In this document: positions 1-64,000 of the stretch, one piece after another
How positions within the stretch are numbered: the first letter of the stretch is position 1
Layout: every line of letters starts with the position of its first letter
Source of the DNA: a virus
Virus record (IMG/VR): IMGVR_UViG_3300042887_003609
Coordinates: 1 to 64,000 of that record
DNA: 64,000 bases
Reading direction: 5' to 3' (one strand)
Program-made: the position numbers and the translations under genes
The notes under the pieces: generated by a model
What the model saw: the letters and a program-made list of their open reading frames with translations, nothing else
What the model was told of the DNA's origin: nothing
Databases searched by the model: none

Positions 1-2
1 AT

Positions 3-1112
3 TTTGGTTTAGGTGGTGTTCATGGTGCTAAAGGTGGTATATATGAAGCAAAAGAAGGCATGATAATCATGAGTTCAGATGTTACTTCATTCTATCCTAA
101 CCTGGCAATCAGAAATAAATGGGCCCCAGCACATATACCAAATGCTGCATTTTGTGATCAGTATGAATGGTTCTTTGAAGAAAGAAAGAAAATCCCTAAA
201 AAAGATCCTAAAAACTATGTATATAAAATTATTCTAAACAGTACTTATGGTTTAAGTAATGATGAGAATAGTTTCTTGTATGATCCGGAACTTACAATGA
301 AAATTACAATTAACGGTCAGTTGTCACTGATGATGTTATATGAAATGTTAAGTGAAGGTATTCCTGGATCACTACCTATCATGCAAAATACAGATGGTTT
401 AGAAATGATGATTCCTGAACATATGAAAGATAAATATCTTGAAATATGTAAAGAATGGGAAATAATGACTAAACTAGAGTTAGAGCATGATCAGTATCAA
501 AAAATGATTATTGGTGATGTAAATAATTACATTGGTGTTAATACTTATAGAGAAATAAGTGCAGAAAAATATGAAGAACTAATAAAAAGTAAACCTGAAT
601 ATTTATATATTCATAAATCAAATAGATTTTTATATGCACCTACAAAGTGTAAGGGTAGATTTGAGTTTACAGATCTTGCCATGCACAAAAATAAATCCTT
701 TCTTGTTATTAGAAAGGCCCTTTATGATTTCTTTGTAAGAGGTGTTGATGTAAAAAAGTTTATAGAAAATCATACTAACACATTTGACTTTTGTGGTGGT
801 GTAAAAATAAAAGGTAGTTGGAAGTTCTATGAGACATGTCTTCTAGAAGGTAGTATACATAAAACTCCTTTACCTAAAATAATCAGATATTATATTTCTA
901 ATAAAGGTTGTAAGATTACTAAAGAAAACGTGGATGGTAGAATCATTCAAGTGGAAGCAGGTAAATGGTTACAAAAGACTTTAAATAAATATTCTGGTGA
1001 AACCCCGCAAGATTTAGATATCAATTATGATTACTATATTCAAGCAGCAGAAAGAGAAATAAAAAATATTGAACCTGAACTAATGAGTTACCGGCAGTAT
1101 ATACTTTTTTAA
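3..1112 (+). CDS. Family B DNA polymerase, C-terminal part (5' truncated by window edge)
   Basis: Frame open from base 3 (FGLGGVHGA). Motif A DVTSFYP, motif B KIILNSTYG, motif C NTDG; DVNNY and KCKGRF are typical of crAss-like PolB. Confidence 0.93.
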   Translation, partial: FGLGGVHGAKGGIYEAKEGMIIMSSDVTSFYPNLAIRNKWAPAHIPNAAFCDQYEWFFEERKKIPKKDPKNYVYKIILNSTYGLSNDENSFLYDPELTMKITINGQLSLMMLYEMLSEGIPGSLPIMQNTDGLEMMIPEHMKDKYLEICKEWEIMTKLELEHDQYQKMIIGDVNNYIGVNTYREISAEKYEELIKSKPEYLYIHKSNRFLYAPTKCKGRFEFTDLAMHKNKSFLVIRKALYDFFVRGVDVKKFIENHTNTFDFCGGVKIKGSWKFYETCLLEGSIHKTPLPKIIRYYISNKGCKITKENVDGRIIQVEAGKWLQKTLNKYSGETPQDLDINYDYYIQAAEREIKNIEPELMSYRQYILF

Positions 1113-1125
1113 TATACTGTCGGTA
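1089..1125 (+). terminator. 14-bp hairpin overlapping the polymerase stop codon
   Basis: TACCGGCAGTATAT (1089-1102) pairs with ATATACTGTCGGTA (1112-1125) with one G-U; T-run shortly after. Confidence 0.5.
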
Positions 1126-1142
1126 TACACTTTTTAAAAACT

Positions 1143-1433
1143 ATGGATGATCAAACATTAATTGCAAGTCTTAGAAATGACTTAAGCAAACTAGAAAAAC
1201 AAATTGCTATACAAAATACAGATATGGTTTCTATGCATACAAGTATAGAAAACCTAAAATCACTACATAGAAGTCATATTGTAGAAGAAGAAAACAAATA
1301 TTTTTTATTAAAAAATACTTTTATAGAATTATTAAATACTTATATAGTATTGAAGGCTAGAGCTTTAGATATAAGTGAAAAAAATTTAAAGCAAGAAAAC
1401 TATGAATGGTATGAAAAAAGTGGAATCATATAG
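1143..1433 (+). CDS. Hypothetical coiled-coil protein
   Basis: 96-aa ORF with heptad-like Leu pattern and A-rich upstream region. Confidence 0.7.
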   Translation: MDDQTLIASLRNDLSKLEKQIAIQNTDMVSMHTSIENLKSLHRSHIVEEENKYFLLKNTFIELLNTYIVLKARALDISEKNLKQENYEWYEKSGII

Positions 1434-1443
1434 AAATTTTATA

Positions 1444-1545
1444 TATATTTGTATGTCTGATCTGTTATTCTGTATTCTGTTATTTGTTTAGTTTTCATTT
1501 TTTTAATTAGGGAAAAGGGGGTTAGGAAACTAATCCCCTTTTTTT
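1444..1545 (+). ncRNA. Candidate small RNA 1 (promoter, U-rich body, terminator)
   Basis: Bacteroidota -7 element TATATTTG at 1444-1451, about 60 nt U-rich body, GAAA-tetraloop terminator. Confidence 0.45.
1513..1545 (+). terminator. Intrinsic terminator, possibly bidirectional
   Basis: AAAAGGGGGTTAG-GAAA-CTAATCCCCTTTTTTT. Confidence 0.85.
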
Positions 1546-1556
1546 AATAGTACAGT

Positions 1557-2168
1557 ATGGTAAATAATAATATACCTTTTTTTAAAGCACTGGTAAAACG
1601 TTCATACTTTACAAAGTATGAACAAGATACTGAATATGATAATGTTTATGTATTTGCAATACAAAGCATTGGTGGAAAAATACTAACATTTCACGTAATG
1701 ACAGACTATGGTATGCTTAGATCTAGAGTGCCATTAAGTGAAATTTATTTGAAAGAACCTGTTAATGATATACCTTTTCATTTTAAACAACTATGGGATT
1801 GCTTTAGTGAAAACGTAAGTGTAATACACTATGATTTTTTAAGTGAAAATAGATGTCAAGTTATACTAAAAGATAAAACTGTAGTTTGGGCAAACTATCT
1901 TTTTACAGTGGATTGGCATAACAATCCATATAGTGATGAACCAAGTGACTATAAATGTGGACACATTTTAGTTAGTGAAGATGGTTATCTACTATGCATG
2001 CCCAATAATAGAATCTATTGGAAAGATTCTAACTGGATAACTAAAAAGTTTCCTGTTGATCCAAAACAAATAAAAGTTGACACAGATCTACCAAGTGTAG
2101 AAAACCAAAGTGATAGATGGGTATCAGAAGATACTGACAGCTATTACTATGACATAGTAAACGATTAA
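1557..2168 (+). CDS. Phage hypothetical protein
   Basis: 203-aa ORF; QLWDCFS and YLFTVDW motifs recalled from uncharacterised phage proteins. Confidence 0.75.
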   Translation: MVNNNIPFFKALVKRSYFTKYEQDTEYDNVYVFAIQSIGGKILTFHVMTDYGMLRSRVPLSEIYLKEPVNDIPFHFKQLWDCFSENVSVIHYDFLSENRCQVILKDKTVVWANYLFTVDWHNNPYSDEPSDYKCGHILVSEDGYLLCMPNNRIYWKDSNWITKKFPVDPKQIKVDTDLPSVENQSDRWVSEDTDSYYYDIVND

Positions 2169-2845
2169 TCAGCATAGAGTTTGTACACATCCAAAATAGG
2201 TTGTACAATTTCATGTCTATGATTCTGATTTAAAGTAACAATTCTAAAACCAGGTACAGATTCTTCTACTCTTCTCAAAAAAGATAAACCTGAAACCTTT
2301 TTATTCTTAAGATCTATTTGTGCAATATCACCACACAGAACCATTTTAGAATCTCTACCTAGTCTTCCTAATAAACTTTCCATTTGAGAATGAGTTAAGT
2401 TCTGAACTTCATCAGCAATAATAAAAGAGTTTACAAACGTAATACCTCTTATATAACTCATTGGAAGAATTTGAATATTACCTTCTTCAAGTTCTTTATC
2501 AATCTTCTCTTTACCATAAAGACTATAAAAGTTTTGATAGATTGGTTGTAACCAAGGATCCATTTTTTCTTTAATATCTCCAGGAAGAAATCCAATATCT
2601 TCTTGTGTAACAGTAGGTCTAGTAATAATTACCTTATCTACTTCTCTAGAAAATAATTGATCTAAAGCTATTTGACAGGATAATAATGTCTTCCCACTAC
2701 CGGCCTGCCCTGTAAGAACAGTGATAGGGTTGTCAAGAATAATTGCTTTAGCTTGTTTTTGTTCTTCATTAAGTTGTAGCTTAAATGTAATAGGATTTTT
2801 TGGTTTTCTTTTGGTTTTAAAAACCTCTTCAGGATTAGTAGTCAT
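2165..2845 (-). CDS. phoH: PhoH-family ATPase
   Basis: GQAGSGKT, ITRP, GFLPG, YIRG, DEVQN, GDIAQID motifs. Confidence 0.95.
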   Translation of the reverse strand: MTTNPEEVFKTKRKPKNPITFKLQLNEEQKQAKAIILDNPITVLTGQAGSGKTLLSCQIALDQLFSREVDKVIITRPTVTQEDIGFLPGDIKEKMDPWLQPIYQNFYSLYGKEKIDKELEEGNIQILPMSYIRGITFVNSFIIADEVQNLTHSQMESLLGRLGRDSKMVLCGDIAQIDLKNKKVSGLSFLRRVEESVPGFRIVTLNQNHRHEIVQPILDVYKLYAD

Positions 2846-2880
2846 TATAAGATATCTCCTACTTACAAGATACTAAATTT

Positions 2881-3414
2881 TTAGAAATTTTCATGCATCT
2901 TGCTTGCTACTACTCCTGATTGTTTATGATATTTACTTGTTGTTTTTTTATCATAAGATTCCATTATCTCTCCTTCTACGTACTCAAATTTAATTTGACA
3001 TATTTTCATATTAGGATATATCTTTAATGGTTTAATTACTCTCATTTCAAGAACAAGTGAACCTTCAAAGCCAGTATCAATAAAACCTGCACAAACATGT
3101 ATATCAAGCCCAAGTCTACCGAGACTAGACTTACCCATTACAGTTGCACAGATGTTTTCTTTTACACCTATTGTTTCATTACATGAATACAGATATAATT
3201 CATTAGGTTGTAAAATATAACCTTCTTCAGGAATATCAAATTCCTCTGTAAGATTATCACTCTTACAGTCTAGTATATCACCTATATACCTTTTACACTT
3301 TTTATTAAGTGTAAGGTCTACAGTGTTAGGATTTAAATACTTTGTGTTAAAAGGTTTAATTACAATCTTGCCTAGATTAACATTTAATACGATTTCTGAA
3401 TCTGATAATATCAT
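2881..3414 (-). CDS. dcd: dCTP deaminase
   Basis: MILSD start, NPNTVDLTL, GKSSLGRLG, GFIDTGFEG, ICQI motifs. Confidence 0.92.
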   Translation of the reverse strand: MILSDSEIVLNVNLGKIVIKPFNTKYLNPNTVDLTLNKKCKRYIGDILDCKSDNLTEEFDIPEEGYILQPNELYLYSCNETIGVKENICATVMGKSSLGRLGLDIHVCAGFIDTGFEGSLVLEMRVIKPLKIYPNMKICQIKFEYVEGEIMESYDKKTTSKYHKQSGVVASKMHENF

Positions 3415-3418
3415 GCAA

Positions 3419-3446
3419 CAAAGTTAAATATTATTTTATAACTTTG
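3419..3446. promoter_or_regulatory. Back-to-back host-type (TAnnTTTG) promoters for dcd and the glycosyltransferase island
   Basis: CAAAGTTA (3419-3426) and TAACTTTG (3439-3446) form an inverted pair; each ends 4 nt before an ATG. Confidence 0.75.
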
Positions 3447-3450
3447 AAAG

Positions 3451-4071
3451 ATGAAAGCTAAAGTTGCGTTATGCATTCCTACAATAAATAGAGCAGATTT
3501 GTTAAACAATGCACTAGAAAAATACATAAGTAATTGGGATAGAGTATATATACAGGATAATGGTAATCAGAATATAATGATTCATCCTAAAGTAAAAGTT
3601 TTAAAATCAGCTAGTAATCTTGGTGTATCCGGTTCTTGGAATAATTTAGCAATAACATGTTTTAATTTAGGATATACACATGTAGCTCTTTGTAATGATG
3701 ATGTAGAATGGTATAAAACACAAGCTGAAGTAGAAGAATATATTAATAATAACCCAACTGATTTTTATGTTGGAACTGGTACCTGGTGTAATTTTATTTT
3801 ACCTAAAGATACTCTTGTTAAAGTAGGACTTTTTGATGAGCAGTTTTTTCCGGCTTATTTTGAAGATAATGATTATTGCTATAGAATGAGATTACTAGAA
3901 TTAGAAAGGATAAATGATGAATTTTTTAATCCTGAATTATTTAGAAACAGTCAAACCATAGCAAGAGACAGTAGTCTTAATACAAACTTTGATAGAAACA
4001 AAGAATTATTCAAACAAAAATGGGGAGGATATCCTCAACACGAAACATACAAAACACCTTATGGAAAATAA
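3451..4071 (+). CDS. GT2-family glycosyltransferase
   Basis: IPTINR, DNG, NLGVSGSWN, NDD, GLFDEQFFPAYFEDNDY. Confidence 0.92.
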   Translation: MKAKVALCIPTINRADLLNNALEKYISNWDRVYIQDNGNQNIMIHPKVKVLKSASNLGVSGSWNNLAITCFNLGYTHVALCNDDVEWYKTQAEVEEYINNNPTDFYVGTGTWCNFILPKDTLVKVGLFDEQFFPAYFEDNDYCYRMRLLELERINDEFFNPELFRNSQTIARDSSLNTNFDRNKELFKQKWGGYPQHETYKTPYGK

Positions 4072-4606
4072 TTTTTATCCAATGAGAGGGTCAATAGATC
4101 TTGTTCAAGGTCTAGTTGATTTATGCAATGCTGTATCTTATAGTTTAAACAGACCAACATATGATTTAAGTATATGTGAAATTGGTAGTTATATTGGAGA
4201 GAGCACTGAAATATTTGCAAGTAGATTTAGATTAGTCTATGCTATAGATCCCTGGATGGATGATTATGATCCAAATGATGCAGCTTGTCATCATGCACCT
4301 TTTAGTGAAGTAGAAAAAGCATTTGATGCAAGAATGGGTTTCTATCCTAATGTTATGAAAATAAAAGGTAAGAGTGAGGATATAATTCCTCAGTTACAAG
4401 TAAAGTTTGATGTGATATATATTGACGGCATGCATACATATGAAGCCGTGAGACAAGATATTATAAACAGTTATTCTAAAACTACTCTTGCAATTGCTGG
4501 TCATGATTATAGTAATGATTGGCCCGGAGTAATGAAAGCTGTAGATGAATTATTAGGTAAACCTAATTTTGTTTTTAAAGATAGTTCCTGGTTAAAAATA
4601 TTATGA
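4061..4606 (+). CDS. Class I SAM-dependent methyltransferase (Methyltransf_24-like); probable start ATG 4061
   Basis: EIGSYIGEST, AIDPW, IYIDGMHTY, GHDY; start overlaps end of the upstream GT2. Confidence 0.88.
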   Translation: MENNFYPMRGSIDLVQGLVDLCNAVSYSLNRPTYDLSICEIGSYIGESTEIFASRFRLVYAIDPWMDDYDPNDAACHHAPFSEVEKAFDARMGFYPNVMKIKGKSEDIIPQLQVKFDVIYIDGMHTYEAVRQDIINSYSKTTLAIAGHDYSNDWPGVMKAVDELLGKPNFVFKDSSWLKIL

Positions 4607-6456
4607 AACTAAGTATAATAACACCTTTTTCAAGAAAAGCAGAGTATCTTAATACTATTAATGATCATTTAGGTAAGTTAAGTTTAATAACACCTATTGA
4701 ATGGTTTATTATCTATCAGCATGATCTTGAAAATGAAATAGAAGAATGGAATATAAAATCTTCTAAATATGAAAATTTAATTGTTAAAACTGTAAAAGGA
4801 AAAACAGATGTTTCTTACTATGGTAACAGTTACAGAAACCAAGGTATAGAACTTGTAGAAGATTCTTGGGACAACTGGGTTTACTTTATTGATGATGATA
4901 ATACAATTCATCCTAATTTTGGAGATATAACTCCATTATTTGAAGTACTAGAAGAAAATGTTTTATTTTTTGGACAGATAAATCCTGATCAAACAATAAG
5001 ATTGATACCTACAGAAATAAAAGTAGGTAATATAGACACCGCCATGTTTGTTACTAGAGCTAAAACTCTAAAAAAATACACATGGAAAGAAGAGCATTAC
5101 ACTGCAGACGGAATACTTGCTGAAGAATTATATGCAAATGAAAAATGCAAAATAATTTATACTCCATATAGTTTTTATAACTATCAGCACAGTATTAGAT
5201 TCAATGATAAAATCAGACCCGCTAAAAGAATTTTAGCATATATGGATTTTGATAGTCATACAGGATTTGCAACTGTAGCTCATAATGTAATAGAAAGATT
5301 AATTCCCTGGTTGGTTGAAAATAATATTCAAGTAGATGTACTTGCTTTAAATTATGCAGACAAACCACATAGAAGATTTCATGATAACATAATGATCTTT
5401 AATCCGGGATACTTTGCTGATAATTTAGAAGATTACTATTACAGAGATGCTGTCTTAAAATTATTAAGACACGTTGATTATGATTTATATTGGGTAATGA
5501 ACGATGTACCTGTTGTTGGACCAATGGCGGAGCACATTAAACAGTTGCAAGCAAAAAAACAAATGCTTAAAGGCGGAAACTTAGTAAGTATATTCTACAC
5601 TCCTATTGATAGCATTCCTTATACAAGATATTTTAAACACTTGGATCTTTTTGATGATATAGTTACTTACACGGAATATGCTAAAAATCAATGCATTGCA
5701 GCATATAATAAGGTAAATAAAAATAAAAACATTAACTTTGATATAATAGGTCATGGTACAGATACTGATACTTTTAGACCTTTAACAAATAAAACAGAAC
5801 TAAGAAAAAAATATGATTTACCTGAAGACGCATTTATATTCGGTAGTTTCAACACTAATAGTCCAAGAAAAGACTTTGGAACATTGCTTATTGCTTATGC
5901 TTATTTTAAGCAACGACACCCAGATGTAAAATCAGTTTTATATTTACATACTGATCCTGATGCAAAGGATGGTGTAAGGTTACATGTTGCAGCTGAAAGA
6001 TTAGGATTTGAATATAATAAAGATGTATTGTTTCCAAGAATGACAGCTAAAGGTATGAAAAAATACACTAAGTATGAACTTAATGAATTATATAATACTC
6101 TAGATTGTTTTGTAACAACTACTACAGCAGAAGGTTGGGGACTTACAGTTACAGAAGCAATGTGTGTACAGTTACCTATTATATGTGGCAATCATACTTC
6201 TCTAACTGAAATTACTAATAATGGTGAGTTAGTTTATATTGTAAATGAAGTATATGATCATATACAAATAAATGATGCTGAAAACATAAGAGCTGTTCTA
6301 GATCCTGAAGCTGTCTATAAACAAATGTATCAAGTATATTTAGATACACAGTCCGGTATAGTTAAAAAAGACTACACTGAAAAAATAAAAGAATTTAATT
6401 GGGATACTATAGCTGAACAATGGAAAAATAAATTCAGTAAGTATCTTAAACTTTAA
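4603..6456 (+). CDS. GT2-GT4 fusion glycosyltransferase
   Basis: N-terminal SIITP and FIDDDN (GT-A); C-terminal TGFATV, RKD and EGWGLTVTEA (GT-B/GT4). Confidence 0.9.
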   Translation: MKLSIITPFSRKAEYLNTINDHLGKLSLITPIEWFIIYQHDLENEIEEWNIKSSKYENLIVKTVKGKTDVSYYGNSYRNQGIELVEDSWDNWVYFIDDDNTIHPNFGDITPLFEVLEENVLFFGQINPDQTIRLIPTEIKVGNIDTAMFVTRAKTLKKYTWKEEHYTADGILAEELYANEKCKIIYTPYSFYNYQHSIRFNDKIRPAKRILAYMDFDSHTGFATVAHNVIERLIPWLVENNIQVDVLALNYADKPHRRFHDNIMIFNPGYFADNLEDYYYRDAVLKLLRHVDYDLYWVMNDVPVVGPMAEHIKQLQAKKQMLKGGNLVSIFYTPIDSIPYTRYFKHLDLFDDIVTYTEYAKNQCIAAYNKVNKNKNINFDIIGHGTDTDTFRPLTNKTELRKKYDLPEDAFIFGSFNTNSPRKDFGTLLIAYAYFKQRHPDVKSVLYLHTDPDAKDGVRLHVAAERLGFEYNKDVLFPRMTAKGMKKYTKYELNELYNTLDCFVTTTTAEGWGLTVTEAMCVQLPIICGNHTSLTEITNNGELVYIVNEVYDHIQINDAENIRAVLDPEAVYKQMYQVYLDTQSGIVKKDYTEKIKEFNWDTIAEQWKNKFSKYLKL

Positions 6457-7136
6457 TATATTTTATACAGATTAAATATATCTGTATAAATAGAATTAGC
6501 TACTAAAGCATTACTCCATTTAGCAGTAACTTCTAGTGTATTATTAATAGTAGTATCAAAAGTAGTATTATTCAAATTTTTAAATCCTACATTTTCAGGA
6601 TTATTGTTTGAATTTTTATTATAAAAAAATCTACCTGCTGTTTTAATAACACCTACTCCAGGACCACCCAGTGCTCTTATTGTAAAATTAACATGTAATT
6701 CCCAATCTTTATTAGTAGTAGTTGGTAAAGTAATTAATCCTGTATCTGCTAATATTATTGAATCAGTTTTTATTTTTATTCTAATATTTTGATTATTAGA
6801 AGAACTTAAAGTACCTGAAAAAAAACATATAAAACTATCCCCTACTTTAAATGTATTTGCCGGAACTGTTAAAAAACCAACACCTCCATTTATTAAAGAA
6901 GTTTCAACTGTTGTATTTGTGATTGGAGTTGATGTACCAGTTTGAGCATACAAACCTGGGCTAGGTATAGTATTAGATATTAAATTATTTAATATCTGTA
7001 ATTGATCTTCAAGAGTTCTTAAATAATGAACTATATGTTTCCAATTGATTATTTCAATTGCTTTAATAGTAAATATTTGAATCTCCCTACGAAGTTCCCT
7101 TACTGTTTTTATTATATCAGAATAATTATAAGCCAT
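6453..7136 (-). CDS. Hypothetical, possibly structural, protein
   Basis: N-terminal helix followed by Thr/Asn-rich beta-type domain. Confidence 0.6.
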   Translation of the reverse strand: MAYNYSDIIKTVRELRREIQIFTIKAIEIINWKHIVHYLRTLEDQLQILNNLISNTIPSPGLYAQTGTSTPITNTTVETSLINGGVGFLTVPANTFKVGDSFICFFSGTLSSSNNQNIRIKIKTDSIILADTGLITLPTTTNKDWELHVNFTIRALGGPGVGVIKTAGRFFYNKNSNNNPENVGFKNLNNTTFDTTINNTLEVTAKWSNALVANSIYTDIFNLYKIY

Positions 7137-7273
7137 TAAAACTTTATTTCAAGAGTAGCCATACCTAAAAAGATTACAGCAACTGTTGTTTCATATTCTT
7201 CATCAGGATAAAAAAATTCCCATCCTAATGCAAATCTATTATGAGGCCAATGTAACTTTAGAATTACTGTCAT
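7136..7273 (-). CDS. Small 45-aa protein (not in ORF track)
   Basis: MTVILKLHWPHNRFALGWEFF...LEIKF; coupled by ATGA and TAATG overlaps on both sides. Confidence 0.75.
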   Translation of the reverse strand: MTVILKLHWPHNRFALGWEFFYPDEEYETTVAVIFLGMATLEIKF

Positions 7274-7413
7274 TTACCTTGACCTCTGTAGGTTTTTTTA
7301 TAATTTTTACTTTGCTTTAAACCACTTGATTTAGTTTTAGCATGTACACCGGGTCTGCTTACTTTTGCTTTTGGTTTAAAAGTAGCTGTTGCTGAGGTTT
7401 TAACTTTTGCCAT
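7270..7413 (-). CDS. Small basic 47-aa protein ending YRGQGK (not in ORF track)
   Basis: MAKVKTSATATFKPKAKVSRPGVHAKTKSSGLKQSKNYKKTYRGQGK; tightly packed between neighbours. Confidence 0.8.
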   Translation of the reverse strand: MAKVKTSATATFKPKAKVSRPGVHAKTKSSGLKQSKNYKKTYRGQGK

Positions 7414-7414
7414 T

Positions 7415-7834
7415 TTATCTTTCTCCTTTATGTTTATCTATAAGATCTAAAATTTTATTAAGCTGATCATTTTTAATGAAGCCTGACATTGATGCATTTT
7501 TAAGTGCACTTATTAATTCAAATATCATAAAAGGAACAATAATAGTTTCAGACAACCAACCTGTTCCTTTAAATCCTCTTTCAATCATTAATATAACTGT
7601 AAGAATAACTAACCAAGAAAATACATTCTTTAAAACTTTTATAGCTTTATAGGTTCTAAACCCTTCTTTTTTAATTCCGGCAATAACTCCAAAAAAACCA
7701 TCCATAAATATTACAGCAACAACTGCAAAATATTGTTCTATATTATCCATTGCAAGCTTACCAAAATAAGTGCAAACAAAAGTAATAGTAGTAGTAAGTG
7801 ATAATATAAGACCTAATGTACTCTTCATTTTCAT
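7415..7834 (-). CDS. Holin (Phage_holin_4_1-like)
   Basis: Several TM helices, D-x-x-x-G and ELISALKN patterns, adjacent to endolysin. Confidence 0.75.
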   Translation of the reverse strand: MKMKSTLGLILSLTTTITFVCTYFGKLAMDNIEQYFAVVAVIFMDGFFGVIAGIKKEGFRTYKAIKVLKNVFSWLVILTVILMIERGFKGTGWLSETIIVPFMIFELISALKNASMSGFIKNDQLNKILDLIDKHKGER

Positions 7835-8490
7835 AATGACTTTAACATTTCAATTAAACCAGGATGAGGATACACATCTGTTTTGTCAACTCTTACACTG
7901 TTGTGAGTGTAAACACCAGGTTCACCTTTAAGTGCTCTAGGTGTAACTTGCCAAATATCTTCATTATAATCTAAAGGAATATTATATCTATCATTCCATA
8001 ATAGCAATAATTCTTTAACTGATTTTATTTGAGCGTCAGTATAATTATGCCAATAAGTAAAATTTTTATATGGGGTATCAAGTTTAATTACTTGATCCTT
8101 TGGTACTTCTGAATTAACATATGTATAAAACTTACCATTTTTTTCAGTAAGCCAACCCCAATTACATATCTCTATACCTATAGAGATCTTATCTAAAGAT
8201 TGATAAGGCACTTTGTATTTAGTAAACACATCTTGTTTTAAACCTAAATGATAGGCCCAATGTTTGCTACTAAAACCTTGAACAATTTCACCATCTACAG
8301 AACCCTTTCCTGAAATTGCAACACAAGTAGCAATCTTATCAGCATTGGCATTCCAACCCTGGAATGTTCTTTGAGCACTTGAGTTACCTGCAGTGTGATG
8401 CAAATAAATTTGTTTTTTTGGATGCTCTTCTGCAATATATTGACTAGAAGAGAAATCTACTTTTGTGATTGGAGGTAGTGGGTATGCCAT
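7831..8490 (-). CDS. Endolysin, N-acetylmuramoyl-L-alanine amidase (Amidase_2)
   Basis: IYLHHTAG, WAYHLG, SIGIE, YTDAQI, THN...KTD zinc amidase motifs. Confidence 0.9.
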   Translation of the reverse strand: MAYPLPPITKVDFSSSQYIAEEHPKKQIYLHHTAGNSSAQRTFQGWNANADKIATCVAISGKGSVDGEIVQGFSSKHWAYHLGLKQDVFTKYKVPYQSLDKISIGIEICNWGWLTEKNGKFYTYVNSEVPKDQVIKLDTPYKNFTYWHNYTDAQIKSVKELLLLWNDRYNIPLDYNEDIWQVTPRALKGEPGVYTHNSVRVDKTDVYPHPGLIEMLKSL

Positions 8491-8867
8491 TAGTTAAGAG
8501 CTTTTAATATTTCAGCAAATGGAGCCGTTATTTTCATTTGTAAACCCGCTTCCCATCTTTTAGTTTCTTTACCTTCTTTATAAACAATTATTGTAGGAAG
8601 TGATTTTATTTTTAAATGTTCTTTTAATTTAGGATTTTTTTCTAAATCAATATAAATGTATTTTATGTTTTTAGGCATCTGAGGCATTTTATACTCATTT
8701 TGCTTATTCCATTCAGTATTAACTTGAACTAATGCAACAGGAACATGAACTTCTTTTGTAAATGTCATTGCTGAATGAGGTAAAGGTTGAGGTTGTGTAG
8801 ATTTTACAGAAACAAATCCTAAAGTACTAACCAATAATACCCCTAATGTAAATAAAGTCGCTTTCAT
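8490..8867 (-). CDS. Exported thioredoxin-fold protein lacking CxxC
   Basis: Signal-peptide-like N-terminus; NTEWN in place of WCxxC; IKSLPT cis-Pro loop; KEGKE. Confidence 0.7.
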   Translation of the reverse strand: MKATLFTLGVLLVSTLGFVSVKSTQPQPLPHSAMTFTKEVHVPVALVQVNTEWNKQNEYKMPQMPKNIKYIYIDLEKNPKLKEHLKIKSLPTIIVYKEGKETKRWEAGLQMKITAPFAEILKALN

Positions 8868-8870
8868 TTT

Positions 8871-9161
8871 TTATTTTTTTAATTGTTGAATTTCTTCTTT
8901 AAGTCTAATAATTTCTTGTCTAGCAAGTTCATCTTTCATTTCATACTCTTGTCTAGATGGAGGATAGGTTTCTTTTGCTGCAGGATCTGCTGGATCAACC
9001 ATATACATACCTTTACCAATTCTTGGCATGTTTTTAGCTTCATCTATTTCTCCCATTAACCAATAATGATATCCAATAGCACTAGATAGTATTGCTGCAA
9101 TACCCGCTAAAGTTTTTAAAGAAACTTTAAAAGAAAGATTCTCATTTAATTCTTGACTCAT
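8871..9161 (-). CDS. Single-TM membrane protein with C-terminal coiled coil; probable start 9161
   Basis: Hydrophobic helix TLAGIAAILSSAIGYHYWL; located in lysis cassette. Confidence 0.65.
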   Translation of the reverse strand: MSQELNENLSFKVSLKTLAGIAAILSSAIGYHYWLMGEIDEAKNMPRIGKGMYMVDPADPAAKETYPPSRQEYEMKDELARQEIIRLKEEIQQLKK

Positions 9162-9162
9162 A

Positions 9163-9369
9163 CTAACTCTTCTTTGTAAATTTTTCAACTACTGTACCAA
9201 ACACTGTTGCAATAGTCATATATTCAACAGCAGAAATAACTTCATCTTTGTGTCCTTCATCGGCAATAAACAATAAAACTACCAAAGATAAGAACCCAAC
9301 TGTGCCAAGGACTCTCTTATGAGAGGTCCCCTCAGCATTTGAAAACATTGTTTTAAAAAATTCTAGCAT
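9163..9369 (-). CDS. Small two-TM holin-like membrane protein
   Basis: SHKR followed by two hydrophobic segments; first gene of lysis cassette. Confidence 0.65.
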   Translation of the reverse strand: MLEFFKTMFSNAEGTSHKRVLGTVGFLSLVVLLFIADEGHKDEVISAVEYMTIATVFGTVVEKFTKKS

Positions 9370-9415
9370 AAAAATAAGATTAACCCCTGGATATACAAGG
9401 TTTATTAAGTACCTT

Positions 9416-9435
9416 GTACACTATAATATACGAAA
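9416..9435 (-). promoter_or_regulatory. Putative late promoter (TATATTATAGTGTAC on minus strand)
   Basis: 15-mer identical to 63755-63769; upstream of lysis cassette. Confidence 0.65.
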
Positions 9436-9450
9436 TAAATACAATAAATT

Positions 9451-9615
9451 ATGATAAAATTCAAGTTTAGTTTTTTACCAAGCCAAGATATGTTACTTGG
9501 TGTAAATTTAGATCATGGAAGTTATAAACTTCATTCAGAAGACGAGCCCAGAACTTTTAATAGATTAAAAATTGGACTCATCTTCTGTAATTTTCAGTTT
9601 CTTTACTTAATGTAG
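9451..9615 (+). CDS. Small 54-aa protein (not in ORF track)
   Basis: MIKFKFSFLPSQDMLLGVNL...LKIGLIFCNFQFLYLM fills the intergenic gap; A-rich leader. Confidence 0.55.
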   Translation: MIKFKFSFLPSQDMLLGVNLDHGSYKLHSEDEPRTFNRLKIGLIFCNFQFLYLM

Positions 9616-12600
9616 AAGTTCTTTGTATTTGAGTATGCTTCCCAACGTTGTATTTGATATACTAGTGGAATGATATCAAATAATTCTTTCTTAAGTTTTG
9701 ACTCACCTTTATGTATACCCCTTGAATAGATTCTTTCATCAGCTTCTTGAAAGGGGTATGCTGTAGTTTTTTCAATTACATCTGAAATTTCACCAAGATA
9801 TCTAGTTATTGCAACTGGATTTTTTGCCATTTGATAAAGTTCAGGTGTACCCACAATTGGAACCCAAGTCAATAATTCTTTACCTGTTCTATTGAAATCA
9901 TATGCAAATACATTTATTAAACGTTTTACATCTTCATCATCTTCACCTTCTGAAAGTTTAGAAAGTATAGTAAACAATATAAAAGACATTGCCATCCATG
10001 AAGCTTCACCAAGGTTTCTCATCATGTTTTGTTTTTGGAAATCATCTAACATATCCCAACTTTCTTTAAATCCGGTAAACCTAGTTTCTTTAAGGTATCC
10101 TAAAAACTGCCATAAGCTTCTATATCTACCTTCCATATCGCCTAAGTTAGCATCAACGTACCTCTTTTTAAATCTAGCTTTGTAAGCAGGATAAACCCAT
10201 TTATGGAATTGAGCAACTAACTGACCTAAGAATACATCTTGAATTACCATTCTATCTTCCCAAGCATAGTTACCATGAATTTCTTTATTCATTTCCCATA
10301 TATAGTTTGTAACATCAAACTTATCTCTATCAGTAAATTCAAATCCATCTTGTAATTCTAATTTACCTGTATTAGGGTTAAACTTAAATGCATCATATAA
10401 TGCTTTTGTTTCTCCCGTTTTACTGTTAACAATTTGTTTTGACATTACATATGCTATACCTGTTTTACTTTGTAGCATATATTCACCAGCTTTCTGGCCG
10501 GCATATGGTATTTTACCTAATTTGGCAATACTTGGAAAGTAATCATAAGATAATCCTGAATCTTTATCACGGATCATTCTAAAATAACTTACTACTGCTT
10601 CATACTTAGACTCTGCTTTTTTCTCACTATAATAACCATCTTTAGTACTAAAAGCTTTTTTAGAATACCCCGCTAAAAATTTAATTGATTCATTTTGTGC
10701 ACGCACTGCAGCTCTTCTATCATAGAACTTACCACCAATTGTTTCTATACTATTGGATATCTTACCAAAAATAAAGTTGTGAACATTACCAAATACGTTA
10801 AGACCAACATATTGAAAACTCATCATAGCCATTAATTTTTCAGTAGCATACTGTAAACTAGATTTTTGATATTTACTAGTGCTATAAAACACCATATCTA
10901 GAAACTTATCTAATCTTCTACTAACTCTAGACTGTACATTTCCATCAGCATATCTTACAGAAGCACTTGGGTTAATACCTTTTAACTTCTTTACGTACTC
11001 ATTAGGATTATTAGCATATTTCTTTTCTTTAAGCAAAGCATCTATAGCCAACAAACTATCTTCAACTGCAGACATCTTTTCAAAATTTTCTGCCATTGAT
11101 CTAAACATAACAAATGATTCAAATAAATCAGTGTTAAGTTCTTCGGGTGTTAGTTTATTTTGCTCCAATACTAATAAAGAATCAAGTCTTGCTAACTCAG
11201 TTTTATATTCATTAAGAGATTGTTTAGTTTTAGCTTTAGACTGAAAGTCTTTTTTTAATTCTTCTATACTTTCTTTTAACTCTTGAATCTTCTTTTCATT
11301 CTTTAAAGTACCTACATAGTATACAGGAACTCTTTTTAATGCTGTATCACCGGTTTCATCAGTTTGAATTTCTCTGATAATAGTACTGTTAGCTCGCTGA
11401 GTTTTGAAATTAAAAAAGTTTCTTAAAGATTTTAAAGTTAAAGCACCTACACTATAAGGTTTATCTTTTAACTTCTGATCAAATCTTGCTTCAATTAAAG
11501 GTATAGAACCTTTCATTAATCTTCTATCTTGTTCAGATAATTTACTTAATGAACCCTCATCATGTTCTCTAATCCAGAAATCATACCAATTTCTTCTAGC
11601 TATACCAAGAGAAGAATTATCATTTATAATAGCTTCATATCTTGGATTTAACAAACTTTGACCATCAGTAGTATAATCTCTAATCTCTATGTACTCTCTT
11701 TTTGGAAAATAACCTACTTCAGTTTCATCTGTAACAATACCAGTAGGTTCTCCTTTAGATTTAAGCATTTTGTTATACTCAACTCTATTGTAATATTTAG
11801 CTCTGTACTTTGCAATTTCTAAAGTACTAACATCAGATCTCGGAACCCATTGACCATATCTAAATACTTCATGTTTTGCTCTTGCTTCTAAAAACTCTTG
11901 AGCATATCTATGATATTTACCTGGTTTTAATTCTTTATCTTCATAGACTTCAGCAGCCATAAATTGACTTAAAGCTTGTCTATTGTTATAAAGATTTATA
12001 TTAAACTGTAGTTCTTCATCAGTTAAGTTATCACCTTGAATATATTGTAATCTTTTACCTTCTTTATCTTGAATAGCATTAATTAACTTATTCTTTATTT
12101 CATAATATACTTTACCTATTTTTCTAACATAACTACCATCAGGATTAATCATAAAACTATAATCAGGTTTACCACCTTGAGCAGTAGCTAATGCATTTGC
12201 ATATTTTACAGCTTCTTCAAGCGCGGCATCTGTAGCTTCTTCTTTTTGAAGAACTGCCTGTTTATAAATTCTAGCTGCAGTAGCAAGTAATTGATTAGGT
12301 GATGTATCCATATCACCAAAATTAAAGTCTTCAATGCTAATGTCTTCATCTATATATTCATCATCTGTAGACACAATTGAATTTAAATCTTCAAGAGTAA
12401 GATTATAGTTGTTATTATTCTTAACTAAGTTTTTAACTACATCTTGTAAAGACTGTTTAAACAGAGGATTACCAACTTCATTTAAAAGATTAATAGTATC
12501 TCTTAACATTCTTTGCTGGTCAGGATTATTTTCTAAAGTATTAACAAAGTCCTTTAATCCATTATAGGTATTTAAGAATTTACCAAAGTTAATTATAACA

Positions 12601-15600
12601 CCCGGTGCTGTTGGCTTATTTAAATTATCTTCATCACTAGCCCATTCAGCAAATGCATTTATTTCATCAGTTACTTCTCTTAAGAATCTACCAAAAGTTT
12701 GAACAGGTCTAACTTTAACTTCTTCTTTAATAAGATTAATTAAAGTACCAATCTTATCAATAGTATTAATTTTTGGTTTAAATACTCCTGATCCACCACT
12801 TAATTTTTTCAATACTTCTATTCTACTTTCTAAAGCAGGAGAAACAAAATTAGTCATGAACTCAATAATTCTATTTACAGTATCTTCAGATTCTTCTTGA
12901 ACTTCTGCTTGTTCTGCATTTATAGAATCTTTAAACCCATTAACATTTCTTTTACTTAGAACTAATCTATTTACATAAACTTGATTATCAGAAACATTAT
13001 GTGTTCTTTCAGTTTCCCAAATAAGATCTTTAATTTCTGCTTTTAATTTATTACCTGGATCTTGTTTTAAATATTCTTTTCTAGCTAGTATATAATCTTT
13101 ACCTTCTATTTCTACATTGTTTTGTGTAAATACTTTATTACCATTCTTATCAAACTTCTCAGCATATCTTACACCATCTTTAATGAAGAAAAACTCACCA
13201 TCTAATTTTATATTAATTGTAGTAGGTGTTGTAGTTGGAATGCCAAGTACTTCAAGTATTTTGCTATAAGTGTTTACTTGAATACCGTGTTGTGCTTTAG
13301 TACTTAAAGATACACCATCCGGTAAATCACTATTAATTAACTTCTCATCCTCATTATCATTTGCCTTTCTTTTTTTAACAGGAAACTTTCTAAGATAAGA
13401 AGGATCATCTACAGGAGTTCCATCCGGAGTAATTATAACTGTAGGGTTCTTAGACACTTTTAAATCAATAACTTTAGCAATACCTTCAGGTGAAATAACT
13501 AATATGTCTATACTACCAGCAATTGGATATCTATCTTCTTCTAAATAGTATTCTCTATTAGGATCAGCAACAGTTACCTGAGCTAAAACAATTGAACCGT
13601 CAGCCTGTAAAGAAGAAATATACTCAGACATTTGATCAAAAAAGTTTTTAATAAGTAAATTATTCTTTACTTCCGCAGGAGCTATTTCTTCAAATGTTTT
13701 ACCGTTGATTATATCTTCTACAATTTTATCAAAATCTTTACCTACTAATCTACTTATTTCATTTTCACCTAACTCTTCATAAAGTTTACCTTTAATACCT
13801 GTAGTTACAGACTTATAAATATGTTGATTTTCATCAAGATAAACATGATTTTCTTCATTTAACTCAACACGGGGTTCTTGATTAAACAGTTTATCTACAA
13901 CAACTTTTTGTTCTGATGTAGCACTCTCTTTTATTTTTTCAACTTTTTGGGGATCTATGCTATATCTTATTCTATCTGAAAATGCATTAAAAGTAAATAC
14001 TAAATCTGTAGTATGAATAAGATTTAATACATCAGATATTTTCATGTTTGGTTTTAAATCTTTTACTGTTAAATTAATTTTATTTCCAGTAAGCATGTTG
14101 TAAAGTTTATTTAAAAAATCTACAACCCAAGATTTAAACTGATTTAACTTTTCATTCCAAGAATCTAATTTACTTGGATCAAAACCTCTTGCAAAAGTTC
14201 TTGATAATGATTGTGTTACCATTTCAATCATTTGATCTTTAATAGTAAAACCTCTTTTTTCATTATAAGTACTTTTAATCTCTTGCCATAATGCAGGATA
14301 AGTAACTGTAGCTTCTCTAAATAAATTAGTAAACAATTCACTGTTGTCTGCTAAAAGAGCGTCTACAAAAGGATGCATCATTTCTTCAGCCGCAGTATCT
14401 GCAGTGTATCTACCTTTAATTAAATATGATGTACCTTTATAATAAAATCCTTTTACTTCAGCATTATCTAAATCATAAACTTTACCTAGTTCACCTAACA
14501 ATACTTTAGCTTGTTTTACAGTAATTGCTTCAACTTTAATTTGAGGAAATACCAAACTTAAATGAGCTATTATATTAGAAGCTGCCTTAGTTGCTTTATT
14601 AAAATGAATTTTATCTACTTCTACATCTAAACTTTTTGAAAAGTTTACTATTCTACCTTTCCCTGTTGAATATTCAGAAACAAATTCTTGAGGAATATTA
14701 TTAAAACTCAAATAGTTTCTTAACTTCTTAGAATTTTCAAAAGCATAACTTGGAGAATAATATCTTTCACCGGGTCTGGATCCAGTAATATACATTTCAC
14801 CATTATGCTTATGTAATATATTTTGTAATCTTAGATTTCTATATATATGATCACCAACAGATTCTTTTTTTCTTACTGAGAATTTAGGTGTTGGAGTTGA
14901 GACATCTATAGTATTTTGTTGAGCAACAAACTTTTTAAATCCTTCTATGTCTTGTTTGTTTCCTAGTATGTGGATTTGTTCTGGTTCAAATACTACAGTG
15001 TTTTCATGTACACCTTCTGAACCTTCTTCTCCTTGTATGCCAAAATTTTTTACATTTAAGTTTTCATTTCTAAGTCTTGTAACAGTTCCTGATACTAATC
15101 CAATTTTAGGAGTTAGCAATGTTTCAATATTCACTATTGCAGGAATAACAAAATCTTTTTCTTCTGGTCTAATTTCTCTCTCTAAGTTTACTCCATAAGA
15201 TATAGCAGTAGAAAGGTCTGAAAAAAATATACCTTTAAATTCTTTATCTTTATCTTTATTAAAAGACCAATTGCTTTTGTTAGTAGTAAGAAAACCATTT
15301 TGTAAAATATTGTTATAAGCCTCTCTGCCTTTCATTACACCATGATAAACAATATCCTTTATTTTACTATCTGGAAAGATAGTATCTAAGTATGCAGAGT
15401 ATTGCTGAGGTGTACCTACAGAAGCTAACTCAGAATTCTCATTAAATATTTCTTCTACTCCTGGTTTAATTTTAGATTGTGTTTCAAAAGTATCTGTTTC
15501 TACAGGAGTAGAAGTATTTATATATTTATCAAACTCTTCTACTGCTTCAGGTGATGTTATATTATCAATATTAACTTTACCTTTTGTAACAATAAACATT

Positions 15601-16130
15601 GAATCTGTATCTTCTTGATACATAGGATCTAACGTTGTAATATTTAAAACACTATTGTCACCGATGTTATCTATTAAATACTTTGTTTCATATCCTCTTA
15701 ATTGTTTTGCATCATCAGTATCCTCTTGAAAACTAACATCAATAACTTTATTAGTTTCAGTTGGAATAACAAAAGCATTCACTTTTGAATTATCTGCATA
15801 TTTTAAAGCTTGATCATAATTTGCAAAATAAGTTGTACCTAAAGAATATGGCTCATCCTTAATTTTTTCAGGTCTAAAAGCTAATATAAAATTTTGGTCT
15901 TTATACTTTTCATTTAAAAAAGCAATAAAATTATTAAAATCAGAAATGTTTAATAACTCTGGAGTATTTAAAAATAACTCTTTAATATTTTTATTACTTG
16001 CTAAAGCTTTTATTACATTTACATCTGGTAGATTATATTCATTATTTAAAAATAATCTATAAGCATCATCCTCACCTAGTAAAGATGATGCTGTTTTCCA
16101 TTCTTTTGAATTATAATTAGGACAAACCAT
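9603..16130 (-). CDS. Large polyvalent virion-ejected protein: ART-like domain(s), degenerate zincin, PD-(D/E)XK nuclease, helical/TM C-terminus
   Basis: VYHG...GIFFS...VVFEPEQI; AAEEMMHPF; AGSIDILV...VIDLK...QVNTY; adjacent to virion RNAP. Confidence 0.8.
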   Translation of the reverse strand: MVCPNYNSKEWKTASSLLGEDDAYRLFLNNEYNLPDVNVIKALASNKNIKELFLNTPELLNISDFNNFIAFLNEKYKDQNFILAFRPEKIKDEPYSLGTTYFANYDQALKYADNSKVNAFVIPTETNKVIDVSFQEDTDDAKQLRGYETKYLIDNIGDNSVLNITTLDPMYQEDTDSMFIVTKGKVNIDNITSPEAVEEFDKYINTSTPVETDTFETQSKIKPGVEEIFNENSELASVGTPQQYSAYLDTIFPDSKIKDIVYHGVMKGREAYNNILQNGFLTTNKSNWSFNKDKDKEFKGIFFSDLSTAISYGVNLEREIRPEEKDFVIPAIVNIETLLTPKIGLVSGTVTRLRNENLNVKNFGIQGEEGSEGVHENTVVFEPEQIHILGNKQDIEGFKKFVAQQNTIDVSTPTPKFSVRKKESVGDHIYRNLRLQNILHKHNGEMYITGSRPGERYYSPSYAFENSKKLRNYLSFNNIPQEFVSEYSTGKGRIVNFSKSLDVEVDKIHFNKATKAASNIIAHLSLVFPQIKVEAITVKQAKVLLGELGKVYDLDNAEVKGFYYKGTSYLIKGRYTADTAAEEMMHPFVDALLADNSELFTNLFREATVTYPALWQEIKSTYNEKRGFTIKDQMIEMVTQSLSRTFARGFDPSKLDSWNEKLNQFKSWVVDFLNKLYNMLTGNKINLTVKDLKPNMKISDVLNLIHTTDLVFTFNAFSDRIRYSIDPQKVEKIKESATSEQKVVVDKLFNQEPRVELNEENHVYLDENQHIYKSVTTGIKGKLYEELGENEISRLVGKDFDKIVEDIINGKTFEEIAPAEVKNNLLIKNFFDQMSEYISSLQADGSIVLAQVTVADPNREYYLEEDRYPIAGSIDILVISPEGIAKVIDLKVSKNPTVIITPDGTPVDDPSYLRKFPVKKRKANDNEDEKLINSDLPDGVSLSTKAQHGIQVNTYSKILEVLGIPTTTPTTINIKLDGEFFFIKDGVRYAEKFDKNGNKVFTQNNVEIEGKDYILARKEYLKQDPGNKLKAEIKDLIWETERTHNVSDNQVYVNRLVLSKRNVNGFKDSINAEQAEVQEESEDTVNRIIEFMTNFVSPALESRIEVLKKLSGGSGVFKPKINTIDKIGTLINLIKEEVKVRPVQTFGRFLREVTDEINAFAEWASDEDNLNKPTAPGVIINFGKFLNTYNGLKDFVNTLENNPDQQRMLRDTINLLNEVGNPLFKQSLQDVVKNLVKNNNNYNLTLEDLNSIVSTDDEYIDEDISIEDFNFGDMDTSPNQLLATAARIYKQAVLQKEEATDAALEEAVKYANALATAQGGKPDYSFMINPDGSYVRKIGKVYYEIKNKLINAIQDKEGKRLQYIQGDNLTDEELQFNINLYNNRQALSQFMAAEVYEDKELKPGKYHRYAQEFLEARAKHEVFRYGQWVPRSDVSTLEIAKYRAKYYNRVEYNKMLKSKGEPTGIVTDETEVGYFPKREYIEIRDYTTDGQSLLNPRYEAIINDNSSLGIARRNWYDFWIREHDEGSLSKLSEQDRRLMKGSIPLIEARFDQKLKDKPYSVGALTLKSLRNFFNFKTQRANSTIIREIQTDETGDTALKRVPVYYVGTLKNEKKIQELKESIEELKKDFQSKAKTKQSLNEYKTELARLDSLLVLEQNKLTPEELNTDLFESFVMFRSMAENFEKMSAVEDSLLAIDALLKEKKYANNPNEYVKKLKGINPSASVRYADGNVQSRVSRRLDKFLDMVFYSTSKYQKSSLQYATEKLMAMMSFQYVGLNVFGNVHNFIFGKISNSIETIGGKFYDRRAAVRAQNESIKFLAGYSKKAFSTKDGYYSEKKAESKYEAVVSYFRMIRDKDSGLSYDYFPSIAKLGKIPYAGQKAGEYMLQSKTGIAYVMSKQIVNSKTGETKALYDAFKFNPNTGKLELQDGFEFTDRDKFDVTNYIWEMNKEIHGNYAWEDRMVIQDVFLGQLVAQFHKWVYPAYKARFKKRYVDANLGDMEGRYRSLWQFLGYLKETRFTGFKESWDMLDDFQKQNMMRNLGEASWMAMSFILFTILSKLSEGEDDEDVKRLINVFAYDFNRTGKELLTWVPIVGTPELYQMAKNPVAITRYLGEISDVIEKTTAYPFQEADERIYSRGIHKGESKLKKELFDIIPLVYQIQRWEAYSNTKNFYIK

Positions 16131-16132
16131 TT

Positions 16133-19100
16133 TTATTTTTTCTTTTTACCTTTACAATTATTTTTAAAATCTTCAAGATCAGGGTCTTCATCTAAAATAT
16201 CATCCATACTAAATCCACCCATAAAACCTAATGCATTTACTGAATTATCTGCAGTTTCAGTTTCAGCTGGATTATTTTGTATAGATTTAATATTATCTTC
16301 TTTAGCTTCAGAATTAACAACAGAATCCTGCTCTTCAAATTTAACACTTTTACCAGACTTTATAAGCTTACTTAATACTTGCTCTGGGAATAATCCATTA
16401 AACTCAACTAAAACAAATCCATCAGCATCAAAGTATTTACCTGGAGTAAGCATATCTTGTCTTATGTTAAACTCAGTTTTTAATCTTTGTATAGCATTAG
16501 TAGCATTAATTTCATCGTTATTTACTACGGGTTGCTCTTCTTGTTTAAGATCTAATACTTCTATTGTTTCTTTAATATCTTCTTTAAGATTTTTAAGATC
16601 TAATCTAATAGACTCATTAGTAGGTATTGCACCTTCAAATATAAATCCTAATGGAGTAGCAGCTTTAACACCAATTTGTTTTGTTTTTCTATAAACAGCA
16701 CCACTACCAAAAGCCATTCCAAAGCCTTTACCAATATAATTAGTTAAATCTTTAGGAGCACCTTTATCAATAAGAGAAGTTTTTACACTTACTAATTCAT
16801 AATAAATATCTCTTTTTTCTTTTCCTAATTCAACTTTTTGTTTTATAACAAAAGGAAAACCAATTACTGTCTTTTTATCAAAAGATTTTAAAGGAAATCC
16901 GGATCTCTCAAGAAAATTTAAGTTATCTTTAAATTTTTCTTTATTAAATTCAGTAATTTCTTCTTGGTACTGTATTCCTTCATCAGAAGTTTTTATTCTT
17001 TCATATTTAACAGCTGTTCCAGCAAACATATCAACTGTAATATATTCACGATCACCTTTAGTTTTTTGTGAATCTACTACTCTAATTACACCTTCACCAG
17101 TTGCTCCAGGATAATATGCTGGGACAGTACCTATATCTTTCCATTTTTTTTCATCTATTTGACTAATACTTCTAACATAGAAACTATTATTAATATGTTT
17201 AGAATAGTTAGTGATAAAGTCTTTAATCAGATTTACAGGAGAAGCACCAAATATAATTCCAAATACTTTTTCTAAACTATCTAAATCTGTAAGATTATTT
17301 TGTTTAGACAATAAATCTAAAGCTTTATTTACAGATTTTAAATAAGGATCTAAAATCTCAGGAGGCATTACAGATAAGAAAGAACCTGATTTAAATTGTA
17401 ATCCGTCTTTTACCATAAGATATGATAACAAACCAAGAGCTTCATCTCTTGTATTAGGATCATTATATAAATCAATAATACTTAATTGTAATCTTTCAAT
17501 CTCTGGTTTAGTTAAACTAGCCCAAGTATTAGTCTCAACATAGTTAATATTTGTTCTATTAGCAAGATTTCTACGTGTTACTACTTCTTTATTCTGTATA
17601 ACATTTGTGATTACAGGAACATTATTTAAGAAATTTAAGAAAGTATTATCAGGAGATTTTTCTCTTAATGAATTAATAATAGCATTAATATTTTTAAAAC
17701 CTTCTTCTTGTTCAGCTTCTAACTGTCTATATATCAATGCATTATTAAGATATTTAGAATAAGAAGAAGATGCTCCTTTATTTGCTTCATTAGTAACAAA
17801 TGCTTTTAAAGTTAAATAAGAAAGTAAATCTTTATTTAAGTTCTCATTAAATTTATCTTCAAAACGTCTATTAACTTTAAAGTTTAACTTAACAGATTCA
17901 AAAAGTTTTTTGAAAAGAGGGGTTCTTCTGATAAACAAGAAACCAGAAAGTTTATCTATTTCTTGTACAATCTTAATATACTCTTTAACTTCAAATGCTT
18001 TAGTTTTAATAGCTTCTCTTAATCCTATAAAAGGTATACTTGATTCATCATAAGTTTCATCACTCATTGCAAAATCTTTTCCTTTAAGAGTTAGACCAAG
18101 ATCGGCTATGTCTTCAGCTAAACCATCAAGATCTTCAAAAGATTTACCTAAGCCCTGAGATATACGTACTATGTTAGCAAGTTTGGTAGCATATGTAGCC
18201 TGTTTAGAAAGCTCACTCCAAGTAAATAACAATTTATAGTTAACCTCTTTATTATCTTTTTCAGTTATACCTTTGTTTAAATCATCACTAGTAAGAATTA
18301 AGTTTTCAATATTTTCAGGTTTTAATGCTTTAAGTTTTTCTTCAAGTATTACGACTGCCGCTTTTTCTTCTTGTTGTGTTTTAAAAGCAGAATTATTATT
18401 TTTAAGAGCAGTATAATAATCTCTAATCACATTAGATGAAGTTATTTTAAGAGCTTTGTTAAAAGGAACTCCTAATGCAACCATGTAAGAAAGAATACCA
18501 ACAGCATCAGGATTTAAGTTAAACTTACTAGCTATAATAAGTTTAGCATTATCTGTCATTGCTGTTACTACAGCAGAAAGTAAATATGCTTTTCTTATAT
18601 CTCCAGCTTTATTAGTTCCAAAATCTCTGTATATGTTTGAAATTACTTTCTCTTTTTTAGTTTTAGAATCTATAACTTTATCATTAATTTGTAAATTAAA
18701 TACTTTATCGTTATCATTTTTAATAGATACTTTATGAGTATTTAAAAAATGGAAAGCTGTATTCATTACAACTGCAGGTCCGATACCTTCGGCACCTTCC
18801 ATAATATTACCAAAACCAGTAACCTTTCCAGTTAAACTATTAACATCAAAATTCTTATCATCTAATAATTCTAAAAATTCAGGATAGTCTTTAAATTCTT
18901 TTTCAAAAGATTCAATTACATCTTCAAAAGGTTGAGTATTTGCAGGATCAAATGAAATTGGGTTACTACCTTCTATTTTAGTGTCAACTGTAACTGCATT
19001 ATTAGATACAAAAGTTCTTCTTGCATTTACAATATTATTATGAAGAATTTCAGGTACAATTTGTTTTTTTATATTAGATGAATTTTCACCGGCTACTTTA

Positions 19101-22100
19101 ACATATGCTTCAGCCGTAGATGGAAGATTTAATTCAATAAGAGTTTGTTTAAGAACTTCTTCTTTATCTATTAAATTATCAACATCATACATTTCATATA
19201 TTTCTTCTTCACTATAACCCATCTCAAACAAGCTTTCAAATTCATCATCAATTTGCTTCTCAAATTTCTTTTCTACTTCAGCAAATTTTAATCTAAACTC
19301 TCTAGTTTTAAATTGAGATTTTAAAAACTCTTCAAATCTATCAGATTTTCCAGTAGCAGTACCAAACTCTATAAACTCAGTTTTACCTTTTATTTTCTTT
19401 TTGTAAAATTCTTTGAACATAGAATACAATTTATCTACGTCAAAGTCATGTCCTGTTACTTCAACCATTTCAGCTGGAGCTACAATGCTAGAAGAATAGA
19501 ACACAGGTAAGAAATCTACTATTTTATAATTTTGAGAAGAGTGTTTATCTTGAGAAGGAATACGTGTTGCAAAGAAATCTGTAACTACATCTGGAGCAAA
19601 ACCATTTGCGCTAATGTAATCCATTATATCTTTAGATAATGGAGGAACCATTACCTCAGCATAAGTACCTGTAATGTTACCTTTAGTATCGTATACTTTT
19701 TGATTATGTCTTAATCGATCAAAGTATACATCACCTACTTGAACATTACGTTCTTCAGCATCAGTAACTGTCTTTTTATTTTCTAACTTATTAGTAAACT
19801 TAGACATTTCTGATTGAGGTACTACTCTTGTTTCAATACTACCATTTGGATAAATCTTAACAACTTCTCTAAGTACATCAAATCCTAAATCAGAAACAAG
19901 TGTTAAAGAATCACCTTTTACTTTTTGATTAGTAACAGATCTAAAATATGAAAAGAAGAACTCAATAAATTTACCTTCTGTAATAATATTATTTAAATTA
20001 TATTTAGGTTGTCCTGTTTCTTCATCAACAGAAAACATACTTATCAACTGTGAAGATCCACCTGATGCTTCAAGTGTTTCTTTAGCATAATTAATAAACT
20101 CTTCAAGCTTAGGAGTTATTCTGTTTTCATTTATAGAATTACCAAGTTCATGTTGTACATCTCCAAAATCAAATAACTTATTTATAGTTTTATTATAAGA
20201 TAATTCAACTTTTCTTGCAGAAGACAATTGATAAATATTTCTTAAATCCTTAATTGGTATATCTTTACCTAAATAATTAACTTCTACATCTTCATTTAAT
20301 TCAGATTCTACAATAACTTTAATCTGACTAGGATCTGTAATTTTCTTTTTACCACCTGGGTTTTCTGTTTGTAATCCCCAGTAACTATTGTCTAATTGAG
20401 TAAAATAGTTATTATCAGCTGTATTTATAGTTTCAGTTAAGTTATCACCATTTTCACCAAATACATTTGACTTCTTCATTTTAATTGAAGATGCTGGAGC
20501 AGCAAAAGCAAAAGTTTCGGGAGTTTCTCTTTCAAATCTTTCAAGTCTTTCTCTAAGATTATGCAAAAATTCTCTACCTGGTTTAGCTTGCCAACCATCT
20601 TTTGTTTTATTAGAAGTTAATTCTTTAGTTAATAAAGCAACAGATGTTTTAATGTAGTTTTGTTTATCATCATAGTATACAAGTTTTAAAGAATTAAACT
20701 TTGCATCATAATCAAACATACCTGCTACATTTTTGCTACCAAAATATTTACTTGAAGTAATAGGTACACCAGCTTCTATATCATCTAAGAAAGCAGCCAC
20801 TTGTTTATTCAAACGTCCAAGACCCCATAATGTATAACGTAATCCTTTAACTGTGGTATAAGTTTGACCATCAGCTCTTTCAATTTCTTTTTTGCTAGCG
20901 TTAGTAGATCTTACAGTAGGTTCATTAAATACAAGAATGTGTGACTTATCTGATTTATGGTTTATACCATATTCAGGTGCAGTAAATGTACTAGCAATAT
21001 TAATAAATGCAGCATTCATACCTTTAGCACGTTTGAAAGCATCAATAGCATCTTTAATACCTACAGTCTCATCTCCAATAGTTAAATTATTATAGAATAA
21101 AGTATTGTAATAGTCATTTAAAAATACTTGAGCTAAGTTAAATCTAACATTACCTTCTCTTAAATTTATATTGTCATCAACCTTAGTAATTTTATCACTT
21201 AAAAGTTCGTTATCATAAATCTTTTTATTTGCTTTAATTACACCTAAACTTTCTAAAACATTTAAGAAATCATCAACCTGACTTTCAAAATAATCTGCAA
21301 TTTGACCAGTTAAATTTAAAGCAAAGTTTTTATCTTTAAATATTTCAGAAGTAGTAGTTTCATTTAATAAAGTATCATATAAAGTACTTCCATTCATCAT
21401 AAGAAGTTCTTTCATAGATGGACTAAAATCAATACCTCTTTTCTTACCAGTATGATAACCTTCAATTACTTCACCACCATTCTTAATATAAGCATCTTTA
21501 CCAATTTCTTCAATCTGTCTAATCTCTTCTCTAGTTTTTTCAATTCTTTTAAGTTGTCTTAAAATTTCTTGAGCAATACTATTAGTAAAATCTTTATTAA
21601 ACACATAACCTCTAGAAGCTTTATTATCTTGTGTTATAGTTTTTATAACGGGTAATTCTATAAACTCAGCAGTACTAGATGCTTCAAGAATACGTGTAAG
21701 AACAGGTGCTCTAAACGCACTTCCCATTATGCCATCTTCTTTTTGATAGTTCTGATAATAAGTACCATTAATAGCATTATCAATCATGAAAAGCATAAGA
21801 TCTCTAGGTGAGAATTTTTTATAGGCTTTAGCTTGAGATAATTTATTTGACTCTAATTTTTTATTTTGATTACCTTTATCATCTAAAGTTGATTCTTTTA
21901 ATTCACCAATACGTTTAGTAATAAACTGGGGACTTAATGCTAAATTCTTAAACTCTAGGTTATTAAATAAAGGATTATATCTTAAATCATCCGGAAGATC
22001 TTCAGCTTTAACATCTTTGTTTTTAAGAACAAGATCTTTAATTTTTGTTAATATTCTTCTATTAAATGTAGGTATTTGATAATTCCAAATCTTATCTCCA

Positions 22101-25100
22101 TTCTCCCTACTAAATGTAGTAGTTGAAACAGTTTCATCAAACTTAGTACTACCTTTAGCTATTTTGTACAAACGAGATATATTATCAATATCTGTTTTTA
22201 AAGGTGCTCCTGAATTAAATTCAGTAGTAGCATCAGATTGATCATTATCTTCTAACTCTTCATCTTCTTCTGTAACAGTGTTACTTAATTCTACTTTAAT
22301 AAATGGATTCTTTCCTGCATTTAAAGAACTCTTAATCCAGTTTATATCTTCATCTGTAATAACAGATTCTAATATATCTTCAGATGAAGTATAAAGAACT
22401 TTTAAATAATTTTGAGTATCAGATGTATACGAAGACTTGTTTAACTCAAAAGAAGCTATAAATCCTTTACTATTTTCTAAAGCTGATAAAACAATGTAGT
22501 CAGGTTTTAAAGTAATACCTAAAGTATCATAAATATTTTTAGATATAACGTTTGCTTGATTAGTTAAATCAATAATATCAGCGTCACTTAAAATTTCTTT
22601 ATCATCAAAATTTAATACTTCATTTTCGGAAATATAAAACTTTAAAGTATCTAATGCAATATTAGATTTAGAAATTAAAGATTCTCTTTCATCAGGCTTA
22701 TTAACAAACTTAGTGTAGAAAATAGAATTAAAAGCATTAGACCAAATACTAAACTGTAACTGAGCAGCTCCTTTTTGATTTGAGTTAAATATTTTAATTG
22801 CATTATTTCTACCTTTAAGCATTGTAACATATGGAGTACTTTGTAAGTATCCCATAGATTTATAGAACAATACCGCAATGTTTGCTTTACTTGGGTTACT
22901 TAAAGAAACAGTTTCATCTGAATCATTTAATATAATACCAGCTTCGTTAAACAATCTATTTACTGCAGCATTAATATGAGGATTATTAGAACTTAAATTT
23001 CTAAGTCTACTGTAAAAATCATATTCATTTACAGAACCTGCAGTTAAACTAAGAATACTATCATATACAGCTTTTGCATCAATAGCTTGTAATAAAGGTT
23101 CTCCTTCTACAAGTTCCGTATTACCAAATTCATCTGATGCTCTTAATGTAGTTGTAGCTAAGAAAGATTTAATGTATGTAGGAAGATTACCAAAACCACC
23201 AATTTCTTCAGCTGTTTTATCAAAGTCTTCAGCTCCTCTTAAACCAAACTCAAGTTCTTTAATTGAATCAGCTAAATTCTCATCTGTAATTTCTTTTACT
23301 TTTCTAATTGTAGATAAGTGTTGTCTTACAGATTCCTTTAACTCAGCAGTATTATTTTCTAATACACTTTCATAAACTAAAAACTTTTCTGCTTCAATAG
23401 ATCCTTCATCAAGATTTACATAAGCTGAAGTTTCACTATCAGAATCATATAAGTTTGTATAGTCTTCAAGAGTTTTATCTAATAATTTTAAAAGACTTAA
23501 ATTATCAGGATTATTATTTTCAAATCTATCTAATACAGTAGATGCAATAGATGATGTAAGATTAATTACATCAGCACTTGCCATGTATTTTACTACTTTT
23601 ACAATTTGCCCAGAAGCATCCATTTGAAAATCAGTTTGATTTTTAAGGATAATTGCTTTTAAAGCAGGTTCAGTAATACCATATTCTAAAGCTTGCTGAG
23701 TAAATACGTTCTTTTGTACAGGAGCAGATTTAAACTGTGCGCTATTAATTCTGTTAAATAAAGTATCTACAGAGTTTTTAGTATATCTGTTAAATACAGA
23801 TTTAATAAGATTAGCTAGTTTATAAAAGAATCCTTTAACTCCAGAATAGTTATTAGTAGTCTGCTGTTGAGTATCATTTAATTTTTTATACTCTTGGAAT
23901 CTATCAGCAAGATGCTCTTCAAACAATCTCTTTTCTAATTGAGATCTTGACATCTTGTTGTAGAATTCCGGATTTGTAGCTACCATATCAGCAATAGCTG
24001 AACTAAGTTGTCTACCTTCTTTCTTTAATTTAGCATATACTTCTTTCTTAGCTTGATCTAAATAATAATTTATTTCATTATCAGTTAAGAATAATCTAAA
24101 TACAGAGTGAAATGCTTCGTGATATTTAAAAGGTGCATCTTTAGATGTTCTGATTACACCACGTATTCCTTCAATACCTAAATCAATATTTTCAAGATGT
24201 GCATAGAACTGTCCCACTGTTACATTACCTGATAACATTTTGTTATTAAGGTTTAATGTATCATCTACAGTTATAATACCTCCTGGAAGATTTGCATTTA
24301 ACCAAGAAATGAATTGATCAAGATCATCTACATCATCCTTAGACCAACTTTGTGAGTCTTTATTAGCAGCATTATTAAGTAGATACTGAAAATATACTTG
24401 TCTAAGATTTACAAGTTTTTTATATTCAGGGTCTTGATCTAGAATTTTAGTTCTTTCACTCTTAGTTTTACCTTTTAATTCTTCAGCTTTTAACTGTTGA
24501 ATTTTTAAAATTCTTTCATCAATTGTTTCACGTAAAGAAACTACTTTAGCAATTTCAATAGTTGCTGGATTATCTGGTATATCTGATGTTAAAGAAGTTT
24601 GACCACCATCTTTTTTAACTTCTTTTTTACTACTATTATCTCTTAGACTAGTATTTGTTTTACCATCACCTTGAACATTTATTCCTGGTGCTTGAATATC
24701 TGATGCTGAAGAAAAACTAATATTAATAGCCCCTGGTTTAATAACTTCTGGTGCTACTGATGTTACCATTGTAGATAAAATATTTTTAACATTATCTACA
24801 TTTACCTCTTTAGGGAACCCTTTTCTAATAGTATCTTTTAGTTTATTTACATCAGCTTTAGTGATTGATTTTTGTCGAACACTTTGTTTATAAAATTTAC
24901 CACTAGCATTTAAATTTAAACCTGGAATTCTTAATGTTAAATTATTATTAGGATTTAAATTAATAGCTAAAGCTTTTTCTAATACTTTAGTTAAAAGATC
25001 ATCTAATGATTTTACTTCATCATAAATAACAATTTTAAAGTCTTTACCATTAGCACCTTTCATAAAACTTTCAACATAACTAAACTGAAAATTTCCTTGA

Positions 25101-28100
25101 TTAGTTATTTCCAATTTAAAATCAATACCTCCATCTGCAGTTTTATTTAAAGCAAAAAATAATTCATCTTTTATTCTATTATTTATAGACAGGTTAGCAT
25201 CTGCTTTATTTATTTCTGCTGGTTTACCATCTTCATCATAAATAACATTTTCTTTTCTAAGTCTATTAGCTTCTTTAATTATATCATTAAATAAGTCTGT
25301 AGTATCTTTAGCAGTTGCCTTACCTGGTCTAAGTTCTATAAACTTATATGTACCATTTGGTATTTTAACTACTAATACATATCTACCTAATGTTTTTGTA
25401 GCATCTTCATAATAAGAAAGACCTTTGTCTTTAACTTGTGTATTAATAGCTTTTCTTATTTCTTCAGCTTCTTGAGGTGTTACATTTTTAGTAATAATTT
25501 TTTCAACTTTAGTTTTAGTTTCTGGATTCTCAAATCTGTCAATTAAATAAATACCATTTTTATTATTTACATATTTGTATTTAAGATCACTAAAATTAGT
25601 AACATTACCACCTGTTAAATACTTATAAGAACCTACGCCTACTTTTGCATAAATATCAGATACAGAATCATACGGTATAACTGTTTCAGGTTTATTTTTA
25701 GATCTAGTTATTAACTCATTTATAAATGCAGAATAAGCGCTAAAAGATTTTTGAAAACCGTCAACAGTTTTTAAACTTTCTATATTAGTAAAAAATATAG
25801 ATTTGTATAGATCACTTGTCATTTGATTAACAGTGATTTCTTTACCTTCTTCATTATAAAATTTAAATGAATTTGGGTTTCTTAAATATCCTACAGTTAC
25901 ACCATTAATCTGTACACCAATTTCATATTCTTCAGACTGATATGCTATTCTATTATTTTTAACACCTTCCTGATTAGTTACAAAATAATTTAATACTGGG
26001 TTAGTAACTTTATTTTTTCTTACAACAAATTTTATTTTAGAAAGTAATTCATCTTTTGGAGTTGTTATTAATAAAGACTCAAACTCAGATTTTAATTCAG
26101 GGTTTTTAGTCCATACTGAATTATAAACCGTAAAAACTTCATTAGGAGAAGCTTTGGGTAAAAGTTCTAAACTAGATGGAGATTCTCCTTTTAAATAAAA
26201 ACCATCTAATGTTTTTACTTTAAAGTAATTACCCACGGGTCTTCCTTTTTCTAGTTTAATTAATAAGAAAGTACCGTCTTTTTCAATGTTAGCTAACTGA
26301 TAAGTTACAGGTTTATTGTCAGTATCTCTTTTTTCAAGAATATCATTTATCTTAAACTTCTTATCTTGTGTAAATACATCTTTTCCTTTTTTAGGTTCAG
26401 TTACTAATAAAGTTTGTTTGTCTCTTAAATCAGTTAATAAAGTACTAATATCTTTTTCTACTATAGGTCTTATCTGTGTAGTATCTTTATCTATAACCAT
26501 TATAGCATTACCTTCTTTATTAAGGAAAGTATAACCTACTGAAGCACCTGCTTTATTTTTTAATTCTACAAATCTTAATTTATTTATAAGATTCAATAAA
26601 CCAGGATTATTAATAATAAGCTTAAGATCATCTTCAGAAAGTTGAGCATCTACAAAAGATACAGTTTCCGGTAATGGAACACCCACGGTTGTTTCTGAAG
26701 TTTCAGTTTCTACAGGTTTATATATATTAACTACGTCTTGTAATTCTAAACCATAGTCAGAAACTAATTTTGCAACTCTAGGATCTTGACCAAAATATTC
26801 AGAAGTTACATACTTTAAAATAAGATCAGGTTTATTCTTTATTATAAGACTATCAGTAGAAGATATAGGCATTACAACATATGACCCAGACTTAGTTGAT
26901 GATAAAAGATTTTTAAATGCATTCATAAAAGCATTTAATCTTTGAATTTGCTCATTACCATCTACATACTGTTGTATTGTAGCACCACCTTTTTGCTCAT
27001 CACTTAATTGAGCAAAACTATTTTCAGCAAACTCTTTAACCTTTACATCTAATTCATCATAAGAGACATTCTTAAATGTAATTGGTTTTTTAGATTGAGA
27101 TTTTTTAGTTGGAGGCTCTTGATTTTTTTTTCTTGCTTCTTCTTCTTTTGCAGCTTGCTCTTTAGTTAAATTATCAAAATCTAAAATTAATCTTTCTACT
27201 TCTTTAAATCTTGGATCTGATTTACTAAAAGTTCTTTGTGTTTTTTGATCAACAAATTTAACATCTGGATCAGTTAACAAAAAAGTTTTAAATGCTTCAT
27301 AACCTTTTGGAATATCTGTAGGTATAGTTGCTTTATCTATAATGAAATTATTATCATCAAGATAGTTTATAAGTTCATTTGTTTTAGCATCTGAAAGAAA
27401 CTCTTTAAAGCTTTCTTTCATAAAGTCAGCTCTTTTTTCTTCAAATGCTTTTCTTGCTTTTATTCTTCTATTTACTTCATTGTAAAATCCTACTGGATCA
27501 GTAAGACTATTTACTGCTTCTGTAAATCTACCTAAATCTTTATTAAGAGCTAAGTAATCTATAAAGTAAGTATATGCTTTTTCAAGATCTGCTTTAATAA
27601 AAGTTTTATTATTATTTTCAGCAAGTTGATTCATGTACTTTACAAAAGCATCTTTAATCCATCTTGCTTTTTCTAATTCAGTTTTATCTTCAATAGACTC
27701 TATCTTCTCAAAATGTTTTTTAAACTGTTCTAAAGCTTTTAGTTTTTTAGATTTATTTTCAGTTTGTTTTTTAAGAGCTGGATCAGTTACATCTTTTGAA
27801 GTTTCAATTTCTTGAGATAAGATATCTATTTCAGTCTGAAGATCTGTAACACTTAATAAAGGTAATACATCACTAAAGGCTATATCACCAAGATTACTAA
27901 TCTCTGTAATATTATTACTTAAATCTTGTAAACGTTTAGAAACTAAATCTATATTATGTAAACTAAAAGTAGCAATCTTTCTAGCATCTTCAAATCCTTG
28001 ATAACCAATTCTTTCTGTTTGAAATTGTTTAAAAGATTCAGGATCTTTTATAGATTCTAAAGTATATTTATTTGGATTAAAAGGATTTTTATATTCAGAA

Positions 28101-30184
28101 AATTGTTCATACTGAGATTTAATTTGATTAGCTCTTGATATGGCAACATCAAGAACTTTCTTAGCTTCCTCTTCAGTTACATCATCAGATAATTCAAATG
28201 CTTCTTTTAACTCAGCACCATTCATCTGTTTCATGTCTTCTAATTTCTGTTGTAAGAAATTAAACTTACCAGTTTCCAGTGCAGTATAAATACTATTAAA
28301 TCTAGCAGCATCTTTAATATCATGGAATGCTTTTTCATCAAATGATTTTAAAGCATCTACCATATCAGCACCTGCTCTTATTTGAACTAATAAGTTTTCA
28401 AAGTCAGGAGTTAATATCTTATTACCTTTTTGAATTGCTTCATTTAATTCATCAGCAATTGCATTAAATCTTTTTGTTTCTTCATCAAAAAGTTGTTTGT
28501 ATTTAGCAGGATCTTTTTTCTCATAGTACTTTTGGATGGTAGCTACTTTAGCACCTGACATTGCAGCACCTGATATTCCTGCTAAACCACCCATTAAAAA
28601 TCCAGAAAGAAATGTTTCAACACCTTGTCCAGATGCTTGAGCTTTAAGATTTTCAAAAGCATCAGTTAAATAAAGATTAACTCCACCAGCTTCAGGTGTT
28701 CTGTAAAGTCTTTCAAAATAATCAGTAGAAGCACCTCCAATAATTTCTTGAGATGTTTCTTGTATACCTTCAGCTAAGTTAGCAGCAAAATATCTTCTAG
28801 TAAAATCTAAATATTCTTTTGGTTTAGTAAAACCTTTAAGAGCAAGTTTAGTATTTTCAGCTAACCCTGCAGTTATTTTAGCTTCACCAGTAACTGGATC
28901 AATAATTAATTTTCTACCGGTTTTAGAACTTTGAGTTACTAATTTATCAGTAGATTTAACAAGAGCAGTCTTACCACCTTTAAATAAGTTATCAAATGTA
29001 ATACCATTTGTAAGATAGATAAGTGGTGCATTTATCATGCCTGTAGTAAAACCGGCATCTTCTGCTAATTGATAAATTTTATTAAGATCTTCTTCTTCAG
29101 GATAATAACCTTTTTCGTTAATAAATTCTTGAACTCTTTTATCAATAAATTCATTTTTAATCATACCACCTTCAAGAGATGATTCAGAAGTAGTATATGA
29201 TATCTGTTTAACATCCTTTACAAAATCACCAACTCCTCTGGCTACTTGAGCTAGGTCTGTAATTTGACTATTACCTTTGATTAGATTAGATATATTTGTA
29301 ACAGTGTTAGGAGCCAAATTTTTAACACCTTGAGATAACATAGATACTCCACCGTCAACTATATTTGCAACTTTAGCAGTTCTAACTGTATTATAAACTT
29401 CTCTAGCTGTATTAGCACTAGCTAATTTTCTTAAATCTGCAATACGTTTTGCTAACTGTGCAGTCTTAGCAGTAGAAGCAGCAATAGCTCCAGGTAAAGC
29501 AATACCTTCAGATAAAGCAGTGATACCAGCTAATGCTGCTTCAGTTGCAATATAATCAGCAGTAATGCCTGCAATGATACCTGATTGTAAAACTAAATTA
29601 CTTGTAAAGCCTGTAACACCACCTTTAGTGCTACCATACTTTGCCATAATTTCTTCAAACTCATTTGCTCCTTGTTCATCTGTAAAACTAAAATCACCTG
29701 AAAACATATCACCAAGTGATCTATAGCCAGACTTTACAAATGATGCACCTAAGTGTGGAATGTGTGAAGCACCTCTCCATAAATCTTGATACCAAGATCT
29801 ATTTGCGTTATATACTTCTTCATTATTTGCAATTGGATTAAACCCTAATTTATAAAAATTATCAGAGTCATTATAGTATCTATCAAAGTTTGTTTGTTTA
29901 TAACCTGATGCAAAACTATAAGGTTTAGCAGCTTGAAAAGCCATTTGTTCTGGAGTAGCTCCATTCTCTTGAGTCTTCTTAAAAAACTCAAAAGGATTAT
30001 TATTATTATATTCTACATCCACTACACCAGATGGTGTTGGAATTGCAGGAATACTAGTATCAAAATTAACCGGTACTAAATTATCTATTGGGTTAGGTGT
30101 TTGAAAATTAAACTCAGGGTTCATTCCTACACCTTCACCAAATGCAGGCGGAATGTTTAAATTACCGTTCTCAAAATCTTGCAT
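16133..30184 (-). CDS. Virion RNA polymerase (crAss-like double-psi beta-barrel) fused to zincin and N-terminal TM-bearing regions
   Basis: Catalytic GHDFDVDKLY (DFDVD at 19433-19447), TRIPSQ, ADGQ, TDNAK; HEAFH at 24107-24121 with downstream EEHLAD. Confidence 0.9.
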   Translation of the reverse strand: MQDFENGNLNIPPAFGEGVGMNPEFNFQTPNPIDNLVPVNFDTSIPAIPTPSGVVDVEYNNNNPFEFFKKTQENGATPEQMAFQAAKPYSFASGYKQTNFDRYYNDSDNFYKLGFNPIANNEEVYNANRSWYQDLWRGASHIPHLGASFVKSGYRSLGDMFSGDFSFTDEQGANEFEEIMAKYGSTKGGVTGFTSNLVLQSGIIAGITADYIATEAALAGITALSEGIALPGAIAASTAKTAQLAKRIADLRKLASANTAREVYNTVRTAKVANIVDGGVSMLSQGVKNLAPNTVTNISNLIKGNSQITDLAQVARGVGDFVKDVKQISYTTSESSLEGGMIKNEFIDKRVQEFINEKGYYPEEEDLNKIYQLAEDAGFTTGMINAPLIYLTNGITFDNLFKGGKTALVKSTDKLVTQSSKTGRKLIIDPVTGEAKITAGLAENTKLALKGFTKPKEYLDFTRRYFAANLAEGIQETSQEIIGGASTDYFERLYRTPEAGGVNLYLTDAFENLKAQASGQGVETFLSGFLMGGLAGISGAAMSGAKVATIQKYYEKKDPAKYKQLFDEETKRFNAIADELNEAIQKGNKILTPDFENLLVQIRAGADMVDALKSFDEKAFHDIKDAARFNSIYTALETGKFNFLQQKLEDMKQMNGAELKEAFELSDDVTEEEAKKVLDVAISRANQIKSQYEQFSEYKNPFNPNKYTLESIKDPESFKQFQTERIGYQGFEDARKIATFSLHNIDLVSKRLQDLSNNITEISNLGDIAFSDVLPLLSVTDLQTEIDILSQEIETSKDVTDPALKKQTENKSKKLKALEQFKKHFEKIESIEDKTELEKARWIKDAFVKYMNQLAENNNKTFIKADLEKAYTYFIDYLALNKDLGRFTEAVNSLTDPVGFYNEVNRRIKARKAFEEKRADFMKESFKEFLSDAKTNELINYLDDNNFIIDKATIPTDIPKGYEAFKTFLLTDPDVKFVDQKTQRTFSKSDPRFKEVERLILDFDNLTKEQAAKEEEARKKNQEPPTKKSQSKKPITFKNVSYDELDVKVKEFAENSFAQLSDEQKGGATIQQYVDGNEQIQRLNAFMNAFKNLLSSTKSGSYVVMPISSTDSLIIKNKPDLILKYVTSEYFGQDPRVAKLVSDYGLELQDVVNIYKPVETETSETTVGVPLPETVSFVDAQLSEDDLKLIINNPGLLNLINKLRFVELKNKAGASVGYTFLNKEGNAIMVIDKDTTQIRPIVEKDISTLLTDLRDKQTLLVTEPKKGKDVFTQDKKFKINDILEKRDTDNKPVTYQLANIEKDGTFLLIKLEKGRPVGNYFKVKTLDGFYLKGESPSSLELLPKASPNEVFTVYNSVWTKNPELKSEFESLLITTPKDELLSKIKFVVRKNKVTNPVLNYFVTNQEGVKNNRIAYQSEEYEIGVQINGVTVGYLRNPNSFKFYNEEGKEITVNQMTSDLYKSIFFTNIESLKTVDGFQKSFSAYSAFINELITRSKNKPETVIPYDSVSDIYAKVGVGSYKYLTGGNVTNFSDLKYKYVNNKNGIYLIDRFENPETKTKVEKIITKNVTPQEAEEIRKAINTQVKDKGLSYYEDATKTLGRYVLVVKIPNGTYKFIELRPGKATAKDTTDLFNDIIKEANRLRKENVIYDEDGKPAEINKADANLSINNRIKDELFFALNKTADGGIDFKLEITNQGNFQFSYVESFMKGANGKDFKIVIYDEVKSLDDLLTKVLEKALAINLNPNNNLTLRIPGLNLNASGKFYKQSVRQKSITKADVNKLKDTIRKGFPKEVNVDNVKNILSTMVTSVAPEVIKPGAINISFSSASDIQAPGINVQGDGKTNTSLRDNSSKKEVKKDGGQTSLTSDIPDNPATIEIAKVVSLRETIDERILKIQQLKAEELKGKTKSERTKILDQDPEYKKLVNLRQVYFQYLLNNAANKDSQSWSKDDVDDLDQFISWLNANLPGGIITVDDTLNLNNKMLSGNVTVGQFYAHLENIDLGIEGIRGVIRTSKDAPFKYHEAFHSVFRLFLTDNEINYYLDQAKKEVYAKLKKEGRQLSSAIADMVATNPEFYNKMSRSQLEKRLFEEHLADRFQEYKKLNDTQQQTTNNYSGVKGFFYKLANLIKSVFNRYTKNSVDTLFNRINSAQFKSAPVQKNVFTQQALEYGITEPALKAIILKNQTDFQMDASGQIVKVVKYMASADVINLTSSIASTVLDRFENNNPDNLSLLKLLDKTLEDYTNLYDSDSETSAYVNLDEGSIEAEKFLVYESVLENNTAELKESVRQHLSTIRKVKEITDENLADSIKELEFGLRGAEDFDKTAEEIGGFGNLPTYIKSFLATTTLRASDEFGNTELVEGEPLLQAIDAKAVYDSILSLTAGSVNEYDFYSRLRNLSSNNPHINAAVNRLFNEAGIILNDSDETVSLSNPSKANIAVLFYKSMGYLQSTPYVTMLKGRNNAIKIFNSNQKGAAQLQFSIWSNAFNSIFYTKFVNKPDERESLISKSNIALDTLKFYISENEVLNFDDKEILSDADIIDLTNQANVISKNIYDTLGITLKPDYIVLSALENSKGFIASFELNKSSYTSDTQNYLKVLYTSSEDILESVITDEDINWIKSSLNAGKNPFIKVELSNTVTEEDEELEDNDQSDATTEFNSGAPLKTDIDNISRLYKIAKGSTKFDETVSTTTFSRENGDKIWNYQIPTFNRRILTKIKDLVLKNKDVKAEDLPDDLRYNPLFNNLEFKNLALSPQFITKRIGELKESTLDDKGNQNKKLESNKLSQAKAYKKFSPRDLMLFMIDNAINGTYYQNYQKEDGIMGSAFRAPVLTRILEASSTAEFIELPVIKTITQDNKASRGYVFNKDFTNSIAQEILRQLKRIEKTREEIRQIEEIGKDAYIKNGGEVIEGYHTGKKRGIDFSPSMKELLMMNGSTLYDTLLNETTTSEIFKDKNFALNLTGQIADYFESQVDDFLNVLESLGVIKANKKIYDNELLSDKITKVDDNINLREGNVRFNLAQVFLNDYYNTLFYNNLTIGDETVGIKDAIDAFKRAKGMNAAFINIASTFTAPEYGINHKSDKSHILVFNEPTVRSTNASKKEIERADGQTYTTVKGLRYTLWGLGRLNKQVAAFLDDIEAGVPITSSKYFGSKNVAGMFDYDAKFNSLKLVYYDDKQNYIKTSVALLTKELTSNKTKDGWQAKPGREFLHNLRERLERFERETPETFAFAAPASSIKMKKSNVFGENGDNLTETINTADNNYFTQLDNSYWGLQTENPGGKKKITDPSQIKVIVESELNEDVEVNYLGKDIPIKDLRNIYQLSSARKVELSYNKTINKLFDFGDVQHELGNSINENRITPKLEEFINYAKETLEASGGSSQLISMFSVDEETGQPKYNLNNIITEGKFIEFFFSYFRSVTNQKVKGDSLTLVSDLGFDVLREVVKIYPNGSIETRVVPQSEMSKFTNKLENKKTVTDAEERNVQVGDVYFDRLRHNQKVYDTKGNITGTYAEVMVPPLSKDIMDYISANGFAPDVVTDFFATRIPSQDKHSSQNYKIVDFLPVFYSSSIVAPAEMVEVTGHDFDVDKLYSMFKEFYKKKIKGKTEFIEFGTATGKSDRFEEFLKSQFKTREFRLKFAEVEKKFEKQIDDEFESLFEMGYSEEEIYEMYDVDNLIDKEEVLKQTLIELNLPSTAEAYVKVAGENSSNIKKQIVPEILHNNIVNARRTFVSNNAVTVDTKIEGSNPISFDPANTQPFEDVIESFEKEFKDYPEFLELLDDKNFDVNSLTGKVTGFGNIMEGAEGIGPAVVMNTAFHFLNTHKVSIKNDNDKVFNLQINDKVIDSKTKKEKVISNIYRDFGTNKAGDIRKAYLLSAVVTAMTDNAKLIIASKFNLNPDAVGILSYMVALGVPFNKALKITSSNVIRDYYTALKNNNSAFKTQQEEKAAVVILEEKLKALKPENIENLILTSDDLNKGITEKDNKEVNYKLLFTWSELSKQATYATKLANIVRISQGLGKSFEDLDGLAEDIADLGLTLKGKDFAMSDETYDESSIPFIGLREAIKTKAFEVKEYIKIVQEIDKLSGFLFIRRTPLFKKLFESVKLNFKVNRRFEDKFNENLNKDLLSYLTLKAFVTNEANKGASSSYSKYLNNALIYRQLEAEQEEGFKNINAIINSLREKSPDNTFLNFLNNVPVITNVIQNKEVVTRRNLANRTNINYVETNTWASLTKPEIERLQLSIIDLYNDPNTRDEALGLLSYLMVKDGLQFKSGSFLSVMPPEILDPYLKSVNKALDLLSKQNNLTDLDSLEKVFGIIFGASPVNLIKDFITNYSKHINNSFYVRSISQIDEKKWKDIGTVPAYYPGATGEGVIRVVDSQKTKGDREYITVDMFAGTAVKYERIKTSDEGIQYQEEITEFNKEKFKDNLNFLERSGFPLKSFDKKTVIGFPFVIKQKVELGKEKRDIYYELVSVKTSLIDKGAPKDLTNYIGKGFGMAFGSGAVYRKTKQIGVKAATPLGFIFEGAIPTNESIRLDLKNLKEDIKETIEVLDLKQEEQPVVNNDEINATNAIQRLKTEFNIRQDMLTPGKYFDADGFVLVEFNGLFPEQVLSKLIKSGKSVKFEEQDSVVNSEAKEDNIKSIQNNPAETETADNSVNALGFMGGFSMDDILDEDPDLEDFKNNCKGKKKK

Positions 30185-30193
30185 AGTTCAAAA

Positions 30194-32869
30194 TTAGTTA
30201 TAATTATCTAGTCCAAAAAGCATTGAGTTAAACGTAGCTAAATCAATAGGGTTTTGTGGTATGTATTGTAAAGTTCTAGTTTTAGTATCTATTATAGTTC
30301 CAGATGGAACTACCATCCCATCATCTTGCATTTTAAATGTAATGTCTGCTTGAATCTTTGGATTATAATATTGATACTGACCTGTGCTTTTTAAAATTAC
30401 TTCTCTATTATTTACAGAAGTATTTTGATTTAAGTAAGTATTACTTATAGTCTGTTTTGGAATTACTACTGTAATACCTTGAGAAATAACTTTATTATAT
30501 TCTTCCTCTTCTATAGCTTTAGAATCTAATAAAGCTTTTAATGTTTTATCATCTGCTGAAGGTCTTATATGAAGTGTTCCATATTTTTTTGATCCTAAAC
30601 CTAATGGTGAATATGAATATGCTACAGGATTTTTATTAACTCTCATATTAACTCTTAAGTTATTAACATATCCTTGCATTACGTCAGATGCTTTTATATC
30701 TTCAAAATCATCTTCTGATTCACTTCTTACAGTTTCAGGAGAACCTAATGCAACTTTAGAACCTGCTAAACTAGAAGTAATATCATATAATGCAAGAGTT
30801 TGCTTTGACTTATTTCTTTTTGGATCTGCAACACCACTAATTACATAATCAGTAGTTATACCACCTCCACCGCCAAGACCTATACCTCCGGCAGGAACAT
30901 AAGATTTATTTTGAATAGCATAGTTTATATACTTTTCATCAAAGTCTTCTTTTTGATCATCATATAAACTTTCAAAATATTGTTTAGCTGTTGTTTTAGA
31001 ACCAAACATTCGTTTAAATCCTTCTATTTCTGCAGATGCAAAACCAGATAACATTCTTTGTTCTAATCCTTTAGTACCATACTTTGATACATATTCATTA
31101 TAAGCAGCAGTTTTGTTTCTTAATCTTCCATTTTTATCAAACATAGAAGATAATAAAACTTTATCAAATTCATCAGTAGCTTTATCTGCTAATAGATTAT
31201 TAACTACAGCCTTATTATTTTTTGCAATTGTTACATCAGTAGCATCCATCATTTGTCTTGCATCGTTTGCATTTTTTAATGGTGTGCTAATAGCTGAATT
31301 TAATTCAGGATATCTTGTAAACAAATCAGAAATTTTACCGTGAATTGCTCTAAGTTTATTAGTAGATAAAACACCTGATTGTAAATCAGCAAGCTTTACA
31401 TTTTCAGACTGTAACATTTTATTTACAGCACTTTTAATATTTGGATCATTTATATTTAAAGCACCTGTTACTATAGAATTAACGGCACCAGAATAATTTT
31501 TCCAGGATTGATTATAAACCTCTCTATCTTCTTTAAGAACATTAATATCCTGACCAGCTTGAGTAGTAGTGGCTTGTGGAATAAATTCATCATAGTCACC
31601 TCCTTCTAATTCTTTTTTATATTTTTCAAGTTTAAGATCATAATTAAAGTCAAGCTCTTTTTCCATTTGAGTATAAGACCAATCTACTTTCTTTTTCCAA
31701 TTGTACATTTCAAACTCATCTGGTTTTTGTGATATCTGATAATCTTTATATGCTTGAATATTTGAAGCTTGTACAAGATTATCAGATATAAAACTTGATG
31801 CCTGAGATTGAATAGCTGCATTTTCTAAAATAGATAAATCATTATTATTATATGCATCTCTAATTACTCTAATTCTTTCATTTGTACTTTCAAGATTTTC
31901 AGAATAAACATTTTTTTGTTTTGTTAACTGCTGGTATTCTAATTGTTCTTTAGTAGAAAGCTTTCCACCATTTGATAATCTTGCATTATAAATATCAATT
32001 TTAGATTCTACATCATCTAAACTTTTTTGAATAAGTAATGTTTTTGCTGCATCATTATTTAATAAATCATTTGCAATAGTTGGAAAATATTCTGCTTTTG
32101 CTTGATTAATATCTCCATTATATTTTGTATTTGCTAATGGTAAAACATCATTCATTACATTAACATATGCTTGAGTTTGAGCATATTTTTTTACACGAGG
32201 ATCAACTCCAAGAGTTGAAGATAATTGTTGTAATATTACATTAAAAGCTTTTGGTCCATTTTTAGTAGTTACCATATAACCACCAGACTTTTCATCAATT
32301 GATATGTTAGTAAACTTTTCACCCAATATTTTTTCAGCTTCAGTAAATATATTTACATATGGAACATATTCCGGTGCAGAAACCTTTCTTGCATTTTCAT
32401 CATCACTACTTTGAAATTCTTTTAATTTGTAGTTAATAGCTTGCATTGATACATCTGAGTATTTTCCTTTACAATCATCAGATAAACAATTTTTATAACT
32501 TTCTCCTTCACTTAAAGCCTGTTTAGCTTTTTTAGTGTACATCATGTCATATACAATATTGTTATCCTCATAAAAAGGTTTAAAAACATTGCTAGCCAAT
32601 TGTACATTTTGTGGAAGAGATAAATCAAGTGATGATATTTTTTTAATATTATCTTCTGCAGCTTTTAAAAATTCTGCTCTTCTTTGTTGATTAACAGGTC
32701 TAGTCAAATCTGAATTAAGAATTGAACTATACACATCATTTACCTGACTAAATCCTGCGTTATATTGACTCTGCTTATATTGCAAAGCATTCATCAAAAA
32801 GTCATAGTCAGGTTTAAATGGCTGGATATCCGGAAAGGTATCTGTTATATTAGGAATATAGGTTGCCAT
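30194..32869 (-). CDS. Virion cargo/ejection protein
   Basis: Helical 891-aa protein in the crAss-like cargo block upstream of the RNAP. Confidence 0.65.
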   Translation of the reverse strand: MATYIPNITDTFPDIQPFKPDYDFLMNALQYKQSQYNAGFSQVNDVYSSILNSDLTRPVNQQRRAEFLKAAEDNIKKISSLDLSLPQNVQLASNVFKPFYEDNNIVYDMMYTKKAKQALSEGESYKNCLSDDCKGKYSDVSMQAINYKLKEFQSSDDENARKVSAPEYVPYVNIFTEAEKILGEKFTNISIDEKSGGYMVTTKNGPKAFNVILQQLSSTLGVDPRVKKYAQTQAYVNVMNDVLPLANTKYNGDINQAKAEYFPTIANDLLNNDAAKTLLIQKSLDDVESKIDIYNARLSNGGKLSTKEQLEYQQLTKQKNVYSENLESTNERIRVIRDAYNNNDLSILENAAIQSQASSFISDNLVQASNIQAYKDYQISQKPDEFEMYNWKKKVDWSYTQMEKELDFNYDLKLEKYKKELEGGDYDEFIPQATTTQAGQDINVLKEDREVYNQSWKNYSGAVNSIVTGALNINDPNIKSAVNKMLQSENVKLADLQSGVLSTNKLRAIHGKISDLFTRYPELNSAISTPLKNANDARQMMDATDVTIAKNNKAVVNNLLADKATDEFDKVLLSSMFDKNGRLRNKTAAYNEYVSKYGTKGLEQRMLSGFASAEIEGFKRMFGSKTTAKQYFESLYDDQKEDFDEKYINYAIQNKSYVPAGGIGLGGGGGITTDYVISGVADPKRNKSKQTLALYDITSSLAGSKVALGSPETVRSESEDDFEDIKASDVMQGYVNNLRVNMRVNKNPVAYSYSPLGLGSKKYGTLHIRPSADDKTLKALLDSKAIEEEEYNKVISQGITVVIPKQTISNTYLNQNTSVNNREVILKSTGQYQYYNPKIQADITFKMQDDGMVVPSGTIIDTKTRTLQYIPQNPIDLATFNSMLFGLDNYN

Positions 32870-32921
32870 GATTACAATACAATATACTAAAAATTATTAA
32901 GGTTTAATAAATTCTAAAAGT

Positions 32922-35612
32922 TTACCTTCTATTTCTAAGATTCATAAAGTCTCTTAAAAAATCATTTCTTGAATCAGATTTATTACTTGAACCAGATCCA
33001 TTAAATCTTTTAATTAATTCTTTATCTATATCTTCTTTAGAAAGATTAGGAAAGTTTTCAGCATAGAATTTTCTTAAACTTTCTATACTTGGTTGTGATT
33101 GTTGTGATGAGCCAGATAAACTTCTTTGATTAGGAACAAATGAAAGTCCTCCACCAATAGCAGGATTTATGGCAAATTCAGGATACAAAGTATTTAATAC
33201 TTGAGTCATTGCATTATTTGTAATTGCATTAGTAGCTTGCTGATTAATTTCAGCATTTGCAGTGCGTTTAGCATTATCATACTGTTGATTAGCAATAACT
33301 GTTTTATCATAGTAATTTGATTTAGCTAAAGCATTCTTCATATTGAAATCATTAATCAATGCTTTATTAGACTGTTCAAATTGATTAGCTACACCTACAT
33401 TAAGATTGTTATATCTACCAAGTATATCAGCTGCACCTTTTAAACCAGATCCTTGAATCTGAGAAGCTCTAGAACTTAATGCTTGAGGGCCTGCAAACTG
33501 TCCTAAGTTTTGAGTAACTAAATTTGCCATTTCAGCATTTGCAGCTAACTCTCTACTTGGATCATAGAATGTAGGATCCATTAACATTGGTTGAGGCATA
33601 GCAACATCATAAGGCATGTATTTATTTATACCTAATCTGTTACCTAATGCTAATCCTAAATTCATTAAATCTTGAGGATAAACTCCAGCAGATGGTCTTG
33701 CTACATTAGCAGCAACCAATGGATCTTGAGTATATGAACCAACTTCATCTTGTTTTGTTGGGGCAACATCTACTTTCTTTTTAGGTACATTAAATAATAC
33801 TCTTGTTTCAAAAAACTTACCAGCTTTTTCATCTAATGCATTAGGAACACCACTTGTTTTTGTAGGATCAAAACCAATTTTATTTAAAAAACCTTTAGCT
33901 TCTTGAGGTGAATAACCTGCATTTATAAATCTATTAAACATTTCAGAATTATACATTCTCATAGCTTTTCCTACTTGAGATGGATCTGACCAATTAATAG
34001 GTCCATACCATGACCAGTTCTGACTTGCTTGTTCAGGATTAAATCTACCAAAAGTACCTTGCTTTGTTGTAGTCTGTAATTTTTCAAAACCTTCTTGAGG
34101 TACATTAAGACTTGGATCTAAAGTATTTAAAATCTTTACTAACTCTGGATCATATGTACTATATTCAAATGTTTGACCATTTTGTGCTTTACCCATAGAT
34201 ACTTGAGCATCTTGTGGAGTCATTACATCTGGCATAAACATAGAAGGATCCATTCCTACTTTCTGCATATAAGGCATAGAGATAGATGGTGGTCCTTGTG
34301 GAAATCCTTTACGTGCTTCTTGTACTAAAGCAAGTTTACCCAACTGTGAAAGATTGTTATCATACATTCTTTTAGCAGTTGATCTAGCAATAATATCTGC
34401 AGTAGGATCATTTAATGTTTTTTGAATATCCGGATTATTAAGATTAAACTTCTTTGATATTTTAGCAGGAGTATAACCACCTTTCTTATAAGACATACCA
34501 AAAGATTCTAATATTGCGGGATCTTTAATCTTCATGTCTTTTGTATCAGAGAATATAAAATCACCACCACCGGCTTGAAGTGGAGTACCACCTTCACTGT
34601 GACGTTTACCACCAATCTTATACATATTAAGAATACCATTATCAGATGGCTTAACAATTGTTTCACCAGCTTCAGCTTCAATGTTAGCTATCTCTCTTGG
34701 TACTTCTTCTGCATACTGTCTTACAGAACTTTCATCTTCACCTCCTAACATATTACTATATTTAGATCTTCTTACATTAGAATTGTAAGGATACATTTCA
34801 TCTACAGCTTGTGTATTTTGAGTACCTCCATAAGCTTCTTTGGGTAACCCTGTGATTTTAATTTTTCTTTTCATTTGTCCACCGTATTGTGCAATTTTAC
34901 CAAACTGTCCGTAAACAGCTTCATCAGGTCTAAAGTTAAGACCTGTACCATAATTTAATGTATAATCTCCTCTATTACCAGAATAACCTTCAGGTATAGA
35001 AGCATATAAAGAGTCAGATAAAAATCTATTTCTAAATTGATCTTCAGCTCTATTCTGTTCTCTTTTCTTACCCATGTTTGCAAATATTCCAGTTTGTATT
35101 AAAGGAACCATCCCTGCAATTTGAGTTAGCTTAGATAAATCACCTAAAGATTTATCAGAATTACTTACCGGAGCATAGCCTGGTGCATATGCGGCATCTT
35201 CTGTAAATACAGTTCCTTCAGGAGAAGCTGTATATTGTTCTGCTACATTAGCATAATAGTTACTTGATGTAAGAGGTCCATAAGGCTCATTGAACATATC
35301 TACATCATCTACTAAAGGAGTTACAGAAGGTGCAACTCTAGACATGCTAAAGTTAGGAGCACCAAAAACACTAGCTGAATCAAATGGCTTTGTCATTACA
35401 GGATTTTCTGTAGAGAATGGTACCATTCCCTGTGTACTACTAGGTGTAGTATTTGTACTTCCTTTTGTTACATCTCCATAAAAACCAAACATATTTTGAT
35501 TTGCTTTCCATATATCTTGTTGCTGAGGAGTTAACACAATAGGAGGTTTTCCTGCAAATTGCGCTTTAGGTAAAGATTTAATTCTGACTTTCTTTTTCAT
35601 GTTTTTAATCAA
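32922..35612 (-). CDS. Virion cargo protein
   Basis: NIEAEAGE...GKRHSEGG...FIFSD domain recalled from crAss-like cargo proteins; Q/N/A-rich C-terminus; AQYGG and EAYGG motifs. Confidence 0.65.
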   Translation of the reverse strand: MIKNMKKKVRIKSLPKAQFAGKPPIVLTPQQQDIWKANQNMFGFYGDVTKGSTNTTPSSTQGMVPFSTENPVMTKPFDSASVFGAPNFSMSRVAPSVTPLVDDVDMFNEPYGPLTSSNYYANVAEQYTASPEGTVFTEDAAYAPGYAPVSNSDKSLGDLSKLTQIAGMVPLIQTGIFANMGKKREQNRAEDQFRNRFLSDSLYASIPEGYSGNRGDYTLNYGTGLNFRPDEAVYGQFGKIAQYGGQMKRKIKITGLPKEAYGGTQNTQAVDEMYPYNSNVRRSKYSNMLGGEDESSVRQYAEEVPREIANIEAEAGETIVKPSDNGILNMYKIGGKRHSEGGTPLQAGGGDFIFSDTKDMKIKDPAILESFGMSYKKGGYTPAKISKKFNLNNPDIQKTLNDPTADIIARSTAKRMYDNNLSQLGKLALVQEARKGFPQGPPSISMPYMQKVGMDPSMFMPDVMTPQDAQVSMGKAQNGQTFEYSTYDPELVKILNTLDPSLNVPQEGFEKLQTTTKQGTFGRFNPEQASQNWSWYGPINWSDPSQVGKAMRMYNSEMFNRFINAGYSPQEAKGFLNKIGFDPTKTSGVPNALDEKAGKFFETRVLFNVPKKKVDVAPTKQDEVGSYTQDPLVAANVARPSAGVYPQDLMNLGLALGNRLGINKYMPYDVAMPQPMLMDPTFYDPSRELAANAEMANLVTQNLGQFAGPQALSSRASQIQGSGLKGAADILGRYNNLNVGVANQFEQSNKALINDFNMKNALAKSNYYDKTVIANQQYDNAKRTANAEINQQATNAITNNAMTQVLNTLYPEFAINPAIGGGLSFVPNQRSLSGSSQQSQPSIESLRKFYAENFPNLSKEDIDKELIKRFNGSGSSNKSDSRNDFLRDFMNLRNRR

Positions 35613-37287
35613 TATATTCTACACCATATCCCATGTCCATTAGACGTTGGATTTCTGATTCATCTAATTCCATAGTATCTCCCATACCTATTTGACCACC
35701 TTCTTGCTTTGCAAAGTTTCTTGCAAAGTTAGCTTTTTTTCTCATTTCAGGAGAATACTTACCTTTAGGAGCATTCAATATAGTTTTAGCTGCTTCTTGT
35801 ACACCCATACCCATTCTAGTTGCTTGAGCTTTAAATGTACCTTTCTTAGCAGGATCAATATAAATACCACCTTTTTTCATTTGAAACTGACTCTCTTGAA
35901 TAGCTTTCATAATTTGCTCAAGAGCTTTTTGCTGTTCTTCAGGAGGCATGCTTTGAAGTTGTTTCATAATTTCACCAGGATCAGTTTGTGTCATTTGAGC
36001 ATACATCTGGATAGCTTGCATAATTTGTTCTTGCTGTTGACCACCATCCTGATACATACCACCTTTCATCATTTGATACATGCTTTCCATATCTCCACCA
36101 TAAGCCATATTGCTCATGATTTTATTTTGTACATAATCTGGTAAAGCTTGGAATCCAGGATTTTGTGGCTCGCCACCTTCAGCCCAAGTTCCAAAACGTT
36201 TATGCCAGTATAATGGACTAAATGGATCTGTAGCTTTAGCAGAATCTTTTCCTCCCATTCTACTCCAGAATTTATCTTTACGTTTTTCTGAACCATGTTG
36301 AGAGAAATCTTTCATACCTTTATATCCACCGTGTACTACTTTATACTTATCACCTTTCTTAGCAAGCACCATCCATTTTTTACCTGGACGGGTTGATTGT
36401 CTTTTAACACCAACTTTAGTGAAACCTTTATTCTTATAACGCTGAGGAATACCACCTTTGGCCATTTGTTCCATCTCACCCATGTTATAATCTTCCTCTT
36501 CTTCTACTTCAATATCTCTTCCATTATCTTCTGAGTACATTAGGTAATCACTAATAGAATCAATATAATCATCAGCCATTGTAATTTTACTAGATACCCA
36601 AGGTTCAAGATCACTATCTCCACCAATAAACTGACGAAGCTTTTCAGCTTTTTCCATAATAGACATAAGTTGACCTAAAGCCATTTCACCATCAGGTTCT
36701 CCGCCATCATCCATTCTTTTAACCATACCTCCACATTCATAACATGGTTGACCACCTCTTGCATAACCATAACTATCCATCATAGATTGATTACCTGCAG
36801 CTTTAAATCTTTTTTCTGCTAACCATTGAGGCATCTTACCACCTTCAGCCATAAGCATAGGTAACATTTGCATGGCAAAACTTGCCATACCTTGATTACT
36901 TGAACCTGAAGATTGCTGATTAGGATTCATTGGAATCATAGTAGGAACCATAGAGTTTGCATAATCTAAAACATTCTGACCATACTCCTGAATATTAGCA
37001 TCAGGATTCATCTCCATTCCATTTTGAGCTTTACGGTATCCACCACCTCTACTCTTATAGGTCTTAACTAACCATGCTGAACCATAAGCAGAAGGCCATC
37101 TATCAAATTTTTGTTTTGCTTCTGATTTTACTCTAGAGTATAGCTGTGGATTAGTTGGTACATTACCACCTTTTTTCATTTGTCTAGCTTCAGGATATGC
37201 CTGGAAGAATGCTTCTTCCGAAGGAAACATATTGTAGAACTCTTCTTCAGTTTCTACACCAGCTATTTTTAAGAATTTATCTTTCAT
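35605..37287 (-). CDS. Met/Gln-rich multi-domain protein with 11 Phi-x-x-GG motifs (putative internal polyprotein)
   Basis: MKKGG, MAEGG, YARGG, MDDGG, MAKGG, WAEGG, MAYGG, MMKGG, YQDGG, MKKGG, KQEGG separate small domains. Confidence 0.7.
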   Translation of the reverse strand: MKDKFLKIAGVETEEEFYNMFPSEEAFFQAYPEARQMKKGGNVPTNPQLYSRVKSEAKQKFDRWPSAYGSAWLVKTYKSRGGGYRKAQNGMEMNPDANIQEYGQNVLDYANSMVPTMIPMNPNQQSSGSSNQGMASFAMQMLPMLMAEGGKMPQWLAEKRFKAAGNQSMMDSYGYARGGQPCYECGGMVKRMDDGGEPDGEMALGQLMSIMEKAEKLRQFIGGDSDLEPWVSSKITMADDYIDSISDYLMYSEDNGRDIEVEEEEDYNMGEMEQMAKGGIPQRYKNKGFTKVGVKRQSTRPGKKWMVLAKKGDKYKVVHGGYKGMKDFSQHGSEKRKDKFWSRMGGKDSAKATDPFSPLYWHKRFGTWAEGGEPQNPGFQALPDYVQNKIMSNMAYGGDMESMYQMMKGGMYQDGGQQQEQIMQAIQMYAQMTQTDPGEIMKQLQSMPPEEQQKALEQIMKAIQESQFQMKKGGIYIDPAKKGTFKAQATRMGMGVQEAAKTILNAPKGKYSPEMRKKANFARNFAKQEGGQIGMGDTMELDESEIQRLMDMGYGVEYID

Positions 37288-37288
37288 A

Positions 37289-40087
37289 TTATTTATATTT
37301 TTTTAACCAGTTAGTTTGTCCACCATCTTTCTTTTTATAAACAGGAATACCTTGTTTATTTTTTTCATAGTAGAATCTATCATAAACTTCATAAGGTTTT
37401 TTAAACCCATAAACTAAATCAGTAATTAAAGGTCCAAAGTCATATACATCATATAATGATATGTACTTACCTTTTTCATCCTCGCCTTTATCCAAAGTAA
37501 AATTTTGCAAAGGATCTTGTTGACTAAATGCTACACCAGAGGCTTCTAAATTTTTTCTACCTTTAATATAAGGATCTAATGAGGGTATTAATACTTTTGT
37601 TTCACCAGGCTTTAATTCTTTTTGTGCTTTTACGTAAGCATTAATAAGCTTTTGAGGATCATACATATTCTCAAATCTTACATATTCTGTATCATTGTCT
37701 TCTGAATTAGCAGGTTTATAACTAGCAGGCTTAATATATTTGAAGTCATCTTTAAAACCTAATCCTTTTCTCCATGCTTCTTCAGAAGGAGATAAGTTAC
37801 CCTTTTTATCTTTTAAAGGTTCAACAGAAGGATTATTTAATTTTATTATTGCATCTAATACATCAGGATATTCAATAGGTCTATACTTATCAAATACTTC
37901 ATCTTTAAAATAGTTTAAACCTGTACCCAAAACTTTAGTTGTAAATCTTAATCCTGGATGATATTTTATAAAATTTTTAGCAAGCCATTTACCACCATCA
38001 AACAAAGTATTAGCAAAAGTTTTAACGCCAGGACTTGTAGCTGCTATTTTAATTTCTTGCATCCTATCTGGATTCTGCTCAGTTGATGTTTCACCACCTT
38101 CTTGATATTGATTTAACCATCCACCATATTTTTTACCTGGAGTATATTCAGATATAGGTGATCTATTGTAGTGAATTAAATATTCTCCGTTATCAAACTT
38201 TTTAGGATCTATCCCCATTCTTTCTGCCATAATGTTTTTTAAATTAGCAGATGAGTCATTTACATACTCTCCCATTTGTCTTCCAGAATTAATCATTTCT
38301 TGATCTATAGGAAAATATCCAGCTAAATTAAATTTAGATGGATCTTGAATAACAAATGTTTTCCTACCCCCATAATAATAATCCGGTCTATTTGTTGGTA
38401 GCCCCGCTTGTGCTAGTCTACTTGCATAAATAGATTCAGGTATTTTTGAAGCAAAATTATCATCAGTTTCTGTTGTTTTAATGTTTTTATTATTTCTATC
38501 ATATTTAGATCTATACTTATTAGACAGATCTAAATTGTGAAGTTTTGCCCACTCTCTTATTTCAGGATTGTTTAACATTTCAACCCTGGTTTGTTCTGCG
38601 CGATTCCAAATTTGATCAGGTCTATTTGCAGTATAATCATCAACCATCTCAATATTGTATCCTTGAGTTGCTAGTGCTTCATCAAATCTTTGATTAAGAT
38701 TGGACATTCCACTTTCAACTTGTTGTTTTTTATCATAACCTACACTTTGATCATAGTCTACAAGGGAACTTTTATCTCCCTTTAAAATATAAGCGTATGT
38801 TTCTGGAGAGTTTAAGAAATAGTTTCCAGGATTTTGATTTAAATTGGTTGTCCATATTCTATTTGGACCGTATCCATCATCAATGGTGTTTCCTTTATTA
38901 AGTGGTAAATTCCCAAAAGATCTTCCGACCATCTGTGGAAGAATGTAATCTTGTTCTAAAGATGTTTGAAAATTAGAAGCTGGTAAATTAATTCTATCGC
39001 CAGAAGTTAGTCTATTATCAATAGGATAATAAGAAGCAGCTACATTAACTAATTCTTCTAGCGTAGGATTTAATAAATTTACAGGAATATTAGGTTGAAA
39101 GGTAGTTTCTCCTTTAGTAGAACCCTTTGCTATTTCAGGATATATAGTAAGTGAGGGATTGTAAACTAAATTACCTTCCGTATCATACATATATCTATTA
39201 CTATCGCTTATCTTTTTTCTTTTAACTCTAATGTCAACAGGAGCTATTCTTGTAGGATTTTGTTCAGTTGATGTTTCTCCACCCTTTTGATAATTATCTA
39301 ACCAACCCCCGTACTTCTTTTTTTCTACCTCATCTTGTACAGTATCTGCTGCATTTATTATTTGTTGCCAAGGTAAATACTTATAAACAGCTTTCATTGC
39401 ATCTGGATCAGCCAAATACTTTAGTTTACCTAATTTACCTAATGCTGGTACAGCACCAAACATATCCATTCCTTGCTCAAAACTTGGTAAGGTTGATCCT
39501 GATTTTTTCCATTTTTGATATGCTCTTCTAGCATCATCATGTGATGTATATCCAGTAGGATCAAAAAATTCTACTATGTTTTCTGCAGTAGAGTCAGGCA
39601 TTGCATCATCCCATTCTTGAGTAGTATACCATTGTCCACCTTGTTGCTTACGCTTATGATTATAATCTATACGCTTACCAGAAGTCTTTTCTCTTTTAAA
39701 CTTTGCTTTTTCAGCAGAAGACATTTCAGATGTAGTTTTAGGAGTAGTTTCATTTACTCTCTTCTTTGGTCTACATGCAGGATATGGTCTACCATCTTTG
39801 TCCTTACCAGATCTGCCACAAGGTTTACCAGTTTTAATATCTGTCCACTCTTCAGCAAACCATTGTGTTAAACCACCTTTACCCATCTGTGGTATTTCTG
39901 TAACATAATCACCGGGAAATGTATAATCCATTCCTGGCATCATAAGTTCTTGATTACCAAGGTTATCAATACCTAATACAGGATAGTTAACACCCTGCAT
40001 GGTTATATTATTAGAAGGTATAATAGTAACTTCACCGGGATATTCCCACTGACCAAATGGAGTTACTATAGGTTTCTTTTTACCCAT
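37289..40087 (-). CDS. Modular cargo protein with GG-delimited cassettes
   Basis: MGKGG, KQQGG, two copies of KKYGGWL-x-x-YQ-x-GGETSTEQNP, terminal KKDGG. Confidence 0.7.
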   Translation of the reverse strand: MGKKKPIVTPFGQWEYPGEVTIIPSNNITMQGVNYPVLGIDNLGNQELMMPGMDYTFPGDYVTEIPQMGKGGLTQWFAEEWTDIKTGKPCGRSGKDKDGRPYPACRPKKRVNETTPKTTSEMSSAEKAKFKREKTSGKRIDYNHKRKQQGGQWYTTQEWDDAMPDSTAENIVEFFDPTGYTSHDDARRAYQKWKKSGSTLPSFEQGMDMFGAVPALGKLGKLKYLADPDAMKAVYKYLPWQQIINAADTVQDEVEKKKYGGWLDNYQKGGETSTEQNPTRIAPVDIRVKRKKISDSNRYMYDTEGNLVYNPSLTIYPEIAKGSTKGETTFQPNIPVNLLNPTLEELVNVAASYYPIDNRLTSGDRINLPASNFQTSLEQDYILPQMVGRSFGNLPLNKGNTIDDGYGPNRIWTTNLNQNPGNYFLNSPETYAYILKGDKSSLVDYDQSVGYDKKQQVESGMSNLNQRFDEALATQGYNIEMVDDYTANRPDQIWNRAEQTRVEMLNNPEIREWAKLHNLDLSNKYRSKYDRNNKNIKTTETDDNFASKIPESIYASRLAQAGLPTNRPDYYYGGRKTFVIQDPSKFNLAGYFPIDQEMINSGRQMGEYVNDSSANLKNIMAERMGIDPKKFDNGEYLIHYNRSPISEYTPGKKYGGWLNQYQEGGETSTEQNPDRMQEIKIAATSPGVKTFANTLFDGGKWLAKNFIKYHPGLRFTTKVLGTGLNYFKDEVFDKYRPIEYPDVLDAIIKLNNPSVEPLKDKKGNLSPSEEAWRKGLGFKDDFKYIKPASYKPANSEDNDTEYVRFENMYDPQKLINAYVKAQKELKPGETKVLIPSLDPYIKGRKNLEASGVAFSQQDPLQNFTLDKGEDEKGKYISLYDVYDFGPLITDLVYGFKKPYEVYDRFYYEKNKQGIPVYKKKDGGQTNWLKKYK
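38068..39320 (-). repeat. Direct repeat pair of about 65 bp (approx. 38068-38135 and 39253-39320) encoding KKYGGWLxxYQxGGETSTEQNP
   Basis: Shared core TCAGTTGATGTTTC-N-CCACC in both copies. Confidence 0.85.
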
Positions 40088-43000
40088 TATCTAAATGACT
40101 TTAACAACTTATTATTTGCTACTTTAAATAGTAATTTAGAAGACCCTGAAAATAGTTTTCTAAGAAGAACTCTATTTACATAATGCCTAAATTTCTTTCT
40201 TTCAGTAGCCCCCTTATTATAATTTACATAACTTGAGTTAATATTCCTAATGTAACCATTGGATTCTACTAACCACATAGGTATAGGATTATTTCTATCA
40301 GCAGTAATATCCCAGAATTGATTGAATCTATATTTCTGTTCTACTTTAGAATATAGAATATCAATGTTAGTAGCATTAACTTGTGGATAATTAAGTATCT
40401 GATATGGTGATGTTGGGGTTAAATTAAGTTTTAAAGTACCAGACATTTGTTCTGTATTATAAATAACAGCTTCGTCAAAGTTTTGGGTAAGCTGATGATA
40501 CTTATTATTACAAGTTTCATCATATGTATAACACTCTAAAGCATACTCTACAGATCTAGTAGTTGTAACTTCCTGTCCTTGATTTTGTACATATTCAATT
40601 TCAAAAGGATATGGAACTCCATAGTAGTTACAGAATAAATCACATCTATCATTATGTTTCCAGATTTGATTATTTAAAATAGTTAGAAACTTAGACTTAC
40701 TTCCTAAAGTTAAATTAGGATGCCAGTCATGGAATGATATCCAGGCTTTAGCTTTTAAATCATATGATACAGTCCAAGAGGCATTTTCAAAATAGGTAGG
40801 ATTACCAAGTAAAACTGTTCCGCCATTTACTAAGTTTATAAACTTTCCGTCCTTATCATAAATTAGTTTATTCTTAAACTGGGGTTTAAGTTTGAAATCT
40901 CTTTTTAAAACATATACAATTTCATTATCATTGTCATAAACACTTTGACAACCTACTCCAACAATTGTATTATCTAGTAGATCAAAGTCTTGAAAATCAT
41001 TTAGAATTTGGTATTGTAAAAACTCATTAAACCACCACTTCATTCCGGTTTTGGATATGTCATTAAGACCAACTCCAAAACTAAATACTTTACCCTGGTT
41101 AGCTGAAATATAGAATACTCCACCTGGTGTATTTAAAACTGATAATCTACTTTGACAAGAACCATATTCTATTTCACTATCTACAGAAATAATATTTTGT
41201 AGAGGTTGACCGGTAAATAAACCACCGTCTCCTATAGTAAGTTTAGTTCCTGAGTTTAAATCTATTTGCTCAGTTCCTTGCATTAATATAGGACTTTGAC
41301 TTTCAAGCATTATTATAGCTCCTGTTCTACCAACAGGTTTCATAGCAATAACTCTACTTGAGAAATCATAATAGTTATTAGCAAGGAATTGTTTCCAGTT
41401 ATCTTTAAGTAATTCTTTTTGTTGTGGTAAAGAATATATTACCCTTTTTGGATAATAAATGTAACATTCTTCTGCTATACTTGGATCATAAGATCTTGCT
41501 TGCAAATTACCCCAAGATATAAAAGATGAATAATGCTTAACTAAACTTAATGAATAATCATATTTGTAGTAGTTTATATCCCGTATAACGTTAGGATCGA
41601 ATAAAGACTCATAATCAGTATAAGTATAAAAATCATAATGTCTTTTACCCCTGTCTTCTTCATAATCTCTTAAAGCTAAATTAATTTCTGATTCAACATA
41701 AAAATCTCTTATTCCAGAATTAAACAAATACATGTAAGCATTCTTAAGTATAAGTAATCCTGAAACTTTTTGTCTATCTAAATGAGAAAAATCATTTGGT
41801 AAAGTACTAGCAGAAAAACCTCCTAGTACACCTGATATAAAGTTAGTAGAATCAAACTTAGTAGTATTCATCCAATATCTAGGATAAGGAAGCATATTAT
41901 AAAGTCTATAATCATACTCAGTCCCATCAGGAAGATTTTCCATCCATTTTGAGAAATAAAAGAACGTATTCTTTTCAGTATATCTATTAATGTAAACATC
42001 CCCTCCAAAAATTACATCCGTTCTATCTTTTTGATTATATCCTCTATTCCAGAGTTGAATACATCCAACCGGTATTTGTTTGATTTGTTCAAGTTGTCCA
42101 TATTGATTATCAATTGCAACTTTTAAAGCTGCATACTTTGTTACAGAAGTAGATGTCTGTGAGTAATCCCAAGGTCTAGCATAAACATCTCTTTCACTAG
42201 CATCTACGGGTCTTACTCTACCATTCTCATTTTTTGCAATATTCTTTACTGTAAATAAAGTATTATCTCTTGTATCTCTATTAAGAGTAGTGTTGGTAGA
42301 AACTACAACTGTTTTTGCTCTTAAAATATTATTAATCGTATAGTCTTCAGTATAGTCTTGACTAGCTGATTGTAAATAAACAGACTTATCTAAACTACGT
42401 CTTCTTTGACCAATAGGACTATACTCAAAATTAGAATAAAAACCATGTGATACATACTGTAATGCATACTGTTGATATTTAGAAAAAGACTTGATTCCTT
42501 CCATAATATTATCAGTAGCTTGTACATAGAAGTATGTAAATAAAACACTCTTATAGGTTAATGTTAAAGCTAAACCTCCAACTAAAGCCAAAATTCCAGC
42601 ATCAGTAAAACCTGTTGAAGCACTTAGTGAACTTGATAAAGCAGTATATTTTGCTAGTAATTCTAGTTGAGCTAATGGACCACCATCTGCAGCATCTGCT
42701 GCTGTTCTTCCAATAGCTACTCCAGCAACTGAAGAAAGAAAGAAAAGTACATCTGTAGCTAATTTATTCTTAGAATGATTATCTATTTCTTTAAATCTTC
42801 CGGTTACTGCTCCAGTTAATGTACCATACACTTTTAATTCACTAGCAGATAAGAAAGGATTACGAAAATTAGTTTCAGGTGAATGGAATGAAAATATATC
42901 ATCTTTAACACCATCAAAAAGTATTACATCATCATTACCTGTAGAACTATCAAATAAATCATTATCTCTATAAGCACCACCACGGGTTTGAGTATAAGTC

Positions 43001-44832
43001 TTATTATTGTTTACTAGTTCTTTATCTCTTCCTAAGAATGGATCATAACCTGTATAGTTATAAGGATAGTTTACATACAATCCGGTTTTATTAGAAACAT
43101 CATTTGGAATATCATATTCTCTCATGTTGTTTATAATACCTTTTGCTAATATAGATCTATGACCTTCTCTTGAACCTCTTAAGATTTCATAACCTACTAT
43201 ATTAGTAATTGGGTTACCTTGGTTATCAACTGGAAACTCAATATTTTCAAATTCAACACCCAAGATTACAATTGTATTATCTGCAGGATCATAGTTTCTA
43301 ACTGTAGCTAAAGGACTTCTATTATCTCCATAGATTGCATCTTCTGGAAATTTATGATGTCTGATTGCTTTACCACAAAGTTCACCCCATACATCTGCTT
43401 TATTATCAGGATATCTTTCTGTAGATTCCCAATAACCCATATCACCAGATAAAACAACAGTACCTCCATCTTGTAATACAGAACTTGCATAAGATGTAAT
43501 AGAAGCTGTTGATTCTACTTTCCATCTTTGTAAAGATATATCATTACCGGCATCCGGTCCATTAACTAAAAATGTATCAGATGTTTTAGAAGATCTTCCA
43601 GGAATATGATAAGAAGCTGATTTCTCTCCTGTATTATATATCCATCTTATAAAGAATGAATATACTTCATCTCTCATAAAAGATGTTTTATTTCCACTCT
43701 TATAATAATACTCAGAAGAATATTTTACAGCTACCCACTTAGCTTTTATTTTATTAGCTTTTACTTGGTAATTAAAATCAAGACTTGTAGTTGGACCAAC
43801 TCTTACTAAATAGTTGTTCACTTTAAACATAGCGTCTGATTTTTCATACACTGGAGTTCTTAAAGGAATTAATTCAATAGGAACTGAAGGTAATGCATTA
43901 TCAATAAGATCTAAAGATACTTTATTAATATTAGTGCTATATACACCTATACTCTTTGCTACAGTCTGTTGATTAATAAAACTTATAATAACTAACTCAA
44001 ATTCATCATAGTCAGAATCTAAATTATCAAAATAAATATCTAAAGAACCTGAAAGATTTTCATGTGTCCACAATGGTTGCACATTAGATATAGTAATATA
44101 ATCAGTTACCTTAATACTATTAACTGTATATGCAATAGTTGCTTGATAAGATCCATTAGGTAATGAACCTAAACCCAATCCTTTTTCTACAGTTATACAA
44201 GGTACACTTGTTAATGTAGCCAATCTTAATGCGTCACAATCAATATCATTAGTAGGGATTGTAACATCACAATCAGGGTTATTATTATTACTATCAGCTG
44301 GAGCTGGTACTTGTGTATATGGTACACCCGGCCATTTACCAAAAACATTTAAGTTAGGCCAACTATCAGGATTACCAATATTTAAAGTTCTAGATGGATT
44401 TAAACCATCATCCCAATACAATTGCATTGAGCAATCAGCATTACCTTTTGATACACCAATGATAGGTTTAACTTTAGAAAAGTTTAACTTACATGTACTA
44501 AGTGAATCATTTACTATAGTATAGTAACTACATGTATCTTCTATAAACAATCCTATCTCAGAAGGTAATCCATCTTGAATAGTATGATTGTTTGTACTAT
44601 ATATAGCCCATCTACCTGCACTAATATATACCGAACCAATTATTTGATATGGTGCTTGAGTACAAAGTATATTACCTTGTTCATTACCAATAACACCTAT
44701 ATCACCAGAATCAGAATTATTAACAACATTTCTAGCATGTGTCCATTGTCCTTCTGAGATATAAATATCATTAATATCTTTATATAGACCTTTGTTAAAA
44801 ACTTCGGTATGTACTGTACTAGTGTTTTGCAT
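40087..44832 (-). CDS. Tail stabilization/muzzle protein (crAss-like)
   Basis: 1581 aa beta-rich; RDEVYSF, WTVSYD and WISFHDW patterns; follows tail ring genes. Confidence 0.75.
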   Translation of the reverse strand: MQNTSTVHTEVFNKGLYKDINDIYISEGQWTHARNVVNNSDSGDIGVIGNEQGNILCTQAPYQIIGSVYISAGRWAIYSTNNHTIQDGLPSEIGLFIEDTCSYYTIVNDSLSTCKLNFSKVKPIIGVSKGNADCSMQLYWDDGLNPSRTLNIGNPDSWPNLNVFGKWPGVPYTQVPAPADSNNNNPDCDVTIPTNDIDCDALRLATLTSVPCITVEKGLGLGSLPNGSYQATIAYTVNSIKVTDYITISNVQPLWTHENLSGSLDIYFDNLDSDYDEFELVIISFINQQTVAKSIGVYSTNINKVSLDLIDNALPSVPIELIPLRTPVYEKSDAMFKVNNYLVRVGPTTSLDFNYQVKANKIKAKWVAVKYSSEYYYKSGNKTSFMRDEVYSFFIRWIYNTGEKSASYHIPGRSSKTSDTFLVNGPDAGNDISLQRWKVESTASITSYASSVLQDGGTVVLSGDMGYWESTERYPDNKADVWGELCGKAIRHHKFPEDAIYGDNRSPLATVRNYDPADNTIVILGVEFENIEFPVDNQGNPITNIVGYEILRGSREGHRSILAKGIINNMREYDIPNDVSNKTGLYVNYPYNYTGYDPFLGRDKELVNNNKTYTQTRGGAYRDNDLFDSSTGNDDVILFDGVKDDIFSFHSPETNFRNPFLSASELKVYGTLTGAVTGRFKEIDNHSKNKLATDVLFFLSSVAGVAIGRTAADAADGGPLAQLELLAKYTALSSSLSASTGFTDAGILALVGGLALTLTYKSVLFTYFYVQATDNIMEGIKSFSKYQQYALQYVSHGFYSNFEYSPIGQRRRSLDKSVYLQSASQDYTEDYTINNILRAKTVVVSTNTTLNRDTRDNTLFTVKNIAKNENGRVRPVDASERDVYARPWDYSQTSTSVTKYAALKVAIDNQYGQLEQIKQIPVGCIQLWNRGYNQKDRTDVIFGGDVYINRYTEKNTFFYFSKWMENLPDGTEYDYRLYNMLPYPRYWMNTTKFDSTNFISGVLGGFSASTLPNDFSHLDRQKVSGLLILKNAYMYLFNSGIRDFYVESEINLALRDYEEDRGKRHYDFYTYTDYESLFDPNVIRDINYYKYDYSLSLVKHYSSFISWGNLQARSYDPSIAEECYIYYPKRVIYSLPQQKELLKDNWKQFLANNYYDFSSRVIAMKPVGRTGAIIMLESQSPILMQGTEQIDLNSGTKLTIGDGGLFTGQPLQNIISVDSEIEYGSCQSRLSVLNTPGGVFYISANQGKVFSFGVGLNDISKTGMKWWFNEFLQYQILNDFQDFDLLDNTIVGVGCQSVYDNDNEIVYVLKRDFKLKPQFKNKLIYDKDGKFINLVNGGTVLLGNPTYFENASWTVSYDLKAKAWISFHDWHPNLTLGSKSKFLTILNNQIWKHNDRCDLFCNYYGVPYPFEIEYVQNQGQEVTTTRSVEYALECYTYDETCNNKYHQLTQNFDEAVIYNTEQMSGTLKLNLTPTSPYQILNYPQVNATNIDILYSKVEQKYRFNQFWDITADRNNPIPMWLVESNGYIRNINSSYVNYNKGATERKKFRHYVNRVLLRKLFSGSSKLLFKVANNKLLKSFR

Positions 44833-45689
44833 TACAATCTAAAACTATTGGGATTATAACTTTTGAACATGTCATAGTATAAGTAGTTCATAGCTTTTCT
44901 ATTCATGTTCATCATTTTTTTCATTTCATTAAAGTCAGGAGTATTAACCAAAGACAATGCATTATTTCTAGCTCCTCTTAGTCTCTGTTCAATTAAATTT
45001 AATTTTTGAATTACTTCCTCACCATTCATGTATAAGTTCTCAAGAATCCTTTGTTTCAATGCATACTCATAGTATTCATTAATAACTGGATTATCAATAA
45101 CTAATAAGTTACCTTCTTCATCTTCTAAAGTACCTTGGTAGTTTACATATATTTTACCACTGTCTATATTTAAAAAGATATAACCATCTTTTAGTCTACC
45201 TTGAAAAGGAGATCTCCAAGTATAATCAGGGCAGTCACAAGATATTGTTTTAGAACTTCCAGACATTGCAATAGGAGCATTAACTTCATAAGTTCTTGTC
45301 TCATATTTTAATTTCTGAATAACTTGAATGTACTGTCCACAATCATTTATACATACAGAATTACATGGAGTATTATCAGGTATGTTTTCAAGTATTACAT
45401 CTTCTGTGTGTGTTCCTGACATAGCAGGTTCTTCTACTGTATATTGACCACATAACAAGACATAGTTTAAAACATAAAAATCATCCGGTAGTCTTACTTT
45501 CTTATTTGAAATATCAAGAACTGTTTCCTTAGTCATGTTTATTCTTAAACCCAAATCATAGTTGACCCTTTGTACAACTTTGATTAATTGCTGTGGTTCA
45601 ATCATATTCTCTAATGAATACATAGAGAAGTCAATACTGACATCCTCTAGTAACTCATCAAAAGTTTTGTATTTTAATTCTGTAAGCAT
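44832..45689 (-). CDS. Tail ring/tubular protein
   Basis: Position; LPDDF, G-x-I-Y-V-N-Y and DEEGNLLV patterns as in crAss-like ring proteins. Confidence 0.7.
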   Translation of the reverse strand: MLTELKYKTFDELLEDVSIDFSMYSLENMIEPQQLIKVVQRVNYDLGLRINMTKETVLDISNKKVRLPDDFYVLNYVLLCGQYTVEEPAMSGTHTEDVILENIPDNTPCNSVCINDCGQYIQVIQKLKYETRTYEVNAPIAMSGSSKTISCDCPDYTWRSPFQGRLKDGYIFLNIDSGKIYVNYQGTLEDEEGNLLVIDNPVINEYYEYALKQRILENLYMNGEEVIQKLNLIEQRLRGARNNALSLVNTPDFNEMKKMMNMNRKAMNYLYYDMFKSYNPNSFRL

Positions 45690-46360
45690 TAGCGGTTAAC
45701 ATTAATATTATCATCAGACATATCAGTAGGTATTTGCAACCTCTGCATTAAATCACCAATAGCCATTTTTTCTATTTCAGCAAATAGAAACTCTGGTATA
45801 TTTATTTGTTGGTTTTGTCTTTTAACACAACTTACTTTATTATCTCCAATAGTACTTACATCATATGTAAAAACACCTTCTATCTTTACGGCATCCCAAT
45901 CTATATTTGGAAAGTAAAGATATCCGTTTAAGAACCAAAAGTATTTGTTGTTATTATATTTAAAGCTTTTACTTTTACTCATTGATGTATATATACCAGG
46001 AGTTGTACCAAACATCTCAACAGATCCATCTATTGATGCAACTGTACGGATAAGTGGGCCCCAATAACCTTCCATAAAAGTAGGAAGCTTTTCTTTAGTT
46101 CTTTTTATTAAACACCCTGATTTAATACCAGCACAACAGGCTTCAATTTTATCTATATCAATAAGCTCTACACATGGAAGAGTTTGCCAAATAGAATTAA
46201 ATTTCATCAGCTTATTTGCTGAATCTTGTCTACGCATTAATACTTGTGCATATTTTAATACTACACTATATACGTATCTATCAGTAAGAAAAGCATCTTG
46301 CCTTACTCCTTTAACCTGGTTCTTTACACGGGATACTACCGTTTTAATTATTGTTGACAT
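45689..46360 (-). CDS. Tail ring/tubular protein
   Basis: CVELIDID...RTKEKLP...NGYLY...IEGVF pattern; position. Confidence 0.7.
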   Translation of the reverse strand: MSTIIKTVVSRVKNQVKGVRQDAFLTDRYVYSVVLKYAQVLMRRQDSANKLMKFNSIWQTLPCVELIDIDKIEACCAGIKSGCLIKRTKEKLPTFMEGYWGPLIRTVASIDGSVEMFGTTPGIYTSMSKSKSFKYNNNKYFWFLNGYLYFPNIDWDAVKIEGVFTYDVSTIGDNKVSCVKRQNQQINIPEFLFAEIEKMAIGDLMQRLQIPTDMSDDNINVNR

Positions 46361-46362
46361 GA

Positions 46363-46959
46363 CTAATCAAAATTAAATTCGTCATAAGTCACTAAAGAAG
46401 CCTGATCTATTACCTTTGGAGTGTATAAAGATAGATACTTTGGGTTCTTAGAAAATATTTTAGATACCTTTTGAAACTTCTGTATCTTTATATATTTCTC
46501 CCATTCTTCCGGGTATCTTTTTGCTAGTGTTCTTTTAAATTGTCTCACTGCAGAAAATCCCCAAAGTTCTCTATTGGTAAACTTATATTTATTTGCGTAG
46601 TTAGTATAAAAGATCTTAGCAAGTTTAGAATCAGATTCTAAATTGTTATGAGTCACTTTTACATCTAACTCCTTAGACAAAATATAATTGACGTTATGTT
46701 TGGTATTTGGTTTATCACATGTACCTATAAACATATAACCTAAGTTTTCAGGTAATGCAATACCATCCCTTTCATCAAGTACAGTTTGCCAAAGTTTACC
46801 GTTAAACATCTTTACAATTTTTTTAAAAGTATCAATGTCTAACTCTTCATATTCCGGGTGCTCTTTTTTAAATTCTTCAAAAGTTAAAGAGTTTAATAGA
46901 TTTAAATGTTTCTTTCTAAATCTAGGAGCGTGTATATCAGGTGCCTTGAATGACTTCAT
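46363..46959 (-). CDS. IHF/HU-like basic protein (crAss-like)
   Basis: Helical N-terminus then IALPENLGYMFI turn; usual position before ring genes. Confidence 0.55.
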   Translation of the reverse strand: MKSFKAPDIHAPRFRKKHLNLLNSLTFEEFKKEHPEYEELDIDTFKKIVKMFNGKLWQTVLDERDGIALPENLGYMFIGTCDKPNTKHNVNYILSKELDVKVTHNNLESDSKLAKIFYTNYANKYKFTNRELWGFSAVRQFKRTLAKRYPEEWEKYIKIQKFQKVSKIFSKNPKYLSLYTPKVIDQASLVTYDEFNFD

Positions 46960-46998
46960 TGCTTGACTACATTAATAAGATACAAAAAATTAGGGACA

Positions 46999-48186
46999 TT
47001 AAATAGCATTATAAATAAACTCTGCAATCTTACCTTCATCATAAGAATGTATATCAATTATAGCTGCCCGTTTGTTACCTACAAATTTATTATGATAATG
47101 ATAATAATCTGTTTTAGATAGACTTGGTAGTATCTTTAAAGTAAAACCGGTACTCTCATCTTCAGTAATATATTCTATAGTTTTCTTTTTATGATAGTGA
47201 CCTGTATATAGAGTTCTATATTTAGTAATACCCCATGCTGCTGAATTTTCAGTTGCATAAATTATAAGTGAATTTTTAGTGTTTGTATCACCATGTTCAA
47301 AAGCAAAGAAATTATCACCACATGTAAATACTTTTCTTTCATCATATTCTACATGCCAGTGAATATTTTCTTCTCTTATTGCTTTAGATAAGGCATGTGC
47401 TAAATGATAAGAAGATAATCTATCATGATTACCCGGAATATACACAACATGTAATTCATTAGCATATTCTGACATGTATCTAATAGAATTAAATAAAGCA
47501 TCAAATGCTTGCTTATACATATCATAAGCCATTGGATATTGACCAATTGGCGTACCGGATGTAGTAGTTCCTAAAAAGGTATCTACATTTAGAATATCTC
47601 CACCTATAACATAGTATAACTTATCTATATTATAGATCTTATCTGTTTTAGTTATAAGATTAACTACAGCTTCTGTATACTCTTCTGTTATATTATCATT
47701 TTCTATTTTACCAAAATGTATATCTTGTATAGATAAAACAGCACAAATATCTTCTAGATTATTTTTTTCTTTTTTTAATCTAGTTAAAGGTTTATAACTA
47801 GGATTATAATTTTTTAATAAATCTTCTAATAAAGTTTCTTCAGTTTTCTTAATTTGAGTTACTAAAGCAGAAACCAACCATTTGTCATTCTGTTGTTTAT
47901 TCCAGTATTGAGATAGTTTCCAGACTTCTGTATCAATGTTTAATAACTTAATGATTTCTTCAGGTGTCTTAGGATTTTTACTTGTTATACATTCTATCCT
48001 ACTCTCTCCTTTTTCTAAGTTAACTGATTGAGTGTAAGTAACTTGATTAGATGATTTACTAACTAATTCTTTTTTTAATTTAAGGTAAGTTTCTAAATCT
48101 AGATTTAATGATTTAGCACAATAGGCATTAGATTTTTTCCATTTTAATGATGCCTCCACCCTTTTCAATAGTTTAGTATTGTTCAT
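46999..48186 (-). CDS. Calcineurin-like metallophosphoesterase with N-terminal extension
   Basis: DIH, GGD, GNHD, HGD, GHYH motifs. Confidence 0.88.
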   Translation of the reverse strand: MNNTKLLKRVEASLKWKKSNAYCAKSLNLDLETYLKLKKELVSKSSNQVTYTQSVNLEKGESRIECITSKNPKTPEEIIKLLNIDTEVWKLSQYWNKQQNDKWLVSALVTQIKKTEETLLEDLLKNYNPSYKPLTRLKKEKNNLEDICAVLSIQDIHFGKIENDNITEEYTEAVVNLITKTDKIYNIDKLYYVIGGDILNVDTFLGTTTSGTPIGQYPMAYDMYKQAFDALFNSIRYMSEYANELHVVYIPGNHDRLSSYHLAHALSKAIREENIHWHVEYDERKVFTCGDNFFAFEHGDTNTKNSLIIYATENSAAWGITKYRTLYTGHYHKKKTIEYITEDESTGFTLKILPSLSKTDYYHYHNKFVGNKRAAIIDIHSYDEGKIAEFIYNAI

Positions 48187-48240
48187 TTTATGGGGTTATG
48201 GTTATACAATAATAATATATTTTCTTTAATATCTCTATAA

Positions 48241-48327
48241 AATAATAAACCCTGGATTTTAACCCAGGGTTTATCTAACCTCTAAAACCAACAAAAGAGA
48301 TTAACGAATGTATACATATATAATATA
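48241..48327 (-). ncRNA. Candidate small RNA 2
   Basis: Late-type TATATTATA motif (48319-48327), stem-loop with UUUGUUGGUUUU loop, then terminator-like hairpin. Confidence 0.4.
48246..48273 (-). terminator. Terminator-like hairpin
   Basis: TAAACCCTGG...CCAGGGTTTA perfect 10-bp stem; same stem sequence as 55674-55701. Confidence 0.7.
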
Positions 48328-48367
48328 GTATTAACCTCTAATATTAGCAAGATAAATTTTATTTATT

Positions 48368-51300
48368 TTACCAAGAGTTTTCCGTTAATTCTACTTTAGC
48401 TACAACCTGCATAGTAAGAGTTCCTCCTCCCACATACGTAGGTGCTGTGAACACCATCGAAAGTTCTTGTGAAGCCCCCGCTGTATATGTCATCAATGCC
48501 GTACCCGTAATAGAGCCGTCACCTTGAGTACCACTTGTTCCTATTGCAGTAATTGATGAAGTTCCACCAACTCTCTTGAATCCAAAAGTATTTGTTTCAA
48601 CCATGTAATCACCTACGGTTACTCCCGTTGCAGTACCACTAATTGCAGTTACTACGGCAACCCATTTAACGGTAACATTCCATGCACGATTGCTGCCTTC
48701 GGGAATAATTAAGTTTGTAGTACCCGTTCCATCAAGAGATAGTGTTAGTGTAGTACCCGTAGTTACGGAAGCACTTCTTCTTCTTGATACTAATTGAGAT
48801 GCTTGAGAGTCACCTCTATTTAAAATTAAACTACCATTTGCATGAGCAATTTGACCATATAAGTATGTATCACTTTGTAATCCGAAAGTTATAGAATAAA
48901 CATTGCGTGTTGTACTATTTGTACCGAATGAATGACTATTGTTTGCTTGAGCGCTTGCCCCATTTCCAATAGCAATTGCATAATTAGCCGCACACCCAAT
49001 ACTATTTTGAAAACCTAAAGTAAAATTTCTAATTCCACTGCTTGAGATTGTATTGTTATGCCCATAGGCTGCACTGTTTTCAGAAGATACTGTATTTTCC
49101 AATCCAAATGATGCACTCTCATTTCCACTAACTAAACTTCCCATAAAAGACGCGCTGTTGCGTGCATTTGCCCTACTATTACACCCTGCAGAAAATGAAC
49201 CATTCCCATTAGCCGTATTTAATGTTCCTCCAGCAATAGAAGCATAACCACCAATTGCAGTGTTTAAATATCCACCTCCAACAAATGAATAAACACCACT
49301 TGATGTGTTATAAACTCCCCCAACAATAGCACTTCTACATCCAGTCGCACTATTATTTGCACCGCCACCAACAAATGCTGTATGACAAGTCGCACAATTA
49401 TCTTGACCTCCTGATACCGTACTTTGTAAACCAATAGCCTTATTGTTTCTACCTCCACCAATTGTACTAAATACTTGTGTAGCACAGTTATTATTACCTC
49501 CACCAACAGTTGCCGCTAAATCACACGCTATATTTTCATAACCGCCTCCAACAAATGAAGAAGTACCCGTAGCCAAGTTGTTGCAACCTCCACCTATGAA
49601 TGCTGATATACAAGCGCAATTGGAAAATCCTCCCGCTATGGATGAATATGCACCTAATGCTCTGTTTCGTTCGCCTCCTCCAATAGAAGAATAAATACCA
49701 CAAGTTGCATTACTACGACCACCTCCTATAATAGTATTATCACCAATACTACTATTATTATTCCCTCCACCAATAAATGATGAACCACCCGACACAACAT
49801 TGCCTTTGCCTGAACCTAAAGCAGAATATGCACCACTTACAGAATTTGAATCTCCACCGAGAACAGCGGAATATACACCAGTAGCACCATTTCTAAATCC
49901 ACCAACAACAGATGCTAACCATCCTGCACCATTTTCCTGACCTCCACCTACAAACGCTCTTCCAAGCCCTGATGCAACATTACACACCCCACCTACTACT
50001 ACAGAACAATCGGTTGTTGCACAATTTCCACGTCCTCCACCAACAAAAGACGCATATCCTGTTGCTTGGTTACCACATCCACCAACTACACTTGAATAAA
50101 CATTAGTAGCGCAGTTGTTTTGCCCTCCACCTACTAAAGTAAAATTACAAGTTGCTTGATTTTGTTGACCACCTACAATAGCACTTGTTCTTCCCGAAGA
50201 TAAATTAGTTTGTCCTGCACCAACAAATGAGTAATTACCACTTGAAGTATTTCCATTACCCGCTACAATACCTGAATATTGACCACTTGCAGAATTTGAT
50301 GTTCCTCCAACTACAACAGACTTTAAAACACTTGCGTTGTTTAGGTTTCCTCCAACTACAACTGAACCATTACCACTTGCAGTATTAGATGCACCACCAA
50401 CCACAATTGAAATATATCCACTTGCACTATTTTGTCTACCCCCAGATATTGTGGAATAAGATGCAGTTGTACTATTTGACAAGCCTCCTAATATAGATGA
50501 AAAATATCCACTTGCAGTGTTTGAACTTCCTCCAACTACAATTGCTCTACTATTGCTTGCATTATTTAAACATCCACTACCAACAAATGAACAAGCACCC
50601 GTAGCCAAGTTGTTAGAGCCACCACCAATGAATGCCGATGTACAAGCGCAGTTAGAGAATCCACCCGCTACAACGGAATATGAGCCTAATGCACGGTTAA
50701 GTTCTCCACCTAAAATTGAAGAACAAGTACAACTTGCCGTATTGGATGCTCCACCTCCAATGAAAGAACGAGTTGCACTTGCCGTGTTTGAACTACCACT
50801 ACCTATAAATGAATTACACCCACTTGCATTATTACCTCTACCGCCACCAACAAATGCATATAAATTACTTGCCGAGTTAATTCTTCCTCCTGCTACTGTG
50901 GCAGCATTTCCACTCGTTGAATTAGCACTTCCACCACCAATAACTCCATATAATGAACTATTTGAATTACTATTACCTCCACTTATAGTTGATACTGAAC
51001 CACTTGCACAGTTACTTGAACCACCACCTATAAATGAACCAGCACCACTTGCAACATTGTTATTGCCACCACCTATAAAAGACCCATAAGTAGTTGCTCT
51101 ATTTCCACAACCACCTACAACAGATGAATAAGTTGAAGTGGCACAATTAGATTGACCACCGCCAACAATTCCAAAGTTGCCTTGAGAAATATTATATTCT
51201 CCTCCACCAAGATATGAAGCAAATCCTGTAGCACAGTTTATATGCCCCGCACCAATTCCTGAATACCACTCGGTTGCCTTCATGTTTTCACCACCTGAAA

Positions 51301-52147
51301 TGGTTGAATAACAACCTGAAGCAGTGTTTCTTTGTCCACCACTTACGGTAGCAAGAAATCCCGCTTTATTACAATATCCACCAGAAACCGTTGAAAGTAA
51401 ATCTAATGCCGAATTACAAGCACCATTTCCAACAAAACTTGCCGTTCCAAGAGCGCAGTTATTTAAACCACCACCTATTGAAGCATAAAGACCTATAGAT
51501 TTATTTGCAGAACCTCCTAAAATTGAAGAGTAGCATCCCGATGAAATGTTATTTATACCCGCTCCTACAAATGCTCCATCACCACTTGCACAGTTATTCT
51601 GACCACCAAGTACAGCAGAATAATTACCTAATGCCGTATTACCTACATCTGATCTTTGTGTAGAAAGTAAACCAAGACCTTCTTCATATACACCTCCACC
51701 ACCAACAGTAGTCCATTCAGTTCCATCCCAACTGTTTATAATAAACTCATCAGTGTTATAAATCATTAAACCAATTGCAGGAGATACAATAGCATCTCTT
51801 TGAGCAACGGTCATCTTTGGAAATAATACTCCTTTAGTTGTAGATGAAATTTCTAATATAGCAGATGCATCATTAGCTGAAGAATCTCCAACTTTTAATG
51901 GACCTGAAATTGCTGTTTTGTCAATAGCTAAAAATAATTGTGCTAAATTTCCATCAGGATCCTCTAATGCTCTTAGAGTTGTAGACATAGGACCAGAACC
52001 TGCTAACTGCAGATAGTCCCCGTAAATTGTTGAATTAATTGCATCAACTAAAGCATTCAAATGTCCAAACTTAACAGCACCTAATTGGTCACCTTGTTTA
52101 AGATATGGATCTGGACTTTGAGGAATAAACCTTTGTAATTTTGCCAT
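48368..52147 (-). CDS. Tail fibre/adhesin-like protein A with about 15-aa Gly-rich repeats
   Basis: Dozens of AxGxxSxVGGGxxNx repeats (YadA-head-like beta-roll); N-terminal SAILEISSTTKGVLFPKMT...GLMIYNTD module; C-terminal beta domain. Confidence 0.8.
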   Translation of the reverse strand: MAKLQRFIPQSPDPYLKQGDQLGAVKFGHLNALVDAINSTIYGDYLQLAGSGPMSTTLRALEDPDGNLAQLFLAIDKTAISGPLKVGDSSANDASAILEISSTTKGVLFPKMTVAQRDAIVSPAIGLMIYNTDEFIINSWDGTEWTTVGGGGVYEEGLGLLSTQRSDVGNTALGNYSAVLGGQNNCASGDGAFVGAGINNISSGCYSSILGGSANKSIGLYASIGGGLNNCALGTASFVGNGACNSALDLLSTVSGGYCNKAGFLATVSGGQRNTASGCYSTISGGENMKATEWYSGIGAGHINCATGFASYLGGGEYNISQGNFGIVGGGQSNCATSTYSSVVGGCGNRATTYGSFIGGGNNNVASGAGSFIGGGSSNCASGSVSTISGGNSNSNSSLYGVIGGGSANSTSGNAATVAGGRINSASNLYAFVGGGRGNNASGCNSFIGSGSSNTASATRSFIGGGASNTASCTCSSILGGELNRALGSYSVVAGGFSNCACTSAFIGGGSNNLATGACSFVGSGCLNNASNSRAIVVGGSSNTASGYFSSILGGLSNSTTASYSTISGGRQNSASGYISIVVGGASNTASGNGSVVVGGNLNNASVLKSVVVGGTSNSASGQYSGIVAGNGNTSSGNYSFVGAGQTNLSSGRTSAIVGGQQNQATCNFTLVGGGQNNCATNVYSSVVGGCGNQATGYASFVGGGRGNCATTDCSVVVGGVCNVASGLGRAFVGGGQENGAGWLASVVGGFRNGATGVYSAVLGGDSNSVSGAYSALGSGKGNVVSGGSSFIGGGNNNSSIGDNTIIGGGRSNATCGIYSSIGGGERNRALGAYSSIAGGFSNCACISAFIGGGCNNLATGTSSFVGGGYENIACDLAATVGGGNNNCATQVFSTIGGGRNNKAIGLQSTVSGGQDNCATCHTAFVGGGANNSATGCRSAIVGGVYNTSSGVYSFVGGGYLNTAIGGYASIAGGTLNTANGNGSFSAGCNSRANARNSASFMGSLVSGNESASFGLENTVSSENSAAYGHNNTISSSGIRNFTLGFQNSIGCAANYAIAIGNGASAQANNSHSFGTNSTTRNVYSITFGLQSDTYLYGQIAHANGSLILNRGDSQASQLVSRRRSASVTTGTTLTLSLDGTGTTNLIIPEGSNRAWNVTVKWVAVVTAISGTATGVTVGDYMVETNTFGFKRVGGTSSITAIGTSGTQGDGSITGTALMTYTAGASQELSMVFTAPTYVGGGTLTMQVVAKVELTENSW

Positions 52148-52180
52148 GATATTATAATTTTTGAAGTAGTACTACCTATA

Positions 52181-52198
52181 TATAATATACTCCAAAAA
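52181..52198 (-). promoter_or_regulatory. Putative late promoter
   Basis: TTTTTGGAGTATATTATA on minus strand upstream of fibre A. Confidence 0.6.
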
Positions 52199-52215
52199 TT
52201 ATAATATCGCAAAGA

Positions 52216-52416
52216 TTATTTCAGTCTGATGTATTTATACCATACTCGTTCATGTATATAGTATAATACCATTTTGGTAATTAGTTCTACCCCACCAATT
52301 TTTAATCCGGTAGACATGTTACCTGTAATAATATACCCTAAGAGAATAGTATCAATTGTGCCTACTATTCTCCAGGTAATTGTTTTTAATATATGTCTTA
52401 GTTTGTCACTACTCAT
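52216..52416 (-). CDS. DUF2061-like small membrane protein
   Basis: RHILKTITWRIVGTIDT...ELITKMVLYYIHERVW signature. Confidence 0.88.
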   Translation of the reverse strand: MSSDKLRHILKTITWRIVGTIDTILLGYIITGNMSTGLKIGGVELITKMVLYYIHERVWYKYIRLK

Positions 52417-52760
52417 AAACCCATTTCTTTACGAATTTTTGTAGCAGATATTTCCTTAATATGATCAGGTACTTCTATTTGTTCTACCTTGTATCCTACA
52501 TCTCTTCCATAGTACACACCTTCAATATCCGGAATAATCATTACTTTAACCTTATCTTCAGATATATAAGATTTAAGACTATCTTCAATCATTGCTTTAA
52601 CTTGTTCTGCAGTGAATGGATTTTTTTCATCAGTAGGTACATCTCTAATTGCAATTAGAACCGGAAGTTTTTTTTCTTCTAATAGAGTATCTACAAGATA
52701 CTTATGACCCCCATGAAAGATTTGGTATCTACCAATCATTAAACTATATTTATTCTTCAT
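52413..52760 (-). CDS. Small HxGH nucleotidyltransferase, putative minimal ATP sulfurylase
   Basis: GRYQIFHGGH, NPF, YGRDVGY, ISATKIR; co-operonic with APS kinase. Confidence 0.7.
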   Translation of the reverse strand: MKNKYSLMIGRYQIFHGGHKYLVDTLLEEKKLPVLIAIRDVPTDEKNPFTAEQVKAMIEDSLKSYISEDKVKVMIIPDIEGVYYGRDVGYKVEQIEVPDHIKEISATKIRKEMGL

Positions 52761-53511
52761 AATGCTTTTTATAAACCTTTGTACAAATATCTATAAATTC
52801 TTCTTGAGTAAAAACATTTTTCATGATATTTATTTTTTTATGCACCCATTGTAAATTACCAATACTGTAACCTTGATCTGAATTGATTCTGTCAAGAGAA
52901 GCGTTACCAACACCAAATTTATTTTTAGTAACATTGCTAAATACTAAATCCATTCCAGACAAGGCGCATTTTTTATTTTGATTTAAATAAAGCTCTTCTA
53001 AATACTCAATATCAATATCAAAAATAATGTTTCTACTTAAAGCTCCTCTTTTTATTGCTGTAAAAAAAGTTAAAGCTATATGTTCAGTACCTTTCCAATT
53101 TTTGTGAAAATTTCGTTTAGCGTGATGAATACAACCACAAGAAGTAGTATCACCTATTCTTAATGCTTTAGTACTAACTACTTTATCACTTCCACAATCA
53201 CATTTACAATACCAAGCTTTTCTACCATTTCTAGATAACGTTTGAGAAATAACTGTTAGTTTTCCAAATTTTTGATTTATTAAATTTACATTATTCACAA
53301 CTAAACATCCACAACTTGCATATTTACTATTTAATAAATAATTTCTACTTACATACTTTTCATTTCCACAATCACATTTACATTTAATAAGAGTAATATT
53401 ACTAACTTTTCCAGTTTTAGATGTTTGTTTACTACTTTTAAAATCATCTAAAACTAAAAGATTCCCAAATTTCTTACCAACAATTGACTTATCAAATGGA
53501 CGGTTTTTCAT
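52750..53511 (-). mobile_element. Free-standing HNH-type homing endonuclease
   Basis: Two KFGxLxV...CKCDCG...SCGC repeats; C-terminal CALSG...ASLDRINSDQGY...NLQWV...NIMK. Confidence 0.85.
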
Positions 53512-53962
53512 TTGTGTTTTTTATTAAATTAATTACTTTATATACAGATGCTAATTCTGGTTCTTCTGATGTGTTAATTACTAAATCAGCATCTTCCGGT
53601 ACATCAAAATCTAAAACATGAAAGTTTTCTCTACCTCTAAGATCTGTAGCATGATAATGTAGATAAACCCATTTTACATTTTCATTTAGTTTAGATAAAT
53701 ATTCTCTAGCTTCTTTATATGGATATACTAAAGTAACTATAACCAAATCTAATTCAAAAGATAAATAGTGAGCAATATCAGAAGCTGTTTTTAGATTACT
53801 AAGTCTTCCTTCCTTTGTATAACTTTTATTGTTAAACATTTGTCTTAGTATATCACCATCTATATGATCAAAGAGTAAACCCCGGTCATTTAAATCAGCT
53901 TTTAATAAATGAGCTATTGTTGACTTACCAGAATGGGGTTGTCCAAATAATACTAATATCAT
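53492..53962 (-). CDS. cysC: Adenylyl-sulfate (APS) kinase
   Basis: P-loop GQPHSGKST, IDGDILR, YTKEGR, PY...R, FDVP. Confidence 0.85.
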   Translation of the reverse strand: MILVLFGQPHSGKSTIAHLLKADLNDRGLLFDHIDGDILRQMFNNKSYTKEGRLSNLKTASDIAHYLSFELDLVIVTLVYPYKEAREYLSKLNENVKWVYLHYHATDLRGRENFHVLDFDVPEDADLVINTSEEPELASVYKVINLIKNTNEKPSI

Positions 53963-54777
53963 TTTGTATATCTAAAATATTGATTGTACCATTGGAAGTT
54001 ATCCCAAATCCAGTTAGTAACATCTTTACCCAAAATAGTTTTAGCTTGAGAAGGTACAGGTTCTAATCTTGTTCTAATAACATGATCACCATATATACCA
54101 TATACACTATCATCTTCTTGAGTAATCTGAGGAATATTATCAAAGTCATGCTTATACTGAGGTACACCTAAGTACTCATATATCTTACGCATTTCTTCAT
54201 CTGGATATAAACATAAATCTTCAAACTTTACAAAGTGGATATGCTTATCAATACCCTGTCTGATAATTTCATTTAACCTTTCAACGGCCATTCCTACAGG
54301 TTGAGATGCTAACCAAGCATCAACTCTTTTAGGAGTTGTAGTACCTCTCATTTCAGCATGACTAACAATAGGATCAGTTTTATCTTGATTCTTTCTAAAG
54401 TTCTTTTCCATAGAAGCAATGATATCTCTCATATCTCTAACCATACAAATAATTTTTGGTTGTGGATAAAAGCTATTTAAAAAATCATAGTGTATACCCC
54501 AGCCACGTGATTTATCTATAACATATTTTTTATCTGTAATAGAATTAAAGAATCCTTCTACACCTTCTTTACAAAAACCTAAGAAAGCATCTTTCATTAG
54601 TTGATGATCCTGAGCTTTAAACTCAGGAGAATCTGTATAGTTTGCTCTTGCTGCAAATACTAATTCTAAAACACCACTAGTAGGTGTTACATAAAAATCT
54701 GGGTTTTGACCAAGTATATTTTGTAATAATGTACTTCCACTTCTTGGTAAAGATGAGTTAAAAAATATTTTTTCCAT
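53959..54777 (-). CDS. PAPS-dependent sulfotransferase
   Basis: 5'-PSB loop LPRSGSTLL, DKSRGW, 3'-PB motif VRD...IIAS, KFEDL. Confidence 0.92.
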   Translation of the reverse strand: MEKIFFNSSLPRSGSTLLQNILGQNPDFYVTPTSGVLELVFAARANYTDSPEFKAQDHQLMKDAFLGFCKEGVEGFFNSITDKKYVIDKSRGWGIHYDFLNSFYPQPKIICMVRDMRDIIASMEKNFRKNQDKTDPIVSHAEMRGTTTPKRVDAWLASQPVGMAVERLNEIIRQGIDKHIHFVKFEDLCLYPDEEMRKIYEYLGVPQYKHDFDNIPQITQEDDSVYGIYGDHVIRTRLEPVPSQAKTILGKDVTNWIWDNFQWYNQYFRYTK

Positions 54778-54778
54778 A

Positions 54779-55654
54779 TTAGATTACTTCTAATGCTTTA
54801 ATAATGTCTTGTGAATTAAAAATCTCTTTTTCACTATGATAAGGAAACTCTAATGGATCTCCAATGATATTGAATTTTCCTAAGTATGCATTTCTCAGTT
54901 CAGGTTTCTTTGTAAAAAGATTAGCTTCAATGTTAGTGTGAGTGTCATATCCAAATACACCTTTTTTATTAGCTACCCAACAAACTACTGATGGTAATAA
55001 TAGTGCAGCAGCAGCATGTTGTGCAAATGAATCAATTAATAATCTCTTATCACTCATCATTAATAATACACAAAGTGATCTAAAATTATCAGATACTGTA
55101 ATTGCATTTTTTAATTCCGGTTGATCTTCTCTACGGATATGTACAACATTATGTGTACCTTTAAAATGATCTACTACATCTTGTGCTACTGCATACGGCA
55201 GATCTCTAGCCCAAGAGTATTTTACTTCCTGGTTAGGAGCACCACCATTTGTTTGTAAAGTAAGAATAGGTTTATCAGATCTGTATTTAGCTGAGAAAAA
55301 TTCAAGTTCTCTTGCTGTTAGATATAATTTTGGATATTCACCATTATACTGATATCCAAACATTTTGCACCAGGTTTTTAATAAATGCTCTGTACCTTGT
55401 ATATGAGCTACCTCTAAATAAGGATTATGTGCATGTATAATACAATCTTTATCTTCTATAAACTCTTCATAAAAATAAGATTGTTGTCCAAATCCATATG
55501 ATCTATCTACATTTGGATTGTTTAAAAAAACATCTGGATACCCAGATACTACAATTAATTTTGCTTCCGGGTGATGATTTTTAATACATTCACATACTGC
55601 AGTGGCCATTATACACTTTCCAAGACCACCATCAATTTGAAATACTATATTCAT
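54779..55654 (-). CDS. GT-B glycosyltransferase (GT9-like)
   Basis: GGLGKCIMAT, VFLNNPNVD, IDSFAQHAAAAL. Confidence 0.8.
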   Translation of the reverse strand: MNIVFQIDGGLGKCIMATAVCECIKNHHPEAKLIVVSGYPDVFLNNPNVDRSYGFGQQSYFYEEFIEDKDCIIHAHNPYLEVAHIQGTEHLLKTWCKMFGYQYNGEYPKLYLTARELEFFSAKYRSDKPILTLQTNGGAPNQEVKYSWARDLPYAVAQDVVDHFKGTHNVVHIRREDQPELKNAITVSDNFRSLCVLLMMSDKRLLIDSFAQHAAAALLLPSVVCWVANKKGVFGYDTHTNIEANLFTKKPELRNAYLGKFNIIGDPLEFPYHSEKEIFNSQDIIKALEVI

Positions 55655-55659
55655 AAAAG

Positions 55660-55667
55660 CAAATATA
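55660..55667 (-). promoter_or_regulatory. Host-type -7 promoter element of the sulfation operon
   Basis: TATATTTG on minus strand, ending 5 nt before ATG 55654. Confidence 0.7.
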
Positions 55668-55701
55668 ATAAAAAAACCCTGAGAAATTAATCCCAGGGTT
55701 T
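55668..55701 (-). terminator. Intrinsic terminator after fibre B operon
   Basis: AAACCCTGGGA-TTAATT-TCTCAGGGTTT followed by T-run on minus strand. Confidence 0.8.
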
Positions 55702-55722
55702 AATTATTAATTTACTAACTAA

Positions 55723-56043
55723 TTAAGCGTTAGAAGATTCCAATGTAACGATAGTTACTGTACCTTCTCCAGTTACAGCTTCAACAGCTACTTTAACCTT
55801 TTCGTGCATATCAGTAGCTAAGGTAGTACCCCAGAATTGCTCTGCTGTAACTTCTAAGCTTACACGTGAAGGAAGTTCCTGAATGTTCAAAGGTGATTTT
55901 CCAGCTAAATAATCAGCTTCACTTTTGAAATAAGATACGTTAGTCCATGAATCATTTAAAAGATAAATGCTCAAGAATCCAAAACACTCGCTAACCACAA
56001 ACCCTTCCTGGGTTGTTAGTTCTTTTGATATTTTTACTGCCAT
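55723..56043 (-). CDS. Small protein downstream of fibre B (possible fibre-associated protein)
   Basis: 106-aa ORF with its own late-type motif at 56069-56083. Confidence 0.6.
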   Translation of the reverse strand: MAVKISKELTTQEGFVVSECFGFLSIYLLNDSWTNVSYFKSEADYLAGKSPLNIQELPSRVSLEVTAEQFWGTTLATDMHEKVKVAVEAVTGEGTVTIVTLESSNA

Positions 56044-56107
56044 GATAAAAAATTTTAATAATTTTACTTACACTATTAATATAACAAATAATTCTTAATT
56101 AAAAAAA

Positions 56108-59100
56108 TTATGTAACAATTTTTAAAGTACCACCATCTGACCAAACTTCACCACTTGATAATCCAGCACTTGAAGTTGGAATATTAGTGATTACAAGTTT
56201 ATTTACGTGGAATGCACACTCTACGTTTGCATTTATTCCACAACCAACCACACTTGAGAAGTTAGCCGCAGCGGTATTACCTACACCACCGAGAACTACA
56301 GAATATAATGCAGATGCCGTGTTAACACAACCACCCACAACTACACCATAAGCACCTTGAGCAGTGTTGCACGCTCCACCACCGACAAATCCACTACAAC
56401 CATTAACGGTATTGCTAAATCCACCAAGTAATGAACCATAAGGGAATGAAACCACGTTTCCGCAACCTCCACCTAAAGTTCCACAATCAGCCGTTACTTG
56501 ATTTAAAATACCACCACCCAAGAACGCTCTTGTACCGTCTATGGTGTTTTGTCTACCTCCTCCCATGAAGGATTGGTTTTTATTACCACCAATGATGTTT
56601 AGGAATCCACTACCAATTGAACTTTCTTGTGCAAATCCATTGATGCCGTTACATCCTCCACCGACAATAATATTTCCCGCACCACATACGTAGTTTTGGT
56701 ATCCACCAACTATTAACGCTCCTTGACCTACCAAGCAGTTGTTTCTACCACCACCTATAAATGATTCAACTCCCACAGCACAGTTAGAGAATCCACCCGC
56801 TACGGCTGAATAATTTCCTAATGCACGGTTGAGTTCTCCCCCACCTACTATTGAAGCACAAGCACACGCAATATTTCTAACCCCACCAATAATAGATGAA
56901 CTATAACCACTTGCTGTATTTCTACTACCACCCCCAACAGTTGCATCATTACGTGTAGCACAATTTGAATAACCACCGCTTACGGTAGTAGAATAATTGC
57001 TCGCAACATTTCCATATCCTCCACCTACGAATGCACGGAGAATACCGCTTGCTATATTTGAATTACCCCCACCAACAAAATTATCTCCTCCACTTACCGT
57101 ATTGTTTCCGCCTCCACCAATAAATCCTCTATATCCACTTACGGTATTACAACTTCCACCTACTAATGAAGAACAATTGCCACTTACTACGTTTCTACAC
57201 CCACCACCAACAAAAGACCAACCACCCGTAGCACAGTTATTTTGTCCCGCAGTTACGGCACTATAAGAACCCGCTGCAATATTATTTTCTCCACCACCTA
57301 TAAATGATGTAGTTGCAATTGCTCTATTTAAATAACCACCACCAATAAAAGAATTTATTGCTGTTATACTGTTTCCATTACCCGAACCTATAAATGAGTA
57401 TGCTCCGCTTGCACTAATAGAATTTATAAATCCTGCTCCTATTCCCGACCTATAAACAGGTGATGAAATGGTATTTGCAAATCCAGTTCCAATAAAATTA
57501 TTTCCTCCACTAACAGAGTTTGCATATCCAGTAACAATAGCAGAACCAATACCACTTACATTGTTCCCGTCGCCACCTAAAACAGAAGATGAATTAGCAC
57601 TTGAAGTGTTTCCAACACCCCCACCAACAAATGACCCATATCCCGTTGCCTTATTTCCACACCCTCCTACGACAGAAGAATAGATAGAAGTAGCACAGTT
57701 AAACGCTCCTCCTACTACGGAGGAGTTATCACCAATAGCACAATTGCAAGTACCCGCTCCAACTAATGCCGCTATAGCACAAGAACGATTTAATCGACCA
57801 CCAACAACTACCGAACATTCTGACTCTGCTCTATTCAATGAGCCGCCTAAAACTGATGAAAAATTTGCAGTAGCACAATTTGAAGTGCCACCCACTACAT
57901 TACTTGAATTACCAGTTGATTGGTTGCCATTCCCAAAAGCAACTGAACTAAAACCACTTGCAATAACAGTTGTACCAAAGGCAACAGAACCATTATTTGT
58001 AGAACTATTACCAGTTCCACCTACCATAGAATCTTGACCCGAAGAAATATTACCGCATCCACCAATAACGACGGCTCTATTACCACAAGCAATATTTCCT
58101 GTTCCCGCTCCTATAAAATTTCCAAAAAAGTTTGCAATATTATTGCTTCCACCACCAATAAAAGAACAAACTCCTTGACTACAAATTAAATTATTTAATC
58201 CTCCTGCTATGTTTGAAAAACAATTACAAGCACAGTTATTAACACCACCACCAACAAAACTACCATACCCTAATGCCTTGTTTCCACACCCTCCTACGAC
58301 AGAAGAATACACATTAGTAGCACAGTTAAACGCTCCACCTACTACTGATGACCATGAATTTGCGGCTTGGTTTCCAAAACCTCCACCTACAGTTGCTCCA
58401 ACGCCGAATGCTCCATTACCACATCCACCACCTATTACGGCATAACAAGTTGAATCACTTGTGTAGTTTCCACTACCACTACCCATAAATGAATATGCAC
58501 CCGCATTAACATTGTTTTGTCCTCCAACAACCGCTGAATAATATCTTGCTCCAATTCGGTTTCCTTCTCCACCTACTATGACTCCATATTGAGAAATATC
58601 TCTTACACAGTTATTAAATCCACCTCCAATAACCGCTCTGTAACCAAAACTACAATTTGAACATCCTCCGCCCATAAATGCTTGAGTTCCACTTGCTACG
58701 TTACTTGAACCTCCTCCTACTACGGATGCAGACCCACTTGCAGAATTTAAAATTCCACCCGCAACTACCGCATAATCTGTAGCACAGTTTTGTTGACCTC
58801 CCGCAACGGTAGAAGAAATACCCGAAGCAAGGTTAAGAACACCACCACCTACGGTAGACCTTAAAGGACCTGATGCAGTATTACTACACCCACCACCAAT
58901 TGTTGATTCACATCCACTTGCAATGTTTAATGTTCCTCCACCAACTGCTGAATAGTTACCTCCTGCACGATTACATAGACCTCCTAAAATAGACGAATAT
59001 TGATTACATGATAAGTTGTATCTACCTGCTCCAATCATAGAAAAATAATTGGATGCAGTGTTAAATTGTCCACCACCAATGGTCGTATACCTACCTATAC

Positions 59101-60898
59101 AAGTTACGTTCCTGTATCCACCACTAATTGTTCCACCGTATTGATCATTACAATTTTGATAACCTCCTGCTATAGTAGCATAAAATCCTGAATTTGTATT
59201 ACCTATTCCACCACCTATTACTAAACCATTTGCTCCAGAACCTATTAAATTATTTAAACCACCTCCAATAAAACTTTGACAAGCACAAACTCTATTAAAG
59301 TTACCACCTGCAACTGTTGAATAACTTCCAACGGCAGAGTTGCCTGTTCCACCTGATACGGTAGAAATAAAACCTGAAGAAATATTACCAATTCCACCAC
59401 CTACAACAGAAGCATATCCTGATGTTAAGTTTCCACAACCACCTACTACACTTGAATAGACACTTGTAGCACAGTTACCAAAACCACCACCTATTAATGC
59501 CCATGAAGCCGTATTACATACACGGTTAGATTGACCACCTCCTAAAATTGAGTAAGCACCACTATTTGTATTGCTTGCTCCCGATATAATTCCACTTGCA
59601 AGACCAATAACGCAGTTAGTTGCTCCCGCCCCTATAAATCCATAAGAACCACTTGCCGTATTAAACTTTCCACTAACTACACTATCTCCTATTCCACAAG
59701 CCCTATTTGTACATCCACCTCCAACAAATGTATGTGATGCAACGGAACAGTTAGATTGACCACCTACTACGGATGACCAAGAGTTTGTTGCTTGGTTAGA
59801 TTGACCACCACCTATAGTTGAAGTAGTTCCACTTGCAGTATTACTACAACCACCACCTACTGTTGAAAGACATCCACTTGCATTATTTAGAATCCCTCCT
59901 GCAATAGTTGAAGTATTACCACTTGCAGTGTTTGAGTCACCTCCTCCAATAAATGAATTACTTGCGGTTAAAGCAATTGTATTACATCTTCCTCCTACAA
60001 TACTTTGATAGTTTCCACTTATGGTTTGATTTCTACCACCTCCAATAAATCCTACATTACCCAACGCTCTGTTACAAAATCCGTGCGTAATAACATTACA
60101 ACCTCCACCGCTTATACAGTTCTGTTGTCCGCTTACTATAGATGATAAATATCCGCAATTTATATTTCCAATACCCGAAAGAATACCTGAATATGTAGTG
60201 GTTGATAGGTTATTTACACCTCCACCAATAAAACTCGCATAACCGCTTGCTGTATTGCCACAACCACCAACGATTGCAGAATAAACTCCCGTTGCACAGT
60301 TGTTTTGTCCACCAAGTGAAGCGGAGTAATTACCCAATGCCGTGTTACCAACAGCACATCTTAAAGATGAACATGCCCCTGTACCAAGAACAATTACTTC
60401 TTGTGCAAGACTAGATGCAGATCTTGATTTAATCAAACCTGTAGCTGGATCACGTACAAGTACATCATCTACTGATGTATCTACAACCGGAGTACTAAAA
60501 ATATTTAAATTATTTACATAACTTGTACAAGCTGTATTAGCAGTGATATCACTACCCATGATAAATGTATCATCTAAACCATTTGTACTATTATTTCTTC
60601 CGCCTAAAATAGCAGAATAATCACCTGACGCAACTTGAGATGCAAGTGTTCTTGACATTTGTAAATCAACTGCATATTGTCCTCTGGCATCTCCGCCTAC
60701 TGCTGTAGCATCAGGACAAGCTGCAATAATTGCACCTGTTCCTAATGTTAAAAGAACCAGATTCATATCTGTGTACGTAGTAGAACTAACCGCTAAAAAT
60801 GCTGATGGTTGAATAGTATCACATGTACCATCAACAAAATTAACTAGACCTCCGCCACCACTACCACCTAATGAGAAAAACTTGCCGAATGTTGCCAT
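56108..60898 (-). CDS. Tail fibre/adhesin-like protein B with Gly/Cys-rich repeats of about 15 aa
   Basis: Long repeat array as in fibre A; N-terminal GGDARGQYAVDLQ; C-terminal PTSSAGLSSGEVWSDGGTLKIV. Confidence 0.8.
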   Translation of the reverse strand: MATFGKFFSLGGSGGGGLVNFVDGTCDTIQPSAFLAVSSTTYTDMNLVLLTLGTGAIIAACPDATAVGGDARGQYAVDLQMSRTLASQVASGDYSAILGGRNNSTNGLDDTFIMGSDITANTACTSYVNNLNIFSTPVVDTSVDDVLVRDPATGLIKSRSASSLAQEVIVLGTGACSSLRCAVGNTALGNYSASLGGQNNCATGVYSAIVGGCGNTASGYASFIGGGVNNLSTTTYSGILSGIGNINCGYLSSIVSGQQNCISGGGCNVITHGFCNRALGNVGFIGGGRNQTISGNYQSIVGGRCNTIALTASNSFIGGGDSNTASGNTSTIAGGILNNASGCLSTVGGGCSNTASGTTSTIGGGQSNQATNSWSSVVGGQSNCSVASHTFVGGGCTNRACGIGDSVVSGKFNTASGSYGFIGAGATNCVIGLASGIISGASNTNSGAYSILGGGQSNRVCNTASWALIGGGFGNCATSVYSSVVGGCGNLTSGYASVVGGGIGNISSGFISTVSGGTGNSAVGSYSTVAGGNFNRVCACQSFIGGGLNNLIGSGANGLVIGGGIGNTNSGFYATIAGGYQNCNDQYGGTISGGYRNVTCIGRYTTIGGGQFNTASNYFSMIGAGRYNLSCNQYSSILGGLCNRAGGNYSAVGGGTLNIASGCESTIGGGCSNTASGPLRSTVGGGVLNLASGISSTVAGGQQNCATDYAVVAGGILNSASGSASVVGGGSSNVASGTQAFMGGGCSNCSFGYRAVIGGGFNNCVRDISQYGVIVGGEGNRIGARYYSAVVGGQNNVNAGAYSFMGSGSGNYTSDSTCYAVIGGGCGNGAFGVGATVGGGFGNQAANSWSSVVGGAFNCATNVYSSVVGGCGNKALGYGSFVGGGVNNCACNCFSNIAGGLNNLICSQGVCSFIGGGSNNIANFFGNFIGAGTGNIACGNRAVVIGGCGNISSGQDSMVGGTGNSSTNNGSVAFGTTVIASGFSSVAFGNGNQSTGNSSNVVGGTSNCATANFSSVLGGSLNRAESECSVVVGGRLNRSCAIAALVGAGTCNCAIGDNSSVVGGAFNCATSIYSSVVGGCGNKATGYGSFVGGGVGNTSSANSSSVLGGDGNNVSGIGSAIVTGYANSVSGGNNFIGTGFANTISSPVYRSGIGAGFINSISASGAYSFIGSGNGNSITAINSFIGGGYLNRAIATTSFIGGGENNIAAGSYSAVTAGQNNCATGGWSFVGGGCRNVVSGNCSSLVGGSCNTVSGYRGFIGGGGNNTVSGGDNFVGGGNSNIASGILRAFVGGGYGNVASNYSTTVSGGYSNCATRNDATVGGGSRNTASGYSSSIIGGVRNIACACASIVGGGELNRALGNYSAVAGGFSNCAVGVESFIGGGRNNCLVGQGALIVGGYQNYVCGAGNIIVGGGCNGINGFAQESSIGSGFLNIIGGNKNQSFMGGGRQNTIDGTRAFLGGGILNQVTADCGTLGGGCGNVVSFPYGSLLGGFSNTVNGCSGFVGGGACNTAQGAYGVVVGGCVNTASALYSVVLGGVGNTAAANFSSVVGCGINANVECAFHVNKLVITNIPTSSAGLSSGEVWSDGGTLKIVT

Positions 60899-60900
60899 AA

Positions 60901-61209
60901 TTATTTACTTACTATATATGTTAAAGTACCAGTTCCTGAAACCGCAATTTGCTCTGCTTTATTTACATCTAATGTTACACCAGTTTTATCTGGTAAAGTT
61001 ATAGATGCCGTGTTATTCACACTAAAATAAACATCTCCACCTGTTGTGTTAATTAAAGTAACACAGATTGATTTTTCAGCATTAAGTGGAATCAATGCTC
61101 CTGTTAAAGTTACATTTCTAGAGATATCTGAACCTCTACGTAAAAACTCTTGCAATCTTTGAAAAAGACTTTGCAAGAAAATATCTGTTGATGATCTACC
61201 GGTAGGCAT
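60901..61209 (-). CDS. Small beta-rich structural protein
   Basis: 102-aa ORF in structural operon. Confidence 0.6.
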   Translation of the reverse strand: MPTGRSSTDIFLQSLFQRLQEFLRRGSDISRNVTLTGALIPLNAEKSICVTLINTTGGDVYFSVNNTASITLPDKTGVTLDVNKAEQIAVSGTGTLTYIVSK

Positions 61210-61221
61210 AATTATATTTTA

Positions 61222-61665
61222 TTAAATTGTTGGAAGACATGGGGGACCTAATGTAGGAACTAAACCGGATTCAGGATTACTATAAGGTCCAAAACCGTTA
61301 CTTAAACAAAAAGGACCTTCTGAATCACCATTAGGTATTGTAATTGTAATTGGGTTATCCGGATCTCCACATAAATTATATGTAAGAGTTTGATTCACTC
61401 CTGATGGATTATTAAAAGAATATTCTTGACAATCGTCAAAAGGTGCATTAGTTACTAAATCAAATGTACTAAACACACCATCTCCACAATCTGAATATAC
61501 TCTTACATCATATTCAGTACCTGTCATAGTTGCAGGAATTAAAAATGGTGGAGGACCTGGAAGTGTTGTTGCAATCCAAGTACTATCAACCGATCTTTTA
61601 TACTCTACAAGATATTGTGTAGGAGCAGGAGTTGGTTCTGTAAAATTTATATATAGGTTTCCCAT
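61222..61665 (-). CDS. FN3-like, Cys-containing structural protein
   Basis: YLVEYK...W...GTEYDVRVYSDC. Confidence 0.7.
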   Translation of the reverse strand: MGNLYINFTEPTPAPTQYLVEYKRSVDSTWIATTLPGPPPFLIPATMTGTEYDVRVYSDCGDGVFSTFDLVTNAPFDDCQEYSFNNPSGVNQTLTYNLCGDPDNPITITIPNGDSEGPFCLSNGFGPYSNPESGLVPTLGPPCLPTI

Positions 61666-61667
61666 AA

Positions 61668-62195
61668 TTAGCTAGTTAAAGTTTTAAAATTTAAAGTTAT
61701 AGATGTGCAGCAATCAGCTTCAGCATCTGTTCCAGTTATCATTCTTATATAATACTCAGTATTTGGTATAAGATTTATTAATGACCATTGAGTTGCTGCT
61801 GTAACAGTAACTATTGTACTTGTTCCAAATGTTGGACTTGTTGAGTATTCAATCTTAACAGAAGTAATTTCTGCGGGAGCCCCAGGTATAGTCCAAAATA
61901 CGGTAGCGGCAGTACTAGTAATACCTTGTACTTCAAAGTCATAAATTGCTTGGCATTCTGCAGTTATATCAAAACAAGTTGGATTTGTTAAATAAGAAAC
62001 AATTTTCTTAATTACAATATCCATTCTATCATTGTTATTGATAGGAATATCAACAATATTATTACCGTTATAACTGACACACTCTGTGTAGACGAGTTCT
62101 TCACAAGGTTCAGTATTATTACAAACTGTAGTAACCGGTGAAGTTAACGTGGTGTCAGTGCACCCGCATGGGTTATTATTACAATTACAACTCAT
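61668..62195 (-). CDS. Cys-rich protein with C-terminal FN3 domain
   Basis: MSCNCNNNPCGC; ITSTAATVFW...NLIPNTEYYIRM. Confidence 0.75.
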   Translation of the reverse strand: MSCNCNNNPCGCTDTTLTSPVTTVCNNTEPCEELVYTECVSYNGNNIVDIPINNNDRMDIVIKKIVSYLTNPTCFDITAECQAIYDFEVQGITSTAATVFWTIPGAPAEITSVKIEYSTSPTFGTSTIVTVTAATQWSLINLIPNTEYYIRMITGTDAEADCCTSITLNFKTLTS

Positions 62196-62196
62196 T

Positions 62197-63723
62197 TTAA
62201 TTAATATTATATGCTATTAAATTAGTTACTGGTAAACAGGTTGTATTAACTACAACTACTGACTCAGATGTACACACTCTTACTACAGTTTCAACACCAG
62301 TTGATGGATTAACACTTATTATAGAAATTTCTACAGTATAAGTTCCAACATTAGAAACCGGGAATGAACCTGTTACAGGATTTGAAAGTGTACTAGCTAC
62401 AGCTGTTGTAGTAGAACCTACAATAGACAAACCAGCATCATACAATCTTACTCTATATTTAGTAGTAGCAGAAGCTATGTATAGGTTATTAAAGCTATAA
62501 CCAACAGTTCCAGAACTAGAAATATTATTCCAACTTGAAGTTAAAGACATAACAGGACAAGCTACAGTGTTAATTACATTAAATCTTACAGTATTTTGGC
62601 ACTGTAAACCGGTCATCATATTAGTAAAGCAATAAGCTACTTCAACTGAAAAGTCAGTAGCAAAGTCTAAACCAGAAGTACTTAAATCAATATCCTGAAA
62701 ACCACCTGCTACAATTACAGCAATATTGTTAAATGAAGTAGTAAAACTAGCTCCGTTACCATCTGTAATAGTAATAGTTGATCCTGGTAAAGGACATTGT
62801 GTAAAATCTGCAGGTAATACGGATCCTGTATTTGCTCTTACTGTAAGAGTATCTGTTTCAAACACACCATAAAATCCAAGTACAATATCAGCACAAGTAC
62901 TAGCACAACAGTCAGCTAATAAATTAACTTTATTACGCATATCACATACAGTAATCCATAAGTTCTTAATACTCTGTGCTAAGTTACTTACAGTTACATT
63001 CCATTCAGGATATGCGGTTGCCATTGTACCAGCAGTAGATAAAGCAGGTTCATTAGTTAAATCACAATAAGGTTGTAACCCAACAGCTAATTCTGCAGGA
63101 CTACCAGTTTGTGTTTCAAGATCACAAAGCTCTTGTTCTATTATAGCAACTATATTTACTAAAGTATCAGCACCATCTCCTAAACAAACATAAGTTGAAT
63201 TAATAGGAGCATATGTAGAACTTAAAGTAGATAAAGTATTATTGATAGTTGTAATTTGAGTACTGTGTGTTCCTACTGCAGATTCAAGTGTACTAATATC
63301 TGTTAATGCAGCACACAATGTAACACCAATTAATTCAGCATATTCTACTACACCTAATGTAGCTCCACCAGCTTCTGCTTGTAAACAAGATGCTACATCA
63401 GCAGTTAAGTTAATAGGACCAGGAATTACAATATCCTCTACAACGGTGTATAGATTACAAAGTCTATCAGTTAAATACTGAATAAGATCATTGTAGTCAG
63501 TCCATGTAACTGAACCACTACCTAAACATTCTGTATTTACGGTAATCTCACTGGCTCTTCCATCAATGTTACAAACTAATTCTCCAAGTTTAAGAATTAC
63601 ATCTGTAACTGTATCAGATTTACATAAACCAATACATGGTATATCCGCTCCATGCCATATGACGCAATTACTTGAAAGTACTGAACAAGTGCTGCTTTTT
63701 GTGTTTGATCCTACTGGTAGCAT
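62197..63723 (-). CDS. Cys-rich structural protein with coiled coil; probable start ATG 63723
   Basis: SNCVIWHGADIPCIG, many Cys, Ig-like C-terminus. Confidence 0.7.
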   Translation of the reverse strand: MLPVGSNTKSSTCSVLSSNCVIWHGADIPCIGLCKSDTVTDVILKLGELVCNIDGRASEITVNTECLGSGSVTWTDYNDLIQYLTDRLCNLYTVVEDIVIPGPINLTADVASCLQAEAGGATLGVVEYAELIGVTLCAALTDISTLESAVGTHSTQITTINNTLSTLSSTYAPINSTYVCLGDGADTLVNIVAIIEQELCDLETQTGSPAELAVGLQPYCDLTNEPALSTAGTMATAYPEWNVTVSNLAQSIKNLWITVCDMRNKVNLLADCCASTCADIVLGFYGVFETDTLTVRANTGSVLPADFTQCPLPGSTITITDGNGASFTTSFNNIAVIVAGGFQDIDLSTSGLDFATDFSVEVAYCFTNMMTGLQCQNTVRFNVINTVACPVMSLTSSWNNISSSGTVGYSFNNLYIASATTKYRVRLYDAGLSIVGSTTTAVASTLSNPVTGSFPVSNVGTYTVEISIISVNPSTGVETVVRVCTSESVVVVNTTCLPVTNLIAYNIN

Positions 63724-63754
63724 ATTTATAGAAATATAGTGCACAGAGCTAACT

Positions 63755-63775
63755 GTACACTATAATATAATAAAA
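63755..63775 (-). promoter_or_regulatory. Putative late promoter
   Basis: TATATTATAGTGTAC identical to 9416-9430. Confidence 0.65.
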
Positions 63776-63794
63776 ATAATTCTGTTATGAAAGC

Positions 63795-63998
63795 TTATTT
63801 GTATTTCCAATAAATTCTATTGAAAATCTTTTCAATGAAAAGATTAAAGGATATTGAATAAGATATCCAACAAATAAAAAAATCAGGACCTAATCCTACA
63901 ATTGTAGTGTAACAAACTACACCAAAAAACATAAGTAAAAGATACATGGTTTTTAACATATGCCATGCATCTGTTAATCCAACAAATATAGTAGTGCT
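63795..63998 (-). CDS. Membrane protein, C-terminal part (truncated by window edge)
   Basis: Open frame STTIFVGLTDAWHMLK followed by two hydrophobic helices, TAA at 63795. Confidence 0.65.
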   Translation of the reverse strand, partial: STTIFVGLTDAWHMLKTMYLLLMFFGVVCYTTIVGLGPDFFICWISYSISFNLFIEKIFNRIYWKYK

Positions 63999-64000
63999 AT

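Follow-up and report, generated by a model that had tools for sequence, protein, structure and literature searches.

Gene content of the locus

The window analyzed here, a 64-kb stretch of DNA, belongs to a 74.5-kb crAss-like phage contig. The minus-strand ORF at 35605-37287 encodes a protein of 560 aa (63.2 kDa, pI 6.5; Met 8.9% of residues) and sits two genes beyond the muzzle gene (Table 1). Its upstream neighbor of 932 aa follows the same sequence grammar, and the two types were fused in the related contigs L027, L032, L037, L046 and L050. Downstream, the family of the 896-aa protein aligned with gut C1 proteins over nearly the full length (hhalign probability 79.7%, E 1.5e-5), and the next gene was assigned to the C2 position, with a negative hhalign result for C2 homology. 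Past the cargo block lay giant ORFs of 4683 and 2175 aa, which were candidate RNA polymerases by position. The PF25731 match and synteny placed the 560-aa ORF between the muzzle gene and these giant ORFs, as expected of a Crassvirales cargo gene.

Gene order was listed for 45 of the 78 related viral contigs fetched (36-127 kb), and the order muzzle, 932-aa type, 560-aa type, C1-like and C2-position gene was kept in most of these 45. The complete relative G003 also contained Crass_capsid and CrAss_Ring_1/2. From muzzle to C2 the order in the window matched gp44-gp46 of crAss001, a block whose cargo proteins are known virion components from mass spectrometry and cryo-EM (PMC10172136).

Table 1. 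Coordinates of the genes around the 560-aa ORF, the parts of its product and its 11 motifs.
Feature	Coordinates	Strand	Basis or remark
Crassvirus muzzle protein gene	40087..44832	(-)	PF25731 crAss_MUZ, E 1e-31
932-aa upstream neighbor, C-terminal half of DUF5872	37289..40087	(-)	PF19197 positions 52-113, E 5e-11
Acidic conserved N-terminal leader, aa 1-41, ends in MKKGG	37165..37287	(-)	at least 90% identity in most homologues
Basic module aa 42-83 (+6), N-terminal half of DUF5872 (NVPTNP...WPSAY...YKSRGGG)	37039..37164	(-)	PF19197, E 6.4e-9
Low-complexity Met/Asn/Gln linker, then tandem mini-units, aa 84-196	36700..37038	(-)	pLDDT <50
Acidic helical module aa 197-279 (-17), Glu run, ends in MAKGG	36451..36699	(-)	charge, AlphaFold2
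Basic module aa 280-372 (+17), DUF5754 (KKWMV...VHGG...SPLYW), ends in WAEGG	36172..36450	(-)	PF19058, E 1.1e-6
Linker aa 373-416 (EPQNPGFQALP...MAYGG, MMKGG, YQDGG)	36040..36171	(-)	main insertion hot spot in homologues
Gln-rich helical hairpin aa 417-474, ends in MKKGG	35866..36039	(-)	pLDDT 87-92
Basic three-helix module aa 475-531 (+8), IYIDPAKKGTF...NFARNFAKQEGG	35695..35865	(-)	
C-terminal tail aa 532-560, ...MELDESEIQRLMDMGYGVEYID, then stop	35608..35694	(-)	candidate incorporation or docking tag
Motifs, part 1	37165-37179, 36838-36852, 36751-36765, 36727-36741, 36700-36714, 36451-36465	(-)	
Motifs, part 2	36172-36186, 36094-36108, 36058-36072, 36040-36054, 35866-35880	(-)	
896-aa protein, likely orthologue of cargo protein C1 (crAss001 gp45)	32922..35612	(-)	hhalign and synteny
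891-aa gene at C2 (gp46) position	30194..32869	(-)	position only

Modular composition of the 560-aa protein

The original prediction described the product of this ORF as a series of compositionally distinct mini-domains set off by 11 Phi-x-x-GG motifs. The count was exact: [MYWF]-x-x-GG occurred 11 times against a mean of 1.28 in shuffled sequences, and none of 300 shuffles reached this number. GG dipeptides numbered 17, at 16 sites, with 6.9 expected from the Gly content. The net charges between the motifs and the Gln-rich segment were likewise as described (Table 1). In the rest of the genome the motif was enriched only in the adjoining 932-aa gene (4 vs 0.89 in shuffles), which holds two near-identical linkers, KKYGGWLxxYQxGGETSTEQNP. 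Gly-rich fiber-like proteins were also motif-rich; there, F-[IV]-GGG was part of a different repeat.

A Pfam scan of the ORF found only DUF5872 and DUF5754. Its homologues, at least 1000 in number, were 476-923 aa long, and the leader was absent where the homologous ORF began directly with the next module. The aa 42-83 module also occurred alone, as the 56-aa gp70 of Roseobacter phage CRP-2 and in BFVD proteins of 44-57 aa, and both Pfam families, DUF5872 and DUF5754, count among the modules that exist as small proteins in their own right. The mini-units of aa 84-196 each ended in GG (MAEGG, YARGG, PCYECGG, MDDGG); this region was variable among homologues, and the PCYECGG unit recurred in distant relatives. 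The acidic module was also present within a 708-aa protein of cyanophage S-SM2 and matched phrog_32745. The DUF5754 module, modeled by AlphaFold2 as beta strands with pLDDT 64-82, showed weak local similarity to phrog_220, annotated 'minor head protein and DNA pilot' (E 7e-6). The module at aa 475-531 had 76% identity over 58 aa to a C1-like protein of Dulem virus 41, and tblastn located it within C1-like proteins of Dulem virus 41, cr108_1 and cr128_1. It formed stand-alone genes of 72-75 aa in cr10_1 and cr50_1, and had 1564 cluster representatives.

The AlphaFold2 model of the whole protein contained confident mini-domains at aa 1-35, 42-87, 269-320, 417-471 and 479-526. Most GG sites lay in segments with pLDDT <50, and the motifs followed predicted helix ends by 1-3 residues. 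Three GG sites (aa 81-83, 320-321 and 345-346) were located within modules rather than at borders. The protein had neither the portal-bound compact domain of gp45 nor a transmembrane-like segment. Each module (40-110 aa; three basic, one acidic, one Gln-rich) is proposed to fold independently. Together, these data support a description of the protein as a chain of small independent modules bordered by a conserved seam.

Conservation of the seam and module shuffling

In the related contigs a GG was found within -6 to +2 of 155 of the 168 internal module starts, compared with 12.4% of random windows, although the counted module instances share descent and the binomial figure therefore overstates their independence. 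Residue -3 was M, Y, W or F in 83% of 155 non-redundant seams, and GG directly preceded the basic module in 127 of 140 copies from clusters below 50% identity. The codons of the seam GG were mostly GGTGGT. The domain boundaries of homologues are aligned with the motifs; a misalignment, which the original prediction had named as a refuting result, was not seen. In the literature searched, the seam peptide had no earlier description.

Among the 78 related contigs the same modules appeared in other orders, fused with the upstream gene or as separate ORFs. Insertions of up to 322 columns directly followed MAYGG in 100 of 120 homologues, and the Gln-rich hairpin stood after instead of before the basic module in P0003, P0037 and P0062. 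Where genes were split, the cut was within about 3 residues of a seam: the first ORF ended in YNHKR[KN] before its stop codon and the next began with MA followed by NKPTNP, while fused forms carried a two-seam linker at this place. Insertions, duplications and permutations of modules were each seen at seams. Both stand-alone homologues of inter-motif segments and the rearrangement of segments at the motifs were observed, and the seams are the places at which modules have been swapped, duplicated, fused and split in evolution.

Search for proteolytic processing at the seam

The motif had been proposed as a maturation-cleavage site, with a candidate protease to be sought in the rest of the genome. 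No peptidase of the C39, C48, S78, adenain-like or MPTase type was found in the genome of the window or in four relatives of about 100% completeness; the sole peptidase in their Pfam scans was the fiber chaperone S74. For G003 one of these scans listed 25 of 39 families, and the ORFs covered were those up to 1200 aa except one of 405 aa; S74 was the only peptidase among the families listed. PF02902 (clan CE) was absent while its control matched, and PF03412 (C39) was absent while its control matched in 7 genomes. PF00770 (adenain) was absent as well, a weak test since its control matched nowhere either. PF04586 (S78, prohead protease) was absent from the genomes scanned, and PF18818 (MPTase-PolyVal) from five genomes. 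The HExxH 'peptidase' that adjoins a stand-alone module in Suoliviridae had no homologue in the genome of the window.

The seam itself also argued against the proposed cleavage. Its hydrophobic residue, three before the first Gly, occupies P5 (P3 in the C1 proteins of gut crassviruses) and not P4, a register unlike that of adenain (M/I/L-x-G-G) or of double-glycine leaders (hydrophobic at -4). Equally conserved GG dipeptides occur inside folded modules (VHGG, SRMGG). In the cryo-EM structure of crAss001 gp45 the chain is continuous from 425 to 552, through the GG at 427, 434 and 447 (PMC10172136); these three uncut sites lie within a folded domain and may not be true seams.

Several observations nevertheless point to a true polyprotein, in which an unrecognized protease of the phage or of its Bacteroidota host would cut at or beside the GG and free the modules, with the leaders as propeptides. 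The seam has a specificity like that of a protease site, in which P5 and P3, the hydrophobic positions, face one way along an extended chain and the GG is invariant. Some phages encode the modules as separate genes and others as fusions, with termini close to a seam. The stand-alone 72-75-aa proteins keep a leader of 15-30 aa ending in Y-K-[ND]-GG before the basic module (L067 begins with MEYMKNGG followed by NTPTNP), and tandem seams could serve as redundant sites. Pieces of crAss001 gp45 lie on both sides of the portal, which separate fragments would simply explain, and predicted and observed sizes of virion proteins were mismatched in the data of Shkoporov et al. (PMC6235969). The lack of a recognizable protease leaves room for a novel or host enzyme. 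In view of the negative evidence, we regard processing of the 560-aa protein as rather unlikely. Somewhat more doubtful still is the wider proposition that the Crassvirales cargo proteins, gp45 included, are genuine polyproteins with the seam as the site of an unrecognized phage or host maturation protease. If true, it would mean a payload of small injected proteins freed in the capsid or in the host, which would account for gp45 on both sides of the portal, and a new system of virion maturation and payload delivery in the phage order most abundant in the human gut, and in that order's marine relatives.

Proposed role of the 560-aa protein

With moderate confidence, we favor the reading that the product of the 560-aa ORF is an additional cargo (ejection) protein of a crAss-like podophage, which is modular, has uncut seams and carries a C-terminal tag. 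Its virion context follows from synteny with the experimentally known cargo genes, and this synteny and the shared modules suggest that the protein is located in the virion. A YkuD cell-wall enzyme, typical of ejection proteins, was inserted in one homologue.

Synthesis of the protein would take place late; once packaged in the particle, it would be driven down the tail into the host, either before the DNA or together with it, and its basic modules may bind nucleic acid. The uncut seams would insulate the modules from one another and act as hinges, so that the chain could thread through the narrow portal and tail channel module by module. They might also be handles by which the chain docks at repeated points within the particle. 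The seam shows more sequence specificity than a passive linker requires. A hinge alone would leave unexplained why it is kept before the basic module even in stand-alone proteins of 72-75 aa and after short leaders. The tandem seams, 6-9 aa apart, likewise seem to be more than hinges.

The whole string would be brought into the particle by a single tag per polypeptide, the C-terminal ...DEIxxLIxxGYxIEYLD. In relatives, all 28 matches to the tail regex lay no more than one residue from the stop codon, and the ORFs that carried them were of several types; the regex misses the tail of the 560-aa ORF itself, where conservation was established by blastp and alignments. The earlier suggestion of a capsid-targeting tag fits this strictly C-terminal tail better than it fits the GG motif.

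We consider it improbable that the seam is only a trace or tool of evolution, a short shared sequence for the swap of cassettes by recombination without a role in the finished protein. The rearrangements at seams, the near-identical linkers of the 932-aa gene and the occurrence of the same modules in unrelated phages and giant viruses would fit such an origin. However, a 5-residue motif, mostly GGTGGT, is too short for homologous recombination. The peptide is also kept among clusters that share less than 50% identity and differ in their flanks, which implies that selection acts on the protein sequence, and the seam persists in stand-alone genes. Very unlikely is a late cytoplasmic multi-domain protein, such as a flexibly linked factor for nucleic-acid binding or assembly: some crAss records label basic modules 'transcriptional regulator', but the conserved place in the cargo block between muzzle gene and C1, the module in common with the virion-proven gp45 (visual alignment), the phrog_220 match and the YkuD insertion speak against it.

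Comparison with known systems

Cleavage directed by GG is known from the adenovirus protease, which cuts after the second Gly of (M/I/L)-x-G-G-x, and likewise from ASFV pS273R and poxvirus I7; double-glycine leaders (LSxxELxxIxGG) are cut by C39 peptidases, and polyubiquitin is another GG case. The 560-aa protein resembles these systems in the hydrophobic residue before GG that is repeated along the precursor, and adenovirus in its basic, possibly DNA-associated products. It differs in the register and in that neither a clan CE nor a C39 enzyme was found. Moreover, its motifs are internal and repeated, and it has no LSxxELxxIxGG leader.

The internal proteins of T4 and the inner-body proteins of phiKZ and SPN3US carry propeptides for capsid targeting, which a phage prohead protease removes by cutting at L/I-x-E or S/A/G-x-E. 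As small basic and acidic proteins that are packed with DNA and injected, they resemble the modules described here, and the T4-like cyanophage protein that holds the acidic module is encoded between genes annotated as gp16 (small terminase) and gp17 (large terminase). In contrast, the motif differs and Pfam scans of G003 detected no prohead protease.

Polyvalent proteins combine unrelated small domains in one polypeptide and, by prediction, are packaged in virions and injected (Iyer, Burroughs, Anantharaman, Aravind 2017, PMC5512222). With at least five modules plus leader and tail, the 560-aa ORF falls within their range of 2-15 unrelated domains in a virion-gene context, and it shares their domain shuffling; processing into domains has been proposed for them as well (PMC5512222). 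Unlike them, it has no MuF, zincin-like MPTase, ART or anti-restriction hallmark domains, and its modules are without known activity. The paper on polyvalent proteins describes no conserved seam peptide, and the word 'linker' is absent from its text (PMC5512222).

The closest comparison is with crAss001 gp45, known from cryo-EM (PDB 7QOG, 7QOI, 7QOJ, 7QOL, 8CKB; Bayfield et al. 2023, PMC10172136). The likely C1 orthologue is the product of the downstream 896-aa gene and not the 560-aa protein. The latter had no full-length similarity to gp45 or gp46, and neither phmmer nor the family profile gave a match to PDB chains, gp45 included, at E up to 1. Its DUF5872 and DUF5754 modules and C-terminal tail are lacking in the gut crassviruses, and aa 475-531 is its only module shared with C1-like proteins. 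However, gp45 is encoded just after the muzzle gene, near which the 560-aa ORF also lies, and has aromatic-x-(x)-GG module borders (SAYGG 209, AEGGG 263, KAFGG 332, AKDGG 373, AFGG 427, FAYGG 562). Its ordered segments 214-245 and 425-552 begin near GG, 4 residues past GG 209-210 and just before GG 427-428, respectively. The order of modules in C1 differs between crAss001/cr128_1 and cr108_1, and by visual alignment aa 375-424 of gp45 looks like the basic module at aa 475-531 of the 560-aa protein.

A Gly-Gly motif marks the borders of small modules

The 560-aa ORF lies on a single viral contig of 74,484 bp (estimated completeness 61%), and the window covers its initial 64 kb (GC ∼29%). The encoded protein contains 17 GG dipeptides, distributed over 16 sites, where its glycine content would predict 6.9. 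It has exactly 11 [MYWF]-x-x-GG motifs; 300 shuffled sequences averaged 1.28, and none of them reached 11. The segments between the motifs have charges of +6, −17 and +17, followed by a Gln-rich segment and one of +8, and Met makes up 8.9% of the protein. In an AlphaFold2 model based on an alignment of 62 sequences (mean pLDDT 56.7), confident small domains were predicted at residues 1–35, 42–87, 269–320, 417–471 and 479–526. Most GG sites had a pLDDT below 50 and typically lay 1–3 residues past the end of a predicted helix; three were located inside modules. The 11 motifs and the segments of differing charge that had been described from the sequence were thus borne out. An 8-residue Cys-x-x-Cys unit with a terminal GG, QPCYECGG (aa 180–187), reappears as MPCYECGG or MPCYMCGG in linkers of distant relatives, with a possible role in metal binding or redox chemistry.

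The motif, hereafter referred to as the seam, marks module borders in the whole family and in gp45 (C1), a cargo protein of Bacteroides phage crAss001, so that the original prediction extends beyond the 560-aa ORF. In 120 homologues, the third residue before the first Gly was Met in 36%, Tyr in 17% and Trp in 6%. Across 78 related viral loci, GG was present within −6 to +2 of 155 of the 168 non-redundant internal module starts, compared with 12.4% of random 9-residue windows from the same proteins; the instances are related by descent and the figure is therefore no probability. One of M, Y, W and F occupied position −3 at 83% of these seams. GG directly preceded the basic three-helix module in 127/140 copies (representatives below 50% identity). 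Large insertions relative to the 560-aa ORF were found directly at seams (after CGG 187 and AYGG 398, at WAE/GG 371 and near QEGG 530), and the inserted pieces themselves ended in F-Q-E-GG, R-M-Y-GG and similar. The literature searched, including the crAss structure paper and the paper on polyvalent proteins, yielded no description of the seam.

Modules occur independently and are reshuffled at the seams

Pfam recognized the N-terminal half of DUF5872 at aa 44–90 and DUF5754 at aa 297–344. The two DUF5872 halves are located in adjacent genes in reversed order, with profile positions 52–113 in the 932-aa gene and 1–47 in the 560-aa gene; fused relatives likewise have the C-terminal half first, separated by ∼20 aa from the N-terminal half. 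When the ORF was compared with phage records by tblastn, separate segments matched unrelated phages, in line with the predicted small independent modules in one chain. Residues 42–85 form a stand-alone 56-aa protein in Roseobacter phage CRP-2, and residues 189–257 are found within a 708-aa multi-domain protein of cyanophage S-SM2. Residues 471–530 are a stand-alone gene of 72–75 aa beside the portal and capsid genes in the Suoliviridae cr10_1 and cr50_1 and are internal to C1-like proteins of Dulem virus 41, cr108_1 and cr128_1. Searched alone against 1.84 billion representatives, this basic three-helix module gave 1564 hits in proteins of 67–2293 aa, at any position of the chain. In the PDB, neither phmmer nor a family profile gave any match for the ORF, and Foldseek gave no significant one. 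We know of no function for DUF5872, DUF5754 or the basic module. DUF5754 and DUF5872 are separate genes in giant viruses (PMC12085832).

The module order is free. The 560-aa ORF has the DUF5872 half (A5872), acidic, DUF5754, Gln and basic modules in this order, whereas the order is A5872, basic, DUF5754 in loci L037, L039 and L046 and DUF5754, A5872 in L038; in the homologues P0003, P0037 and P0062 the Gln module is located behind the basic one. In L027, L032, L037, L046 and L050 a single ORF combines the 932-aa and 560-aa types, and L053 has a 270-aa ORF with only the Gln and basic modules. As separate genes, the first ends in ...YNHKR[KN] at the stop codon and the next starts MA/NKPTNP or MSK/NIPTN, while the fused forms read ...YNHKRNEFGG-(about 20 aa)-MMAKGG/NVPTNP; the gene ends therefore lie within ∼3 residues of seams.

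Two homologues, P0081 and P0097, carry an insertion of 311–312 aa that separates WP from SAY within the best-conserved motif of this half of DUF5872. It looks intein-like in sequence, because it starts with a Cys directly after RWP and ends in ...TITGN before a Ser; Pfam recognized no intein in the 312-aa insert of P0097. In P0110, a YkuD L,D-transpeptidase domain (PF03734, E 1.3e-10) is located between two seams, after the position of aa 187 of the window protein, and such a cell-wall enzyme fits an ejection protein.

The modular genes lie in a cargo block, and a C-terminal tail is conserved

Along the minus strand the gene order is muzzle, 932 aa, 560 aa, 896 aa, 891 aa, 4683 aa and 2175 aa, and a crass-type major capsid gene (phrog_11589) is located at the far end of the contig. 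In crAss001 the two cargo genes, gp45 (C1) and gp46 (C2), come directly after the muzzle gene (gp44) and before the genes for the virion RNA-polymerase proteins gp47, gp49 and gp50; the products of all of them have been detected in virions (PMC10172136). With a simple HMM, the 896-aa family did not match gp45, but hhalign of the family alignment with that of gut C1 proteins gave a probability of 79.7% (E 1.5e-5) over nearly the full length, and the 896-aa gene is therefore likely the C1 orthologue. The 891-aa gene, with no detectable homology to gp46, is C2-like by position only. The 932-aa and 560-aa genes are accordingly two extra genes within the cargo block, an arrangement kept in most of the 45 IMG/VR contigs with a listed gene order (78 fetched).

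Features on the contig
Feature	Position	Strand	Note
4683-aa ORF	16133-30184		no Pfam or PHROG match
560-aa ORF	35605-37287	minus	
QPCYECGG unit	36727-36750		
WP/SAY region	37093-37095		
932-aa gene	37289-40087		
Crassvirus muzzle protein gene	40087-44832		PF25731, E 1e-31
1259-aa Gly-rich protein	48368-52147		
Small operon	52413-55654		
1596-aa Gly-rich protein	56108-60898		
240-aa relative of Gly-rich proteins	71552-72274 (genome)		adjoins capsid gene

Within the 4683-aa ORF, DFDVD at residue 3580 is the only hint of a virion RNA polymerase. The two large Gly-rich proteins (19–22% Gly) consist of ∼20-residue repeats with F-[IV]-GGG and are probably fibres; their repeat differs from the seam and was excluded. 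The 1259-aa and 240-aa members have a common N-terminal FxPxSPDxxxxQxDxL..KxGHLNxLVDxIN segment. For the small operon that separates the two fibre genes, the PHROG matches were kinase/cytidyltransferase-like, HNH endonuclease and ATPase-like. A complete relative, G003 (127 kb, direct terminal repeats; L088–L094), encodes Crass_capsid and CrAss_Ring_1/2; one of its late proteins weakly matches SAM_BAF (barrier-to-autointegration factor, E 4e-4) and one protein matches DUF5856.

The last 29 residues of the 560-aa protein, ending in MELDESEIQRLMDMGYGVEYID at the stop codon, are conserved. A regular expression of this tail had 28 matches in ORFs of related loci, and none of the 28 lay more than one residue from the stop codon. 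The ORFs concerned are of the 560-aa type, are fused forms or, in some phages, are a different ORF that comes next. The tail may thus represent one incorporation or docking tag per polypeptide. P0149, P0172 and P0188 begin with the basic module behind a leader, (K)IRNKxTGEIxEI[ST]DxELxxY..GG, that looks like a permuted version of the tail motif and bears a loose resemblance to double-glycine leader peptides. TonB-box-like LDEVxV motifs are absent from the 560-aa ORF.

Cut or uncut seams

With about even confidence, we propose an injected cargo protein in which the modules would be strung like beads, the uncut seams would serve as hinges or handles, and a single C-terminal tag would bring the whole string into the particle. 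The original prediction had instead read the GG motif as a maturation-cleavage site or capsid-targeting tag of a polyprotein with many small cargo proteins. Its modular cargo protein stands, while the indirect evidence leans against seam cleavage, and proteolytic release of the modules is somewhat disfavoured.

A true polyprotein cut at the seams, the main rival, is in our view rather unlikely. The specificity of the seam goes far beyond that of a passive linker, and its hydrophobic residue occupies P5 or P3, two positions that face one side of an extended strand. The seam is retained ahead of the basic module even where this module is a gene of its own or follows a short leader, and tandem seams with spacers of 6–9 aa are common; all of this suggests cutting or at least an active peptide role. 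However, the candidate protease that was sought did not emerge. C39 (PF03412), C48 (PF02902), S78 (PF04586) and MPTase-PolyVal (PF18818) were absent from the window's genome and four complete relatives, as was adenain (PF00770), for which the test is weak because the control matched nowhere. In G003, Pfam scans covered 118 of 124 called ORFs (the others being five of more than 1200 aa and one of 405 aa) and, among the families listed (25 of 39 in the second scan), showed no peptidase except the fibre chaperone S74. No homologue was found of the HExxH 'peptidase' that adjoins the stand-alone module in cr10_1, and HExxH is absent from the 433-aa G003 gene that follows the portal. Further, adenain-type sites and double-glycine leaders have their hydrophobic residue at P4, unlike the seam, and residues 425–552 of gp45 were modelled as a single continuous chain through three GG sites. 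A Shine-Dalgarno-like GGAGG pause or internal start was rejected, because the Gly-Gly codons are mostly GGTGGT (9/17; GGAGG 2/17, fewer than codon usage predicts), and homologues have Y, F and W in place of M at −3.

Implications and comparison with crAss001 gp45

Crassviruses are among the most abundant gut phages and are common in oceans; to our knowledge, what they inject other than DNA is barely known. A grammar of small modules, one seam peptide and one terminal tag would allow cargo payloads to be parsed from the sequences of thousands of uncultured phages, would show where modules can be exchanged, and leads to testable hypotheses on the loading of proteins into a podovirus particle and their threading on the way out. 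DUF5872, DUF5754 and the basic module (1564 cluster representatives) occur widely, both in phages and in giant viruses. If the seams were cut, a new maturation protease would be revealed, and the crAss001 structure would have to be read anew, since one cargo protein has parts on both sides of the portal.

Peptide-level data were not found in the text or supplements of the crAss001 papers. The basic module (aa 471–530) matches gp45 aa 375–424 by eye; its order relative to the portal-bound domain in crAss001 and cr128_1 is reversed in cr108_1. The grammar of the 560-aa ORF is also found in gp45, with aromatic-x-(x)-GG at 209, 263, 332, 373, 427 and 562. The ordered segments of gp45 in the published structure are 214–245, in the tail barrel, and 425–552, at the portal (PMC10172136); the former begins 4 residues past GG 209–210 and the latter just ahead of GG 427–428.

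Follow-up and report, generated by a model that had tools for sequence, protein, structure and literature searches.

A 115-residue HxGH nucleotidyltransferase associated with APS kinase as a candidate third class of ATP sulfurylase

Introduction

To our knowledge, the activation of sulfate is currently thought to depend on one of two enzymes, Sat or CysDN, and the marine lineages SAR11, SAR406 and MGIII are considered incapable of using sulfate. Sat (PF01747; structures 1v47, 1jhd and 8a8g) has the fold of the HxxH nucleotidyltransferase superfamily and is found fused with or next to APS kinase, as in Sat-CysC and in the metazoan PAPS synthase. CysDN, a GTP-coupled ATP sulfurylase that also stands beside cysC, consists of the PAPS-reductase-like CysD and the GTPase CysN. 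In the pair formed by PPAT (CoaD) and dephospho-CoA kinase, adenylyl transfer is followed by 3'-phosphorylation by a P-loop kinase, an order of steps that parallels the one proposed below.

What, then, would a nucleotidyltransferase of 115 residues do in a phage genome close to an APS-kinase-like protein and a sulfotransferase? A first-pass annotation of such a gene had taken its product for a stripped catalytic core of Sat that fills the step missing beside cysC. The functional part of this proposal gains strong support from gene fusions, gene neighbourhood and phyletic complementarity, whereas the derivation from Sat does not hold. The nucleotidyltransferase family concerned, called NTase in the following, is not described in the literature that was searched on DUF2061, on fusions of ATP sulfurylase, APS kinase or cytidylyltransferase, on phage sulfotransferases and PAPS, and on non-orthologous sulfate adenylyltransferases.

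The Cassette and Its Surroundings

The window analysed, a stretch of 64,000 nucleotides, comes from an IMG/VR virus record of 74.5 kb with an estimated completeness of 61%, and within these 74.5 kb no match to Sat or CysD was found. Six genes on the minus strand follow a terminator-like hairpin, separated by gaps of 1, -4, -20, -11 and -4 nucleotides (Table 1). A GT9-like glycosyltransferase reading of the first of them, made in the first pass, could not be confirmed, as the 291-aa protein gave no Pfam match at E<=0.01 and no match to PDB sequences.

Table 1. Features of the cassette; positions refer to the window.
Feature	Position	Strand	Evidence or remark
Terminator-like hairpin	55674..55701	-	11-pair stem then T run; just upstream of cassette
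291-aa protein, first gene of cassette	54779..55654	-	no family match
272-aa sulfotransferase, presumed PAPS consumer	53959..54777	-	PF13469 4e-22, PF00685 1e-14
156-aa short APS-kinase-like P-loop kinase	53492..53962	-	PF01583 1.1e-14
253-aa HNH endonuclease, between kinase and NTase genes	52750..53511	-	phrog_374 3e-31
115-aa HxGH (HIGH-signature) nucleotidyltransferase P0001, candidate mini ATP sulfurylase	52413..52760	-	ORF, translation, PF01467 3e-5
66-aa DUF2061 small membrane protein, recurrent module partner	52216..52416	-	PF09834 7e-24

By its sequence, the kinase of the window is APS-kinase-like, a divergent short form. It reaches 53 bits on the apsK model TIGR00455 with only the first ~100 positions matched, a score that lies under the cut-off of 138.7 and does not establish apsK membership. 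The alignment of its family keeps the motifs GQPxSGKT (P-loop), IDGDxLR, GR..N and SLVxPY, which parallel LDGDxxR, DRxEN and ISPY of the canonical CysC fusions.

The HNH endonuclease gene overlaps its neighbours by 20 and 11 nucleotides and constitutes an insertion of ~740 nucleotides as compared to a collinear relative (L136), in which the kinase and NTase genes abut. An HNH gene is found at the same kinase/NTase junction in another phage (L141), and HNH and NTase are joined in single ORFs of 321-324 aa in P0129, P0208 and P0222, which suggests repeated homing into this junction. Within the HNH gene, 198 nucleotides (window positions 52793-52990) are 69% identical to the Bacteroides crAss-like phages PhiCrAssBcn14-18; this is the sole similarity of the cassette to deposited phages at the DNA level.

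On both sides the cassette is flanked by large proteins with repeats rich in Gly, Ser, Asn and Cys (48368-52147 and 56108-60898, both on the minus strand; 1259 and 1596 aa), which look like fibre proteins and could be targets of modification. A 62.6-kb contig of a Flavobacteriaceae MAG (L039) carries sulfotransferase, kinase, NTase, DUF2061 and the 291-aa protein (E of 3e-84 and 8e-97), differing from the window in that the HNH gene is absent and the gene for the 291-aa protein comes last. Either this contig stems from a phage or prophage that was binned with the MAG, or it hints at a flavobacterial host.

The Nucleotidyltransferase Family

The ORF of the 115-aa protein begins with ATG, and its translation contains the motifs that the first-pass annotation had read from it, namely Q13-I-F-H16-G-G-H19, G85-R86-D87 and I104-S-A-T-K-I-R110; the HxGH and ISxTxxR motifs among them occur throughout the whole nucleotidyltransferase superfamily. 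Since 3628 relatives of similar length were found at E<=1e-3, and 880 representatives at 50% identity with E<=1e-10 among 1.84 billion, the gene is real and not a chance ORF. In an alignment of 29 sequences G10, R11, Q13, H16, G18, H19, V34, R39, D44, N47 and P48 are invariant, as are G85, R86, V88, G89, Y90, P98, I104, S105, A106 and R110 in the C-terminal half. K46 is nearly invariant and T107 is kept in at least 90% of the sequences. The third position of 'GRD', residue 87, is variable (D, G, E or N), the family motif being YGR[DGEN]VGY.

Public databases name members of this family variously 'NMN adenylyltransferase', 'cytidyltransferase-like', 'PPAT', 'FAD synthase' or 'kinase', and the JGI name is NMNAT. 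In the ESM Atlas the structurally nearest clusters are 'cytidylyltransferase-like' ones and fusions with APS kinase, and no new name emerged from them.

Where in the superfamily does the NTase belong? In a Pfam scan at E<=1 PF01467 (CTP_transf_like) matched with 24.5 bits against a cut-off of 21 (E of 3e-5), apart from one chance match nothing else was found, and PF01747 was absent. In NCBIfam, NadM and archaeal NMNAT match best, scoring 37-40 bits where the cut-offs are 127-409. These matches cover residues 1-92 only, the best one residues 6-80, and the protein falls under the cut-offs for full-length NMNAT (39.8 bits against 127 for TIGR01527, 36.7 against 181.2 for NF002243). A profile of the family searched against PDB sequences retrieved only NadM and archaeal NMNAT (E of 1e-7 to 4e-5), with PPAT at E 0.16; Sat was not found in this search.

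The AF2 model of the protein (pLDDT 88.3) shows a complete small HxGH nucleotidyltransferase core with a Rossmann-like nucleotide-binding fold. With VIA-align, PPAT and archaeal NMNAT are tied at Z-scores of 10.2-10.7 (103-110 aligned residues, rmsd 2.6-3.5), and the alignment extends over model residues 3-115 and chain residues 1 to about 140. Foldseek places NadM and NMNAT on top and Sat from rank 24 down with ~75 aligned residues, and Sat is missing among the best 50 VIA rows, an absence from a list that is no proof of differing folds. Sequence and fold alike place the 115-aa protein, in shortened form, within the NadM/PPAT-like branch of HxGH nucleotidyltransferases. Its modelled core is complete, and R11, H16, H19, S105 and R110 are invariant.

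Several comparisons speak against a stripped Sat core. PF01747 matches within the NTase family are weak and confined to 4 of 148 representatives (best E of 6e-6), and a profile-profile alignment (hhalign) with 13 Sat sequences is also weak (probability 32%, E of 5e-4). In this low-confidence alignment HxxH and ISxTxxR coincide, and the GRDHAG of Sat comes to lie opposite IPDIEG, ~8 residues upstream of the GRD of the family. Eleven Sat sequences of Chitinophagaceae read QTRNPIHRAH at the place where the 115-aa protein has G-R-Y-Q-I-F-H-G-G-H, with HxxH alone in common. In these alignments the residues with which Sat holds sulfate (QxRN, GRDHAG) are not recognisably conserved in the NTase family.

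Fusions and Gene Neighbourhood

Fusions with APS kinase exist by the hundreds; the first pass had suggested a search for such fusions with CysC. Among the relatives of the NTase, 927 are longer, and most of these consist of an APS_kinase and an NTase domain with a total length of 240-370 aa. Both domain orders are seen, and 43 of the 148 representatives at 50% identity contain an APS_kinase domain. The kinases of P0157, P0209, P0151 and of a Chitinophagaceae neighbour score 185-264 bits on TIGR00455 and can, by the curated cut-off of 138.7, be counted as bona fide CysC domains. DUF2061 takes part in fusions as well, with the NTase in P0147 and P0218 and with CysC in Chitinophagaceae, where the DUF2061-CysC gene lies directly upstream of the NTase gene. 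Furthermore, a 555-aa protein of Rhizobium sp. BK376 consists of Sulfotransfer_2, APS-kinase-like and NTase domains encoded in a single ORF (L058:8711-10378, plus strand). This triple fusion amounts to a whole sulfation pathway in one protein, in an isolate genome that also has CysD.

The same kinase-NTase fusion is represented by phrog_10255, labelled 'kinase'; cultured phages that have it are Sano and Salvo of Xylella and DLP_6 of Stenotrophomonas. In Sano (L001) and DLP_6 (L002) no sulfotransferase is annotated in the 5 kb to each side of the fusion. In Sano a 'cysteine dioxygenase' gene lies ~3 kb upstream of the fusion. A complex prediction for kinase and NTase gave a score of 0.00, which is counted neither for nor against an interaction.

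Linkage to the kinase, in the absence of which the first pass would have abandoned its proposal, is the rule. Of 80 viral loci, 74 have the kinase next to the NTase or fused with it, as do most of 80 cellular ones. DUF2061 is found in 38 of the viral loci, an adjoining sulfotransferase in 22 and relatives of the 291-aa protein in 20, the latter gene standing beside the NTase in a single one of the cellular loci. These cellular loci span Marinimicrobia, Chitinophagaceae, Pelagibacteraceae, Patescibacteria, Omnitrophota, Planctomycetota, MGIII and other archaea, and across the lineages the neighbours of the module include sulfotransferases of Pfam families 1/3, 2 and 5. The idea that DUF2061 accompanies ordinary cysC-cysD/sat operons was dropped, as it was not found within ~7 kb of such canonical operons in 8 control Chitinophagaceae; DUF2061 appears to be specific to the NTase-kinase module.

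In Chitinophagaceae, the DUF2061-CysC fusion (L007:9303-10001) with the NTase next to it recurs in 11 further syntenic loci. The flanks of this conserved island, which may serve the synthesis of a sulfated product, encode an Asp/Arg beta-hydroxylase-like protein, a weakly sulfotransferase-like protein, a 2OG-Fe(II) oxygenase and tandem proteins with a phage-tail-collar domain. A Marinimicrobia single-cell genome (L033) has two convergent NTase copies side by side (7961-8314 on the plus and 8391-8741 on the minus strand).

Taken with the kinases of its relatives that pass the apsK cut-off, the NTase would form a two-enzyme module resembling PAPS synthase, the kinase of the window being short, divergent and separated by the HNH gene.

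Phyletic Complementarity

If the NTase is an ATP sulfurylase, how are the known ones distributed in the genomes that carry the module? Among 55 such genomes Sat is present in 2 and a strong CysD match in 10, and 43 have neither, counts to be read with the qualification that many of these genomes are incomplete MAGs or SAGs, so that some absences may be gaps. The 43 include a complete Pelagibacter genome of 1.3 Mb and nine Chitinophagaceae genomes of 2.3-4.7 Mb. As a control served those 55 of 150 randomly sampled Chitinophagaceae that have CysC and do not have the module; the module occurred in the seed genome alone, and the sample was therefore used as control and not for co-occurrence statistics. 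In the control genomes CysD was found in 41 and Sat in 13, one or the other in 54 of the 55, and in the single exception cysC is located at the end of a contig. Fisher's exact test for module versus control gives p = 4e-18 overall and p = 4e-10 within Chitinophagaceae, where the nine module genomes are syntenic and may represent one evolutionary event.

In addition, each of the five module genomes tested encodes a canonical CoaD and a canonical NadD, and the roles of PPAT and NMNAT are therefore already filled. Of the pathway slots considered in module genomes, that of ATP sulfurylase alone was found vacant. Sulfotransferases, which consume PAPS, are present in Pelagibacteraceae, Marinimicrobia and MGIII genomes that are free of Sat and CysD.

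Proposed Function

We consider it likely that the 115-aa protein is a mini ATP sulfurylase orthologous to neither Sat nor CysDN. The NTase would transfer AMP from ATP onto sulfate, yielding APS and PPi, the neighbouring short APS-kinase-like enzyme would convert APS to PAPS, and the adjacent sulfotransferase would use the PAPS. As the equilibrium of APS formation is unfavourable, the coupled kinase and the pyrophosphatase of the cell would have to draw the reaction forward, as happens with Sat. Sulfate could be held by R39, D44, K46, N47, R86 and Y90, which are specific to the family and invariant or nearly so. DUF2061 probably tethers the pair of NTase and kinase to the membrane or assists in some other way. 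The fold, the intact catalytic motifs, the linkage to APS kinase, DUF2061 and sulfotransferases, and the lack of Sat and CysD in most module genomes are observed, whereas we infer that sulfate accepts the AMP, that NTase and kinase are coupled, and what DUF2061 contributes.

With somewhat less assurance, yet still on the favourable side, we would generalize this to a third class of ATP sulfurylase that evolved independently. Its members of ~115 aa would have arisen in the NadM/PPAT-like branch and form a compact PAPS synthase together with APS kinase and DUF2061. In SAR11, SAR406, some Chitinophagaceae, CPR bacteria and marine archaea no other enzyme would activate sulfate, and phages would spread this one within a sulfation cassette.

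Can other activities account for the same observations? It could be imagined that the NTase adenylylates a small acceptor other than sulfate, such as selenate, another oxyanion or an acid, and that the adenylate then receives a phosphate at its 3'-OH from the CysC-like kinase, in analogy to PPAT and dephospho-CoA kinase. The tie with PPAT in the fold comparison (Z of 10.7) and the absence of the sulfate-binding motifs of Sat would agree with such a reaction, as would the fact that many partner kinases, that of the window included, are short and divergent and fail to reach the apsK cut-off. However, the curated cut-off identifies some of the kinases that are fused or adjacent as bona fide apsK, sulfotransferases recur as neighbours and fusion partners, and the vacant slot found in module genomes is that of ATP sulfurylase; on balance we regard another acceptor as rather unlikely. 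Quite improbable is a role as accessory or regulatory subunit of APS kinase that binds ATP, APS or PAPS and makes no APS itself. The NTase is very small, a phage could draw APS from the CysDN of its host, and Sat or CysD does occur in 12 of the 55 module genomes, but throughout the family R11 and the catalytic residues of the HxGH and ISxTxxR motifs do not vary, and most module genomes, one of them complete, are without another source of APS.

The public annotations point to a reduced NMN/NaMN adenylyltransferase for NAD salvage, in line with the best sequence matches to NadM and archaeal NMNAT, the common GRxQPxHxGH and NPFT motifs, the JGI name and the frequent occurrence of NadM-Nudix in phages. 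Nevertheless, such a function has very little probability, given a score far under every NMNAT cut-off (39.8 bits versus 127, residues 6-80 only), the loss of ~53 residues from the NMNAT core and tail, an APS kinase as partner instead of Nudix or Nampt, and a canonical NadD in five of five module genomes. We attach equally little weight to a sugar-1-phosphate nucleotidyltransferase similar to the C-terminal domain of HldE, which would supply a nucleotide sugar to the 291-aa putative glycosyltransferase encoded in the same cassette. Sugar-phosphate nucleotidyltransferases such as HldE and TagD do have a small domain of the PF01467 type, but the 291-aa protein is without a confirmed glycosyltransferase match, and its gene lies beside the NTase in 20 of 80 viral and 1 of 80 cellular loci as compared to 74 of 80 viral loci for the kinase. 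Against the preferred reading as a non-orthologous ATP sulfurylase count the nearest kin in sequence and fold, which are NMNAT and PPAT and not Sat, the want of recognisable counterparts to the sulfate-holding residues of Sat, the kinase of the window with its score far under the apsK cut-off, the presence of Sat or CysD in 12 module genomes, and the fusions of Sano and DLP_6 with no annotated sulfotransferase within 5 kb.

Implications

A third and tiny ATP sulfurylase, if confirmed, would alter the interpretation of sulfur metabolism in genome sequences and would explain the orphan cysC and sulfotransferase genes of abundant marine lineages (SAR11, SAR406, MGIII). Thousands of annotations as 'NMN adenylyltransferase', 'cytidylyltransferase' or 'kinase' would have to be corrected. 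Phages would then carry a self-sufficient supply of PAPS for sulfating a surface or virion component, and an ATP sulfurylase of such small size could serve in the regeneration of PAPS in biocatalysis. Sano and DLP_6, being cultured phages, are ready experimental systems for the kinase-NTase fusion.

Comparison With Known Systems

The closest relatives in sequence are NadM and archaeal NMNAT (M. jannaschii 1f9a and M. thermautotrophicus 1ej2; NadM-Nudix 2qjo and 2qjt), with a profile E-value of 1e-7 and 33% identity to 1f9a. They have the GRxQPxHxGH, NPFT and ISxTxIR motifs in common with the NTase family, and their fold matches the model over residues 3-115 with Z-scores of 10.3-10.4. As compared to the M. 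jannaschii NMNAT (1f9a), the NTase family is ~53 residues shorter. It lacks ~21 residues between strand 3 and the GY...ISxT region, family positions 80-88 corresponding to about residues 81-109 of 1f9a, and ~32 C-terminal residues that form the C-terminal helices, the 115-aa protein ending at about residue 136-141 of NMNAT chains of 164-169 residues. The absent internal segment is presumably the one that contacts nicotinamide in NMNAT-NAD structures, and the loss of these segments would fit a much smaller acceptor. Moreover, the partners of the NTase are APS kinase, DUF2061 and sulfotransferases, not NAD genes. CoaD is a comparably minimal HxGH nucleotidyltransferase and equally close in fold (Z of 10.5-10.7), but the identity is just 14-20% with a profile E-value of 0.16, and the partner kinase of the NTase differs from dephospho-CoA kinase in being of the APS-kinase type.

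With CysDN the NTase would have the reaction in common, and the pattern in which CysDN and Sat exclude each other beside cysC is also that of the NTase module. The folds, however, belong to unrelated families, and the module has no GTPase partner. Sat shares with the NTase the superfamily fold, in which HxxH and (I/L)S(A/G)TxxR align, and the same kind of fusion with or neighbourhood to APS kinase. It differs in length, ~390 versus 115 aa, and in the PUA-like domain, which is absent from the NTase. Should the NTase prove to be an ATP sulfurylase, it would stand as a family of its own and not as a reduced Sat. The reaction and the fold superfamily are known ones, and what would be new is the NTase family and its small size in this role.
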